DNA of 54,696 bases from a virus (Duplodnaviria > Caudoviricetes): IMG/VR virus record IMGVR_UViG_3300049432_000174, positions 1 through 54,696 of that record, one strand, 5' to 3'. The position numbers and the translations under genes are program-made. Shown piece by piece: positions 1 to 54,696 of this stretch (position 1 is the stretch's first letter; the number at the start of each line of letters is the position of its first letter). The notes beneath the pieces are model-generated. The model worked only from the letters and a program-made list of their open reading frames with translations, had not been told where the DNA came from and ran no database searches.

Positions 1-127
1 GGCCCTCCTCGAATCTGCGCCAGCGGCGGCCTTCGCAATCAACCACTACCGACCCGACGGGAGGCTCGGGATCGGTGGACGAGAGCTTCGTCATGGCTCC
101 AGTGTCCCAGCGTCACCCGAACCGTCG
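1..127. repeat. Direct repeat identical to 52863-52989 (circularity or assembly-graph overlap)
   Basis: Base-by-base identity; the copies diverge right after CCGTCG (ATC vs TTG). Confidence 0.95.
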
Positions 128-306
128 ATCAGTTCGGGCACCACTGGCGTACCTAGCTCGCACCGGCAGGGGTCATCGGAGGTGCCACACTCGCCGCACC
201 AGGAGGCGTCGGTAGGGCCAGGGCGAGGCTCCTTCATCGCCCCCCACGCCCACAGAAGCAGGCAGATGCCGTAGGAGACAACGAGCACCACCGGTAGCCA
301 CGTCAT
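91..306 (-). CDS. Small membrane protein with Cys cluster (accessory cassette)
   Basis: MTWLPVVLVVSYGICLLLWAW TM segment, CxxC, ends LIDGSGDAGTLEP; ATGA overlaps with neighbours. Confidence 0.6.
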   Translation of the reverse strand: MTWLPVVLVVSYGICLLLWAWGAMKEPRPGPTDASWCGECGTSDDPCRCELGTPVVPELIDGSGDAGTLEP

Positions 307-557
307 TTCGGGCAGTTCTTCCGGCCGTGGACGTTGCAGTAGAGCCATTCGCCGTTCCACTCCTTCGCCCGAACCTTGAAGGTGTAGCCCTGACAGAGAG
401 CGTGCTCGGGGCACTTTGGATGGGTTGTCATCCGCAGCCAGCCCCCGAAACTGTCGATGCGAGGTGACTCGATCTTGTAGACGTAGTCGCATTTGCATTT
501 GGTGAGGTCGAGCCATTCTTTGTGACGTTTGAGGCTCTCGGCCGTCGGGTTAGCCAT
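303..557 (-). CDS. Hypothetical Cys/His-rich protein
   Basis: Coupled ORF in tightly packed minus-strand array. Confidence 0.6.
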   Translation of the reverse strand: MANPTAESLKRHKEWLDLTKCKCDYVYKIESPRIDSFGGWLRMTTHPKCPEHALCQGYTFKVRAKEWNGEWLYCNVHGRKNCPK

Positions 558-774
558 CGGCTTCACCGTCGATTAGTTGCAGGCGGCGCAGGTACTCAGC
601 GGCCCAGCGACGGCGGTCGGGGTGGGTCAGTACGTCCTCGATGAAGTCCTTGATGAGGCTGTCCATTTGAGGTCCGGCCTGGATGATCTGCCCGCCGTGC
701 TTCGTCAGGGCGTTGAGGATCTGACCCTCCAGGTTGAGCATGAGATCGGCCTCGGAGAAGTCTTCAAGATCCAT
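550..774 (-). CDS. Hypothetical protein, near-identical to C-terminal half of 51150-51575
   Basis: 204-bp repeat with protein-silent differences. Confidence 0.75.
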   Translation of the reverse strand: MDLEDFSEADLMLNLEGQILNALTKHGGQIIQAGPQMDSLIKDFIEDVLTHPDRRRWAAEYLRRLQLIDGEADG

Positions 775-1123
775 CAGGACTCCCGTCGATCAGTTCGGCC
801 TCGACCACTTGTCGAGGGTTGCTGTGACGGGGGCAGTGCGGGTTGTCCGTCCGCTCGCCAGTCTCGGCGTGGTAGATGCAGAAACAAGGCTCGATCCCCT
901 GTTCCTCGAACTGGCGCAACCACCAGGCCATCAGTGTCCGGAGGGCTTCGGCGTCGGGGTGAAGCGTCAACAGTTCCTCGATGGCATCGACCACCGTGTT
1001 GGCGCACCCTGTTGCTATGACGGGGGCAGTGCGTCTCGAATACCGGAGCGCCAATAAGCGAACGAGGTGGTCCTCCACCTGCTTTACGAGGGCAGCACGC
1101 AGAGTGAGGGGAATGTCAGGCAT
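764..1123 (-). CDS. Hypothetical protein
   Basis: Coupled ORF; ends ELIDGSPDGS. Confidence 0.65.
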   Translation of the reverse strand: MPDIPLTLRAALVKQVEDHLVRLLALRYSRRTAPVIATGCANTVVDAIEELLTLHPDAEALRTLMAWWLRQFEEQGIEPCFCIYHAETGERTDNPHCPRHSNPRQVVEAELIDGSPDGS

Positions 1124-1283
1124 CGTCTGTCCCGTCGTCCTGGGCGGCTTCCCGCCAGTAGCGGAACTCCTCGAACGGGCCGTATTTCTGATCGACCCGG
1201 CGTACCTGAGTCAGAAGCCGATTGTTCTCGGCTTGGAGTTCGGCGATGACCGCCTTGATGGCCTCCTGCCCGCTGCCGCTCAT
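1116..1283 (-). CDS. Small coiled-coil hypothetical protein
   Basis: MSGSGQEAIKAVIAELQAENNRLL. Confidence 0.55.
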   Translation of the reverse strand: MSGSGQEAIKAVIAELQAENNRLLTQVRRVDQKYGPFEEFRYWREAAQDDGTDDA

Positions 1284-1459
1284 GCGCCACCCCCGTCGAT
1301 CCAGGGCTGCCCCTGCGGACGGCACAGCTCCTCGGGGTGCTCGTGCGGGTTGGCGTGGGCACAGCACCACGAGCCTGGACCGCAGCACGAATCACGACAA
1401 CACCAGCCCTCTTCGCTCTGGCGTTCATTCCGTACTAAATCGGCGGGCTGGTCGGTCAT
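1280..1459 (-). CDS. Small Cys-rich hypothetical protein
   Basis: WCCRDSCC..WCCAH; ends WIDGGGA. Confidence 0.5.
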   Translation of the reverse strand: MTDQPADLVRNERQSEEGWCCRDSCCGPGSWCCAHANPHEHPEELCRPQGQPWIDGGGA

Positions 1460-1638
1460 GGGTACCTCCGAGAGCATCGGGAGCAGACGGCCTCGGTGGT
1501 CGTCTCCCCGTTGGGCCAGCGAACCGGCGTTCGCCTCTCGGTACGGACCTGTCGGCCGCATCCGAAGCAGGGATTTCCGCTCGGGCGGTCGGTCGGGACG
1601 CCCCAGGTGACCCGTACATATTCGGCGCTGTCAGGCAT
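1456..1638 (-). CDS. Small zinc-ribbon-like protein
   Basis: CFGC...CSRC. Confidence 0.5.
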   Translation of the reverse strand: MPDSAEYVRVTWGVPTDRPSGNPCFGCGRQVRTERRTPVRWPNGETTTEAVCSRCSRRYP

Positions 1639-1725
1639 CGGTGTGGCCTCCTCTTTCCAAGGGTGGGGAGGGTCACAGGCCGCAGTCGACGCAGTCACCG
1701 CCGAGCGCGCCGCCGTCGAGGTCGC

Positions 1726-1914
1726 TCATCGCGGACCCTTGGGCTTCACTGGGGCGGGATCGTGGGTGTGGCCGGTTCCTTCGTGGCTGTGGGCGTGGTC
1801 GTGGAGGACCTCGAGGTCGGCCCACGCCGCACCGCGCCGGTCGTCGCCATGGTCGTCGGCCAGGTGGCGGCGCAGCGTGTAGGTGGACGTCGGGGCGGGC
1901 ATGGCGTCGCTCAC
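1726..1914 (-). CDS. His-rich hypothetical protein
   Basis: ORF in operon orientation. Confidence 0.4.
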   Translation of the reverse strand: MSDAMPAPTSTYTLRRHLADDHGDDRRGAAWADLEVLHDHAHSHEGTGHTHDPAPVKPKGPR

Positions 1915-2086
1915 GTCGCTGCCCCGGACCCCGCTCCGTCGCCGGGCTCGGTGCCGCCGTTGCAGGAACAGGCGCCCGACCCTTCGATGACGTCAACGCC
2001 GTCACCGAGGAAGCGATCGAAGACGAACCAGGCGAGGACGATGGCGACACCGATCGCGGTGCCCCACCCGATGGCATCGGTGAGGC

Positions 2087-2374
2087 TCACGGGACGATGA
2101 AGGTGTTGGTCCCGGGCCGGTCGGGAGGGCCGTCCATGGCGACCACGCCTTTGACCTGGCAGCCGGCGAAGTTGTACGAGTGGTGGGGCCCGTCGACTCT
2201 GGCGACCCAGTTCGTTTCCCGGTCCGACACGTCGAACCCGAGCATCTTCTTGTCTTCGATGATGCTGACGGTCCCAACGAACACGGCGTACATCTGGCCG
2301 TCGAGCGAGTGGGTGAACTCCTTCATGATGACGGCGCCGTAGAACCCTTCGACCTGGAACCGGGCCGCGCTCAC
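2087..2374 (-). CDS. Hypothetical protein
   Basis: Coupled ORF with protein-like composition. Confidence 0.6.
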   Translation of the reverse strand: MSAARFQVEGFYGAVIMKEFTHSLDGQMYAVFVGTVSIIEDKKMLGFDVSDRETNWVARVDGPHHSYNFAGCQVKGVVAMDGPPDRPGTNTFIVP

Positions 2375-2574
2375 AGGGTCTTCGCCTCGTCGGTCGTCAC
2401 CGCGACCTGGTTGGGTCCGCGGATGTAGTCCTCGAACGCCTTGGCCGTGGCGACGACGCCGGCAGAGTCACCTACCCCGCCGTGGTGGCGGATGGCCTCG
2501 CCGAGGATGGCCATGCGAAGTTCTTCGTCCGGGGTGAGCCCGCCGGACGCGGCCTCCAGCGTCGACTCGAACAT
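2371..2574 (-). CDS. Hypothetical protein
   Basis: Coupled ORF. Confidence 0.6.
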   Translation of the reverse strand: MFESTLEAASGGLTPDEELRMAILGEAIRHHGGVGDSAGVVATAKAFEDYIRGPNQVAVTTDEAKTL

Positions 2575-3488
2575 CAGACGTCACCTCCGAGGCGGTGGGC
2601 GGGTTCGCGGCAGACCGCCTGCTTCGGGGCGACCCCGGCGATCGCGGTGAGGCTCAGGGCTTCTTCGACGCCGGAGACGACCGCTCCGGTGAACTCGACC
2701 CGTTCAAGGTCGTCGGGTTGGTCGAGTTTGAATCCGAGGGTGAGTTTCCCTTCCCGGAGCCGCCACCGGAGCCGGGCGGTCGTGGCGACGGGGCCGCCAC
2801 CGACGAACAGGCGGAGGCGGAGGCGGACGGTGGCGGGGATGACCATCTCGCCGGTTTCGCCGCCTTTGGCGTCGATGTCTTCCTCGAAGTTGAATTGGCG
2901 GCGACCGTCGCGCAGCCGGGCCCCCTGCCGGAAATTCGAGGCGACGGTGGCGTGGAACGTCTGGGCGATCTCGAGCATGTCCGCCGCAGCCGGTTCGACG
3001 ATGTCGGCCAGGTGGTCCTCGACGAACTCCGCGAACGCCTCCTGGGAGAGCAGGCCGCCGGCGCAGGTGGCCGTGTCGACGGCCCGCCACGCTTCCCACT
3101 CCGGCGACCGGCGCAGGGCGAGACGAACCCGGTAGTCGCGCCAGCCCGGCGTGACGTCGTGGTCGTCGTTGAGGACCGCCACCAGCGACAGAGCGGTCTC
3201 GTCGGCGTAGATGACCGGGAGGAGCTCGGCCAGGCGCCGCTGGAGCACCGCGGCGGCGAACGACACGGCGTTGTGGACACACACCTCGCCCCGCGACATC
3301 GCCGGGCACGGCATGGCCGGCTCGACAGTGAAGAACTCCCGCTGCCACCCGGCCGGGGTGGTGACGGTCCACACCCCTTCCTCGTCGACTTCGCCGGACA
3401 TCAGGACCGGCTTCCCAAGCCCCGCTTCGTGCACGATCCTGGCCACCGCCTCGACTTCGCTGGCCCCCATGTTGTTCGTCGTGGTCAT
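2574..3488 (-). CDS. DUF2303/YfdQ-family phage protein
   Basis: AVLNDD..GWRDYR..SPEWEAW..SQEAFAEFVEDHLADIVEP..MLEIAQTF pattern. Confidence 0.85.
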   Translation of the reverse strand: MTTTNNMGASEVEAVARIVHEAGLGKPVLMSGEVDEEGVWTVTTPAGWQREFFTVEPAMPCPAMSRGEVCVHNAVSFAAAVLQRRLAELLPVIYADETALSLVAVLNDDHDVTPGWRDYRVRLALRRSPEWEAWRAVDTATCAGGLLSQEAFAEFVEDHLADIVEPAAADMLEIAQTFHATVASNFRQGARLRDGRRQFNFEEDIDAKGGETGEMVIPATVRLRLRLFVGGGPVATTARLRWRLREGKLTLGFKLDQPDDLERVEFTGAVVSGVEEALSLTAIAGVAPKQAVCREPAHRLGGDV

Positions 3489-3817
3489 TCGTGCACCTCA
3501 CCGGTCTCACGGTCGAACAGCGCCTCGTTGTACGGGTCGTCTCGGCGGAGGTTCCCGGCGCCATCGACGAAGAACACAGCTGCTTCCCGGTCCGCTTCGG
3601 GAGCCTTGACCGTCACGGCGTCGACGACGAGGACGGTGCGGCCCCGACCCCCGCCGGGTTTCACCGAAATCTTGAGCGACACCGACCCGGCTTTCCCCAG
3701 GTCATGCACCGCGCTGGTCAGCTCGGCCAGCGCGGCGGTGATCTCCAGGTCGAGTTCACCCCGGCGGTGCGCCGCGACCCATTCGCTGAACGGGCGGACC
3801 TTGGTCTCCTCAGGCAT
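3485..3817 (-). CDS. Conserved phage protein usually paired with DUF2303
   Basis: KAGSVSLKISVKP...FFVDGAGNLRRDDP. Confidence 0.7.
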   Translation of the reverse strand: MPEETKVRPFSEWVAAHRRGELDLEITAALAELTSAVHDLGKAGSVSLKISVKPGGGRGRTVLVVDAVTVKAPEADREAAVFFVDGAGNLRRDDPYNEALFDRETGEVHE

Positions 3818-3844
3818 GTGTTTCGATCCCTTCCGGTTCGGGGG

Positions 3845-4456
3845 TCAGGTGGCGAACCGGCCGGCGAGGACGGCCCGTTCGAGTTCGGTGAGGTCCCACA
3901 CGGCGAGGACGGCGTAGAGGTCGCCACTGATGTGCTTCAGCAGCGCAGGGTCCTTGGGTGCGACCCGCTGCCATTCGGCCTCCCAGAGGATGTGGTAGTT
4001 GCCGATGTTGTCGGCCGGGCGAAGGGCCGGCGGGACGGGCGGGACCATCGCCCGGGCGGTCCACCAGGAGCACGACTGGGTGCCCTCCGGGGGCGTAAGC
4101 GTCTCGGCGGGCAGTGGGATGTAGTTCCGTCGCTCCCCGCTCTTCGGACGGCCCAGGTGGTGGAACTCGACCCGGCCCTGGTCGGTGGTTCTGGCGTGGC
4201 ACCACGGCTGGTCAGCCCGCATGATGGCGAGTTGCGGGAGCCACATCGGCAGGCCGTAGCGGCTCGGCATGGTGGTCGTGCCGCCCTGGCGGATGGTGGC
4301 GGGCAGGTCGATGATCTGCTGGCCTCGGGCGAGGGCCCGGTAGCCCCGCATGATCTGCTCGTCTTCCCGGTTGTGGCGACGGCGGACGGACGCCCGGTAC
4401 TCCTCGAACTTCGACTGTGCTTCGTCCTTGGGCATCGTGATCGTGGTCAGGTCCAT
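3845..4456 (-). CDS. Hypothetical phage protein
   Basis: VPPVPP..ILWEAEW..DPALLKHI..LYAVLAVWDLTELER; SD upstream. Confidence 0.75.
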   Translation of the reverse strand: MDLTTITMPKDEAQSKFEEYRASVRRRHNREDEQIMRGYRALARGQQIIDLPATIRQGGTTTMPSRYGLPMWLPQLAIMRADQPWCHARTTDQGRVEFHHLGRPKSGERRNYIPLPAETLTPPEGTQSCSWWTARAMVPPVPPALRPADNIGNYHILWEAEWQRVAPKDPALLKHISGDLYAVLAVWDLTELERAVLAGRFAT

Positions 4457-4459
4457 GGG

Positions 4460-4600
4460 TCAGCCTCCTTCGGTCATGGTGGTGATCTCGATGTCGATGC
4501 GGGCGCCGTGGTGGGCGTCGGCGTGTCGTTCGGCGGCGGCCCAGCTGGCCGACACCTCGCCGCAGGTGTGGCACCGGTACGTGTGCGCTGTGCGGGTCAC
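4460..4600 (-). CDS. Small C2H2 zinc-finger-like protein
   Basis: YRCHTCGE...AERHADAHH; below ORF-track length cutoff. Confidence 0.5.
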   Translation of the reverse strand: MTRTAHTYRCHTCGEVSASWAAAERHADAHHGARIDIEITTMTEGG

Positions 4601-5121
4601 GGTTGGAGGTCCCGGTCGATGCGCAGGTCGGGGAGGCTCCCGCCGGTCGGTCCAGCCGGGAGCGCGGCGTGGACCGGCGGGCCGGCGATGGCGTGGCGGC
4701 GGGCCCGTTCGGCGAGCGCCGGGTAGATCTTCAGGAAGTGGGCCCGGGTGATCGCCTCGTCGCCGGCGCAGACGTCCTGCCAGGTGCCGAGCGACTGGAC
4801 GGCCCGGAGGATGAGCGGGTCGGAGAAGTCCCCTTCGGTCGGTGGGGTCATCCAGCCGAGGCGGTGCACGACCCGGTGCACCTCACCCCACGCCTCGCCG
4901 GCGTCGGGCAGCGCCGGGGCGCAGACCGTCTCCCGGAACTCGGCGACGGACGGGAGCCACTTCGCCGTGCGGGCGAGCCGGACCGCGGCGTCGCGGGCAT
5001 CGGCGAAGTCGAGGTCGACGATCAGCTCGGCCCGGATCTCGAAGTCGGACTCGGTAAGTTCCCGGCCAGGCGCGGCCGCCGAGAGGATCACCCAGATGCC
5101 GATCGCTTCGTCTCGGGTCAT
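4597..5121 (-). CDS. Replicative helicase loader/inhibitor (G39P-like)
   Basis: MTRDEAIG..LDFADARDAAVRLARTAKWLPSVAEF..AGEAWGEV; directly after the initiator gene. Confidence 0.75.
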   Translation of the reverse strand: MTRDEAIGIWVILSAAAPGRELTESDFEIRAELIVDLDFADARDAAVRLARTAKWLPSVAEFRETVCAPALPDAGEAWGEVHRVVHRLGWMTPPTEGDFSDPLILRAVQSLGTWQDVCAGDEAITRAHFLKIYPALAERARRHAIAGPPVHAALPAGPTGGSLPDLRIDRDLQP

Positions 5122-5951
5122 CGTCGTCTCCCGTCCTGGATCATCCGCAGCCCCGTCTCCGACGAGGAATGCCCCCCGCCCCGCTGGCGGGGCTGGCTGA
5201 TGCTCACCGCCGCGGTGAGGCCGTTGCCGGTCCACGTGACCGGCCCGGCCCGGATGGCCCGGGCCAGGTCGCCTTCGGCCATGCCGGCCCGGAGCGCCTC
5301 TTCGAGCCGGGCCATCACGGCCGGGAACCGCCCTCGAGTCACAGGCTTCACAGGCTGCTCGAACGCGAGCACGGCCAGGCGGTGCGCGGCGCCTTTGACG
5401 GGGTCGGTTTCCGTGACCTTCGACGAGCCGTTTCCGGTGGGCCCCGTCATCGCGGCGTCAGCCGCGAACAAACCGTTCTCTAAAACCGTAGATCTAATAC
5501 AAGGCGCGATCGGCGATTGAGGTCTCACTGGTGAGACCTTTCCCTGTCGTGGATGAGACCTTATTGGCCCCGTTGAGGTCTCATCAGTGAGACCTATTGG
5601 ACCCCCATTAAGGTCTCGTGGTGAGACCTTTTCTTCTCGGTGGTTAAGGTCTCGTGGTGAGACCTCGCTGGGGGTCCAGGACGGGTCACGCACACCGGGG
5701 ATCCGGAACACCGTGAACAGGCCCGGGCGTCGGCCCTTTTCGACAACGACCCAACCTTCCTGACGCAGACGGACCAACGCCCGGAACACCGACGCCCGGG
5801 AGTAGAGCGAGCTCTCCATCATCGACTGGAGGCCTGGATGGGAATGTTCCCCGTCCCGGTTGGCGGCGGCGGCGATGACGAGCAGGACCGACCGCATCGC
5901 CTTGTCGGGCGGCCCGTGCCGGAGCACCCAACCGGCGGCGATGCCGCTCAC
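5118..5951 (-). CDS. Phage replication initiator (N-terminal winged HTH)
   Basis: VLLVIAAAAN..HPGLQSMM..SRASVFRALVRLRQEGWV; internal iteron-like repeats. Confidence 0.75.
   Translation of the reverse strand: MSGIAAGWVLRHGPPDKAMRSVLLVIAAAANRDGEHSHPGLQSMMESSLYSRASVFRALVRLRQEGWVVVEKGRRPGLFTVFRIPGVRDPSWTPSEVSPRDLNHREEKVSPRDLNGGPIGLTDETSTGPIRSHPRQGKVSPVRPQSPIAPCIRSTVLENGLFAADAAMTGPTGNGSSKVTETDPVKGAAHRLAVLAFEQPVKPVTRGRFPAVMARLEEALRAGMAEGDLARAIRAGPVTWTGNGLTAAVSISQPRQRGGGHSSSETGLRMIQDGRRR
5520..5665. repeat. Putative replication origin: palindromic iterons AGGTCTC-N5/6-GAGACCT
   Basis: Copies at 5520-5539, 5576-5595, 5611-5629, 5647-5665 plus a half site near 5555, in locally AT-richer DNA. Confidence 0.75.
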
Positions 5952-6057
5952 CGCTCCCCCACCTGGACGTGCCGATACCGGGAGGGGCCGGGTCCGTAGG
6001 ATGCACTTCCCCGAGCATCTCGTTTTCCGGCCCCCTCCCGGGATCGACACGTCCACG

Positions 6058-6345
6058 TCACCACAGCCGGTCCGTCACTTTCGCCGCCGACGTCTGACGC
6101 CGGCGACACTCAGGGCCGATCCCATCGGCGACACTGACGGGATCGTGCAGTTCCCGACCACAGCACCGGCACCGGCCGAGCCGGCCGAGGAGCGCTTCGA
6201 GTTCCGCCCGGGCGGCGTCCCACTGGTCCGCTTCCCGCTGATCACCCCGGGCCCGGGCCCGGCGGCACTGCTCCGTGACCCACGCCAGTTTCCGGGCCGC
6301 CTTCGTCGGTTTCCGGCCGTAGGTGCGGGCGTAGTCGACCGGCAT
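6058..6345 (-). CDS. DUF6011-like zinc-binding protein
   Basis: CRCCGRELHDPVSVADGIGPEC. Confidence 0.8.
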   Translation of the reverse strand: MPVDYARTYGRKPTKAARKLAWVTEQCRRARARGDQREADQWDAARAELEALLGRLGRCRCCGRELHDPVSVADGIGPECRRRQTSAAKVTDRLW

Positions 6346-7155
6346 CTAGAACGGCTCGGTTCCGGGGGCGTCGAACGTCTCCCCCGCCGGCGGCGGGGCC
6401 GGCGCTGCGTCGCGGAACACTTCGCCGCTGGCCGGGTCGAACACCTCGCCGTCGGCGGTGACGTGCACCACCTGCTCGTCCTGCTCGATGGCCCGGGCCA
6501 CCTCGGCGGTCAGCGGCAGGAACGGCGCCATGATCCGGATCGCCGTCTTGCGGGCCATCGACGAGTAGTCGTTCTTCCACGCCGGGCTGTCCGGGCTCTT
6601 ACTCCGGGCCCGGTGTTCGTCCACCTCGTCGGGGCCGATCACCTCGAGGTAGTGGCCGCCACCCTTATAGCGGGCCAGGCCATACCACGTGTACGGCTTG
6701 CCCCGCTTCGACGTCGTCAACGGCCGGTGATGGAGAACGTCGCCGTCGAGGCCGTAGCCGTAGTTGAACTCGTCGCCTTCGCGGACCTCCCGGGCGAAGA
6801 TCGCCGCGACGTTCGGCGACCGGTACGCCAACTGGATCATGCCCTTGTAGCCGAGCACGAACGTCGCCTCGTACTGGCCGCTCCTCCCGTCCTTGAACGG
6901 CAGGAGATAGCCATGGCCGAGGGTCTTGCCCGGCTCCAGACCGAGCTGCGCCATCTGCATCACCGCCCCGAGCAGACTGGCGGTCGTGCACTCCATCAAC
7001 CGGGGGACGGTTCGCAGCTCCGTCATCACCAGCCGCAGGAACCGGTCCACGTTCAGCTGCGCCGGCAACGCCCGGGCCAGCTGGCCCTGCTGCCGCTGGA
7101 TCAGGTCCTTCACCCGGTCATGCTGCGACACGCTCCGCTCAACATCGGTACCCAT
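6346..7155 (-). CDS. recT: RecT-family single-strand annealing protein
   Basis: SLLGAVMQMAQLGLEP..YLLPF..GYKGMIQLAYRS..VREGDEF..MARKTAIR. Confidence 0.95.
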   Translation of the reverse strand: MGTDVERSVSQHDRVKDLIQRQQGQLARALPAQLNVDRFLRLVMTELRTVPRLMECTTASLLGAVMQMAQLGLEPGKTLGHGYLLPFKDGRSGQYEATFVLGYKGMIQLAYRSPNVAAIFAREVREGDEFNYGYGLDGDVLHHRPLTTSKRGKPYTWYGLARYKGGGHYLEVIGPDEVDEHRARSKSPDSPAWKNDYSSMARKTAIRIMAPFLPLTAEVARAIEQDEQVVHVTADGEVFDPASGEVFRDAAPAPPPAGETFDAPGTEPF

Positions 7156-7157
7156 AT

Positions 7158-7475
7158 TCAGGCTCCTTCGGTGATCAGTCGGAGATGGTTGGCAGAGCGG
7201 AACACCTTCGGCGGACCCCCGTCGCCATGGCGGGAGTACCGTGACCCACCGCCGGTTGACGTCCCCCCGGCCGGGGACGCAGGCGCTCCTTCACCCCGAA
7301 AGAGGAAAGGGCTAGCTCTGCCAACAACGAGGCGGCACACCGGGCCCGCCCGGACCTTGTCGGAGAGGCATGGCGTGCACCACCACGGATCGTCCGACGG
7401 CAGGTCCTCGTTCGAATTGATAGAAGGCGGGAACGTCCCCCACCTGGCGAGCACGTCGCAGCCCGGGCACCTCAC
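7158..7475 (-). CDS. Hypothetical protein
   Basis: Fills gap with GTGA overlap; two CxxC pairs; atypical composition. Confidence 0.35.
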   Translation of the reverse strand: MRCPGCDVLARWGTFPPSINSNEDLPSDDPWWCTPCLSDKVRAGPVCRLVVGRASPFLFRGEGAPASPAGGTSTGGGSRYSRHGDGGPPKVFRSANHLRLITEGA

Positions 7476-8263
7476 GGCGACACCTCAGCGGGGATCGGGA
7501 ACTCCCGCCGCCGCGCCCACGCCGGCCACGACTCCCACCGGGCGCCGTGGGTGTCAGGGCAACCCCATTCCTTCCCCAGCAGCTTCCCGGCCTGCTTCAT
7601 GAACACCGGCACGCCGGCACGGCGGCAGTCGGTGACGATCATCACGATGTTGGCCGGATCGAGCCGGCGCGCGCCCGGCCCCGACTCGCCGCCGACGATC
7701 ACCCAATGCAGATCGTCCAGCCACGACGAGAGATCGATCGGCTCGAGGAGCGGCTCGCATGACAAGAACCGCACCCGGGCCGGGCAGGCAATCAGCGCCG
7801 GGATCCGCTCCTCAGCCCGCCGCTGATCCTCCACCGTCGCGCCGAGCCACACATTGGCCGGCCAGCCGCACCCGTCCCACCAGGCCGGCACGAGGCGCTC
7901 GACGTTCTCCGGCCGCTTCGTGAGCAGCAGCCAGTCGAGCGGCCCCGTGGCGCCGATCAGGTCCCACAGCCGGGCCCGGTCGTCGTCAAGGTCGCGGCGG
8001 TCCTCGAACACGTCGGCCATCGACGCGCAGAACACCCGCCGGCGGACACCGTCCCGCTCGGCCTTCGCCGCCCACCGCAGCGGCTCGTCCCAATGCTTCT
8101 CGCCGAAGAACCGGCGCTCAGCATTCTTGCCCCACACGGCGTTCCCGGTGCGCTTGGCGAACGCCTCGGCATAACAGTTGTTGCACGCCGGGGAGACCCG
8201 GGTGCAACCCCACCACGGGTTAAAACTGTGGTCACACCAGCCGATCGCGGTGGCTTCACCCAT
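7472..8263 (-). CDS. Phage Gp37/Gp68 (DUF5131) family protein
   Basis: IGWCDHSFNPWWGCTRVSPACNNCYAE..VFCASMADVF..LLTKRP..FLSCEPLL..WVIVGGESG. Confidence 0.92.
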   Translation of the reverse strand: MGEATAIGWCDHSFNPWWGCTRVSPACNNCYAEAFAKRTGNAVWGKNAERRFFGEKHWDEPLRWAAKAERDGVRRRVFCASMADVFEDRRDLDDDRARLWDLIGATGPLDWLLLTKRPENVERLVPAWWDGCGWPANVWLGATVEDQRRAEERIPALIACPARVRFLSCEPLLEPIDLSSWLDDLHWVIVGGESGPGARRLDPANIVMIVTDCRRAGVPVFMKQAGKLLGKEWGCPDTHGARWESWPAWARRREFPIPAEVSP

Positions 8264-8468
8264 GGTTGGCCCCGATGGCGCCGATGAGTTCCCGCCTGGC
8301 CGCCCACGACATCAGGCACGGCAGGCCGCAGAAGTCGAAGACGTCGCTGTCACCGGCGATCTCGAAGTCGCGGCGGTTGTTGCGTTCGACGCGATACCAG
8401 TAGCCGGCGTTGATCGGTTCCAGCTCGGCCATGCAGCCATCGCAGCGGATGCGGTACACGTGGGTCAC
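8256..8468 (-). CDS. Small zinc-binding hypothetical protein
   Basis: CDGC...DFCGLPC. Confidence 0.55.
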   Translation of the reverse strand: MTHVYRIRCDGCMAELEPINAGYWYRVERNNRRDFEIAGDSDVFDFCGLPCLMSWAARRELIGAIGANHG

Positions 8469-8812
8469 GCGACGATCTCACAGTCGTCGAGGGCCCGGTA
8501 GAGACCTTCGATCGTCGCGAAGACGGGGATGCCGGCCCGGTCGGCGGCGTCAACTTCGGCGTCAGCGCCGGTGCTCGCCCCGGGGCGGCGCAGGACGGCG
8601 TCGCAGTGGGCGAGGAGCTCGAGGTCGTAGGCGTACCAGAACTCGACGGGCCGGGGCGAGACGAGGTGCCACAGGAGGCTCAAGTGGGGAACGACAGGGG
8701 TGACCCGGCCGTCATCGACGAGGCGAGACGCGAGCCAGATGACCTGGTGGGTGTTCTCCACCGGGTCAGGGTTGGTATAGGGCGCGGCGATGTAGACGAG
8801 CGGCTTTGTCAT
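8465..8812 (-). CDS. DUF1937/DUF4406-like (nucleoside deoxyribosyltransferase-like fold)
   Basis: LVYIAAPYT..CDAVLRRPGASTGADAEV..GIPVF. Confidence 0.75.
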   Translation of the reverse strand: MTKPLVYIAAPYTNPDPVENTHQVIWLASRLVDDGRVTPVVPHLSLLWHLVSPRPVEFWYAYDLELLAHCDAVLRRPGASTGADAEVDAADRAGIPVFATIEGLYRALDDCEIVA

Positions 8813-8978
8813 TGTGCCGTCCGTCCCGCGACGGTGAGCTGGGCTTTGCCGCTGGTCGGGTAGTGCTGCTGGTAGGTGAGGTGGCACGGCTCGACGCAGA
8901 TCAGCATGTAGTCGCCGTCACCGACCCGGGTCGTCTCGGTGTCGCCGGTCTGTTCGTCGACCACGGTCACGAGGACGG

Positions 8979-9215
8979 TCACGACGCGTCGCCCCACCGG
9001 TCGGCGTCGGGTTCGCCGCTCCAGTCGTAGGCGGCTGTGGCGGCGCCGTTGACGGACCGGGGCCAGCGGATGATCCGAATGTCGTCGCGCGGCGTCGGGT
9101 CGTCGGCGAGAGCGGCGATGTCGCTGACGAGGTCGAAGCGGCCGGCGATGGTGAACCCGAGGAGGAACCCGAGGGCCGCCACGAGTAGGTATGAGCCGAG
9201 AATGGCGATGAACAT
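8979..9215 (-). CDS. Small membrane protein
   Basis: N-terminal hydrophobic helix. Confidence 0.55.
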   Translation of the reverse strand: MFIAILGSYLLVAALGFLLGFTIAGRFDLVSDIAALADDPTPRDDIRIIRWPRSVNGAATAAYDWSGEPDADRWGDAS

Positions 9216-9239
9216 GGGGGGACCCCCCGCGGTTGGGTT

Positions 9240-9806
9240 TTAGGTGGTGGCGGGTATTGCGGTGGTGCTGTCGACGCCGGGGTCCGGGGCGTCGACGATC
9301 TCGGCGTCTTGGAAGGCCACGGCGAGGTACACGTCGCGGGCCAGGCGGGCATCAACCAGAGCAGAATGGCGGCCGTCGGGGATGGGGATGCCGAGCGCTC
9401 GGGCGGTGTCGCTCAGGCTGACCGGGAGCGCCCCGAGCCGCCCGGCGGCGTAGGTTTCGACGCACAGGAGACGGTGCGACCAGGCCGGGCAGTAGCCGTT
9501 GGCCCGGAGGAACAGCTCGAGGAACCCGGCGTCGAACGATGGAACGGCGCCGGCCAGGATCTTGTCGGCGGTGAGGTAGGCGATGGCGCCAGCGACGTCT
9601 TCGGGCTGGTCCCACTCGACGATGGCGGCGGTGCGGTCGTAGTAGCCGTTGATCCGCAGCGCGCCCGGCTCGGCGAAGGTCAGGTCAGGTTCGACACGCC
9701 AGATGTGCTCCGTGCCGTCTTCTTCCACCGCCGCGATTTCCCACACCTCGTGGCGGGACGGATCGAGGCCGCTCGTCTCACAATCAATGAAAATGGGGCC
9801 GGTCAT
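9240..9806 (-). CDS. DEDDh 3'-5' exonuclease
   Basis: FIDCETSGL..SFDAGFL..HSALVDA. Confidence 0.9.
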   Translation of the reverse strand: MTGPIFIDCETSGLDPSRHEVWEIAAVEEDGTEHIWRVEPDLTFAEPGALRINGYYDRTAAIVEWDQPEDVAGAIAYLTADKILAGAVPSFDAGFLELFLRANGYCPAWSHRLLCVETYAAGRLGALPVSLSDTARALGIPIPDGRHSALVDARLARDVYLAVAFQDAEIVDAPDPGVDSTTAIPATT

Positions 9807-10273
9807 GCGGCGTCGCCCCGGGTCGCGTCAAGGAGAGCACGGGCTTTGTCGGTCGGCCAGTAGCGGGGCCCACCACCGGTGAGATCCGCCGGGGCCGACC
9901 CGAGCAGGGATTGGAGCCGCTCAATTTCGTGCTGCGCGGCGAAGTACAGCGTCCGCCAGTGGGCCACCCACTCGGCCGGGGGATCTTGTCCCTCGGGGGC
10001 GACCTCGAGTCCCCACGACCGGGGCGGGGCCGACGGCGGCAGCCGATCGCCGTGCCCACCCAGACGAGGTCTCGCCCCCGAGGGAGCCTCTATGCCGGCG
10101 AGCTCCTGGACGCCGGCCGCGATTGCTTTCTCCGCTTGCCGTTTCGTCCTGAACGGCCCGGCCAGTTTCTCCACGCTCTTCACGATCCTCACCACGTCGT
10201 ATTCCACCGGGCCCTTTTGGCTGAGCCCGTTGCTGATCCGCCAGCGCACCTCGGTACTGACGACCGTGCTCAT
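9803..10273 (-). CDS. Hypothetical protein
   Basis: Likely start MSTVVSTEV with ATGA overlap. Confidence 0.5.
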   Translation of the reverse strand: MSTVVSTEVRWRISNGLSQKGPVEYDVVRIVKSVEKLAGPFRTKRQAEKAIAAGVQELAGIEAPSGARPRLGGHGDRLPPSAPPRSWGLEVAPEGQDPPAEWVAHWRTLYFAAQHEIERLQSLLGSAPADLTGGGPRYWPTDKARALLDATRGDAA

Positions 10274-10530
10274 GCGGCGCTGGCCTTTCTCGCGGCGGAG
10301 CCGGTGCCGGTGTGCCACCAGACCCGGCACGGGCGACAATCGAACCGCTGCGTGGGCTTCTTCGGGGTGAACGGCCTGTCGCACACGATGCAACGGGGCC
10401 GCCCATCGGAGAGTGGCGCGGTGGCCGACGGGTGGAGAAGGGCTGCTTCCCGCCGGACCCATTCGTTGTAGGTGAGGGTGTCCGGTTCCGGGAAGGCCTG
10501 TTCGACTCCCCCCCACCGGTCGGTATTCAT
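10270..10530 (-). CDS. Zinc-finger-like hypothetical protein
   Basis: CIVCDRPFTP..FDCRPC. Confidence 0.55.
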   Translation of the reverse strand: MNTDRWGGVEQAFPEPDTLTYNEWVRREAALLHPSATAPLSDGRPRCIVCDRPFTPKKPTQRFDCRPCRVWWHTGTGSAARKASAA

Positions 10531-10760
10531 ACGAGCCCGGCCTGCGTAGTGGTGGTGCGGACAATGGCGGCGGTGAGGACCCGGCGGGCCCGCACACACA
10601 GATCGTCAGCAGCGCGGCAGACCTGGGTGATCGCCAACCATGCGGCCTGGACGGCCTCCGGGTCGCCGCCATCGAGGCCGGCCAGGTCGAGCTCATCGAA
10701 CTCGGCGGTGAGATCGTCGAGCGCGACACGGAGATCGGCGAAGGTAAGGGCGGCGATCAC
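10527..10760 (-). CDS. Hypothetical protein
   Basis: Helical coupled ORF. Confidence 0.45.
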   Translation of the reverse strand: MIAALTFADLRVALDDLTAEFDELDLAGLDGGDPEAVQAAWLAITQVCRAADDLCVRARRVLTAAIVRTTTTQAGLV

Positions 10761-10957
10761 GACTCCGACTCCTTCTGCCCCGGGTCGGTCCATCCGAGCC
10801 TGGCGTTGTGACAGGCGACGGCTTCAGCGGCGAGCGCCCGGGTATCAAGGCAGCCGATGAGGACGTCGGTGTCGCCGACGGTTCGGCCGACGACGACGTA
10901 GATGGTGCGGCCCTGGCTGCGGCCGACGCGCCACGGGAAGTTTTGGTGTTCGGGCAT
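10757..10957 (-). CDS. Hypothetical phage protein
   Basis: PWRVGRSQGRTIY..LIGCLDT..AVACHN. Confidence 0.6.
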   Translation of the reverse strand: MPEHQNFPWRVGRSQGRTIYVVVGRTVGDTDVLIGCLDTRALAAEAVACHNARLGWTDPGQKESES

Positions 10958-11284
10958 CAGCCACCACCTCGGCAGGCGGGGCAGGGGACCCCGACGACGC
11001 CGCCGTAGTACGGGTCGTTGGTCCAGCCTGTCCCGTCACAGTTCAAGCAGGGCGGCCTGGGGGGAAGGGACGGACCGTGAGGCGCCCCTCCCCCCCAGGG
11101 GCCTTCGTCCGGGTCGCGCAGCAGGCAGCCGAGGACGACAACGCCGGGGTTCGTGGGGAGGCCGATCATGTCGCTTCCTTCCGGAACCGTCGGTGGGCCC
11201 GCGGCGGGGGGGTGTGCCGGGCCCGTTCCATGGCCCGACCGAACATGTAGGCGACCCACAGGGCGGCGAGGAGCGGCAGGACTC

Positions 11285-11641
11285 TCACGCGGTGACTCCC
11301 CATGGCGGCGCGCCGGCAGTTTCGGCGGCGCTGGCGACAGCGGCGGCGCAGACGGCGTGGAGGCGGAGGTTCCGGGTCCGGGCGTACCGGCGCAAGATCA
11401 GGAACGCCGTCTCGGGGTCGACGTTGTTGCGTTCAGCGATGATCCCTTTGGCCTGCTCGATGATGACGCGGCTGACCAGCGCCGCTTGGAGCGACACGTT
11501 TTCGTGTTGGAGTCGTTCCATCTCGATGGTGTCGACCGAGAGGCCGGCGGCCAGGCGGTCGACGTCGGCTCGGAGATCGACAACGTCGTGGCGGAGCCGG
11601 GCGTTTTCTTCCTCGACCCGGGTCCGGTGCCCGGCGGTCAT
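11285..11641 (-). CDS. Coiled-coil plus ANTAR RNA-binding domain protein
   Basis: LQAALVSRVIIEQAKGIIAERNNVDPETAFLILRRYARTRNLRLHAVC. Confidence 0.92.
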   Translation of the reverse strand: MTAGHRTRVEEENARLRHDVVDLRADVDRLAAGLSVDTIEMERLQHENVSLQAALVSRVIIEQAKGIIAERNNVDPETAFLILRRYARTRNLRLHAVCAAAVASAAETAGAPPWGVTA

Positions 11642-11826
11642 GAGGCTTCCCGGTGGCCGTTGTCGCCGTCGACGAGGCGGTGCAGCGCCGCGGCGGGGAT
11701 GAGCCGCCGGCCGCCGACCTTGGACGACGGGAGGGTGCCGTCGGCGATGAAGACGTCGATGGTCCGCAACGAGACACGCAGGAACTCGGCTGCTTCGTGG
11801 CGGGTGTAGGCGTAAGGCTCATCCAT
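11638..11826 (-). CDS. Excisionase-like HTH DNA-binding protein
   Basis: YTRHEAAEFLRVSLRTI..GTLPSSKVGGRRLIP. Confidence 0.85.
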   Translation of the reverse strand: MDEPYAYTRHEAAEFLRVSLRTIDVFIADGTLPSSKVGGRRLIPAAALHRLVDGDNGHREAS

Positions 11827-11849
11827 GGGAGGGACCGCCCGGGTCGGGT

Positions 11850-11888
11850 GAAACAGCAAGGGCCCCAGCGCTTGTAGCGCTGGGGCCC
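11850..11888 (-). terminator. Putative intrinsic terminator upstream of xis/ANTAR
   Basis: 13-bp perfect stem GGGCCCCAGCGCT/AGCGCTGGGGCCC followed by TTGCTGTTTC on the minus strand. Confidence 0.6.
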
Positions 11889-11984
11889 GGGGTCTGGAGG
11901 CCGGTCTTCAATTGGGGGGATGATGAGGCGGTCTCCCCCTGGGGCGTGGGAGATACCGCTGGGGTTTGACGGACCAGGAGGCGT

Positions 11985-14450
11985 TCACCCGAGTGCCTCA
12001 CTGGGGCCCACGTCGTCGATGGGGACGACGTCGAAGAGGGTGGGGACCTCACCGTCGGATTCGGCGGTGGTGAGGAACCGGCGGGCGGTGTCGAAGTAGG
12101 AGCGTTTCAGTTCGATGCCGTAGAACCGGCGTCCCCAGCGCAGGGACTCGACGCCTTCGGAGCCGATCCCGGCGAAGGGGGAGAACACGGTTTCGTCGCG
12201 GTTGGTCCACAGCCGGACGCACCGTTCGATCAGGCCGAGCTGGAGGGGGCAGATGTGACGCTCGTCGTCGTGTTCTTTGCCGAGCGCGGCGTTGAGGACA
12301 TCGGTGGCGCGGATGTCGTACCAGATGTGGTGCGCCCAGGAGATCCACTCGACATTGGAGATGTCGTCGGCGTGGACCTTCGCCGCCGCCTCGCCGGGCT
12401 TGCGGAAGATCAGCAGGCACTCGGACGCCTGCGGGTGCGAATCCAGCGCGTTGCGTTTCAGGGTGACGAAGAGGAGGTTGGCGTCTTTGGTGCGGGTCGC
12501 CTGGACCTGCGGGTCTTTGTCGATGGCGATGCGGGCGTGGTAGCGGAACCCGGCCCGTTCCATCCCGGCCCGGAGGTCGGACGGGTAGTCGTAGGTGTGG
12601 CGGTAGCCGTGGGCCCCGGCGAAGCGGATGACATCCATGCAGTGGACCGCCACGACACGCCCGGCCTTCATGATCCGGAACAGTTCGGGGGCGAAGAATT
12701 CCCATTGGAGGCGGTACTCGTCGTCGGAGCGGACGTTGCCCATGTCGGCCGCTTCGCTCGAGTAGGTGAACAGGTTGGCGAACGGGGGGGAGAACACGGC
12801 GAGGTCCATCGACTCGGCCGCCATGGTCGGCATGTGAGCCACGGCGTCCCCCAGGACGAGGGTCCAACGGTCGGTGCCGTCCCGGTCGAGCTCGACCTGC
12901 GGCTCGGTCATCAACGACTTCCTCTCGGTCGAATCCCGGGGGCGGAGCACCTCGATGTACGCCTGTTCCTGGCGGCCGGCGTCGGCTTCCCAGGTGGCCT
13001 GCTTGGCCAGCACGTTGCGGAGCATCGGCTCGTCGAGTTCGGTCAGCGGGACGTAGACGATCACCGGGCGGGTCTGGCCGTAGCGGTGCGACCGTCGGAT
13101 CGCCTGGTAGAACCGCTCGAACGAATCCGACATTGAGCTGAAGATCTGGATCCGGCAGGCCTGCAGGTTGAGGCCGTGGCCGAGCATGCTGGCCTTGCAG
13201 ATCAGGACCCGGGGCCCGTCACCGGCCCGGCGGAAGGCGTCGATCAGATCGGTGCGGCGCGCCTGCGGGGTCTTCCCCGAGATGACGACGGCGTCGGGGA
13301 TGAGCCGGCCGAGCTGGGTGCCTTCCTCGTCGAACGTGACCCACACGATGACCTGCTCGTCGCCATGGTCGCCGTTGACCAGGCCGGCGATGTCGGCCGG
13401 CTTGCGGGCCGGGAACCGGCGGATCTCCGTGCCGTCGAGTTCGAAGCCGTGGGCGATCTGCATGACCTTGGTGCGCGACGTGATCCCGCCGGGGGTGGCG
13501 CCGAGCAGGGACGGCTGGTCGCCCCGTTCCCACCGCCGGGCCGCGGCCCGCTGGGCGTCGGTCAGGTCGACGCGGGGGTAGCGCATCTCCAGCTTCGGGA
13601 GCGCCTGGCGGTTGTCGGCGAAGTGGTAGGCGGCCGGGCTGCGCATGAACACCGACCACGAGGCGAGGTGGCGGTAGAAGGCCTTCTCGCCGTGGTGTTT
13701 CAGCTGCCAGTTCCCGTCTCGGTTGACGAAGAACATGGCCAGGAACTCGCGGGTGGAACGCACCACTTCGAGGAAGTAGGCGTGCTCGGCGTACTCGAGG
13801 CGGTCGTTCGGGGCGGGAGTGGCTGAGCAGCACAGCTTCCACCGCACCCCCCGGAAGGCGTTGACGAGGCTGGTGCGGCGCACCCCCATGCTGGCCTTGA
13901 GGACCGAGCTCTCGTCGATCACGACCGCCGAGACGGCCAGCGTGTCGGTCGTCCCGTCGATCTTCTCGTAGTTGGTGATCCCGATCCCGGGGCCGTCGTC
14001 GAGCCACGCCTTCAGAGCGGCGCGGTCGCGCAGGTCGGCGATGGGGAGGGTGTCGCCGTAGAAGCGGGCCGCCTCGCCGATGGTCTGGGGGACGACCTGG
14101 AGGGGGGCGAGGATCAGGGTGCGGCCACCGTGGGCTTCGCCGGCGAGACGGGCCCAGTCCAGCTGGATCGGCGTTTTCCCCAGCCCGCAGTCGGCGAACA
14201 CCGCGAATCGTTCCTTGCGGAGAGCGGCTTCGACGACCCACTTCTGGTAGTCGAACAGGTAGCCGGCCGGTTCCCCGTAGGTCGCGGCGGCCAGTTCGGG
14301 GGCCAGGCCGGCGGAGGCGAGATGCTCGGCGGTCGTCTCGATCACCCGGGGGCCGACGAACCGCCACTCGGGCAGCGCCCGGACCTTCAGCAGATCGGGA
14401 TACGCCTCAAGCGTGACAGCGGCCACGTCCCCGCGACGTTCAATCCTCAC
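11985..14450 (-). CDS. SNF2-like helicase fused to an amino (N4-C/N6-A) DNA methyltransferase
   Basis: FADCGLGKT, IDESS, SATPAPND and helicase C motifs, then FSPPF and FSPFAGIGS; likely GTG start at 14450. Confidence 0.88.
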   Translation of the reverse strand: MRIERRGDVAAVTLEAYPDLLKVRALPEWRFVGPRVIETTAEHLASAGLAPELAAATYGEPAGYLFDYQKWVVEAALRKERFAVFADCGLGKTPIQLDWARLAGEAHGGRTLILAPLQVVPQTIGEAARFYGDTLPIADLRDRAALKAWLDDGPGIGITNYEKIDGTTDTLAVSAVVIDESSVLKASMGVRRTSLVNAFRGVRWKLCCSATPAPNDRLEYAEHAYFLEVVRSTREFLAMFFVNRDGNWQLKHHGEKAFYRHLASWSVFMRSPAAYHFADNRQALPKLEMRYPRVDLTDAQRAAARRWERGDQPSLLGATPGGITSRTKVMQIAHGFELDGTEIRRFPARKPADIAGLVNGDHGDEQVIVWVTFDEEGTQLGRLIPDAVVISGKTPQARRTDLIDAFRRAGDGPRVLICKASMLGHGLNLQACRIQIFSSMSDSFERFYQAIRRSHRYGQTRPVIVYVPLTELDEPMLRNVLAKQATWEADAGRQEQAYIEVLRPRDSTERKSLMTEPQVELDRDGTDRWTLVLGDAVAHMPTMAAESMDLAVFSPPFANLFTYSSEAADMGNVRSDDEYRLQWEFFAPELFRIMKAGRVVAVHCMDVIRFAGAHGYRHTYDYPSDLRAGMERAGFRYHARIAIDKDPQVQATRTKDANLLFVTLKRNALDSHPQASECLLIFRKPGEAAAKVHADDISNVEWISWAHHIWYDIRATDVLNAALGKEHDDERHICPLQLGLIERCVRLWTNRDETVFSPFAGIGSEGVESLRWGRRFYGIELKRSYFDTARRFLTTAESDGEVPTLFDVVPIDDVGPSEALG

Positions 14451-14592
14451 GACTCCTCGGCTCCGCCTGCAGCGCCGGCGCAGAGGTGGACCCCACCAAC
14501 GGTCATGTCGTCGTGGACGTCGTACCAGTGGTCCTCGCCGGGAAGCACGAGGCGGCGGCACCGAGGGCAGGGCATGGGCTCGGTGAGGCGGA

Positions 14593-14847
14593 TCACGCCG
14601 CCTGCCCGTCGTCGTCGCCGTCGTCAACGAGCTCGGCGAGTTCCCGCATGCGGATCCCGAGCACCCGGGACAGCGCTACCAGGGCCTTCAGGGTCGGGAT
14701 GGCCTCTCCCCGTTCCCAGGCGGAAACGGTGGGCTGGGTTACGCCGAGCTCGGCCGCCAGCATCTCCTGGCTGGAGTACCCCTCCTCGATCCGGCGGGCC
14801 CGGATGAGTTCCCCAAGCCGAGTCGAGATGAGTCTCTCCTGCGCCAT
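14593..14847 (-). CDS. XRE-family HTH regulator (Cro-like)
   Basis: SQEMLAAELGVTQPTVSAWERGEAIP; first gene of early operon. Confidence 0.88.
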   Translation of the reverse strand: MAQERLISTRLGELIRARRIEEGYSSQEMLAAELGVTQPTVSAWERGEAIPTLKALVALSRVLGIRMRELAELVDDGDDDGQAA

Positions 14848-14918
14848 TGGCGTAGTTTTACGCCATCGACGTAGGTGGGTCAAGCGTCTGAGTCGTACTG
14901 AATAGGCATGCCTATAGT
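14848..14918. promoter_or_regulatory. Divergent lysis/lysogeny control region with palindromes
   Basis: TGGCGTA-N4-TACGCCA (14848-14865), ATAGGCATGCCTAT (14902-14915), minus-strand TTGACC, plus-strand TATAGT 7 nt before ATG 14926. Confidence 0.6.
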
Positions 14919-14925
14919 CACGCTG

Positions 14926-15324
14926 ATGCCGCTGGAGCCGATTGCCGACCTCGACACGTTCAGAGCAGCTCTACGGCAGGCACTCGATGCCCGCACGAAG
15001 AACCTTGACGTCATCGCCGCCGCGGCCGGCTTCGAGAGCGCCGGGAGCGTCACCGATTGGGCTGGTGGCCGGGTGAAGTCCTTCGACCCAGCGAAGGTAT
15101 TTGCCCTAGAAAAAGCCCTCGGCTGCCACCCGGGCGAGCTGTCCACGCACCTGGGCTATCTGCCCCTGAGCGCCGCCGGGACCGTCGAGGCGGCGATTAT
15201 CCGTAGCGGGGACCTCGATCCCCAGGACCGGGCCTACCTCCTCAAGCTCTACCGGGACCTCCGCCGTCAGCACGAACGCTCCCAGGGGTCGCCGGCCCGC
15301 TCGGCAGACAATTCGGTGGCATAA
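14926..15324 (+). CDS. Putative immunity repressor (HTH)
   Basis: Divergent from cro; IAAAAGFESAGSVTDWAGG..VFALEKALG..LSTHLGYLP; alternative start 14908. Confidence 0.7.
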   Translation: MPLEPIADLDTFRAALRQALDARTKNLDVIAAAAGFESAGSVTDWAGGRVKSFDPAKVFALEKALGCHPGELSTHLGYLPLSAAGTVEAAIIRSGDLDPQDRAYLLKLYRDLRRQHERSQGSPARSADNSVA

Positions 15325-15329
15325 AGGAC

Positions 15330-16769
15330 TCAGCCGAGGGGGATGACGTCCCCTTCGGGTGCGCCGAGCTCGTCGCCCCAGGCGTCGTCGAGGGTGTCGG
15401 CCAGGCCGTCGTCGTCGCCGGGGATGCAGTGCTCGTACCGCTGATGGAGCATGGTCGTCGAGGTCCCGAAGCGCTTGGCCACGCCGGCGGGGTCCTTCCC
15501 CTTCCGGAGCAGGGTGGAGATCCCGTAGTGCCTCATGTCGTACAACCTCATGTCCTCGGGGACCGGGATCCCGGCGGCGACCGCCTTCTCGACGATGCGG
15601 CTGAAGGCCTGGGATGGGCCGTCGGGGTCGACGGGCTTGAGGCAGTCGGGGGCGGTGGCGAACATGTAGGAGCGGCGGGTGAGCTTCTTCCCGAACATCA
15701 GGGCCAGCTCGTCCTGGGCGCGGAGGTGGTCGTTGACGGCGGCCAGGGCCCGGGCGCCGAGCTTGATGACCCGCCGCCGGCGCTTGTCGGTCTCGCCCCG
15801 GCAGACCTTCCCGTCGACGACGCCGACTCCCTCGAGGGCGAGGCGGCCGGTGGTCCGGTCGAGCTGGCCCCGCTGGAGGGCGGCGACTTCCTGGGGGCGG
15901 GGCCCCGACGCCACGAGCAGGGCGAAGGCCAGGAGCTGCCGCCCGGCCCGGTCGGCAGCCTCACGGTCGACCCGAGCGGGGATGGTGAAGGTGTACGGGG
16001 TGCCGTCCTTGCGTTTGCGGGTGACGGTGTGGGCGGCCCGGACCCGGGTGGTCCCGAGGAGGAACGGGAGGAAGACCTCGAGCTCGTCCGGTTCGGGGGT
16101 GGTCGATTCGCGATCCTCGACGCCGGGGAGCCGGACGGTCGCGCAGGGGTTGGCCGTGAGCGTCGATCCCGGCCGGCGGATCTCCTGGTCGAAGGCCTGG
16201 GCCAGATAGCGCTTCGTCTTCCCGACGGTCCCCGGGTCGAGCGGCTGGCCCTTGTTCTTCCGGGTCTTGCCGCTGCCGACGCTGCCGCTGGCCAGGAGCC
16301 CGTCGAAGAAGGCGGCCAGGGAGAACAGGTCGGGGTCAATGGCGGCCTCTTCGGGCCCGACGGTGCCCCGAACCCGCCAGGCGGCCACGTCGGCCAGCTT
16401 GGGGAGGAGGTACGAGTCGAGGTGGGTGCGGGCCGTGCTGGCGGAGGCGAGGTGGCGGGCGTGGGCTTCGTACCACGCCTCGAGGATGGCCCCGACGGTC
16501 CGCTCCCCCTGGCTGGCCACGACGGGCGGGGCGTGGCCGCCTTCCTTGCGGCGGCGCTTCCTCGTGGCGGCGAGGTCATCGGCCCGGCCGACGAGGGTGG
16601 TGAGAGCGACGATGATCTGCTTCTCGGTGGCGTCGACGGCCAGGGTGTCGGAGAGGTAGTCAGCGCGACCGGTGACCGGGTTGACCCCGGCGTAGGCCCG
16701 CAGCTCGAGCCGGTTCCCTTTGGGGCGGACGTGGCCCCGCTGCTGACGGACCTTGTCGGTAATGTTCAT
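15330..16769 (-). CDS. int: Tyrosine integrase
   Basis: SGPRPQEV (R), RLYDMRH, RYEH (catalytic Y); adjacent to attP. Confidence 0.9.
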   Translation of the reverse strand: MNITDKVRQQRGHVRPKGNRLELRAYAGVNPVTGRADYLSDTLAVDATEKQIIVALTTLVGRADDLAATRKRRRKEGGHAPPVVASQGERTVGAILEAWYEAHARHLASASTARTHLDSYLLPKLADVAAWRVRGTVGPEEAAIDPDLFSLAAFFDGLLASGSVGSGKTRKNKGQPLDPGTVGKTKRYLAQAFDQEIRRPGSTLTANPCATVRLPGVEDRESTTPEPDELEVFLPFLLGTTRVRAAHTVTRKRKDGTPYTFTIPARVDREAADRAGRQLLAFALLVASGPRPQEVAALQRGQLDRTTGRLALEGVGVVDGKVCRGETDKRRRRVIKLGARALAAVNDHLRAQDELALMFGKKLTRRSYMFATAPDCLKPVDPDGPSQAFSRIVEKAVAAGIPVPEDMRLYDMRHYGISTLLRKGKDPAGVAKRFGTSTTMLHQRYEHCIPGDDDGLADTLDDAWGDELGAPEGDVIPLG

Positions 16770-16893
16770 GTCGTCGCTGCCTCCACATCAGGTGGTGACC
16801 GTGCCCCGGGGCGGTCGCTCGTCGCCGGGGTCTTTCGCGGGTCACTATCCACCCTCCCGCCGACTGACGCAAGCAATCGTCGGTCCCAGACCC

Positions 16894-16914
16894 ATGGGAA
16901 AACGATGGGAAAAC
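16894..16914. repeat. Integrase arm-type sites, left
   Basis: Tandem ATGGGAAAAC x2. Confidence 0.6.
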
Positions 16915-16932
16915 GCCCTCTAGGCATGAAGA

Positions 16933-16967
16933 AGGGGCACCTCCCGAACCTCCGGAAAGTGCCCCTG
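16933..16967 (-). terminator. Hairpin downstream of the tRNA fragment
   Basis: AGGGGCAC...GTGCCCCT inverted repeat. Confidence 0.55.
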
Positions 16968-16982
16968 ACCTGCATCGGAACC

Positions 16983-17028
16983 GGTGGGCGATACTGGGAT
17001 CGAACCAGTGGCTTCTGCCGTGTGAAGG
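16983..17028 (-). mobile_element. attP common core = 3' half of tRNA-Val(CAC)
   Basis: CCTTCACACGGCAGAAGCCACTGGTTCGATCCCAGTATCGCCCACC contains anticodon loop, T-arm and acceptor 3' strand; 5' half absent. Confidence 0.88.
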
Positions 17029-17140
17029 ATTCACCAGGGGTGCGAGGTAGCGCAGCGTGATGCACCAAACCCCGTCCGACCTGCGGCGATGTTTTTCTTG
17101 GGGTTGACTGCGCTGCGCTGCGTCACGCTGCGCAAGGGCA

Positions 17141-17164
17141 AAACCATGGGTCAAACCATGGGTC
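17141..17164. repeat. Integrase arm-type sites, right
   Basis: Tandem AAACCATGGGTC x2 sharing the ATGGG core with the left arm. Confidence 0.6.
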
Positions 17165-17246
17165 AACCGCCCCCCGCCCCGTTCGTCCGGGAGTGGTCAC
17201 GATGAGCCATATCTATCCGGGTGGCGACTAGCGCACGGTGGGGTCT

Positions 17247-17741
17247 ATGGACGCGCCCGCCACTCCCCCGCCCGACCACCTGACCCACCGTCAACTCATG
17301 GCCCTCGCCAAAGCCAGCCGGCCCTGGTACGCGGAGAAGCGGTTCTGGGCGCTCGGCCTCGTCGCCTTCTTCGTCACGATGACGGCGCTCGGGGCATCGA
17401 AGACTCCCGCATCGTCGGAGAACGTCGGGGGGGTGAGGACGCTCTCGGTGAACGGGGCCAACCCTCCGCAGGCTGACGTCACGCTGACATCGTGTTCCAT
17501 CGGCGAGTACGGCCTGCCCTCGGTCAAGATTCTGATCACGAACCGCAGCTCGGGGCGGTCGAACTACATCGTGAGCGTGAACCTTCTCGACGCCGCTGGC
17601 ACCAAGATCGGCGAGGGGTTCGCTTCCTCCAACAACGTCGAGGCCGGCCAGTCAGCGGTCGATGATGTCGCTGCCATGGTGAGCGCTGGGACGCTCGCCC
17701 GCTGTGTCGTGACCGAGGTCAACCGGTTCGCATCCCGCTGA
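17247..17741 (+). CDS. Membrane-anchored FxLYD-like beta-sandwich protein (moron)
   Basis: PWYAEKRFW plus TM helix; ITNRSSGRSNYIVSVNLLDAAGTKIG. Confidence 0.7.
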   Translation: MDAPATPPPDHLTHRQLMALAKASRPWYAEKRFWALGLVAFFVTMTALGASKTPASSENVGGVRTLSVNGANPPQADVTLTSCSIGEYGLPSVKILITNRSSGRSNYIVSVNLLDAAGTKIGEGFASSNNVEAGQSAVDDVAAMVSAGTLARCVVTEVNRFASR

Positions 17742-17769
17742 GGAAGACCGGCCGCGGTCGTTCATGCCG

Positions 17770-17856
17770 TCAGCGGCGGAAGAGCACCCAGAACACGAAG
17801 ATGAGGAAGCAGACGAAGAGGAACCCGCCTCCGAGCACGATCGTCTCGCCGAGCAT
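17770..17856 (-). CDS. 28-aa single-TM peptide coupled to pup
   Basis: MLGETIVLGGGFLFVCFLIFVFWVLFRR; TGATG overlap with the pup stop. Confidence 0.5.
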   Translation of the reverse strand: MLGETIVLGGGFLFVCFLIFVFWVLFRR

Positions 17857-18110
17857 CACTGGCCGCCTTTCTGAACCCAGTCCCGCATGAACTCCTCGGC
17901 GAAGACGACGTTCTCCCCGAGCGCTTCGTCGATGCTGTCGAGCAAGGTCTTCATGTCGTCGGTGAGTTCCTTGGCGACGGCGCCTCGTACCTTGGCGTCG
18001 GCGATGGCCCGGTCCATGGCGTCTTCGACGAGCTCGTCGATTTCGGCGGCGTGTTGTTCCTCGGCGTCGGTCCGGTTCGAGTGGTAGTGCGCCTGCTCCT
18101 GGGTGGGCAC
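17856..18110 (-). CDS. pup: Prokaryotic ubiquitin-like protein Pup homolog
   Basis: C-terminus ELTDDMKTLLDSIDEALGEN..AEEFMRDWVQKGGQ matches the Pup signature; purine-rich SD GGAAGGGGG. Confidence 0.9.
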   Translation of the reverse strand: MPTQEQAHYHSNRTDAEEQHAAEIDELVEDAMDRAIADAKVRGAVAKELTDDMKTLLDSIDEALGENVVFAEEFMRDWVQKGGQ

Positions 18111-18179
18111 GTGGCCCCCTTCCCGTTGCGGGTGCGTCCGGGTAACCGCCGGGGTCCGGGGCGGGCGCTGCTCGATGCG

Positions 18180-18353
18180 TCAGCTGGTGCGGCCGGGGCC
18201 CCAGTTGGTCCAGGCGTGGGCGCCGGCGAGAGCGGCGAGCCCGGCGGCGATGACGCGGTGGACCTGTTCGGGGTCGTGCATCGACGAGGCGAAGACGGCC
18301 ACGCCGAGGAAGCAGACGACGGCGACGATGAGGAGGACCAGGCCGCCGTTCAC
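18180..18353 (-). CDS. Small two-TM membrane protein
   Basis: Two hydrophobic helices; lysis region. Confidence 0.5.
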   Translation of the reverse strand: MNGGLVLLIVAVVCFLGVAVFASSMHDPEQVHRVIAAGLAALAGAHAWTNWGPGRTS

Positions 18354-18523
18354 GGTGCGGGGGTCGGGTCGACCGGAGCGGGAAGCACCGGGCTGTTGGT
18401 GCGGGTCATTTCGTGCACTGCGACCTCCATGATGTCGATGAGGGACTCGGTGAACTCGACGGCCCATTCCGGCCAGTCGTCGCGGGGCTGGTCCCGGAAC
18501 GCAGGCCAGAAGACAGGCGCCAT
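18350..18523 (-). CDS. Small hypothetical protein
   Basis: MAPVFWPAFRDQPRDDWPEW; fills gap with overlaps. Confidence 0.45.
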   Translation of the reverse strand: MAPVFWPAFRDQPRDDWPEWAVEFTESLIDIMEVAVHEMTRTNSPVLPAPVDPTPAP

Positions 18524-18524
18524 G

Positions 18525-18776
18525 TCAGGTGGCCACGGCCGGCACCGGTCGGCCGATCAGTTTGCGCTTCCGCCACCGCTCGATCAGGTTCTGACCGAGC
18601 GCGGCGGCGACGGTGCCCATGGTGATCATCCACGCCGTCTGGTCGGCGGTCGGATCCCAGATGTTGAAGACATGGAAGCCCTGGAGGACGAGAGCTGGGG
18701 TGAGAGCCTGCAGGCCAGTGCGGAGGACCGGGGTGGCCACCGGCCCGGCGGTGAGGATCGGCTGCTGTTCGGTCAT
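18525..18776 (-). CDS. Putative holin
   Basis: Two TM segments, basic C-terminus, lysis region. Confidence 0.65.
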
Positions 18777-19468
18777 CGGTGACCTCCTGGGAGCACCACG
18801 CCGGGTGGCCCGTTCCCCGGCGTCGTAGTCGTGGTGGCTGTCGTCGTGGTGGTGGCGTCCTGGCCGGGCGGTCCCTGGGGCCCCGCCGGGCCAGGGTCGC
18901 CTTGCGGGCCGGGTGGGCCCTGCGCCCCGTCCTTGCCGTCCTGTCCGGCCTGTCCGGCCGGACCGGAAGCGCCGGGTGTTCCAGCCCTGCCCTGGTCGCC
19001 TGCCGCACCAGGGGGCCCTGGGGGCCCGACGGCGCCCTGGGGGCCGGCCACCCCGGGTAGGCCGTTGAGGCCGGCCGGTCCCGGCGGACCGCCCGCCCCC
19101 TCGGTCGGGAGGGCCGCATCGGTGATCTGCTGTCGGATCTCGCTGATCTGGCCGAGGAGGGCCTGCTGGTCAGCGAGGGAAGCGCCGTTCGTCTGGGCGG
19201 CGGCCAGGCGCTTGGTGAGTTCGTCGACCTGGACGGAGAGCTGGCCGACCTGCTGGTTGGAGATGACGAGGGCGGCGTTGACCCGGCGGCTGGTGCCCAA
19301 TGCCTTGCCCTTGGCCCACCACAGGTAGCTCGACAGTAAGAGGAGGGCGACGAGGAGACCGACGAGGCCGGTGACCAGCCAGTCGCGTTTCCCGGCTGCG
19401 GTGGAGCGGTCCATGAGGTCGGCGACGTGTACGTCGAGCTCGTCGCTGCGGGCAGTCGGGTTCGGCAT
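18773..19468 (-). CDS. Membrane-anchored coiled-coil plus collagen-like protein
   Basis: TM helix, coiled coil, Gly-X-Y repeats, Thr run. Confidence 0.75.
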
Positions 19469-19653
19469 CAGCGCTCCCCGGGGCCGCCGCACGGACGCAG
19501 GTCGCGCCGCAGTTCTTCTCCTGCGAGCCAGAGCGCCTCGGTAGCGGGCGCCTGGATCCCCTCGTGGCGGGCTCGGCGATAGTTGAGGACCAGCGTCACG
19601 GCCACCCAGGACGTAAGTCCGCTGACGGCGCAGGCGATGAGGAAGGCAGTCAT
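19468..19653 (-). CDS. Small membrane protein
   Basis: N-terminal TM helix. Confidence 0.5.
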
Positions 19654-19961
19654 CAGCGCTCCAGGAGGTGTTGGCGCAGCGCGGTCAGTTCGGCGCTGAG
19701 CACGACGATCTCGGCTCGGCTGGCGGCCAGGTCGTCGCCGACCGTGGTGAGGGTGGTTTTCACGGCGGCCAGTTCAGCGGCCTGCGCTTTGAGGGCGGCG
19801 GTCAGGTCGTGGCGGATCGATTCGCTCGCTTCCCAGAGGACACTGGCTTCGGAGGTGCGGATCCGCCCGGATGTTTTGCGGTGGGCGGCGATGTAGGTGG
19901 CGGCCCCACCGGCGGCGGTGCCGACGATTGCTGCGATGGCGGGGAGCCAGTCGCCCGTCAC
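19653..19961 (-). CDS. TM plus coiled-coil lysis-region protein (holin-like)
   Basis: N-terminal TM helix then coiled coil, after endolysin. Confidence 0.65.
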
Positions 19962-20030
19962 GCATCGCCCGTCAGTACGTCCGACGGGCCGGCATGTCCG
20001 GCGTGGCTTTCGGCGGCGGAGATTGGCGGT

Positions 20031-20837
20031 TCACCTCGGTGCCCAGACGACGCGGCCGGCGTAGGCGATCGTGCCGAAGGCGAAGATGCCGCCGTCGCGG
20101 CCCATCAGGATGAGGCCCTTCCCGTCCACGGAGACGTCGGCGGCGACGATCGGCTGGTTGAGTGGCGTCCCTCCCACGGAGCCGAGGAACGGGGCACCGC
20201 CGAAGGCGAAGACGCCGCCGTCGGCGGTCACCTCCCAGTAGCCGCCGGTCGGGCAGCACACGATGGCGACCGGTTCGGCGTTGACGGTCGGGTTGGGGTC
20301 GTCAGCCACGTGCCCTCCTGGGAGTTTGGTGCGGACGAGCGCCATGAACGGCTTGCCCGGGAAGTTGGGGCCGGGGTCGGTGTGGTCGGTCTCGTGGAAG
20401 GCGAGGCTGACCTGGGCGTGGGTGGTGACACCGCGCTGGCCGGCCCGTAGTCCAGCGGCGTCGACGAATTCGGCGGGGAGTTTGTAGGTGGCGAGCCAGT
20501 CAGCCACGATGGTCGCCGCCCGGCCGAGCATGGCCCGGCTGTAGGGGTCGTCCCACTCGATCGGTGTCTGGCGGGCGTAGCCGGCCATCTCGAGCTGCAG
20601 TCCGTTGTGATTGGCCCTCGGCGCCGCCCAGGCCACGTCCTTGTCGAGGACGCAGCGGACCTCGGAGTCGGAATCGCAGGCCACGTGGCAGCTCGCTTTC
20701 GTGGCGGTGGTGGCGAAGTAGTTGGCCACGCCTTCGGCCGACGTGGCCGTCTCCGGTACCTCGGCATCGTGGAGGACGACGAGATCGATGATCCGGCCGT
20801 TCGTTTTGGTGAACCAGCGCGCCGGCACGATCTCCAC
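20031..20837 (-). CDS. Endolysin, N-acetylmuramoyl-L-alanine amidase (Amidase_2) with C-terminal GYW repeats
   Basis: [32 protein letters not shown]; [15 protein letters not shown]. Confidence 0.9.
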
Positions 20838-20866
20838 GGCCCGGATGCTCGCCCGCGGCTAGCGCC

Positions 20867-21655
20867 TCAGCGGTAGGCGTTGGGGCCGGGGAGGCGTGGC
20901 GCGGTGCGGCCGAGGCGGGGCGCGCCCCCGAGAGCGTCGGCCCGTTGGAACTGGCGGAGCGGCAATGGGTCGCAGGGGACCGGAATGCCGGGCAGGATGA
21001 CCTGGATCCCGAATGTGTTGAGGACGTCAGCGGAGGGGCTGCTCAGGTCGGTGAATGCCGTCGACATGAGCACGGTCGGGCTGGATCGGCAGTCCGGATG
21101 GAGCGCCACGACGGACATCGTCGGGTAGTGGGACCCGATCGAGTATTGAGCCTGCCAACCGGGCAGCGTCGGCGGCGTGGAGTAGGAGATGCCGAAGAGG
21201 CCGTAGCCTTTCGACGCCATGAAGACCAGGGCGACGTCCCCGGGCGTGATCGACGAGTCGGTGATCCCGGGGGCGGTGGCAGGAGAGAAATAGCCGCTGA
21301 CCGTGCCGACGCCAACGAGTGTGGGCGCAGCGATGAGGCCCCGGACGACGACGACAATCGCAGCAGGGATGCCGTATCCGGCGCTGCTTCCGGCGTTGTT
21401 GACGGTCCAGGAGGTGGGGTCACCGGTGTGCCACTGGCGGCACCAGAGCTGCATGGTTCCGGCGGCGTCGACGGTCTGGTCGAGGAGCGTCCACCCGGCC
21501 GGGGCCGCCCATGCCCACAGTGTGACGTTCGGCGGGAACATCTGGAAGGCGAACACCCAGTCGCCGTCGCTGGGCCCGACCGAGCCGGTAGGTGTGAGCA
21601 GGCTGGAGATGTTGACCGGGAGACCGGAGCTGAACCCGACGAGCTCGATCGTCAT
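20867..21655 (-). CDS. Minor tail protein
   Basis: APAGWT, TAPGIT, GDVALVF repeats; end of tail operon. Confidence 0.6.
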   Translation of the reverse strand: MTIELVGFSSGLPVNISSLLTPTGSVGPSDGDWVFAFQMFPPNVTLWAWAAPAGWTLLDQTVDAAGTMQLWCRQWHTGDPTSWTVNNAGSSAGYGIPAAIVVVVRGLIAAPTLVGVGTVSGYFSPATAPGITDSSITPGDVALVFMASKGYGLFGISYSTPPTLPGWQAQYSIGSHYPTMSVVALHPDCRSSPTVLMSTAFTDLSSPSADVLNTFGIQVILPGIPVPCDPLPLRQFQRADALGGAPRLGRTAPRLPGPNAYR

Positions 21656-21674
21656 CGGAGATCCGCCATCAAGG

Positions 21675-24533
21675 TCAGGTCGGCGGAGGGGTGAGCGACG
21701 GGTACAGGTTGCCGCTCACGGCACAGGTGACGGGGGCCCACAGGGCGACCCACAGCCAAGGCGGCACGAGCGAGGTGAAGTCCCAGGTGGCGGCGTCGCG
21801 CAACAGGCCGGTGACGGAGCCGCCGGCGTCTTCGGCGCCGGGTGAGTAGCCGGCGCTCTGGCCGTCCTGGCCCCAGGCGATCAACAGGCCGCGTTGGGTG
21901 AACTGGTCGGACCACCCGCCGGCGGAAGTGTCGAAGGCGAGGGGGTCGGGGACGACGGCGCTGAGGTCGGCGGGGGTGATCGGCCCGGAGAAGATCGCGG
22001 CGGCGAACGACGACGTGGGCGCGGCGGTGACGATGTGGGTGTCACCGACGGTGCCTTGTTCGGCGACGGGGATCCGGATGACGGACCACAGGCCGCCTTC
22101 GAGGATGAAGTAGGGGATGATCCCGGCGCCGGCGGGGATGTCCCACGGAGCCGCGGTGTCGGGGATGATGCGGCTGGCGCGGTGGTTCTGCGATACGCGT
22201 CGGACGGGGTCGGTGGTGGACCGGTTCCGGGTGCGGATGGCGTGGACGGTGATCAGGTCGCGGGCGTGTTCATCGACGGTGAGCGTGACGGCCCGGCCTT
22301 TGGTGTCCCACGCGATCTGGGCCTGGGCGATGTGCAACATGACGTCGCGACCTTCGTAGCCTTGCAACAGGAGGTTCATCCCGGCCCGCAGGTCGTAGCG
22401 GGACATCTCGTTGACGTCGGCGGTGAGCGTGACGGTGCCGACCACGGCAGGGGTCGAGTCGCGGGCGAGCTCGGCGCGGGCGGAGATTCCGGCGGCGACC
22501 CGGTCGACATGCTCCCCGAAGCTCTCCCACCGCTCGACCCGCAACACCGACCGGTCGAACATCGGGTTGGCGCCGACCTGGGCACCGAACGCGTCGAACA
22601 GGAACGGCTCGACGGTGGGGAGCTCGGCGACGGGTGCGACGTAGGCGCCGGTGAGATCGCCGCTGTTGGCGCCGGTGACGAACGTGGCGGCCCAGGTCTG
22701 GGCACCGACCCGGCCAGTGACCTCCAGGCCGTTGGCGGCTTGGAACGCCCGGGCGGTGTCCTGCGCCTGCCCGTCGAAGCTGGTACCGACGTTGATCTTC
22801 CAGCCGGCGTCGCGCATCGCCTGCGTCCACGTCGCCACGCTGGCGTGGACCGTGCCCAGCTTGAGGACGACGCCGGGCCACACCGGCGGCGCGACGGGCC
22901 GCAGGTTGGGGTACTTCGAGTTGCGCCACGTGTGCCCGGCGGCGTCGGTCCCTTCGCCGTAGATGACGCTCGGGCTGGTCGTCTGGTCGACGTGGAGGTT
23001 CATGGCCACCCCGGGCTGACCGACCCGGACAGTGGCGTGGACCTGCCACCGGTTCTTGAGGCGGACGTCAGGGATCCGCCCCGGCCGCTTCATCAGCGTC
23101 CACCCCTGCCATTCGCCGCTGTTGCCGGGGACCGACCCGTGGAAGACGGCGCTACCGAAGGAGAACACACCGCCGTCTTCGGCCACGACCCAGTAGCCGC
23201 CCCCGGGCGCGGCGATGATCCCCGACGCCGGTGCGTTGATCGGGTCGGGGGTGTTCCCGGCGAAGACCGCGTCGCCGTAGGCGTAGACGTGGCCGGAGTC
23301 GTCGACGAGCCAGTAGCCGAGCCCGGTGGCGGTCGCCGCCATCTCCACGATGGCGGTCGCGCCCGCCCCGCCACCTTCGTAGGACGCGTCGCCGTAGGCG
23401 TAGACGTGGCCGGTGTCGTCGACGAGCCAGTAACCGAGCCCCGTCGGGGTCCCCTCGATGTCGACGATGGCGGTCGTGCCGGCGCCGCCGCCGTGGTAGC
23501 TGGCATCCCCGAAGCCGTAGACGGCCCCCAGATCGTCGACGAGCCAGTAGCCGAGCCCCGTCGGGGTTGCGGCCATCCCGATCACCGCCGATGTCGGCGT
23601 GGCCTCCTCGCCGTGGAACAGGGCGTCACCGAAGGAGAACACCCCGCCATCCTCCGCGCACAGCCAGTAGCCGAAACCCGTCGGGGTGGTCGCCATGCCG
23701 GACACGGCGTTGTTGAGGGGCCGTCCGACCATGCTCCCGCCGTAGAACGTGCGCCCCTCGAACGCGATGACGGTGCCGTCCTCGGCGGCGACCCAGTAGC
23801 CGCCACCATCGGGGCGGGACGCGATCCCGACCACGGCGAACCCGAGCCCGGGCAGCGGCGCGACGGCCGCCTGGCCCAGCAGATCCTGCACGTACCCGTT
23901 GATGAGTTGGGTGCCGGATCCTTTCGAGGCGAGGAGCACACCGGTCGCCACCTCAGCGCAGACCCCGAGGTGCACGGTGCCCGCAGTGGAGCGACTGTTG
24001 AGCTCCGTGGCGATGAGCGTGCCGACGTCGAGAGCCGGTTGGTTCGGGTCGTCGGTGATGGCGAACCCGGGCGGTTTGATGAGCAGATCGGCGGCGTAGA
24101 TCGCGCCGAGGCAGTGGACGACCCGGCTGAAGCCGGTGGAGTCCCCCACGTTCACCTCGCGTACGAGGGCCCGTCCTTCGAAGATCGGGTTGTCATGATC
24201 AGCGGTCCCGTCCGGCCGGACGTGGTAGATGTCGACGTCGACCCCATTGCGCAACCACGACAGCGACCCGGTCCCGGGTGGCTCGAACGGGCCGATCATC
24301 CCGAAGATCAGATCGACCGTGCTGTCCCCGAACGGTTCGTTCCACGTCATCGTGCCCAGCTGGGTGTACTTGTCGCGGAAGAAGGTGACGTCCACTCCGT
24401 CGACGACGATCTGCCAGCGGCCCCACTCCTCCTCCACGCTCGAGGTGGGCACCCACCCGACCGGGAACCCGTTGGCGTCGAGGGTGGGGGCCGGGTAGAT
24501 GTCGGAGCGGCGCGTCAGGTTGACGGTCGTCAC
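21675..24533 (-). CDS. Large tail-tip protein with GYWLV repeats and a peptidoglycan-binding domain
   Basis: Six GYW(L/V)-x-DxG repeats; AFQAANGLEVTGRVGAQTW; likely GTG start 24533. Confidence 0.8.
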   Translation of the reverse strand: MTTVNLTRRSDIYPAPTLDANGFPVGWVPTSSVEEEWGRWQIVVDGVDVTFFRDKYTQLGTMTWNEPFGDSTVDLIFGMIGPFEPPGTGSLSWLRNGVDVDIYHVRPDGTADHDNPIFEGRALVREVNVGDSTGFSRVVHCLGAIYAADLLIKPPGFAITDDPNQPALDVGTLIATELNSRSTAGTVHLGVCAEVATGVLLASKGSGTQLINGYVQDLLGQAAVAPLPGLGFAVVGIASRPDGGGYWVAAEDGTVIAFEGRTFYGGSMVGRPLNNAVSGMATTPTGFGYWLCAEDGGVFSFGDALFHGEEATPTSAVIGMAATPTGLGYWLVDDLGAVYGFGDASYHGGGAGTTAIVDIEGTPTGLGYWLVDDTGHVYAYGDASYEGGGAGATAIVEMAATATGLGYWLVDDSGHVYAYGDAVFAGNTPDPINAPASGIIAAPGGGYWVVAEDGGVFSFGSAVFHGSVPGNSGEWQGWTLMKRPGRIPDVRLKNRWQVHATVRVGQPGVAMNLHVDQTTSPSVIYGEGTDAAGHTWRNSKYPNLRPVAPPVWPGVVLKLGTVHASVATWTQAMRDAGWKINVGTSFDGQAQDTARAFQAANGLEVTGRVGAQTWAATFVTGANSGDLTGAYVAPVAELPTVEPFLFDAFGAQVGANPMFDRSVLRVERWESFGEHVDRVAAGISARAELARDSTPAVVGTVTLTADVNEMSRYDLRAGMNLLLQGYEGRDVMLHIAQAQIAWDTKGRAVTLTVDEHARDLITVHAIRTRNRSTTDPVRRVSQNHRASRIIPDTAAPWDIPAGAGIIPYFILEGGLWSVIRIPVAEQGTVGDTHIVTAAPTSSFAAAIFSGPITPADLSAVVPDPLAFDTSAGGWSDQFTQRGLLIAWGQDGQSAGYSPGAEDAGGSVTGLLRDAATWDFTSLVPPWLWVALWAPVTCAVSGNLYPSLTPPPT

Positions 24534-24829
24534 GGGATCGGCCCCGTCGGGCCTGTCACCCCGGTCGGCGCTGTCGGCCCAGTGGCGGAGAAGACGGTCG
24601 GAGGGGGCACGACCGCCGGTGGGACCTGGAGGCCGACGAGGAGGCGGATGTCGACGTTGAGTCGCTGGGACCGGTCGGCGTCCCACGTCTCGAGCTCCGA
24701 CGGCGCGGAGAAGAGCAGGTTCGCGGGGAGGACGATGTCGACGTCGAGGTAACCGACGAGGTTCTGCGGCGACGCTCCGGCAGCGCCGCCGTAGGCGACC
24801 CCGCCGTAGCTACCCGAGCCGTAGGGCAT
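24530..24829 (-). CDS. Small minor tail protein
   Basis: MPYGSGSYGGVAYGG...; coupled on both sides. Confidence 0.55.
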   Translation of the reverse strand: MPYGSGSYGGVAYGGAAGASPQNLVGYLDVDIVLPANLLFSAPSELETWDADRSQRLNVDIRLLVGLQVPPAVVPPPTVFSATGPTAPTGVTGPTGPIP

Positions 24830-25599
24830 CAGCCACGAAGGATGTAGAGCCGGGCGAACTCGACGGAGGCGGCCTGATCGGTGTTGTTCTCGAAATACGG
24901 CGAGATGATGGTCCCCGCTGGGTAGAACGACCGTTTGATGACGACCGGGTCGTAGCCGGCGCTGGCGATGTCCCACGACAGGTAGCCGATCATGAACGGG
25001 TCGAGGCCATAGGTGGTGCTCGCCGAGACGTCCACGAACCCGGACGTCGGTGGGGTCACCCACGTGGCGTAGGCGTCGACCTCGATGGTGTAGTTGTCGT
25101 CTTCGGTGAGGGTCACTGCCTGGGTCACAGGGTCGTAACTGGCCCAGTCGGCGTCGGCTTCGACGGTGTCGAGGAGCACGCCGATTGCGCCGCCGGCGCC
25201 AACGGCGAGCGCGACGGGAGACGCTGAGTTCCGCCGGCGGATGTAATGGTCGCCGGGGGTTGGCGGCAGATCGCTGACGGTGGGGCCGTGGACGACCGGT
25301 GCGTCGATGATATGGGCTGCGCCGGTCGATCCTTCCTGGGCCCGCAGGATCGTCCCGGTGGTCGACCCGGCGGTGTAGGCGGTGAGCCACACGATTTCGA
25401 GGACGTTGGTGTCGGGGTCGATGACGAGGGGGAGATAGTCGGGGTCGGCGATGGTGGGCACCGCCACCGCACCGGAGTGCTTGAGGGCGCCGGGGAATGT
25501 GATGCCGGTACCGGTCGGGTTGGTGATCGCCGCGCCGAGCGTGGGCGGGGCGGTGGCGCAGAGGAGCCCGTCGACCCTGATCCTGTTCGTGGGGGCCAT
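24829..25599 (-). CDS. Minor tail protein
   Basis: EIVWLTAY..TILRAQEGSTGAAH. Confidence 0.7.
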   Translation of the reverse strand: MAPTNRIRVDGLLCATAPPTLGAAITNPTGTGITFPGALKHSGAVAVPTIADPDYLPLVIDPDTNVLEIVWLTAYTAGSTTGTILRAQEGSTGAAHIIDAPVVHGPTVSDLPPTPGDHYIRRRNSASPVALAVGAGGAIGVLLDTVEADADWASYDPVTQAVTLTEDDNYTIEVDAYATWVTPPTSGFVDVSASTTYGLDPFMIGYLSWDIASAGYDPVVIKRSFYPAGTIISPYFENNTDQAASVEFARLYILRG

Positions 25600-25600
25600 G

Positions 25601-26023
25601 TCAGGTGCCCGGGCCGGTGATGACGAAGGCGCCGGCGGGGAATCGTGGCGGGTCGGAGGCGGCGTCGATGGCCCGGTGGGTTTGGAGTTCGACCCCGGCC
25701 CGGTAGCCAGTGGGGCCGGTCACCCCGTGGTCGTAGACGGCGGCCCACCCGACGGTCCCCCACGGCCCGGTCGGCTGCGGGAAGGTGATGGCGGTCCCGT
25801 TGGCTTTCTGGCGGGCGGCGGCGGCCGGCCAGTTCGTGTCGTCGTTGTCGACTTCGACTCGGGCGTAGCTCGGCCCTGTCGGCTCGGTCACATTCGATCC
25901 GCTGTTGGTCGGGGCGGTGGTCGACAAGGCGATGTCGTACGACGCTGGGAGCCCGGAGTCGTGGCCGGATCCGAAGAGGAGGTCGAGCACGAGGTTCATG
26001 GTGTCGTCCGAGAGGCGCCCCAT
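25601..26023 (-). CDS. Tail/fibre-associated structural protein
   Basis: IALSTTAP..EPTGPSYARV..ANGTAITFPQPTGPWGTV. Confidence 0.75.
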   Translation of the reverse strand: MGRLSDDTMNLVLDLLFGSGHDSGLPASYDIALSTTAPTNSGSNVTEPTGPSYARVEVDNDDTNWPAAAARQKANGTAITFPQPTGPWGTVGWAAVYDHGVTGPTGYRAGVELQTHRAIDAASDPPRFPAGAFVITGPGT

Positions 26024-26032
26024 GGCTGCTCC

Positions 26033-26479
26033 TTAGAACGGGCCGGCGAGGGCGGTCGGGTAGCGGTCGAACGTGACGGGGATGATCGCGGCGCGGGCGT
26101 AGACCATCTTGCGGTTGAAGCGCATCCCGTAGGACTTGCGGCGACACGACCAGGAGTACGTGGTTGATGCCACGGTCAGGTCGACCACGAATGCTTTTTG
26201 GGTGAAGGCGGCGAGGACGGCGCCGATGTTGGCTTGGACGGCGCTGTGGTCGGCGCCTCGGACCAGGATCCGCATCTGTTCGGTGACCATCCCGCGGATG
26301 TCGTGGGTGACGACGTTGCCTTCCACGAACGGGGAGGAGACGAGTTCCTGATCGTAGGAAGCGAATGCTTCGGTGATCCCGTCGTCGTCGATTTTGAAGT
26401 CGCCGGTGCCGTCGATAGCGAGCGGCCCGAGCGAGAGCGAAGCCCGGTACACAGTGACGGAGCCGGCCTGGGCGACCAT
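26033..26479 (-). CDS. Distal tail (Dit-like) protein
   Basis: Immediately downstream of tape measure gene; size. Confidence 0.55.
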   Translation of the reverse strand: MVAQAGSVTVYRASLSLGPLAIDGTGDFKIDDDGITEAFASYDQELVSSPFVEGNVVTHDIRGMVTEQMRILVRGADHSAVQANIGAVLAAFTQKAFVVDLTVASTTYSWSCRRKSYGMRFNRKMVYARAAIIPVTFDRYPTALAGPF

Positions 26480-28557
26480 CAGAGCGTGGCCACGGCGTCG
26501 CCTGAGAAGTTGGCCCGTTCACCTTCTCGGCGGAGCTGTTCGCGGAGATCGTTGAGGTCGGCCGCTTTGATCGTGACCGGCCCGAGGAGGTTCACGTTGT
26601 GCTGGTCGTTGTAGTGGGCGACGCCGGGGGTGCTGGCCATGCCGGGGGCGGGTTGGGCGGTGGCGCCGACGATGGCGGCCCACGCCGGGTCCATCCCTTT
26701 CGTGTCGATCTTCTTCGTGGGGTTGGGGTACATCTTGGCGATGTCCTCGGAGGTGATGTCGATCCCTTTGTGGAGGGTGGCGGCCCACTGGGTGAGGTCC
26801 TGTTCGCCTTGCCGGGCCGACTCGGCCATCCCTTTGAATTTGCCGCCGATGCCGGGGATTTTCTCGGCCAGCTCGAGGGTGTTGGCGATGCCTTTGGAGA
26901 ACTGGGCGAGGGCGGTGAGGATCCAGCCGATCCCGTCCATGATCCCGTTGGCGGCGGCCTGCGTGGCGATCTTCATCCCCAGGCTGACCTCGGCCCAGTT
27001 CTGGGAGATGAGGTAGATGGCGAGCCCGATCAGGACGAACTCGGCGAGTACGACACCCCACGCCGTCGCCGTCGCAAGCGCCGACGCCTCCGACGCCGTG
27101 CTCATCCCCACCATGTTGGCCACCCACCCGGTCCGCATGGTGGTCCCGTCGGCCAGTACCTGCTTCGAGAACCCGGCCAGTTTCGTGCCGAAACTGCCGA
27201 TCGACAGGATCGCCTCGCCGGTCTTCCCGACGAGGTGGGTCTGCATCAGCCCGCCGATGCCGGCCAGGGCCGGTCCGGCGGCGGTCAGCATCCCGCCGTA
27301 CTTGGCGCCCGACTCGGCGGCGAAGTTGATGATCGCCGCTTTGGCTTCGCGCATGTGACCACCGAAGGTGTCGGCCATGGCGTCGTCGACGCCGTGGACC
27401 TTCCCGGTGATCAGGTCCATCTTCCCGGCGAAATCGAGGGCACCCGCCCCCAGATCCTTCTTGGTGCCCAGCGCGGCCACGTCGGCGGCGGACGCCTTCT
27501 TCGTGGCTTCGGTGACCTCATCGTTGGCTTTGCGGAGTTCGATCGTCTGGCTGACGCTCAGCTTGGTGGTCTTCCCACCGGCGGCCTGGGCGTCATCGAG
27601 TTTCTTCGACGCCGCGGTCACCCCGTTCTGGGCGGCCTGCAACTCCAACGCTTTGGCGGCGGCGGTCTTGGTGCTCCCGGCCAGTGAGGCCTGGACCGTC
27701 TGAAGATGCTGCCCCGCCTTCGCCAGGGCGGCCTGGGCGGCGGTGACCTTCGCCAGGGCGGCGGCGTCTTTTGTGCCCCCCGAGGTGGCCAGCGAGTCCT
27801 TCTGGCGGGCCTTGACATCGGCCAGGTTCTGCTGCGCCTTCGTGAGCGCATCGTGGGCTTTGGTCTGCTCGTCGACGTTCTTCTTCGCCGCCTCACCGGC
27901 CTTGGTGCCCTCGGTGAGGTTGATACCGAACTGCTTCATGGGCCGGGTGCTGCCGGCGAAGATGCTGACGACCAGGTCCGCGGCAGCAGCCAGGCTGATG
28001 TGGCGGGCGGCGCTGATGTCGGACACCGTCCCCGCATACTTGATCGCTTCCGCGCCCGACCCGAGACCGGCAACCAGACGAGCCTGCGACTCCAGGACCT
28101 CCGCCTTCGTCTCGCCGCTGTGCTGCTCCTCCTTCACGACGACCGCCAGCCGGTCCTTGTAGTCGTCGATGCTCTCCCCGATATTTTCGTAGGACTGCTT
28201 CAGTTTGGCGTTGGCGTCCGCTTGGGGTTTGGAGGCGGCCAGGCCGATCGCGCCGATGCCGGCCGCGGCCACCCCGACACCGGTGGTGATCTTCCCGAAG
28301 CTCGTCTTCCCCTTCTCGCCCATCGTGTCGAACGCGCCGGAGATGTGACCGATGAGCCCTTGGAGTTCCCCGAACTGGCCGGGGATCCCCGACGCCGACA
28401 TGCCGGCGGCGAGTCCTTTGAACGCGCCGCCGCCCTTCGCTGGCAGCCCGGCGAGCGCCCCGGTGAACTTCCCCATCTCGCTCTGCACGTTGGCGACGGC
28501 CTTGACCGCGCCGGTGCTGTCCCCACCGAGGACCATCCGCAGGGGCCGGCCGGCCAT
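26479..28557 (-). CDS. Tail tape measure protein
   Basis: 692 aa, Ala/Gly-rich helical, TM-like segment, position. Confidence 0.85.
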   Translation of the reverse strand: MAGRPLRMVLGGDSTGAVKAVANVQSEMGKFTGALAGLPAKGGGAFKGLAAGMSASGIPGQFGELQGLIGHISGAFDTMGEKGKTSFGKITTGVGVAAAGIGAIGLAASKPQADANAKLKQSYENIGESIDDYKDRLAVVVKEEQHSGETKAEVLESQARLVAGLGSGAEAIKYAGTVSDISAARHISLAAAADLVVSIFAGSTRPMKQFGINLTEGTKAGEAAKKNVDEQTKAHDALTKAQQNLADVKARQKDSLATSGGTKDAAALAKVTAAQAALAKAGQHLQTVQASLAGSTKTAAAKALELQAAQNGVTAASKKLDDAQAAGGKTTKLSVSQTIELRKANDEVTEATKKASAADVAALGTKKDLGAGALDFAGKMDLITGKVHGVDDAMADTFGGHMREAKAAIINFAAESGAKYGGMLTAAGPALAGIGGLMQTHLVGKTGEAILSIGSFGTKLAGFSKQVLADGTTMRTGWVANMVGMSTASEASALATATAWGVVLAEFVLIGLAIYLISQNWAEVSLGMKIATQAAANGIMDGIGWILTALAQFSKGIANTLELAEKIPGIGGKFKGMAESARQGEQDLTQWAATLHKGIDITSEDIAKMYPNPTKKIDTKGMDPAWAAIVGATAQPAPGMASTPGVAHYNDQHNVNLLGPVTIKAADLNDLREQLRREGERANFSGDAVATL

Positions 28558-29048
28558 CAGGCGACCTTCCAGTAGCCGGTGTCGATCAGGACCTGCTCCA
28601 CCGCGTCGATGAGTTCCTGGCCGATCTCGTCGGCCAGCTCGTCACGGGCCTTGAAGGCGAACCGGGGCGGCGCCGCCCCGGTCATGTGGACCTCGTGGTA
28701 TCCCTCACCGACGTGGCCCTGGTCGCTGAACGTCTTCTTCTTCGTCCCTCGGGGCGCCGGCCCGGCCGTCCCCCGGGAAGCCCGCAGGTAGGTTCTCCCC
28801 CACTCCTGAACACCGGCGTACGGTTCGTTCCAGTCGATCGTGATGCGCTTCTCCGTGACCCGGATCGTGGTGTGGCCCGCCAGGTTCCCCGTCTTCCGGG
28901 GGGCGTACACCGCGGCGCGGGTGACGACCCGGCCGGCCGACTTCCGGATCGACCGGCGCGCCGCGAGTTGGATCTTGCGGGGCGCGTCTTTGAGGCCCCG
29001 CATGAAGTCCGTGTAGCCCTCGATCTGGATGAAGTCGCCGCTAGCCAT
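28557..29048 (-). CDS. HK97 gp10-like neck/tail completion protein
   Basis: IQIEG..APRKTGNL..PYAGVQEWG..PRFAFKA. Confidence 0.75.
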   Translation of the reverse strand: MASGDFIQIEGYTDFMRGLKDAPRKIQLAARRSIRKSAGRVVTRAAVYAPRKTGNLAGHTTIRVTEKRITIDWNEPYAGVQEWGRTYLRASRGTAGPAPRGTKKKTFSDQGHVGEGYHEVHMTGAAPPRFAFKARDELADEIGQELIDAVEQVLIDTGYWKVA

Positions 29049-29141
29049 GGGCGGCCAACTGAGCTTTGAGGTCGTCGTGGGTGCCGGCCCGGGCCCGATC
29101 AGACAGGATGCGCAGCACCTCGTCTGTGACCTCCGCCGGGG

Positions 29142-29672
29142 CTAGTTCGATGGTGGCGTAGCTGACGCCATTGAGAACGAGGACAGCGGCGGTGAAGGTC
29201 GCGGATCCGGGGCCGTAGGGTCCAGGCCGCTCCCGTTGAGCGCCACGGCCTCCACCACGAGCGGATCGACGTCGTCGGCCTCGTCTCCCTCATCGTCGGT
29301 GTCGTCAGCCGGGGCCGCTGCGTCGTCGCCGGGGAGGTACTCCATCTCGTCGACCTCCTCCACGAACGTGGCGAACCGGGCCGGGAGCCGGCCAGGGTTG
29401 GCCCGCCGCAGCTGCCGCCACGCGAAGAACGCCATCCACTCGCTTCTTGGGAAGACGGACCCGTCAGGTTCGGGAGGTTCCTCCCCCGCTTCCACGGCGG
29501 CGGCAACGGCGGCCAGGTGCTCGACGGCCTTCCCGGCGGCGATGGAGATGACCGCCGAGCTGATCTTGAACTCCCGCTCGAACGCCACCTCGTCGGACAG
29601 CCCGCCACCGGTGGACCCTTCGGAGATCCACTCGTCACCGTTGAGCATCGTGAACCGCAGTTGGGGTGCCAT
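29142..29672 (-). CDS. Tail assembly chaperone; probable -1 frameshift extends it to 29041
   Basis: Acidic C-terminal region ending ..LDPT; open -1 frame PYGPGSATF..QLAAHG. Confidence 0.65.
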   Translation of the reverse strand: MAPQLRFTMLNGDEWISEGSTGGGLSDEVAFEREFKISSAVISIAAGKAVEHLAAVAAAVEAGEEPPEPDGSVFPRSEWMAFFAWRQLRRANPGRLPARFATFVEEVDEMEYLPGDDAAAPADDTDDEGDEADDVDPLVVEAVALNGSGLDPTAPDPRPSPPLSSFSMASATPPSN

Positions 29673-29692
29673 CGACCCTGAAGGTACGGAGC

Positions 29693-29700
29693 CGCTAGCG
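29693..29700. promoter_or_regulatory. Palindromic CGCTAGCG shared by divergent late promoters
   Basis: 7 nt to TACCTT on minus, 7 nt to CATCCT on plus. Confidence 0.7.
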
Positions 29701-29718
29701 CGGTCTCATCCTTCGGCC

Positions 29719-30156
29719 ATGGCGACAACTTTCAGCGGGACGTACACGAAGAACCTCGGCCTCGAAGCAGCGGCGGGGTCGGTGCTGGTCCGGGCGCTCG
29801 GCGCGACTGGCCCGGCCGCCGCGACGCTCAACGGCTCCGGCCACTACTCGACAGCCATCACGACCGACGAACAGGAGTTCACCGTCGTTGAGAGCGGCGG
29901 CGACTTCGGCGCCGGCCGTTCCTACACCGTGTCGGCCCTCCCGGGCAGCGCCGTCGACACTGGTCGCGACGTCGGCCGGACCGGCACCGCGGCGGTCACC
30001 GTCGGTCCCACCGGACCGGCTGGCGCGGTCGGCGCGGCGGTCACCGGTCCGACCGGTCCGACCGCCACCGGCGCCACCGGGTCGACCGGCGTCAGCGTGA
30101 CCGGGCCGACGGGCGCCACTGGGCCCACCGGCGCGACCGGGGTGACCGGGCCGTGA
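29719..30156 (+). CDS. Collagen-like (GPT/GAT) small protein
   Basis: [16 protein letters not shown]..; C-terminal Gly-X-Thr repeats. Confidence 0.75.
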
Positions 30157-30593
30157 GCGTCACGTTCCTCGGCACCTACACCCAGAACGGCGGGCTCGAA
30201 CCGGCCGCCGTCGACATCTCCGTCCGTCCTCTCGGCGGCGAAGCCTCGACGGCCAGCGCTGACCGCACCGGGTCGTACGCCATCGTCATCGACACCGCCG
30301 AGCAGGAATTCACCATCATCGAGGACCCCGGGGTCGGCGCCACCCGCACGTTCGTCGTGCGGGCCGCCGACGGTGCCACGGTCGATACCAGCCGCGACCT
30401 CGGCCGCAACGGTCTCCCCCGCCTCACCGACGGCATCACCGGCCCCACCGGCGGTGGCGGCCATGCCACCACCGGATCCACCGGCGCGACCGGGGCGCAC
30501 CCGACGGGCTCCACCGGTCCCACTGCGGCGACCGGGGCCACCGGCCCAACCGGCCGGACCGGCGCGACAGGAGCAACCGGACCGACCGCCTAG
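30153..30593 (+). CDS. Collagen-like small protein, paralog of upstream gene
   Basis: [28 protein letters not shown] parallels [28 protein letters not shown]. Confidence 0.75.
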
Positions 30594-30599
30594 CCCAAG

Positions 30600-32327
30600 A
30601 TGCGGATCGCTGTCTACGCCATCGCCCTCGACGAGGCGAAACACGCCGAGCGGTGGGCCGCGTCCACGGTCGATGCCGACTATCGCCTCGTGGCCGACAC
30701 CGGCTCCACCGACGCGACGGCCGAGCTCCTCGAAGCGGCCGGTGTCACCGTCGCCCCGATCTCGGTGCGGCCGTGGCGGTTCGACATGGCCCGCAACGCC
30801 GCCCTGGCGCTCCTCCCCGCCGACATCGACGTGTGCCTGTCCCTCGACCTCGACGAGGTGTGCGAACCCGGCTTCTTCGATGCTGTCCGGGCGGCGTGGG
30901 ATGAGCATGGCGGGTTCGGCCGGGGCCGCCACTGGATCCACACCGGTACGTGGTGGCGCGCCGAACGTTTGCATGCCCGCCACGGCTACCGGTGGGTCGG
31001 TCCCTGCCACGAAGTGACCGTCCCCTACCACGGCGGCCCCGAAGTCGCCGTCGACGTCGAGGCCCGCCTCCGCCATGTGCCCGACGACACGAAGTCCCGC
31101 GGCCAGTACCTCGGGCTCCTCGAGATGTTCTGCGCCGAAGCACCCCACGACCCGAGAGCGTGGACGTACCTGACCCGGGAGCGGTTCTTCCACCAGGACG
31201 CACACGGCGTCCTCGACGCCGCCGCCCGGGCCCTGGCCCTCCCCGGCGGGTGGCCACCGGAACGGGCCGCGATCTGCCGGTGGGCCGCCTGGGCCGACCC
31301 CGACCACGTCGACGAATGGCTCGCCCGGGGGGTCGTCGAAGCACCCGACGAGCAGGAAGGGTGGCACGCCCAGGCGCTCGTGGCCTACGCCCGGGGCGAC
31401 TGGGCCGAGCTCACCCGTTTCTGCGGCCGGGGCCTCGCCTGCCCGCCGGCGGACCACTACCTCGCCGGCCCCGCCTGGCGGCTCCACGACCTCGCCGCCC
31501 TCGCCGCCCACCACCAGGCCGACCAGGCGGCCGCCGTCGCCCACGGCGAAGCAGCCCTGGCCGGCAACCCGGCCGACGGCCGTCTCGCCGCCAACCTCGC
31601 CTTCTACCAGGCCGGTGTCCCCCGCCGCCCGGCACCGGTCGGGGACCACCCGGCCGTGCCCACCTACGTCGTCATCGCCTCGAAGGACCGGCCCACCATG
31701 CTGGCCAACCTCCGCGCCCAGCTCGGCCCCCAGGTCACCGGTATGTTCATCTTCGACAACGGCTACGACGTCGCACCGAAGGATGTCATAGCGGCCCATG
31801 GCTGGCCGCTGCACCGCATGTGGAACGCCGGGCTCAGCCTCGCCGCAGACGCCGGCGGACCCCACAACGTCCTCGTCATCAACGACGACGTCGAGGTCGA
31901 CCCCGACTTCATCGCCCGTCTCGACGCCGCCCTCCGGGTCGACCCCGACCACTGGATCGCCTACCCCAACCACCAAGGCCTCGCCATCGACCACGACGCC
32001 TGCGCCCGCACCACCAGTGACGAGATGGCCGGCCAGACGATCTCTGGGTGGGCCATGATGCTGCGAGGCGAGGCCGGTCTGCGCTTCGATGAGCGGTTCG
32101 GCTGGTGGTACGGAGATAGCGCCATGGAGCGCGAGGTGCGGGTGGCGGGGAAGCACGTGGTGTGCGCCGGCGGCTGCTTCGCCCGCCACCTAGATCCCTG
32201 CCGGTCCACCTTCACTGACCCGGAGCGGCTGGCCCAAGCGGAGGCGGACGAGGCGCTCTTCGCCGAGCTCTACGGGCTGGACCCGGCGACCCTCTACCTC
32301 GCCCGCGCCCGCCAGGAGGTCCGCTAG
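30600..32327 (+). CDS. Two-domain GT-A (family 2-like) glycosyltransferase with TPR-like linker
   Basis: IAVYAIALDE..DTGSTDAT..RFDMARN..LDLDE; second domain VIASKDR..FDNG..WNAG..INDDV..WWYGD. Confidence 0.9.
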   Translation: MRIAVYAIALDEAKHAERWAASTVDADYRLVADTGSTDATAELLEAAGVTVAPISVRPWRFDMARNAALALLPADIDVCLSLDLDEVCEPGFFDAVRAAWDEHGGFGRGRHWIHTGTWWRAERLHARHGYRWVGPCHEVTVPYHGGPEVAVDVEARLRHVPDDTKSRGQYLGLLEMFCAEAPHDPRAWTYLTRERFFHQDAHGVLDAAARALALPGGWPPERAAICRWAAWADPDHVDEWLARGVVEAPDEQEGWHAQALVAYARGDWAELTRFCGRGLACPPADHYLAGPAWRLHDLAALAAHHQADQAAAVAHGEAALAGNPADGRLAANLAFYQAGVPRRPAPVGDHPAVPTYVVIASKDRPTMLANLRAQLGPQVTGMFIFDNGYDVAPKDVIAAHGWPLHRMWNAGLSLAADAGGPHNVLVINDDVEVDPDFIARLDAALRVDPDHWIAYPNHQGLAIDHDACARTTSDEMAGQTISGWAMMLRGEAGLRFDERFGWWYGDSAMEREVRVAGKHVVCAGGCFARHLDPCRSTFTDPERLAQAEADEALFAELYGLDPATLYLARARQEVR

Positions 32328-32836
32328 TGCACGAATCTGTTCTCGCCTGGGGTGCCCGGATCGTCGCCGCCTACGGCCTCGACGTCGGCCACCACCACGT
32401 CCTCGAGGTCGGCTCCCAGGACATCAACGGGTCGTTCCGACACCTGTTCAAGGAGACCGGGAGCTACACCGGGATCGACCAGCAGGACGGCCCCGGTGTC
32501 GACATCGTCGGTGACGCCACCGACCTCGCCGGGATCGGCAACCTGTTCGACGTCGTCGTGTCCACCGAGCTCCTCGAACACTGCGACCGGTTCTGGGCCG
32601 CCATGGAAGCGATGGGTGGGGCGCTCCGCCCCGGCGGGTGGCTGCTCCTCACCGCCCGAGGGTGGACCCCCGAGGGGAGGGCCATGTTCGAGCATTCGTA
32701 CCCGCACGACTACTGGCGGTTCGGCCGTCAGGCCGTCCCCCTCCTCGTCGACATGGCCGGCTGCGACCTGATCGAAACCGAGCAGGACACCCAGGCTCCC
32801 GGGTTCATGGCCCTCGGCCGGCGCCGGGCCCGCTAG
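32327..32836 (+). CDS. Class I SAM-dependent methyltransferase
   Basis: VLEVGSQDING..GIDQQDGPGVD..FDVVVSTELLEH..LRPGG..DYWRF. Confidence 0.9.
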   Translation: MHESVLAWGARIVAAYGLDVGHHHVLEVGSQDINGSFRHLFKETGSYTGIDQQDGPGVDIVGDATDLAGIGNLFDVVVSTELLEHCDRFWAAMEAMGGALRPGGWLLLTARGWTPEGRAMFEHSYPHDYWRFGRQAVPLLVDMAGCDLIETEQDTQAPGFMALGRRRAR

Positions 32837-33246
32837 GGCTGCTTCACGTCGCCCGTGTAGCTCGTCCTGCGGTCCTCGTCGGTGCCGACCTCGTGGATCG
32901 TGTAGGGATCCCGTCCCGGGCCGTGGTTCGGGGCGTAGGGCTTCTCCCCGTCCACGGTGAAGAACTCGGCCGCTTCATGCGTCTCGACGAGACAGATCTG
33001 GTCGAACAGCCACCGCCGCCAGCTGCGCCGGTCGTACGCAGCGGCCGGGACGATGAAGTAGTGCATCACGCTCCGCTGCCGTTCGGGCCGGTAGGAGTCC
33101 TGGGTGGTGATGAGGATACAGAGCGTCAGGCCGGCGCTGCCCTGGCCCCGGTCCAGCTCCTCCAACGTGAACTTCCACAGCGGCTTGTACTCGAGCGTCG
33201 CCACCAGCTCAGCGAGGGCCACGGGGTCCGGCGCGACCTGCTTCAC
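32833..33246 (-). CDS. Hypothetical phage protein
   Basis: VETHEAAEFF..PYAPNHGPG; GTG start after major tail gene. Confidence 0.7.
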   Translation of the reverse strand: MKQVAPDPVALAELVATLEYKPLWKFTLEELDRGQGSAGLTLCILITTQDSYRPERQRSVMHYFIVPAAAYDRRSWRRWLFDQICLVETHEAAEFFTVDGEKPYAPNHGPGRDPYTIHEVGTDEDRRTSYTGDVKQP

Positions 33247-33248
33247 GG

Positions 33249-34217
33249 CTAGTAGCTCGGGGTCTGGTTCTTCAGCACCCAGCTGAAGTTGTCGCCACCG
33301 CCGACCTTCACGGCCAGCTTCGCTTCGATCTCCAGCTCCACCGGGCCACCCTCCGCCTTCGCTTCGGGGAACGCCACCATGAACTTGCATTCGGGGGTGG
33401 CGAAATCGAGGGTGTCGGTTGCCCCCGACTTCCACTGCTGAGCGACGGAGCCGTAGTACGGCACCGACGCGATCCCAGTGGTCCCCGTCGACGACCCGAA
33501 GACGACCTTGCGCCAGATGCCGATGTCGTTGGGAATGACCGTGAAGGCCATCTCGACGGTGAGGATGCCCGGGTACTGGTCGATCGGGGTGACCTGGAAC
33601 GCGGCGGCGACCGGGGCGAGGTGGTTGTCGATCTTGATGGAGCCCTTCTGGATGTTCGCCGATGCCCCGTCGATCGTAAACAGGCCGCCACCCATGTTGA
33701 AGTAGCCGTCCTGGACCCGCTCGCTGGCCGGTGGCGTCGGCCACGCCCCGCCGAGCACGGCGAGGGAGCACCCGTCAATCTTCGCCTTCGCCTTCAACGC
33801 CGACGTCTTATCGAACGACAGCTCGAGGGTGTTGACCTTGGCGTCGTTGACCTGGGTGTACTCGCCGCCACCCCGGCCGAACACCGTGAAGTACGGCAGG
33901 GCCGCACCTTCGGTGATCGTGTGGATATAGGGGGCGGTGCCGGTGACGCTGTCGGCCCCGCACGCGCCGAAGAGGAGCTGGCCGATCAGCCCCCGGGTCG
34001 CCACCGCGGTGAACTCGGCGCCGGAGCGGATCTGGGTCCGTTCGAACCCCTCGGTGAGGCGGGATGACCACGTCGGGTTCAGGTCCCCTTCGTCGATCTC
34101 GGTCTGGGCGACGCGCCCATCGAGGACCCCGAACATGATGGCGCCGGTCGTGGCCGGCGACGCCAACGCCGACTGCTTCCCGAGTGCGGCCTGGACGAGC
34201 CTTGACTGGAGCGGCAT
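33249..34217 (-). CDS. Major tail tube protein
   Basis: 322 aa; APYIHTIT..LPYFTV..KVNTLELSF..FSWVLKNQTPSY. Confidence 0.85.
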   Translation of the reverse strand: MPLQSRLVQAALGKQSALASPATTGAIMFGVLDGRVAQTEIDEGDLNPTWSSRLTEGFERTQIRSGAEFTAVATRGLIGQLLFGACGADSVTGTAPYIHTITEGAALPYFTVFGRGGGEYTQVNDAKVNTLELSFDKTSALKAKAKIDGCSLAVLGGAWPTPPASERVQDGYFNMGGGLFTIDGASANIQKGSIKIDNHLAPVAAAFQVTPIDQYPGILTVEMAFTVIPNDIGIWRKVVFGSSTGTTGIASVPYYGSVAQQWKSGATDTLDFATPECKFMVAFPEAKAEGGPVELEIEAKLAVKVGGGDNFSWVLKNQTPSY

Positions 34218-34220
34218 CGG

Positions 34221-34466
34221 TCAGTCCTCTCCGCCGGCCGACGTCGCCGGGTCCGGTTCTGGCTGTTCGGGCATGACGTCGTCGGCGGCCGGCGCGTCGC
34301 CGGGCGGCGGGTCGTCGTCGATGAGGGTGGCGTGGCCCCGGGCGGCCATCCCGGCGAGGACCCGTTCCTCGGCGTCGCTGGCCGGGGTCACCGGCCCGGC
34401 GGGCCAGTCGAACTCGTCGTCGCCGTCGCAGACGTGGAACGCCTCGTCGAGGTGGTAGGTCGCCAT
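34221..34466 (-). CDS. Small acidic structural-region protein
   Basis: Leaderless start after late promoter motif. Confidence 0.6.
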   Translation of the reverse strand: MATYHLDEAFHVCDGDDEFDWPAGPVTPASDAEERVLAGMAARGHATLIDDDPPPGDAPAADDVMPEQPEPDPATSAGGED

Positions 34467-34612
34467 GAGCCCGATGGTGGACGACGGCTAGCGACCCCAA
34501 GGCTCCCCGCCCCGGAGGAGAAGGGCCGTGCGTGGCCCGCCTGCCGGGACGGGGAGTTGACCCACCGTACCGCCCGATATCTGAGTTTGATCCGGCGAAC
34601 TGTCGCGGCCGG

Positions 34613-36697
34613 TCATGCGTTCACCAGGGTGACGACCAGCCCCGCAGCCCCGTCGGTGCCGTTGGATCCGGTGCCGACGCCGTTGCCCTTCGTGCCACCG
34701 TTCGCTGTGGGCGCATTGCCGCTGAACGTGTTGTAAACAACCAACGCAAGTCCGCCCCCGGCGCCGCCGCCTCCTCCAACATTCCCCGTTGCCCGGGTGG
34801 CGCCGTTTCCTCCGTTTGCGGAGATAGTCCCGCTGTTGACAATGCCCTTAGCGGCGATCATCAGGACGCCACCGCCGCCACCGCCACCGCCGCCAGCGTT
34901 GGTGCCGTCGCCGCCGCCGCCGCCACCGCCAGCGCCACCGAATACGGACTGATAGCCGCCGGAGTGGGTGACGGCTCCCATCACTGCGTTCGGGACGAAT
35001 CGGATCGAACCTTGGGCGGCGAGTATCTGTGTAGCGGCACCGCCTGCACCGGCTGTACCAGTCCCCCCAGCGCCGCCCGCCGCCCCGGCGCCCCCGAGTG
35101 CGTTGGATCGGCTACCAGCAGTCGCGCCATTCGTTGCCGACCCGCTGCCTCCACCACTTCCGGAACCGATTGTGTTCGCGGTGAGGGCGGCTCCGGCGCT
35201 CGATCCCGACGCATTATTGCCGTTGTGGTGGACGGCAGCGCTGGCACCGACGGTGAACGTGCCTTTACAGAAGATCCGGAACCCGCCCGTCTTCACAACA
35301 GCGGATCCAGACACCTGAGACCCCCCGGCAAGCAGGACGTCTCTGGTCAGCGTGTAGACCCCGCTCGAAGGGGCGAGGCCAAGGACGGTGGTCGTGCCAT
35401 CGAAATCGACGACCCCATCGGAGCCATCCCCAAAGATGGCATTCCCACCTCCGGCTTCGGCGGCAACTTCGGCGATGGCGGCCTGGACGTCGGTGGCAGC
35501 GATCGTTCCAGTCGGTGTGAAGGTGACGGCCGACGCTATGGGTGTGACGTACTCCAACGCCGTCGCCCCGGCGTTGACCCGGAGCACCTGGAGAGCGCTG
35601 CCCATCGACAGCTTCGACGGGGTGTCGTTGGCCGTGGCGGTGAGGAGATCCCCGGCCGCGTCGAACAGAGACTGCGCGACATATGTGCCCGTGTGCGCGT
35701 GTGTTCCGGCCGCGGCCTGGGCGGGGCCGGTGCCGAGCGTGCGGAGGCTTCCGGTGGCCGCGGCGGCGTCGACCGCCATGGCGTCGGCGCCGGCCGGTTC
35801 GTGGGACGCATGGTGAGGGAGCGTCGCTCCGGTGGGGCCGGTCGGGCCCGCCGCGCCGGTCGTGCCGGCGACTCCTGTCGGGCCGGTGGGGCCGGGAACC
35901 GCTGAATCAGCGCCGGTGGGACCCGTCGCCCCGGCCGGGCCTGTGGCGCCCGCAGGGCCGGCCACCGTTGAATCGGCGCCGGTGGGCCCGGTCGGGCCGA
36001 CTGTTCCCGTAGCGCCCGCTCCGCCGGTCGCGCCGACAGGGCCGGTCGGACCTTGTGCACCGGGGGCACCGTCGAAACCCATCACGCCCTGTGGGCCGGT
36101 GACCCCGGTCGGGCCCGTGGCTCCCGCGGCGCCGGCCGAGCCCGCGGAACCTGCCGTGCCGGTCGAGCCGGTGGGACCCGCCGCCCCGGGCGGGCCTGTG
36201 GCGCCAGCGGGGCCAGCCACCGTCGAGTCGGCGCCGGTCGCGCCAGTAGATCCGGTCGGGCCGGTAGGGCCCGCAGCTCCGGCGGGTCCGGCAGAACCAG
36301 CGGTGCCGGTGGGGCCCGTCGACCCCGTGGGGCCCTGGCCGCCGGCCGGGCCGGTGCCGCCGGTGGTCCCCGCCGCGCCCGTCGAACCCGTAGGGCCGGT
36401 CGTGCCGGCGACACCGGTCGGCCCGGTCGGGCCTTGCTGGCCGGCGGCGCCCGCGGCGCCGGTCCCGCCGGTGGGTCCGGTTCCGCCGGCCACGCCAGTT
36501 GACCCGGTCGCGCCGGAGGGGCCCGTGCCGCCGGTGGGTCCGGTCCGGCCCGTCGGGCCGGTGACCGTCGAGTCCGCCCCGGTGGGGCCAGTCGCGCCGG
36601 GCGGACCGAGGCCGCCGGAACCCACGACCGTGACGATCGGTTCGGCCGGGCCGATGTCGACGATGACCTCGCCGGCGACAAGATCGATGATGGTCAC
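34613..36697 (-). CDS. Collagen-like fibre with glycine-rich C-terminal domain
   Basis: About 270 aa of Gly-X-Y (GPT/GAT), then GGGGG-rich tip. Confidence 0.85.
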
Positions 36698-37050
36698 GGC
36701 TCGTCCCGGGTGACGTCGTCGTCGACGGTCCAGGCGCCGGCCAGGATCGTGCGGCGCTGCCCGGCGATGATCTGCTCGAAGTCCCAGGCGTACGGCCCGG
36801 AGAGGGACAGGGACACGTCCTCGGCCAGCACCACCACGAGCACGCCGTTCTCGGGGTCGGTGGCGGTGACCGTCAACTCGGCGGAGACCGTCGCGGCCGG
36901 TTTGCGACGCAGCTGCGCCCGGTAGGTCCGCCCGGAGATATCGACTGCCTCGCCGCCCTCTTGGATGGTGACCTGGAACGTCGCCGGGTCACCCCGTCGA
37001 TGATGGACATCGAGGCGGCCGGGTCGCAGATCAACCAACGCTGCGGCCAC
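36694..37050 (-). CDS. BppU-like/Ig-fold fibre-anchoring protein
   Basis: [30 protein letters not shown]. Confidence 0.65.
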
Positions 37051-37051
37051 C

Positions 37052-37975
37052 TCAGATCACGACCGTCGAGGCATAGCGGCGCAGCACGGAGTCGACCTCG
37101 GGGAGGCCGGTGGGCCGCTCCGGGGTCGGCACCGCGAACACGATCACGGCACCTTCGGTGGTCAGCGACGCTGTCCGTTCCGGCAGCAGCGAGTTCATCT
37201 TCCCCGCTGTGATCTTCCGTTTGGCGGTGTAGCGGGCCAGGGTGGCGGCGGCGTCGCGCAGGTCACCCGGCACGAACGGCATCCCATGCGACAGCCACAT
37301 CTCGTAGTGCCCGGCCGGCCATGCCCGCTGCCCCGACCAGATGAGATAGCCGGGGCCGGGCCGGAACTCGGCCACCACCTCGACGCCGGCCGGCGCCCCG
37401 TTGACGGACAGGGAGAACACCTGGCGGGGCCGGGCGATACCGGGGACAACGAGACGTTCCCCGCCGCCGCCGGCCGAGCCGACCCCCGACGTAATGATCG
37501 ACCCTGACGACGCCTCGGCAAACGTTCCCCGCCGGGCGTCCCAGTCGACCCGGATCCCCTCGAGCACCGCCGGGTAGCCGATCACGTCGGCCAGGAGATC
37601 CTCGACCGAGTCGAGCACCTCCGACCGACGGGCCGGAGTGAGCGACTGCAGGACATCGTCGGCCGCGATGTCCGCCGGGGACAGGACACGGTTCCCGACA
37701 AGGCGGAGCGTGTCGGTGATCGTCTCGTCGTAGCCGGAGACAGTGGCATGCCAGACCACGTCGAACGTGTCGAGCTCCGCCCGGGGTTCGAGGACGTAGG
37801 TGTACACGCCGGCCACCGGATCGTCGGTGGCCACCCCGCCGGCCAGGACGGCCACACCGGCGCCGTCGTAGATGTCGACGGTCACGGCCGTGTCAACGTC
37901 GACCTGGGTCGGGTTCCCCAACGCGTCGGCGACCATCACCGTCAGCGTCGTGGGGCGGCCGACGACGGCACGCAC
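37052..37975 (-). CDS. Head-to-tail adaptor with N-terminal Ig-like extension
   Basis: SHGMPFVPGDLRDAA..TGLPEVDSVLRRY. Confidence 0.7.
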   Translation of the reverse strand: MRAVVGRPTTLTVMVADALGNPTQVDVDTAVTVDIYDGAGVAVLAGGVATDDPVAGVYTYVLEPRAELDTFDVVWHATVSGYDETITDTLRLVGNRVLSPADIAADDVLQSLTPARRSEVLDSVEDLLADVIGYPAVLEGIRVDWDARRGTFAEASSGSIITSGVGSAGGGGERLVVPGIARPRQVFSLSVNGAPAGVEVVAEFRPGPGYLIWSGQRAWPAGHYEMWLSHGMPFVPGDLRDAAATLARYTAKRKITAGKMNSLLPERTASLTTEGAVIVFAVPTPERPTGLPEVDSVLRRYASTVVI

Positions 37976-37977
37976 GG

Positions 37978-38388
37978 TTAGGTCTTCGGGTTCGGCAGCT
38001 TGGTGGTCCGCACCCGCTTCCCGACCTGCGGGGTCACCAACGGTTCCACCTCCGCCGCCTCGACCGGCGGCTCGGGGACGTCAGGGGCGGGTTCGGCGGC
38101 CACGTCGGCGGGAGGAGCGACGAGCCCGAGACGGACAGCGTCAGCCAAGGAGATCACAGTCCCTTCGCGGTGCATCAGCCGGCGGCCTCCACCGGGCGCT
38201 TCGTCGAACACGTTGTGGGGCACGATGAACGGCACCGCCTCGGCCGGGACGGCATCTCCGGCGACGAGCCCCTCAGCAACCGCAGTCGCCCAAGGGATCT
38301 CGTCACCCGCGCCGTGCAGGAGCTGCCGGTAGCCGAACTCATCCGGGGCCGAGTAGATACGCTCGGGAACCCGGAACGTCCCCTTCAT
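37978..38388 (-). CDS. Small head-associated protein with two internal repeats
   Basis: LLHGAGDEIPWATAVAEGLV / LMHREGTVISLADAVRLGLV. Confidence 0.6.
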   Translation of the reverse strand: MKGTFRVPERIYSAPDEFGYRQLLHGAGDEIPWATAVAEGLVAGDAVPAEAVPFIVPHNVFDEAPGGGRRLMHREGTVISLADAVRLGLVAPPADVAAEPAPDVPEPPVEAAEVEPLVTPQVGKRVRTTKLPNPKT

Positions 38389-39752
38389 CAGGGAGTGACG
38401 CTGGCCAGGGAGCTGACCTCGCAGAACGCGAACGGGCGCTCAACAGCGAAGGCGGCTCGGATCTGGGCGAGGATGGCCACCAGCCCGGCGGAGAAGTAGT
38501 TGACGCCGCTCGGCACGTCGGTGTACCCGTCGGTGGCGGTGATGACCACGTCTTCGCGGAGCCACATCGTGGCGCCCATGCGGAAGTTCCCGACGAGGCC
38601 GGTGCCGGCCGTGAAGACCGGGGTGGCCACCGCCGGGAACCCCCAGATGCTGGCCTGGTCCTCGGTCGGCGAGAAGATGTAGCGGCCCTGCAGATCCTTC
38701 TGCAGGATGATCTTCTCCAGGTCGACAGGGTGCAGACCGATGGCGTCGGGATCCTCGAAGAGGTGGAGACGGACGTAGGTGATGCCCCGGTGGATGGCGT
38801 CGAGGGCGTACTCGTCGGCGACGTCGCCCTGGGCCAGCGAACCAATCGAACCGGTGTGGAGGATCCCGTCGAAGTTCTCCCCCGACCCGTTCCCATTGAG
38901 GACCTGCGCTTCGACCGTGAGCCGGGCGTCGGTCATCAACTGGCGGTCGAGGATGCCCTGCACCCGACCCTCGTCGGCGAGGACTTCCTTCGGGGCGGTG
39001 AGCAGCACCGGGATCCGCCTCACGTTGTTCGTGACCCGCTCGAACGCCAACGTCGCCTGCGGGGCGTTCACCCCGGTGGCGGTGGGGGCGGCGGCCAGGG
39101 TGCGGACCGTCTGCCTCGTCCACACCACGGCGTCGCTGTCGGTCGTCTCCACGTTGATCAGGTCGATGAGGCGGACCTGGCGGACGGGGAGCTCCACCGG
39201 CGGGATCAGCGAAAACTCGGGGGTGACCATCGCCTGACCAGATGTCAGGTCGAGACCGGCCCGCTGGCGGATCAGGTCCTTGAACTCGTCGCGGGTGTAG
39301 GCCGTCGCCGGACCCATCCGGACCTGCGCCTCGGCCATGCTGGCGGCCCCGGACCGCTTCACGGTCTGGTACGCCTCCGATTCCACGATGCGCCGCCCGA
39401 CCGTGGTGCGGCGCGCCAGACCCGGGCCTGCCCCGGGGCCGCCACCGGCGGGGCCAGTCCCCGCCCCGCCCGCGCCGTTGGCCCGGCCGGTCCACCCGAA
39501 CGTCCGCTCGAGCCGCTTACGCAACTCGCAGACCTGGTCGACCCGCAGGTCGGCTTCCTTGTACGCCTCGTCGATCTTCTCGAAGGCGTCCACGTCATCC
39601 TCATGCAGCGAGGAGAGGTTGACCCCCGAATCGGCCATGTCCTGACGAAGCTTGTCGGCCGCGGCGCGCTTCTCCACCGCTTCCTTGTTCAGCCGGTCGA
39701 TCTCAGAACGAAGCTTGAGGACGTCACCCTCGACGTCAACGATGTCGGGCAT
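38388..39752 (-). CDS. HK97-fold major capsid protein
   Basis: Coiled-coil delta domain; QVLNGNGSGENF..IWGFPAV..GLVGNF..AFAVERPFAF; SD AGGAGG before ATG 39752. Confidence 0.95.
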   Translation of the reverse strand: MPDIVDVEGDVLKLRSEIDRLNKEAVEKRAAADKLRQDMADSGVNLSSLHEDDVDAFEKIDEAYKEADLRVDQVCELRKRLERTFGWTGRANGAGGAGTGPAGGGPGAGPGLARRTTVGRRIVESEAYQTVKRSGAASMAEAQVRMGPATAYTRDEFKDLIRQRAGLDLTSGQAMVTPEFSLIPPVELPVRQVRLIDLINVETTDSDAVVWTRQTVRTLAAAPTATGVNAPQATLAFERVTNNVRRIPVLLTAPKEVLADEGRVQGILDRQLMTDARLTVEAQVLNGNGSGENFDGILHTGSIGSLAQGDVADEYALDAIHRGITYVRLHLFEDPDAIGLHPVDLEKIILQKDLQGRYIFSPTEDQASIWGFPAVATPVFTAGTGLVGNFRMGATMWLREDVVITATDGYTDVPSGVNYFSAGLVAILAQIRAAFAVERPFAFCEVSSLASVTP

Positions 39753-39765
39753 GTGATGTCCCCTC

Positions 39766-40794
39766 CTAAACGGGTGTGGTGCTGTTGGTGGGTGAGGATG
39801 GAGAACCGCTAGCGGAACTGGCCCGGGCCCGCATGGCGTCGCGGCCAGCGCGGGTAGCGAAAAAACGGCTGCCGAGGGCCACTGCGGCGGGGTCGGCGGC
39901 TGGGACCTCGTCAGCGACCTCAGCCGCTCCTGCTTCGGCGGCCTCGGTGTCGGCCGCTTCGGCGGCGTCCAGCTCGTCGAGGATCTCGTCGAGGATCCCC
40001 GCCTCTTCCGGCGACTCGCCGGGCGTGTCGTCGGAGCGGAGCTTCGCCAGCCGGGCCCGGGCCCGGACGAGACGGTCCCGCGTCGGCGGCGACTCGGCCG
40101 CCTCGCCACCAGGGGCAGCGGCGCCGCCGACGCGGACCTCGACGGCCGTGGTCCCGGCCGTGGCCGGCACGCCGTTGATGACCAGCGAACCTGTAGTCGA
40201 CGTCACGGTGGCCGCCGGGATCTCCGGCACCGAGAACAGTTTCCGGAGGCGCACCACCTCAGCCTTGGCGTCGCCGTCGACGGTCACGACCGGGGCACCC
40301 CGCAGGTCCAGCGTCTCCGTCCCCGGGTTCGCACCCCGGAAACAGGCCGTCGCTTCGATCAGGTCGCCCCGCTCGATCAGGTCGCAGTACGGCTCCTCCT
40401 CGTCGTTGACGATCCGCTCCGGGAAGAAGGCGATCGACCATTCCTCGACGGCCCGGGCGACCATGGACCGCCACACCCGCTGCACCAGCGGGTCGAGATC
40501 GAGGTACAGCTCCCCCCGGACGATCAGGCCGAGGTCGAGTTCCTGAGCGGCGCCGTGACCGATCGGGCCGGCGCTCCACTGGTGGTTCCAACAGATCGGG
40601 ATCGTCGGGTGCTCGGCGATCGAGTCGGCGAAACAGCCGGCAACGATGCGCTCGGTCCACCCCCAGCCGATCTCGTAGGTCTCGGCGTAGGACGACACGA
40701 TCGCTTCGAAGGTGCCTTCCCCGACATCGGGTGTGGCACGAACCGAGGCGCGCATCCTGCGCCGGGCGATGGGAGGAGCGGCAGCCGTAGCCAT
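39766..40794 (-). CDS. HK97-family prohead protease with scaffold-like tail
   Basis: GTFEAIVSSY..WNHQW..PIG..WSIAF..EATACFRGANP. Confidence 0.9.
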   Translation of the reverse strand: MATAAAPPIARRRMRASVRATPDVGEGTFEAIVSSYAETYEIGWGWTERIVAGCFADSIAEHPTIPICWNHQWSAGPIGHGAAQELDLGLIVRGELYLDLDPLVQRVWRSMVARAVEEWSIAFFPERIVNDEEEPYCDLIERGDLIEATACFRGANPGTETLDLRGAPVVTVDGDAKAEVVRLRKLFSVPEIPAATVTSTTGSLVINGVPATAGTTAVEVRVGGAAAPGGEAAESPPTRDRLVRARARLAKLRSDDTPGESPEEAGILDEILDELDAAEAADTEAAEAGAAEVADEVPAADPAAVALGSRFFATRAGRDAMRARASSASGSPSSPTNSTTPV

Positions 40795-40824
40795 GCCCCG
40801 GAGGGTCCCAACCGGCTAGCGGCT

Positions 40825-41088
40825 TCAGACCAGAGGTGGCCAGTGCCAGGTGCGCGGCGCCGGCTCGTCGCTGTCGTCGTAGGGGACGGACAGCTCGGCG
40901 TAGTCGACCCCCGGGGAGAACACCCGGAGGTGGACCGTCGACCCCGCCGGCGCCTCCAACGGGCTGCCCTCGGCGTGGTTCTCCTCGGTGACCACGATGA
41001 TCGCCGGGAGGATGTACCGGAACCCGCCCCGGCCGTCGGTCTGGTAATGGACAATCCGGCCCGGTGTCGGCCGGCCCCGCTCGGCCAT
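40825..41088 (-). CDS. Hypothetical phage protein
   Basis: PTPGRIVHY..PAIIV..VHLRVF..WHWPP. Confidence 0.7.
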   Translation of the reverse strand: MAERGRPTPGRIVHYQTDGRGGFRYILPAIIVVTEENHAEGSPLEAPAGSTVHLRVFSPGVDYAELSVPYDDSDEPAPRTWHWPPLV

Positions 41089-41090
41089 TC

Positions 41091-42467
41091 TCAGTCCTCC
41101 TCGTCGTCGACGTCGTCGGGATCGGGGTCGCCGCCGCCCGGCAGCAGCTCGCCGTCAGCGATGTCGTCGTCGCCCTCGACGCCGCTGGTCGTCGTCGGTG
41201 TCCCGAACCCGAGCGGGATCGTGCCCGACCCGGCCCAGATGGTGTCCGCCTCGGGGTATGGCAGGTCCGGGAGGTTCTCCTTCCGGCGCCGCTCGTTCGG
41301 GGTGTAGGTGGGGCCCATCTGGGCGTAGGCCTGGGCCCGCTCCAGGAGGTCGGGGCGGAGCCGCTCGTCGAGGTCGAACTCGGACCAGTGGTAGTCCCAC
41401 AGCGGATTCTGGGAGATCATCTGCGCCCACCACTCGTCCTCGAACAGCGTCGCCCACGGCCCGAGGGTGTCTCGCACGTACTTCCCGCGGGTCTCGGCGA
41501 TGTTGGCCTTGATGGCGTGGTCGTAGATCCCCACCATCGGCGGGTCAACGCCGTACACCCCGAACACCTCTTCGCGGGACAGGCGGATCAGCTCGACGAG
41601 GGTCGGGACCCCGGTCGCTTCTGCGATCGGCTGGTATTCGGCGCTGGTGATGATCACGTTGCCGGACTGCTCCGGCGCCGTGTAGAGCTGGCGGAACTGC
41701 TCCCGGATCCGCTCCACGTCGTCGTCCTTCGGCATCTGCGACAGCCGCAGGATCCCCGACGGGCGCGCCGCGTTGCCGTAGTAGGAGACGAGGTGCCGGT
41801 CGATGGCGTTGTGCAGCGCGATCGTGTACTGCAACGACTCGATGGGCGACACCCCGACGACCGACTCCGGGTCATCCCCCCAGGTGATGTGCACGCACTC
41901 CTCGGGGGCGAGCATGCGGCTCCCGCCGGCGCCCCACGCCTCCCACCACAGCACCGACATCGGGTCTTCCGTGACGACCCGGATGCGCCGCCACGGCACA
42001 GGCCACAACTCGTCCGGGCCGTAGTTCCCCCAGTTGAACGTCTGGAGGGCGTTGCCGAACACGCAGACGTCGATCATCGCCCGGAAGATCAGCCTGCGGC
42101 GCGACACCCTCGGCGCCGGCTGGCGGAACAACCGGTCGAGCGCCAGCCCGGCGGCGGGCGGCCGGGCTGAGCTGTCCGGGGGGAGGTCGGACCGGACCCG
42201 GCGCCGTTCCCCGTTGGCGGCCGCGGTGTAGCTCCGCACCGGGATCGACGACAGACCGCGGGCCAGGAGGTGGCAACAGGCGTACACCAGCGGGTTGGTC
42301 CGGTACACCCGCGACAACGCCAGCATCCGCATCTCGCCGGTCGGTAGCCGGGTCAGAGGAATCGACTGGGCTCCCGGCGACCGGATCTGCTGCACGTCGA
42401 TCCCACCCAGCGGGTAGGACCGCTGACGGATCTGCTCGAGCTGGCCGGCGGCCGACAGGACCTGCAC
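41091..42467 (-). CDS. HK97-family portal protein
   Basis: VYACCHLLA..GVSPI..YYGNAARPSGIL..VYGVDP..TPNERR. Confidence 0.95.
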   Translation of the reverse strand: MQVLSAAGQLEQIRQRSYPLGGIDVQQIRSPGAQSIPLTRLPTGEMRMLALSRVYRTNPLVYACCHLLARGLSSIPVRSYTAAANGERRRVRSDLPPDSSARPPAAGLALDRLFRQPAPRVSRRRLIFRAMIDVCVFGNALQTFNWGNYGPDELWPVPWRRIRVVTEDPMSVLWWEAWGAGGSRMLAPEECVHITWGDDPESVVGVSPIESLQYTIALHNAIDRHLVSYYGNAARPSGILRLSQMPKDDDVERIREQFRQLYTAPEQSGNVIITSAEYQPIAEATGVPTLVELIRLSREEVFGVYGVDPPMVGIYDHAIKANIAETRGKYVRDTLGPWATLFEDEWWAQMISQNPLWDYHWSEFDLDERLRPDLLERAQAYAQMGPTYTPNERRRKENLPDLPYPEADTIWAGSGTIPLGFGTPTTTSGVEGDDDIADGELLPGGGDPDPDDVDDEED

Positions 42468-42488
42468 GGCCCTGATGGTGCGGGTGGG

Positions 42489-42953
42489 CTAGCGCTTGGC
42501 CGCCCCGTTCGTGGCCGGGCCCGCCCGGGGCGGCACCTGCGTGAACGCCACCCGCTCCCGGGCCACGAACACCTCACCACCCAGCGGCACATTGCGGTCC
42601 CCGAGGTACTCCGCCGCGGTCAGCAACACCCCATCGTCGGTCACCTCGAGCACCACCCCCCTGATCGTCGTGTCATCCGTCAGGTGCACCATCAGCTGCT
42701 GGCGCCGCATCGTCGCCCACCACGACCGGGGCTCCGCCGCCCGCTCCGCCGCCAGCCGATGCCGCGTCTGCGCGCCCCGGGCCCGGGCCGCGGCCACCTC
42801 CGCTGCCGCTCGGCCGGCCGCCTCGTCTGCCCGGGCCGCCTCGGACTCCTCCAGCAGCACCATGAGGCGTGTCGTGGTGCGCAGCGACAGCCACACCGCC
42901 ACCAGCGCGGCGGCCAGGCCGACCAGCGCGGCGCACAGGATCGACGTGGTCAT
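42489..42953 (-). CDS. TM plus Sm-like hypothetical protein
   Basis: VHLTDDTTIRGVV..LGGEVFVARERVAFTQ. Confidence 0.6.
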   Translation of the reverse strand: MTTSILCAALVGLAAALVAVWLSLRTTTRLMVLLEESEAARADEAAGRAAAEVAAARARGAQTRHRLAAERAAEPRSWWATMRRQQLMVHLTDDTTIRGVVLEVTDDGVLLTAAEYLGDRNVPLGGEVFVARERVAFTQVPPRAGPATNGAAKR

Positions 42954-43237
42954 TGGTGCGCCTTCTCCTTGACCCGGGGCGAGACGAAGGTCCGGCCCCG
43001 GCTGTAGTGGGGCACCGGGTCGGCGATGAACCGGCCATTGATGTCCTTCGCTCGCACCATGAACGCGTCGGCCTGGTCGACGTGCCAAAAGGCCTCCTGC
43101 AACTCCTCGAGGCAGGCGACGAAGCGGTCCTGCCACTCCAGCGGCATCGACTGAAGCAGGGTCCGGGGAAGGACCTGATAGTTGGCATACGTCAGACCGA
43201 ACCAGAGGTGGACCGCCCCGTCCGGCGCGGAGGTCAC
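42950..43237 (-). CDS. Hypothetical phage protein
   Basis: HLWFGLTYANYQVLPRTLLQSMPLEWQ. Confidence 0.7.
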   Translation of the reverse strand: MTSAPDGAVHLWFGLTYANYQVLPRTLLQSMPLEWQDRFVACLEELQEAFWHVDQADAFMVRAKDINGRFIADPVPHYSRGRTFVSPRVKEKAHQ

Positions 43238-45897
43238 GATGCCTCCCCACCGGCCGCCGGCGCCGGCGCCTGTGGCTGGCCGAGGAAGATGGCGAAATCG
43301 GCGGTGCCTTCGTCGTCCATCATCGCCTTCATCGCCAACACGTCGGCCACCACCCCGTCGATCTTGTCCTTCGACCTGGCCTTGTCCGGCTTCACGTTCT
43401 CCCCCGAGTCGTACACCGGCACCACGTTCGTCGCCATCCACCGCAACACCGGGTTGCCGCCGTGGCGGAGCTTCCGCTCGTTGACGAGCCGCTCGTAGTT
43501 CTTCGCCGGCGCCGACAACGCCGCGATGGTCTGCGGATACGGCACCATGCGGATCCCCTCATCCTCGAGTTCCTGGACGACCTTGATGGCGTTCCACCGG
43601 TCGTAACCGACCGCCCGCAGGTCCAGCGCGGCGGCGTCGACGATGATCTGCGCCTTGATCACATCGAAATTCGTGGTCTTCCCCGGTGTCACCGTCAGGT
43701 AGCCGGCCGCCGCCCACATTCGCATCGTCGCCTGCATCTCCCCCCGCCGGGCCAACGCCACCTCCGGCAAGAAGAAGCGGGACAGGACCGTGACGGTGCC
43801 GTCGTCGTGGGGGATGGCGATCTTCCATGCGGCGAAGTCGGCGCTCGACGCGAGGTCGAGGCCTCCCCATGCCGGCGCGCCCGACAAGTCCTCATCGAGG
43901 AACCCGGGGCACCCATCCCACGCCTCCAGGTCCAGCCACACCGCCGTCGTCGGCCGCGACCGGATCCCGAGATGGAGCCGCTTGAACGTCGGGAGGAACG
44001 CCGGGGAACTCTCCGCCTTCAGCGCCTTCGACGCCAGGTAGTTCCGCATCACCGACCGGTCGATCCCCGGGTTCGCCGCCTCCCACGTCGCCTCGGCGAA
44101 CGGGTCGGCGTCATCCGCCGCGGCGAACACCACCCCGTAGACCGAGGGGTCGACGATGATCCCGTCGGCCAGACGCTCGACGTAGCTGCGCTTCTCGTCG
44201 TAGATCGAGGTGCGGTCGTCTTCGTCGGCGGTAGTGATGTAGATGATGAGCGGCTGGCGCCGGCTGCCGGTCGCCGTGTCGACCGCGTCGATCAGGTCGC
44301 GGGTCTTATGCACGTGGACCTCGTCGACGATGGCGCCGTGGACGTTGAGGCCGTGCTGGAGACCGGCGTCGGAGGCCAGCACCTCGAAGAACCCGTTGGT
44401 CTCTCGGTACTCGATGACGTTGCGGTGGACCAGCAGCCGGTCGCGGATGTCTTTGCTGCCGGAGCGGACCATCGCCCGGGCCGGGTCGAACACCTGTCGC
44501 GCCTGACGCTTGGCTCCCGCCAGCGCGTAGACCTCGGCCCCCGGCTCCCGGTCCGCCGAGAGGAGGTACAGGCCGACCCCCGACCCAATCGTCGAGTTGT
44601 GGGTCGGGACGAACGACCGACCGACGAGGTACATGCCGTGGGGGTCGGCGATCTGGATGCACTTCACCGGCACCGACGGGACCGGCTCGACGGACACGAC
44701 CTGGCGGCTGCGCGACCGGGCCCGTCGGGCGACTGGCGGTGGAGCGAGACGTTGCAGCTTGCGGGTCAGGCGGAAGACTGGCCGGTCGGCGTAGGTGGTG
44801 AAGGCGATGTCCCAGACGGGGCCGCAGTCCTTCCCGCTGAGGGTGGCCCGTGTCTCCCGTACGGTTGCCTTGAAGCCGAGGGAGCGCACCAGTTCGGCGA
44901 CGTCCGCCGCCAGGCGCATCGAGGTGCTGGTGTAGATGCACTGGGTGATGTTGTGCTTGACGCCCCTTCGGCTCACGGTGCCGTCGGTGTCCATGAGCCC
45001 CTGAAGGAGAGCTAGCCGCTGCGGCGCCGATGCCCGCAGGTACTCGGTGGGGATGTGCTTCGCTCCGAGCACGCCGAGGTCTCGCAGTTCGGCGAGGAGG
45101 CCGTAGATGCCCCACAGGTAGGAGGCCTTGCGTTTGACGACCCTGTATCCGGCGCCGATGATTTGGTCGATGACCTCTTGGTCAGCCGACGTGATCGAAC
45201 CGCCCGCCGTCGTGCCGTCGCCGAGCCAGGCACCGAGGACGTAGGGGTTAACGACCAGCTTCGCCTCGGGCAGCTCGAGAGCGCCGGCGATGGTCACTGC
45301 GTGGTTCCGGTCGTTGCGGGGCCCGTAGGTGACCGTCTCGGCGAGTTCTCGGGTGGTGTGAAGACCGGTCGCCTCGGTCTGGAGCCCTTGCTTGCGCATC
45401 TGGGTCCGCCAGAGGTGGCCTGCGTCAGCGATGAGCGACTCGCCGTCGGAGAAGGTGACCCGGTAGCACGGCCGGCCCCACATCGTGTTCGTGACGCCAG
45501 CGACCGTGGTGACCCGTCCCTCGTCGGTGAACACCTCGTCGCCAACCTCGAGCGCACCGTGGTTTGTCCACCCATCAGGCGTCGGAACAGGCGTGTCAAA
45601 AGCCAAGGCCTTGGCGTTCTTGCGGGGCATCTCCCACCACGCGTCGCGCACGATCCGGTACCCCTGGGCGTTCTTCCAGCCGAACACCGGGGCGATCAGG
45701 TACTCGATCTGCCAGTCGTCGAGGACGAGGAGGTGACCGCCGAGCTCCCCCTTGATGTGGCGCAGCTGGGCGAAGAACCGCACCACCCGGTCCACCGCCG
45801 CCTCGTCGAACCAGGCACCCGGCACGTCGACCGGCGGCGGCGTCTGGATCAGCGGCCGGCACCCCACCGGCACCACCAGCCCGCCGGCGGCGGTCAC
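43234..45897 (-). CDS. terL: Terminase large subunit, intein-containing
   Basis: PRKNAK/ST P-loop, IVDEVH, GGLDLASSAD, YDRWNA, KIDGVVA. Confidence 0.95.
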   Translation of the reverse strand: MTAAGGLVVPVGCRPLIQTPPPVDVPGAWFDEAAVDRVVRFFAQLRHIKGELGGHLLVLDDWQIEYLIAPVFGWKNAQGYRIVRDAWWEMPRKNAKALAFDTPVPTPDGWTNHGALEVGDEVFTDEGRVTTVAGVTNTMWGRPCYRVTFSDGESLIADAGHLWRTQMRKQGLQTEATGLHTTRELAETVTYGPRNDRNHAVTIAGALELPEAKLVVNPYVLGAWLGDGTTAGGSITSADQEVIDQIIGAGYRVVKRKASYLWGIYGLLAELRDLGVLGAKHIPTEYLRASAPQRLALLQGLMDTDGTVSRRGVKHNITQCIYTSTSMRLAADVAELVRSLGFKATVRETRATLSGKDCGPVWDIAFTTYADRPVFRLTRKLQRLAPPPVARRARSRSRQVVSVEPVPSVPVKCIQIADPHGMYLVGRSFVPTHNSTIGSGVGLYLLSADREPGAEVYALAGAKRQARQVFDPARAMVRSGSKDIRDRLLVHRNVIEYRETNGFFEVLASDAGLQHGLNVHGAIVDEVHVHKTRDLIDAVDTATGSRRQPLIIYITTADEDDRTSIYDEKRSYVERLADGIIVDPSVYGVVFAAADDADPFAEATWEAANPGIDRSVMRNYLASKALKAESSPAFLPTFKRLHLGIRSRPTTAVWLDLEAWDGCPGFLDEDLSGAPAWGGLDLASSADFAAWKIAIPHDDGTVTVLSRFFLPEVALARRGEMQATMRMWAAAGYLTVTPGKTTNFDVIKAQIIVDAAALDLRAVGYDRWNAIKVVQELEDEGIRMVPYPQTIAALSAPAKNYERLVNERKLRHGGNPVLRWMATNVVPVYDSGENVKPDKARSKDKIDGVVADVLAMKAMMDDEGTADFAIFLGQPQAPAPAAGGEAS
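44596..45609 (-). mobile_element. Class 3 intein (338 aa) with LAGLIDADG homing endonuclease
   Basis: ALAFDTP start; HLW, VKCIQ, PTHN|S; LGAWLGDG and LLQGLMDTDG. Confidence 0.92.
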
Positions 45898-46355
45898 GTA
45901 TCAAACAGGTCATCGGACGGGTCGGGTTCCTCCACCGCCAACGTCGTCCGGAGGCGGGCGACCGGGACCATCCCGAACTGCTTGGCGTACTCGAGGAACG
46001 AGGCGGAGTGGAGCCGCAGCGCGTCGCTTGCCGGGTTGCGCGACAGGCGGTTCTGATGGCCCGGGTCCCTCACCACGGCCCCCTCTTCGAGGATCTTCTT
46101 CGACGCCGCGACGGCCACCTGGTAGTGCTGAATGGCGAGGGCCAGCGCCAGATCGTCGGCCGGTGAGTACAGGCCGGCGGCCTGAAGCTCCTTCGCCTTC
46201 TTCCGGAACAGGACCCCGCCGCCGGCGTTGAGACTGCCCGGCGCCTTGATCGGACCGGCCGGGACCACAGGATGCGCCGGCGCGGCTTTCCCGCCCGGGT
46301 TGGCCCGGCGGAGACGGACTACGTTGCTCTGCGGGAGCGGGCCTCGGGCACCCAT
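45894..46355 (-). CDS. terS: Terminase small subunit (P27 family)
   Basis: MGARGPLP..NPG..NPA..QFGMVPVARLR. Confidence 0.9.
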   Translation of the reverse strand: MGARGPLPQSNVVRLRRANPGGKAAPAHPVVPAGPIKAPGSLNAGGGVLFRKKAKELQAAGLYSPADDLALALAIQHYQVAVAASKKILEEGAVVRDPGHQNRLSRNPASDALRLHSASFLEYAKQFGMVPVARLRTTLAVEEPDPSDDLFDT

Positions 46356-46357
46356 CG

Positions 46358-46639
46358 TCAGCCTCCTGGCTGACGGTAGCGGCGCCCACCGTCCGTTTGG
46401 CCGGAGTGCCGTGGGCAGAGCAAAACCTTGTTGTCGACGTCGTTCCCGCCACCCATCCGCTCGGGCACCACGTGGCCCTGGATGAGACCCTTGCCCTTCC
46501 CGTCGCTGCCCATATTGACGACCCCTTCGGCGGCGCAGAGCACACAGCCGCCGTCCCGGGCGAGGAGCTGCTGCTTGTCGGTTGTCCGCCACTGGTTCTT
46601 GAAGCGGTAGCCCCGCCGGTTCCCTTCGCTGTCAGGCAC
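46358..46639 (-). CDS. HNH endonuclease, packaging-associated
   Basis: ARDGGCVLC..GHVVP..GGGND..NKVLLCPRH. Confidence 0.85.
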   Translation of the reverse strand: MPDSEGNRRGYRFKNQWRTTDKQQLLARDGGCVLCAAEGVVNMGSDGKGKGLIQGHVVPERMGGGNDVDNKVLLCPRHSGQTDGGRRYRQPGG

Positions 46640-47096
46640 TGGCCTCCGCCTCCTCCTGCTTGGCCGCCTCGCGGCGCTGCTCCCGCCACGCCTGGCCGTG
46701 GCTGTTCCACCAGCGCCGCTGCCGGGCCTTCTCCCGCTCTCGGCGTTCGTCCTCGGCGATCTGCGCTTCGCTGGTGCAGGACGTGCACCAGGCCGCCGCC
46801 GACGCCGGGTCGATGCTGCGCCGGCTACACCGTGGGCACAGGTCGGGGGCCCGGTCGAGCTGGCGGCGGGTCATCCACTGGGCCAGCTCGTCGGCGAGGC
46901 CGTTCTCGCCGTTGATGACCCGCCGGACTTCTGTGACGGCGATGCGCACGGTCGCTGCCCGCCGAACGTCGCCGGGCATGGTCATGGCGGCGAGGCGGCC
47001 ACTGTGGACCCAGCGGAGCACGGTGGTCCGGTGGACGCGCAGGAGGACGGCCACCTCGGTGGGGGTCATGAACTCGGTGGGTAGGTCAGGCGCCAC
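46632..47096 (-). CDS. Excisionase/MerR-like HTH protein with C-terminal zinc finger
   Basis: MTPTEVAVLLRVHRTTVLRWVHSGRL; CPRC..CTSC. Confidence 0.75.
   Translation of the reverse strand: MAPDLPTEFMTPTEVAVLLRVHRTTVLRWVHSGRLAAMTMPGDVRRAATVRIAVTEVRRVINGENGLADELAQWMTRRQLDRAPDLCPRCSRRSIDPASAAAWCTSCTSEAQIAEDERREREKARQRRWWNSHGQAWREQRREAAKQEEAEASA

Positions 47097-54696: not shown

What the first reader, a model, noticed from the sequence alone, without database searches (positions are those of the whole stretch)
17856..18110. Phage-encoded Pup (prokaryotic ubiquitin-like protein) with no other pupylation gene
Seen: an 84-aa ORF ending LLDSIDEALGENVVFAEEFMRDWVQKGGQ, downstream of the lysis genes near attP, coupled to a 28-aa TM peptide. 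No pafA, dop, mpa/arc or prcAB is in the window. Known: actinobacterial Pup ends in about LLDEIDDVLEENAEDFVRAYVQKGGQ/E, is deamidated by Dop, ligated by PafA and read by Mpa/ARC, and normally sits in the chromosomal proteasome locus. This copy keeps the ligatable GGQ but has an apparent 3-residue insertion (VVF) and a longer, helical-looking middle region. Inference: the phage supplies its own tag to redirect, saturate or block the host Pup-proteasome system, for example to remove defence proteins or protect phage proteins.
Basis: partly seen in the sequence, partly recalled or inferred. Interest (0 to 1): 0.92.

Follow-up and report, generated by a model that had tools for sequence, protein, structure and literature searches.

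The report
Phage-encoded orphan Pup tag gene
A soil phage of actinobacteria carries its own copy of Pup, the small bacterial "ubiquitin-like" degradation tag, but none of the enzymes that use it. The same pattern turns up in dozens of other phage sequences and nobody appears to have studied it.

Summary
ORF 17856-18110 (-) encodes 84 aa ending ...VQKGGQ. It scores 47.7 bits against Pfam Pup (cut-off 27). It lies inside phage DNA, between the lysis genes and the integrase. A second assembly bridges it to the integrase with no differences.

The record has no PafA/Dop, proteasome or Mpa/ARC homologue. This copy is divergent:
- It has a 3-residue insertion (VVF) in the hinge of the enzyme-binding motif.
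- It has only one close relative among 5.8 billion protein clusters.
- It falls just below the NCBIfam cut-off (37.5 vs 41.45 bits).

It is not an isolated oddity. Motif scans of IMG/VR found 41 other viral records with a Pup gene, and 0 of 41 carry PafA/Dop. Cultured Streptomyces phage Dagobah has a gene annotated as Pup directly after its endolysin, and its paper's main text never mentions it.

Best reading: an orphan tag that plugs into the host's PafA/Dop/Mpa machinery. Conjugatable tag or decoy remains open. A PafA docking model supports binding (0.74 vs 0.00 in controls), but it may reflect memory of solved complexes. I found no paper on phage Pup.

The parts
17856..18110 (-). 84-aa Pup homologue (P0001), GTG start, ends VQKGGQ-TGA
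   Evidence: Searches give the sequence. Pfam PF05639 scores 47.7 bits against a cut-off of 27, covering residues 18-84 and profile positions 6-69 of 69. It is the only Pup hit in a six-frame scan of the record. GC3 is 0.87.
18115..18124 (-). Shine-Dalgarno-like GGGAAGGGGG, 4 nt upstream of the GTG start
   Evidence: Read from the sequence. Its function is inferred.
17770..17859 (-). 29-codon hydrophobic (single-TM-like) peptide ORF that overlaps the Pup stop codon
   Evidence: GC3 is 0.93, and the best 18-residue window is 18 of 18 hydrophobic. Pfam gives no family hit. It is not conserved downstream of Pup in the 26 other loci examined.
18180..19961 (-). Run of small membrane-protein ORFs between the endolysin and Pup (holin-like region). 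It includes a TM plus collagen-repeat protein at 18773-19492
   Evidence: Translations are. Only weak family hits were found. The collagen-like part matches tail-fibre PHROGs. The holin role is inferred from position.
20031..20837 (-). Endolysin (amidase type)
   Evidence: phrog_12609 at E 1.2e-38. tblastn finds 620 phage records, all of them actinobacteriophages.
17238..17741 (+). 167-aa membrane-anchored ORF that converges on the Pup operon. Candidate lysogeny-expressed moron
   Evidence: GC3 is 0.86. No Pfam or PHROG family was found.
16985..17030 (-). Segment resembling a tRNA 3' half (T-arm plus acceptor), candidate attP core
   Evidence: My own reading of the sequence. Summed contig depth rises to 65x and 21x here, against 10-13x in the flanks. 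ARAGORN and Rfam do not call it, and an exact 36-nt search of species genomes found nothing.
15330..16769 (-). Tyrosine integrase
   Evidence: phrog_1 at E 1.8e-22.

Best explanation
The ORF is a genuine phage-encoded member of the Pup family that has been detached from the chromosomal dop-pup-prcBA locus.

**Position and expression.** It is the second-to-last gene of the phage's long leftward structural and lysis gene block. It lies just before the attP/integrase region. Expression from this block is inferred.

**Proposed mechanism (inferred).** Once made in an actinobacterial host, the phage Pup enters the host's own pupylation pathway:
1. [quoted passage not shown]
2. Dop deamidates the terminal Gln.
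3. PafA ligates the tag to lysines of host and possibly phage proteins.
4. Mpa/ARC reads the tag.

The phage thereby raises or reshapes pupylation and proteasomal turnover during infection or lysogeny without carrying any of the enzymes. This parallels eukaryotic viruses that carry a ubiquitin gene.

**Shown:** family membership, phage location, orphan status, and recurrence across many phage lineages.
**Inferred:** expression, deamidation, ligation, and the physiological pay-off.
For: **Family.**
- Pfam Pup scores 47.7 bits against a cut-off of 27.
- phmmer hits solved Pup chains, the best being 7px9_G at E 2.8e-4, aligned right up to the terminal GGQ.
- The copy keeps all 9 columns that are invariant among 20 phage Pups: D61, L64, N67, F74, V79, Q80, K81, G82, G83.

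**Phage location.**
- Minus-strand phage genes lie on the high-coordinate side of Pup: TerL, portal, major head protein, tail genes and endolysin. The integrase, a helicase-methyltransferase and RecT lie on the low-coordinate side.
- An independent Logan contig of 5165 bp covers 13604-18768 with 0 differences. Depth is 10-13x on both sides.

**Host clade.** All 620 phage records that match the endolysin are actinobacteriophages. [quoted passage not shown]

**Recurrence.**
- C-terminal motif scans found 27 Pup-like loci among 56 matched loci.
- An internal-motif scan (VLEENAEEF) found 28 loci, all 28 Pup-like, and 14 of them new.
- Together with P0001 and P0003, 20 of 20 representative sequences pass Pfam Pup at E<=0.001.
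- PafA/Dop (PF03136) is absent from 0 of 41 records. Six of these are rated 100% complete by CheckV.
- The proteasome family is absent from 0 of 28 records.
- In a cellular control locus (Nonomuraea), a 666-bit PF03136 gene sits directly upstream of pup.

**Pressure to keep a ligatable end.** The internal-motif scan did not select on the C-terminus, yet all 14 newly found copies end in GGQ or GGE followed at once by a stop. One phage lineage has both GGQ and GGE alleles (L019 vs L054/L055).

**Docking.** ESMFold2 complex of P0001 (with alignment A2) and S. coelicolor PafA:
- Score 0.74 (runs 0.74, 0.73, 0.76); best of 3 controls 0.00.
- That mark was reached by 58 of 80 solved complexes and 2 of 110 mismatched pairs. 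These counts hold only roughly because my own alignment was used.
- The runs agree in at least 85% of contacts, and the partner's pLDDT is 65-67.
- Contacts cover Pup residues 52-84.
- A like complex is solved (4bjr, listed), so the pass may come from memory. It shows likeness, not that this copy binds.
Against: - The NCBIfam equivalog-domain model TIGR03687 scores 37.5 bits, below its 41.45 cut-off.
- This copy departs from 2 of the 6 nearly invariant positions (G65 for E, M75 for V).
- It carries a 3-residue insertion between the two stretches that form orthogonal helices in the PafA/Dop groove (review passage). Either change could impair ligation.
- Between the only two members of this sub-lineage, the N-terminal 42 residues are much better conserved (37 of 42 identical) than the Pup motif half (19 of 42) (my count on the alignment). 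That is not what a plain tag predicts.
- There are no expression data.
- The host is unknown beyond the phylum.
- No bacterial genomes could be surveyed for prophage-borne second copies.
- PafA has no known specificity factor, so a phage tag alone cannot obviously 'redirect' pupylation.
Confidence: 0.5

Rival explanations
1. **Decoy or inhibitor.** The phage Pup binds Mpa/ARC, Dop and/or PafA but is a poor substrate. It titrates the machinery, and so protects lysine-bearing phage proteins from pupylation and proteasomal degradation, or freezes host proteostasis.
For: - This copy is the most divergent of 41 full-length viral Pups. Its best match over the last 57 aa is 51%.
- It has a hinge insertion and two substitutions at nearly invariant positions.
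- Its conserved N-terminal half is modelled as helical, unlike the disordered N-terminus that Mpa engages (title of Striebel 2010 in the reference list seen).
- Free Pup-GGQ binds Mpa but is not degraded (abstract of PMC3769308).
- A 2026 review treats pupylation of phage proteins as a plausible selective pressure, citing lysine deserts in Mycobacterium phages (PMC13696103, passages read).
Against: - Most other phage Pups are canonical in the motif and in length (57-78 aa), with ordinary low-complexity N-termini.
- A pure blocker would not need an exact GG[QE]-stop end, yet all 14 copies found without selecting on the terminus have it.
- The PafA model places the C-terminus as deep in the enzyme as expected for a substrate.
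Confidence: 0.3
2. **Targeting adaptor.** The conserved N-terminal helix binds a particular host protein, for example a defence factor. The Pup half delivers that protein to PafA or Mpa, which would give the otherwise unspecific system a phage-chosen target.
For: - N-terminal residues 1-42 are 37 of 42 identical between P0001 and P0003, against 19 of 42 for the C-terminal half (my count on the alignment).
- AF2 is most confident for residues 20-60.
- The docking model also lays residues 20-36 on PafA.
Against: - Only two sequences exist, so the contrast could reflect recombination rather than selection.
- There is no family hit for the N-terminal part.
- No partner is known.
- An N-half vs C-half internal repeat is not significant.
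Confidence: 0.1
3. **Passenger gene.** A host pup was captured by chance next to the attachment site and is drifting, with no role for the phage.
For: - Its position beside attP is where imprecise excision deposits host DNA.
- It is divergent and falls below the NCBIfam cut-off.
Against: - The frame is intact, GC3 is 0.87 and an SD-like site is present.
- It is only 42% identical to a cellular Pup, yet all invariant motif positions are kept.
- A 65%-identical relative keeps the same ends.
- In cells, pup is flanked by dop, and no dop remnant is present here.
- Pup recurs in 18 sequence clusters of viral records, in different genome positions.
Confidence: 0.08
4. **Artefact.** The gene is misassembled or contaminating host DNA, or a chance ORF.
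For: The record is a metagenome assembly rated 67% complete. The only run that holds it is probably its own source sample.
Against: - A second assembler's contig bridges the helicase, integrase, Pup and upstream genes with 0 differences and even depth.
- Phage genes lie on both sides.
- The Pfam E-value is 3e-12.
Confidence: 0.02

Closest known systems
Actinobacterial Pup (Pfam PF05639; solved with Mpa, PafA and Dop, e.g. PDB 3m9d, 7px9, 4bjr, 7oxy as listed)
   Same: - Small size.
- C-terminal L-L-D-x-I-D...L-x-E-N...A-E-x-F...V-Q-K-G-G-Q motif ending at the last residue.
- Pfam score above the cut-off.
- Modelled in the PafA groove.
- 42% identity over 67 aa to a cellular Pup from Nonomuraea.
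   Different: - Encoded by a phage, away from dop, prcBA, pafA and arc. In the cellular control locus, a Dop-type gene lies directly upstream.
- VVF insertion after the conserved Asn.
- G for E and M for V at nearly invariant positions.
- About 15-20 aa longer, with an N-terminal half of high helical propensity.
- Below the TIGR03687 cut-off.
Streptomyces phage Dagobah HUN42_00036 / QMP84414.1, annotated 'ubiquitin-like protein Pup' (MT711977.1)
   Same: - An orphan Pup in a high-GC (68.9%) siphophage of an actinobacterium that is predicted to be temperate.
- The gene lies directly downstream of the endolysin (GC and lifestyle from the table in PMC7650747).
- No functional study: the paper's main text has 0 occurrences of Pup, ubiquitin, pupylation or proteasome. 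Its supplements could not be read.
   Different: - Only 30% identical to the window protein.
- Ends VQVGGE, so it needs no deamidation.
- No hinge insertion.
- Followed by a soluble small ORF and a primase/polymerase, not by a TM peptide and attP.
- The phages are unrelated at the DNA level: megablast of 15000-22000 found nothing.
Pup genes on 41 IMG/VR viral records (e.g. L019/G008, L048/G022, L009, L045)
   Same: They carry the tag but no PafA/Dop (0 of 41). They are embedded among phage genes: TerL, portal, major head protein, primase.
   Different: - Nearly all have the canonical motif without the insertion. The exception is L047/L052, with a 1-residue insertion.
- Most lie just upstream of the terminase or beside replication genes, not after the lysis genes.
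- Contig GC ranges from 0.38 to 0.71, so hosts probably go beyond high-GC actinobacteria.
Virus-encoded ubiquitin of eukaryotic viruses (e.g. baculovirus v-ubi). Recalled from general knowledge, not from any call
   Same: The logic is the same: the virus carries only the modifier and relies on the host's conjugation and degradation enzymes.
   Different: The protein fold and chemistry are unrelated (beta-grasp with an E1-E2-E3 cascade, versus a disordered Pup with a single ligase). This is an analogy, not homology.

Membership tests
Pup (Pfam PF05639) | Score above the Pfam gathering threshold | tested here: met
   47.7 bits against a cut-off of 27, E 3e-12, covering residues 18-84 and profile positions 6-69 of 69. 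The six-frame scan gives 46.3 bits.
Pup (NCBIfam TIGR03687 pupylate_cterm, equivalog domain) | Score above NCBI's curated cut-off | tested here: not met
   37.5 bits against a cut-off of 41.45, E 1.8e-9, residues 50-84. The shortfall coincides with the 3-residue insertion and the substitutions in the motif.
Pup | Gly-Gly-Gln or Gly-Gly-Glu as the very last residues | tested here: met
   The protein ends ...VQKGGQ, followed by TGA.
Pup | Conserved enzyme and Mpa binding motif upstream of the GG[QE] end | tested here: inconclusive
   All 9 columns invariant among 20 phage Pups are kept. Two of 6 nearly invariant columns differ. VVF is inserted after the conserved Asn.
Pup | Small, intrinsically disordered protein of about 60-80 aa | tested here: inconclusive
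   84 aa. AF2 models one helix with mean pLDDT 81.9 from a 2-row alignment. The ESM Atlas model has pLDDT 0.63 and pTM 0.27. No disorder predictor was available.
Pup | Encoded in the Pup-proteasome locus, next to dop and prcBA | tested here: not met
   The record has no PF03136, PF00227 or TIGR03689 hit. The neighbours are lysis genes, a TM peptide and the integrase. In the control cellular locus, a PF03136 gene is directly upstream.
Pup | Binds the Pup groove of PafA/Dop | tested here: inconclusive
   The model supports binding: 0.74 against 0.00 for the best control. That mark was reached by 58 of 80 solved and 2 of 110 mismatched pairs. My own alignment was used, and a like complex is solved, so the pass may come from memory. 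This is not a measurement.
Pup | Deamidated by Dop, ligated to lysines by PafA, recognised by Mpa/ARC | not testable with these tools
   This needs biochemistry or in vivo conjugation assays.
Phage-borne orphan Pup (informal group: Dagobah gp36 and the IMG/VR copies) | A Pup-family gene inside a phage genome that lacks PafA/Dop | tested here: met
   Window. Group: 0 of 41 IMG/VR records carry PF03136. Dagobah annotation. Dagobah itself was not scanned for PF03136.

The most novel reading that the evidence does not exclude
Orphan Pup genes are a widespread, unrecognised class of phage host-takeover or counter-defence factors. Phages of Pup-bearing bacteria tap or jam the host Pup-proteasome system with their own modifier. 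The window's sub-lineage has evolved further, into a specialised effector rather than a plain tag. Its features are a hinge insertion, a conserved helical N-terminal half and a coupled membrane peptide. It would act either as a blocker of Mpa, PafA or Dop that shields phage proteins, or as an adaptor that sends a chosen host protein to the proteasome.
Probability: 0.3. Interest if true: 0.9.

Novelty: new variant of a known kind. Interest (0 to 1): 0.75.

Why it matters
Pupylation is the only ubiquitin-like degradation-tagging system of bacteria. It has been studied almost entirely as a chromosomal stress and virulence pathway.

A viral copy of the tag, recurring in at least 18 sequence clusters of phage records without any of the enzymes, implies that phages manipulate this pathway. 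This would be the bacterial counterpart of viral ubiquitin genes.

It bears on an open hypothesis that actinobacteriophage proteins are shaped by exposure to host pupylation (lysine deserts; PMC13696103). It also makes the question testable:
- Dagobah is culturable on S. coelicolor.
- The divergent window protein is a natural variant for probing what PafA, Dop and Mpa tolerate.

Natural Pup variants could also be useful for Pup-based proximity-tagging tools.

Tried and rejected
**Close relatives of the window's sub-lineage.** Only P0003 was found. Pattern scans using its N-terminal peptides found none in viral contigs, genome contigs or metagenome contigs.

**GenBank phages.** tblastn of P0001 against 50,697 GenBank phage records found nothing at E<=0.01. 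The L009 Pup also found nothing. Only the L031 and L042 Pups recovered Dagobah and MT835496.1. I did not inspect the MT835496.1 ORF.

**PHROGs.** No family hit for P0001 or P0003 below E 0.008.

**Internal duplication.** I suspected a repeat of the LLDEID-like helix within P0001. It is not significant: 320 of 2000 shuffles reach the observed score.

**Regulatory signals around the gene.**
- 0 sigma-70-like promoters were found (expected 0.2). The three terminator-like hits are on the other strand.
- The 69-nt gap upstream of Pup and the gap after the TM peptide fold no better than shuffles (z +1.04 and -0.21).

**tRNA-like attP.** ARAGORN found 0 genes. Rfam found no tRNA hit. An exact 36-nt search of species genomes found 0. 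The reading therefore stays an inference.

**Host identification and a survey of bacterial genomes for prophage-borne second Pup copies: not achieved.**
- 'of' needs a genome handle.
- The Nonomuraea record is over 8 Mb and cannot be searched.
- The Tsukamurella record only received a W handle.
- The integrase has no plasmid match.
- The portal's best phage matches are only about 27% identical.

**Expression.** No RNA holder is listed for 16500-19500. The single DNA holder is probably the source sample.

**Literature searches.**
- No listed title or abstract-start concerns a phage-encoded Pup.
- One search was badly designed (any 2 of 6 terms) and is uninformative.
- Papers read:
  - PMC8223512: passages.
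  - PMC13696103: passages.
  - PMC3769308: abstract and outline.
  - PMC7650747: term search of the main text plus one table passage.
- Supplements are closed, so the Dagobah annotation tables could not be checked.

Full report
**1. The observation.**
The minus strand of 17856-18110 holds an 84-codon ORF with a GTG start (P0001). Its product ends ...LLDSIDEALGENVVFAEEFMRDWVQKGGQ, followed by TGA.
- It is the first possible start in a 107-codon open frame.
- A GGGAAGGGGG run lies 4 nt upstream of the start.
- Codon-position GC is 0.72/0.34/0.87 in a 69% GC record.
- A 29-codon, almost purely hydrophobic ORF (17770-17859) overlaps its stop. Its GC3 is 0.93.
- A six-frame scan of the whole record with Pfam Pup finds this place and no other, at E 3.9e-13.

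**2. It is phage DNA, and the assembly holds.**
The window is an IMG/VR virus record. It is linear and 67% complete by CheckV. PHROG scans give a coherent minus-strand phage map:
- TerL at 43234-45897.
- Portal at 41091-42467.
- Major head protein at 38388-40109.
- Tail and collagen-like fibre genes.
- Endolysin at 20031-20837.
- A run of small membrane ORFs, then Pup, then the TM peptide.
- A noncoding stretch of about 470 nt.
- Tyrosine integrase at 15330-16769.
- A helicase-methyltransferase at 11985-14627.
- RecT at 6346-7155.

The integrase and its noncoding neighbour have phage genes on both sides. The contig is therefore in the unintegrated (attP) configuration, and Pup is not host flank.

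Logan's independent contigs of the one run that holds the region include a 5165-bp piece covering 13604-18768 with 0 differences. Depth is 10-13x throughout. That run is probably the source sample, so this checks the assembler, not the biology.

All 620 phage records that match the endolysin are actinobacteriophages, with a best identity of 37%. The portal is at most about 28% identical to any known phage's. Megablast of 15000-22000 finds nothing. This is a novel phage of an unidentified actinobacterium.

**3. Family membership.**
- Pfam Pup scores 47.7 bits against a cut-off of 27.
- NCBIfam TIGR03687 scores 37.5 bits, just under its 41.45 cut-off.
- phmmer against PDB sequences hits Pup chains only, the best being 7px9_G at E 2.8e-4. 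The alignments run to the last residue and show a 3-residue insertion (VVF) between the conserved ...EN and AE....

A review describes two bound forms of Pup. In the PafA/Dop groove it forms two short orthogonal helices. On the Mpa coiled coil it forms one long helix (PMC8223512, passages read). By my reading, the insertion sits at the hinge between the two short helices.

The record has no PafA/Dop (PF03136), proteasome (PF00227) or Mpa/ARC (TIGR03689) homologue. As a control, in a cellular locus (Nonomuraea, L058) a 666-bit PF03136 gene lies directly upstream of a 106-bit Pup.

**4. What is peculiar about this copy.**
- Among about 5.8 billion protein clusters, only the window's own cluster and one 78-aa relative (P0003, 65% identical, from a single 3.9-kb Logan contig) are found.
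- P0003 lacks the insertion and has a more canonical motif.
- Between the two, residues 1-42 are 37 of 42 identical and the Pup-motif half only 19 of 42 (my count). With two sequences this is a hint, not a test.
- Compared with 19 other phage Pups, P0001 keeps all 9 invariant columns but differs at 2 of 6 nearly invariant ones.
- It is 42% identical to the Nonomuraea Pup over 67 aa, and 42.5% identical to the closest other viral copy (L005) over 87 aligned positions.
- AF2 models one helix over residues 4-80 with mean pLDDT 81.9, from a 2-row alignment. The ESM Atlas model is poor, with pLDDT 0.63.

**5. It is not alone: a survey of viral contigs.**
I scanned IMG/VR (2.9 million contigs) with degenerate DNA motifs.
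- Three patterns for V-Q-K-G-G-[QE]-stop matched 28, 16 and 12 loci. By their translations, 13, 6 and 8 of these are Pups, 27 of 56 in total.
- An internal motif that does not touch the C-terminus (VLEENAEEF) matched 28 loci. All 28 are Pups, and 14 are new. All 14 new ones end in GGQ or GGE followed at once by a stop.
- Eighteen distinct IMG/VR sequences, P0001 and P0003 were scanned with Pfam. All 20 of 20 hit Pup at E<=0.001. The 14 later loci, the duplicates and two end-truncated copies were judged by motif only.
- None of the 41 records has a PafA/Dop homologue: 0 of 13, 0 of 5, 0 of 9 and 0 of 14.
- None of the 28 tested records (the first 27 plus the window) has a proteasome subunit.
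- Six of the records are rated 100% complete by CheckV, and one of those six has direct terminal repeats.

PHROG scans of neighbouring genes, together with my own crude gene calls, show real phage context:
- In one group, Pup is followed by TerL, portal, protease and major head protein.
- In another, Pup is followed by TerL, portal and major head protein.
- In others, Pup sits beside primase/polymerase genes.

Forty-one full-length viral Pups (39 from IMG/VR, the window, and Dagobah) fall into 18 clusters at 70% identity over the last 57 aa. Contig GC ranges from 0.38 to 0.71. One cluster contains both GGQ and GGE alleles.

The motif scans demand exact peptides, so these counts are lower bounds. 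They are also biased towards canonical motifs.

**6. A cultured example and the literature.**
tblastn with canonical viral Pups finds two of 50,697 GenBank phage records:
- Streptomyces phage Dagobah (MT711977.1, host S. coelicolor M600).
- An uncultured 159-kb phage, which I did not inspect.

Dagobah's CDS HUN42_00036 is annotated 'ubiquitin-like protein Pup'. It lies directly after the endolysin, the same neighbourhood as in the window. It is 86% identical to the L042 copy and 30% identical to P0001, and it ends VQVGGE. The Dagobah paper's main text contains none of the words ubiquitin, Pup, pupylation or proteasome (PMC7650747). Its supplements could not be read.

The searches combining pupylation or Pup with phage terms returned no title or abstract-start about a phage-encoded Pup. 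A 2026 review of the hypothesis that phages evade pupylation through lysine deserts does not mention one in the passages I read (PMC13696103). Two ESM Atlas clusters of Pup-like proteins list Uroviricota as their commonest phylum. Their scores are 0.80, below the 0.9 needed, so this is a lead only.

The gene class has thus been annotated at least once but, as far as I could search, has not been studied.

**7. How it most likely works.**
Shown:
- a Pup-family protein with an intact ligatable end;
- encoded by phages that lack every pupylation enzyme;
- retained in many lineages.

Inferred: the protein must act through host PafA, Dop and Mpa.

An ESMFold2 complex of P0001 (with alignment A2) and S. 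coelicolor PafA gave the following:
- Score 0.74 (runs 0.74, 0.73, 0.76), against 0.00 for the best of three controls.
- That mark was reached by 58 of 80 solved complexes and 2 of 110 mismatched pairs. The counts hold only roughly because my own alignment was used.
- The runs share at least 85% of their contacts, and the partner's pLDDT is 65-67.
- Contacts cover residues 52-84, including the insertion's neighbours.

A PafA-Pup complex is solved (4bjr), so the pass may be from memory. It shows likeness, not that this copy binds.

I rank the readings as follows:
- **Conjugatable tag that boosts or reshapes host pupylation: 0.5.** It best fits the unselected conservation of GG[QE]-stop and the canonical full-length form of most viral copies.
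- **Decoy or inhibitor: 0.3.** It fits this particular divergent copy and the report that free Pup-GGQ binds Mpa but is not degraded (abstract of PMC3769308).
- **Adaptor acting through the conserved N-terminal helix: 0.1.**
- **Passenger gene or artefact: 0.1.**

What the phage would gain is not addressed by any result here. Possibilities include amino acids from host protein turnover, removal of host factors, and protection of its own proteins.

**8. Limits.**
- The host genus is unknown.
- There are no expression data.
- I had no access to bacterial genomes to count prophage-borne copies.
- The exhaustive profile search tool never opened.
- The attP assignment rests on my reading of a tRNA-like 3' half plus a depth spike. 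It failed an exact-match search.

**9. Verdict.**
This is a divergent member of a recurrent, essentially unstudied class of phage-borne orphan Pups, and a culturable relative-in-kind (Dagobah) makes the question directly testable.

Noticed in passing
window 49118-50130 (-), with 46632-47096 (-): There is a second tyrosine-recombinase-like gene beyond the terminase. Residues matching the integrase catalytic half (phrog_216, E 6.7e-21) lie in a 157-aa ORF at 49118-49591. An adjacent ORF at 49588-50130 is in another frame, so the gene may be split. An excisionase/HTH-like ORF lies at 46632-47096. GC drops to 0.62-0.65 at both ends of the window. This could be a second mobile element or the edge of the phage.
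   Followed up: partly
window 43234-45897 (-): The terminase large subunit ORF is 887 aa. The TerL match covers about residues 434-866. The N-terminal residues of about 90-340 match P-loop, primase or DnaC-like PHROGs. This may be a fusion, an insertion, or a start called too early.
   Followed up: no
window 30600-32327 (+): A 575-aa beta-1,4-glycosyltransferase-like gene (phrog_13126, E 4.6e-66; category moron/host takeover) sits on the opposite strand inside the tail-gene block.
   Followed up: no
window 18773-19492 (-): A 239-aa protein lies among the lysis-region ORFs. It has an N-terminal TM segment, a Gly-X-Y collagen-like repeat block and a poly-Thr tract. It matches only the collagen part of tail-fibre PHROGs.
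   Followed up: no
window, 16 larger ORFs: Lysine content is uneven. It is 0.4-1.0% in six proteins, including the portal and the 1003-aa tail-region protein with a lysin-like domain (21675-24686). It is 7.8% in the 692-aa ORF at 26479-28557. The overall figures are 2.8% K and 7.2% R. There is no host baseline, so no conclusion about 'lysine deserts' can be drawn.
   Followed up: partly
L019 vs L054/L055 (IMG/VR records G008, G026, G027): The same 65-aa phage Pup occurs with a terminal Gln in one record and a terminal Glu in two others. This is a natural GGQ/GGE polymorphism within one phage lineage.
   Followed up: partly
L062-L066, L068, L069, L071, L073 (GC 0.43-0.52): Nine IMG/VR fragments (2-15% complete, so probably large phages) share a Pup ending VQRGGE. 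In the three examined (L062, L063, L073), a conserved 486-490-aa gene follows 18-19 nt later. The low GC suggests hosts outside the high-GC actinobacteria.
   Followed up: no
window 20014-20347: Summed contig depth rises to 99x in the endolysin's N-terminal region, with several joints and loose ends. This domain is probably shared with other phages or bacteria in the same sample.
   Followed up: no
L058 (NZ_LT559118.1) and L074 (NZ_LR134462.1): Two records in the plasmid collection look like chromosomal DNA filed as plasmids. One is an 11.85-Mb Nonomuraea 'plasmid I'. The other is a 33.5-kb Tsukamurella 'plasmid 20' that carries arc and a dop-like gene.
   Followed up: no
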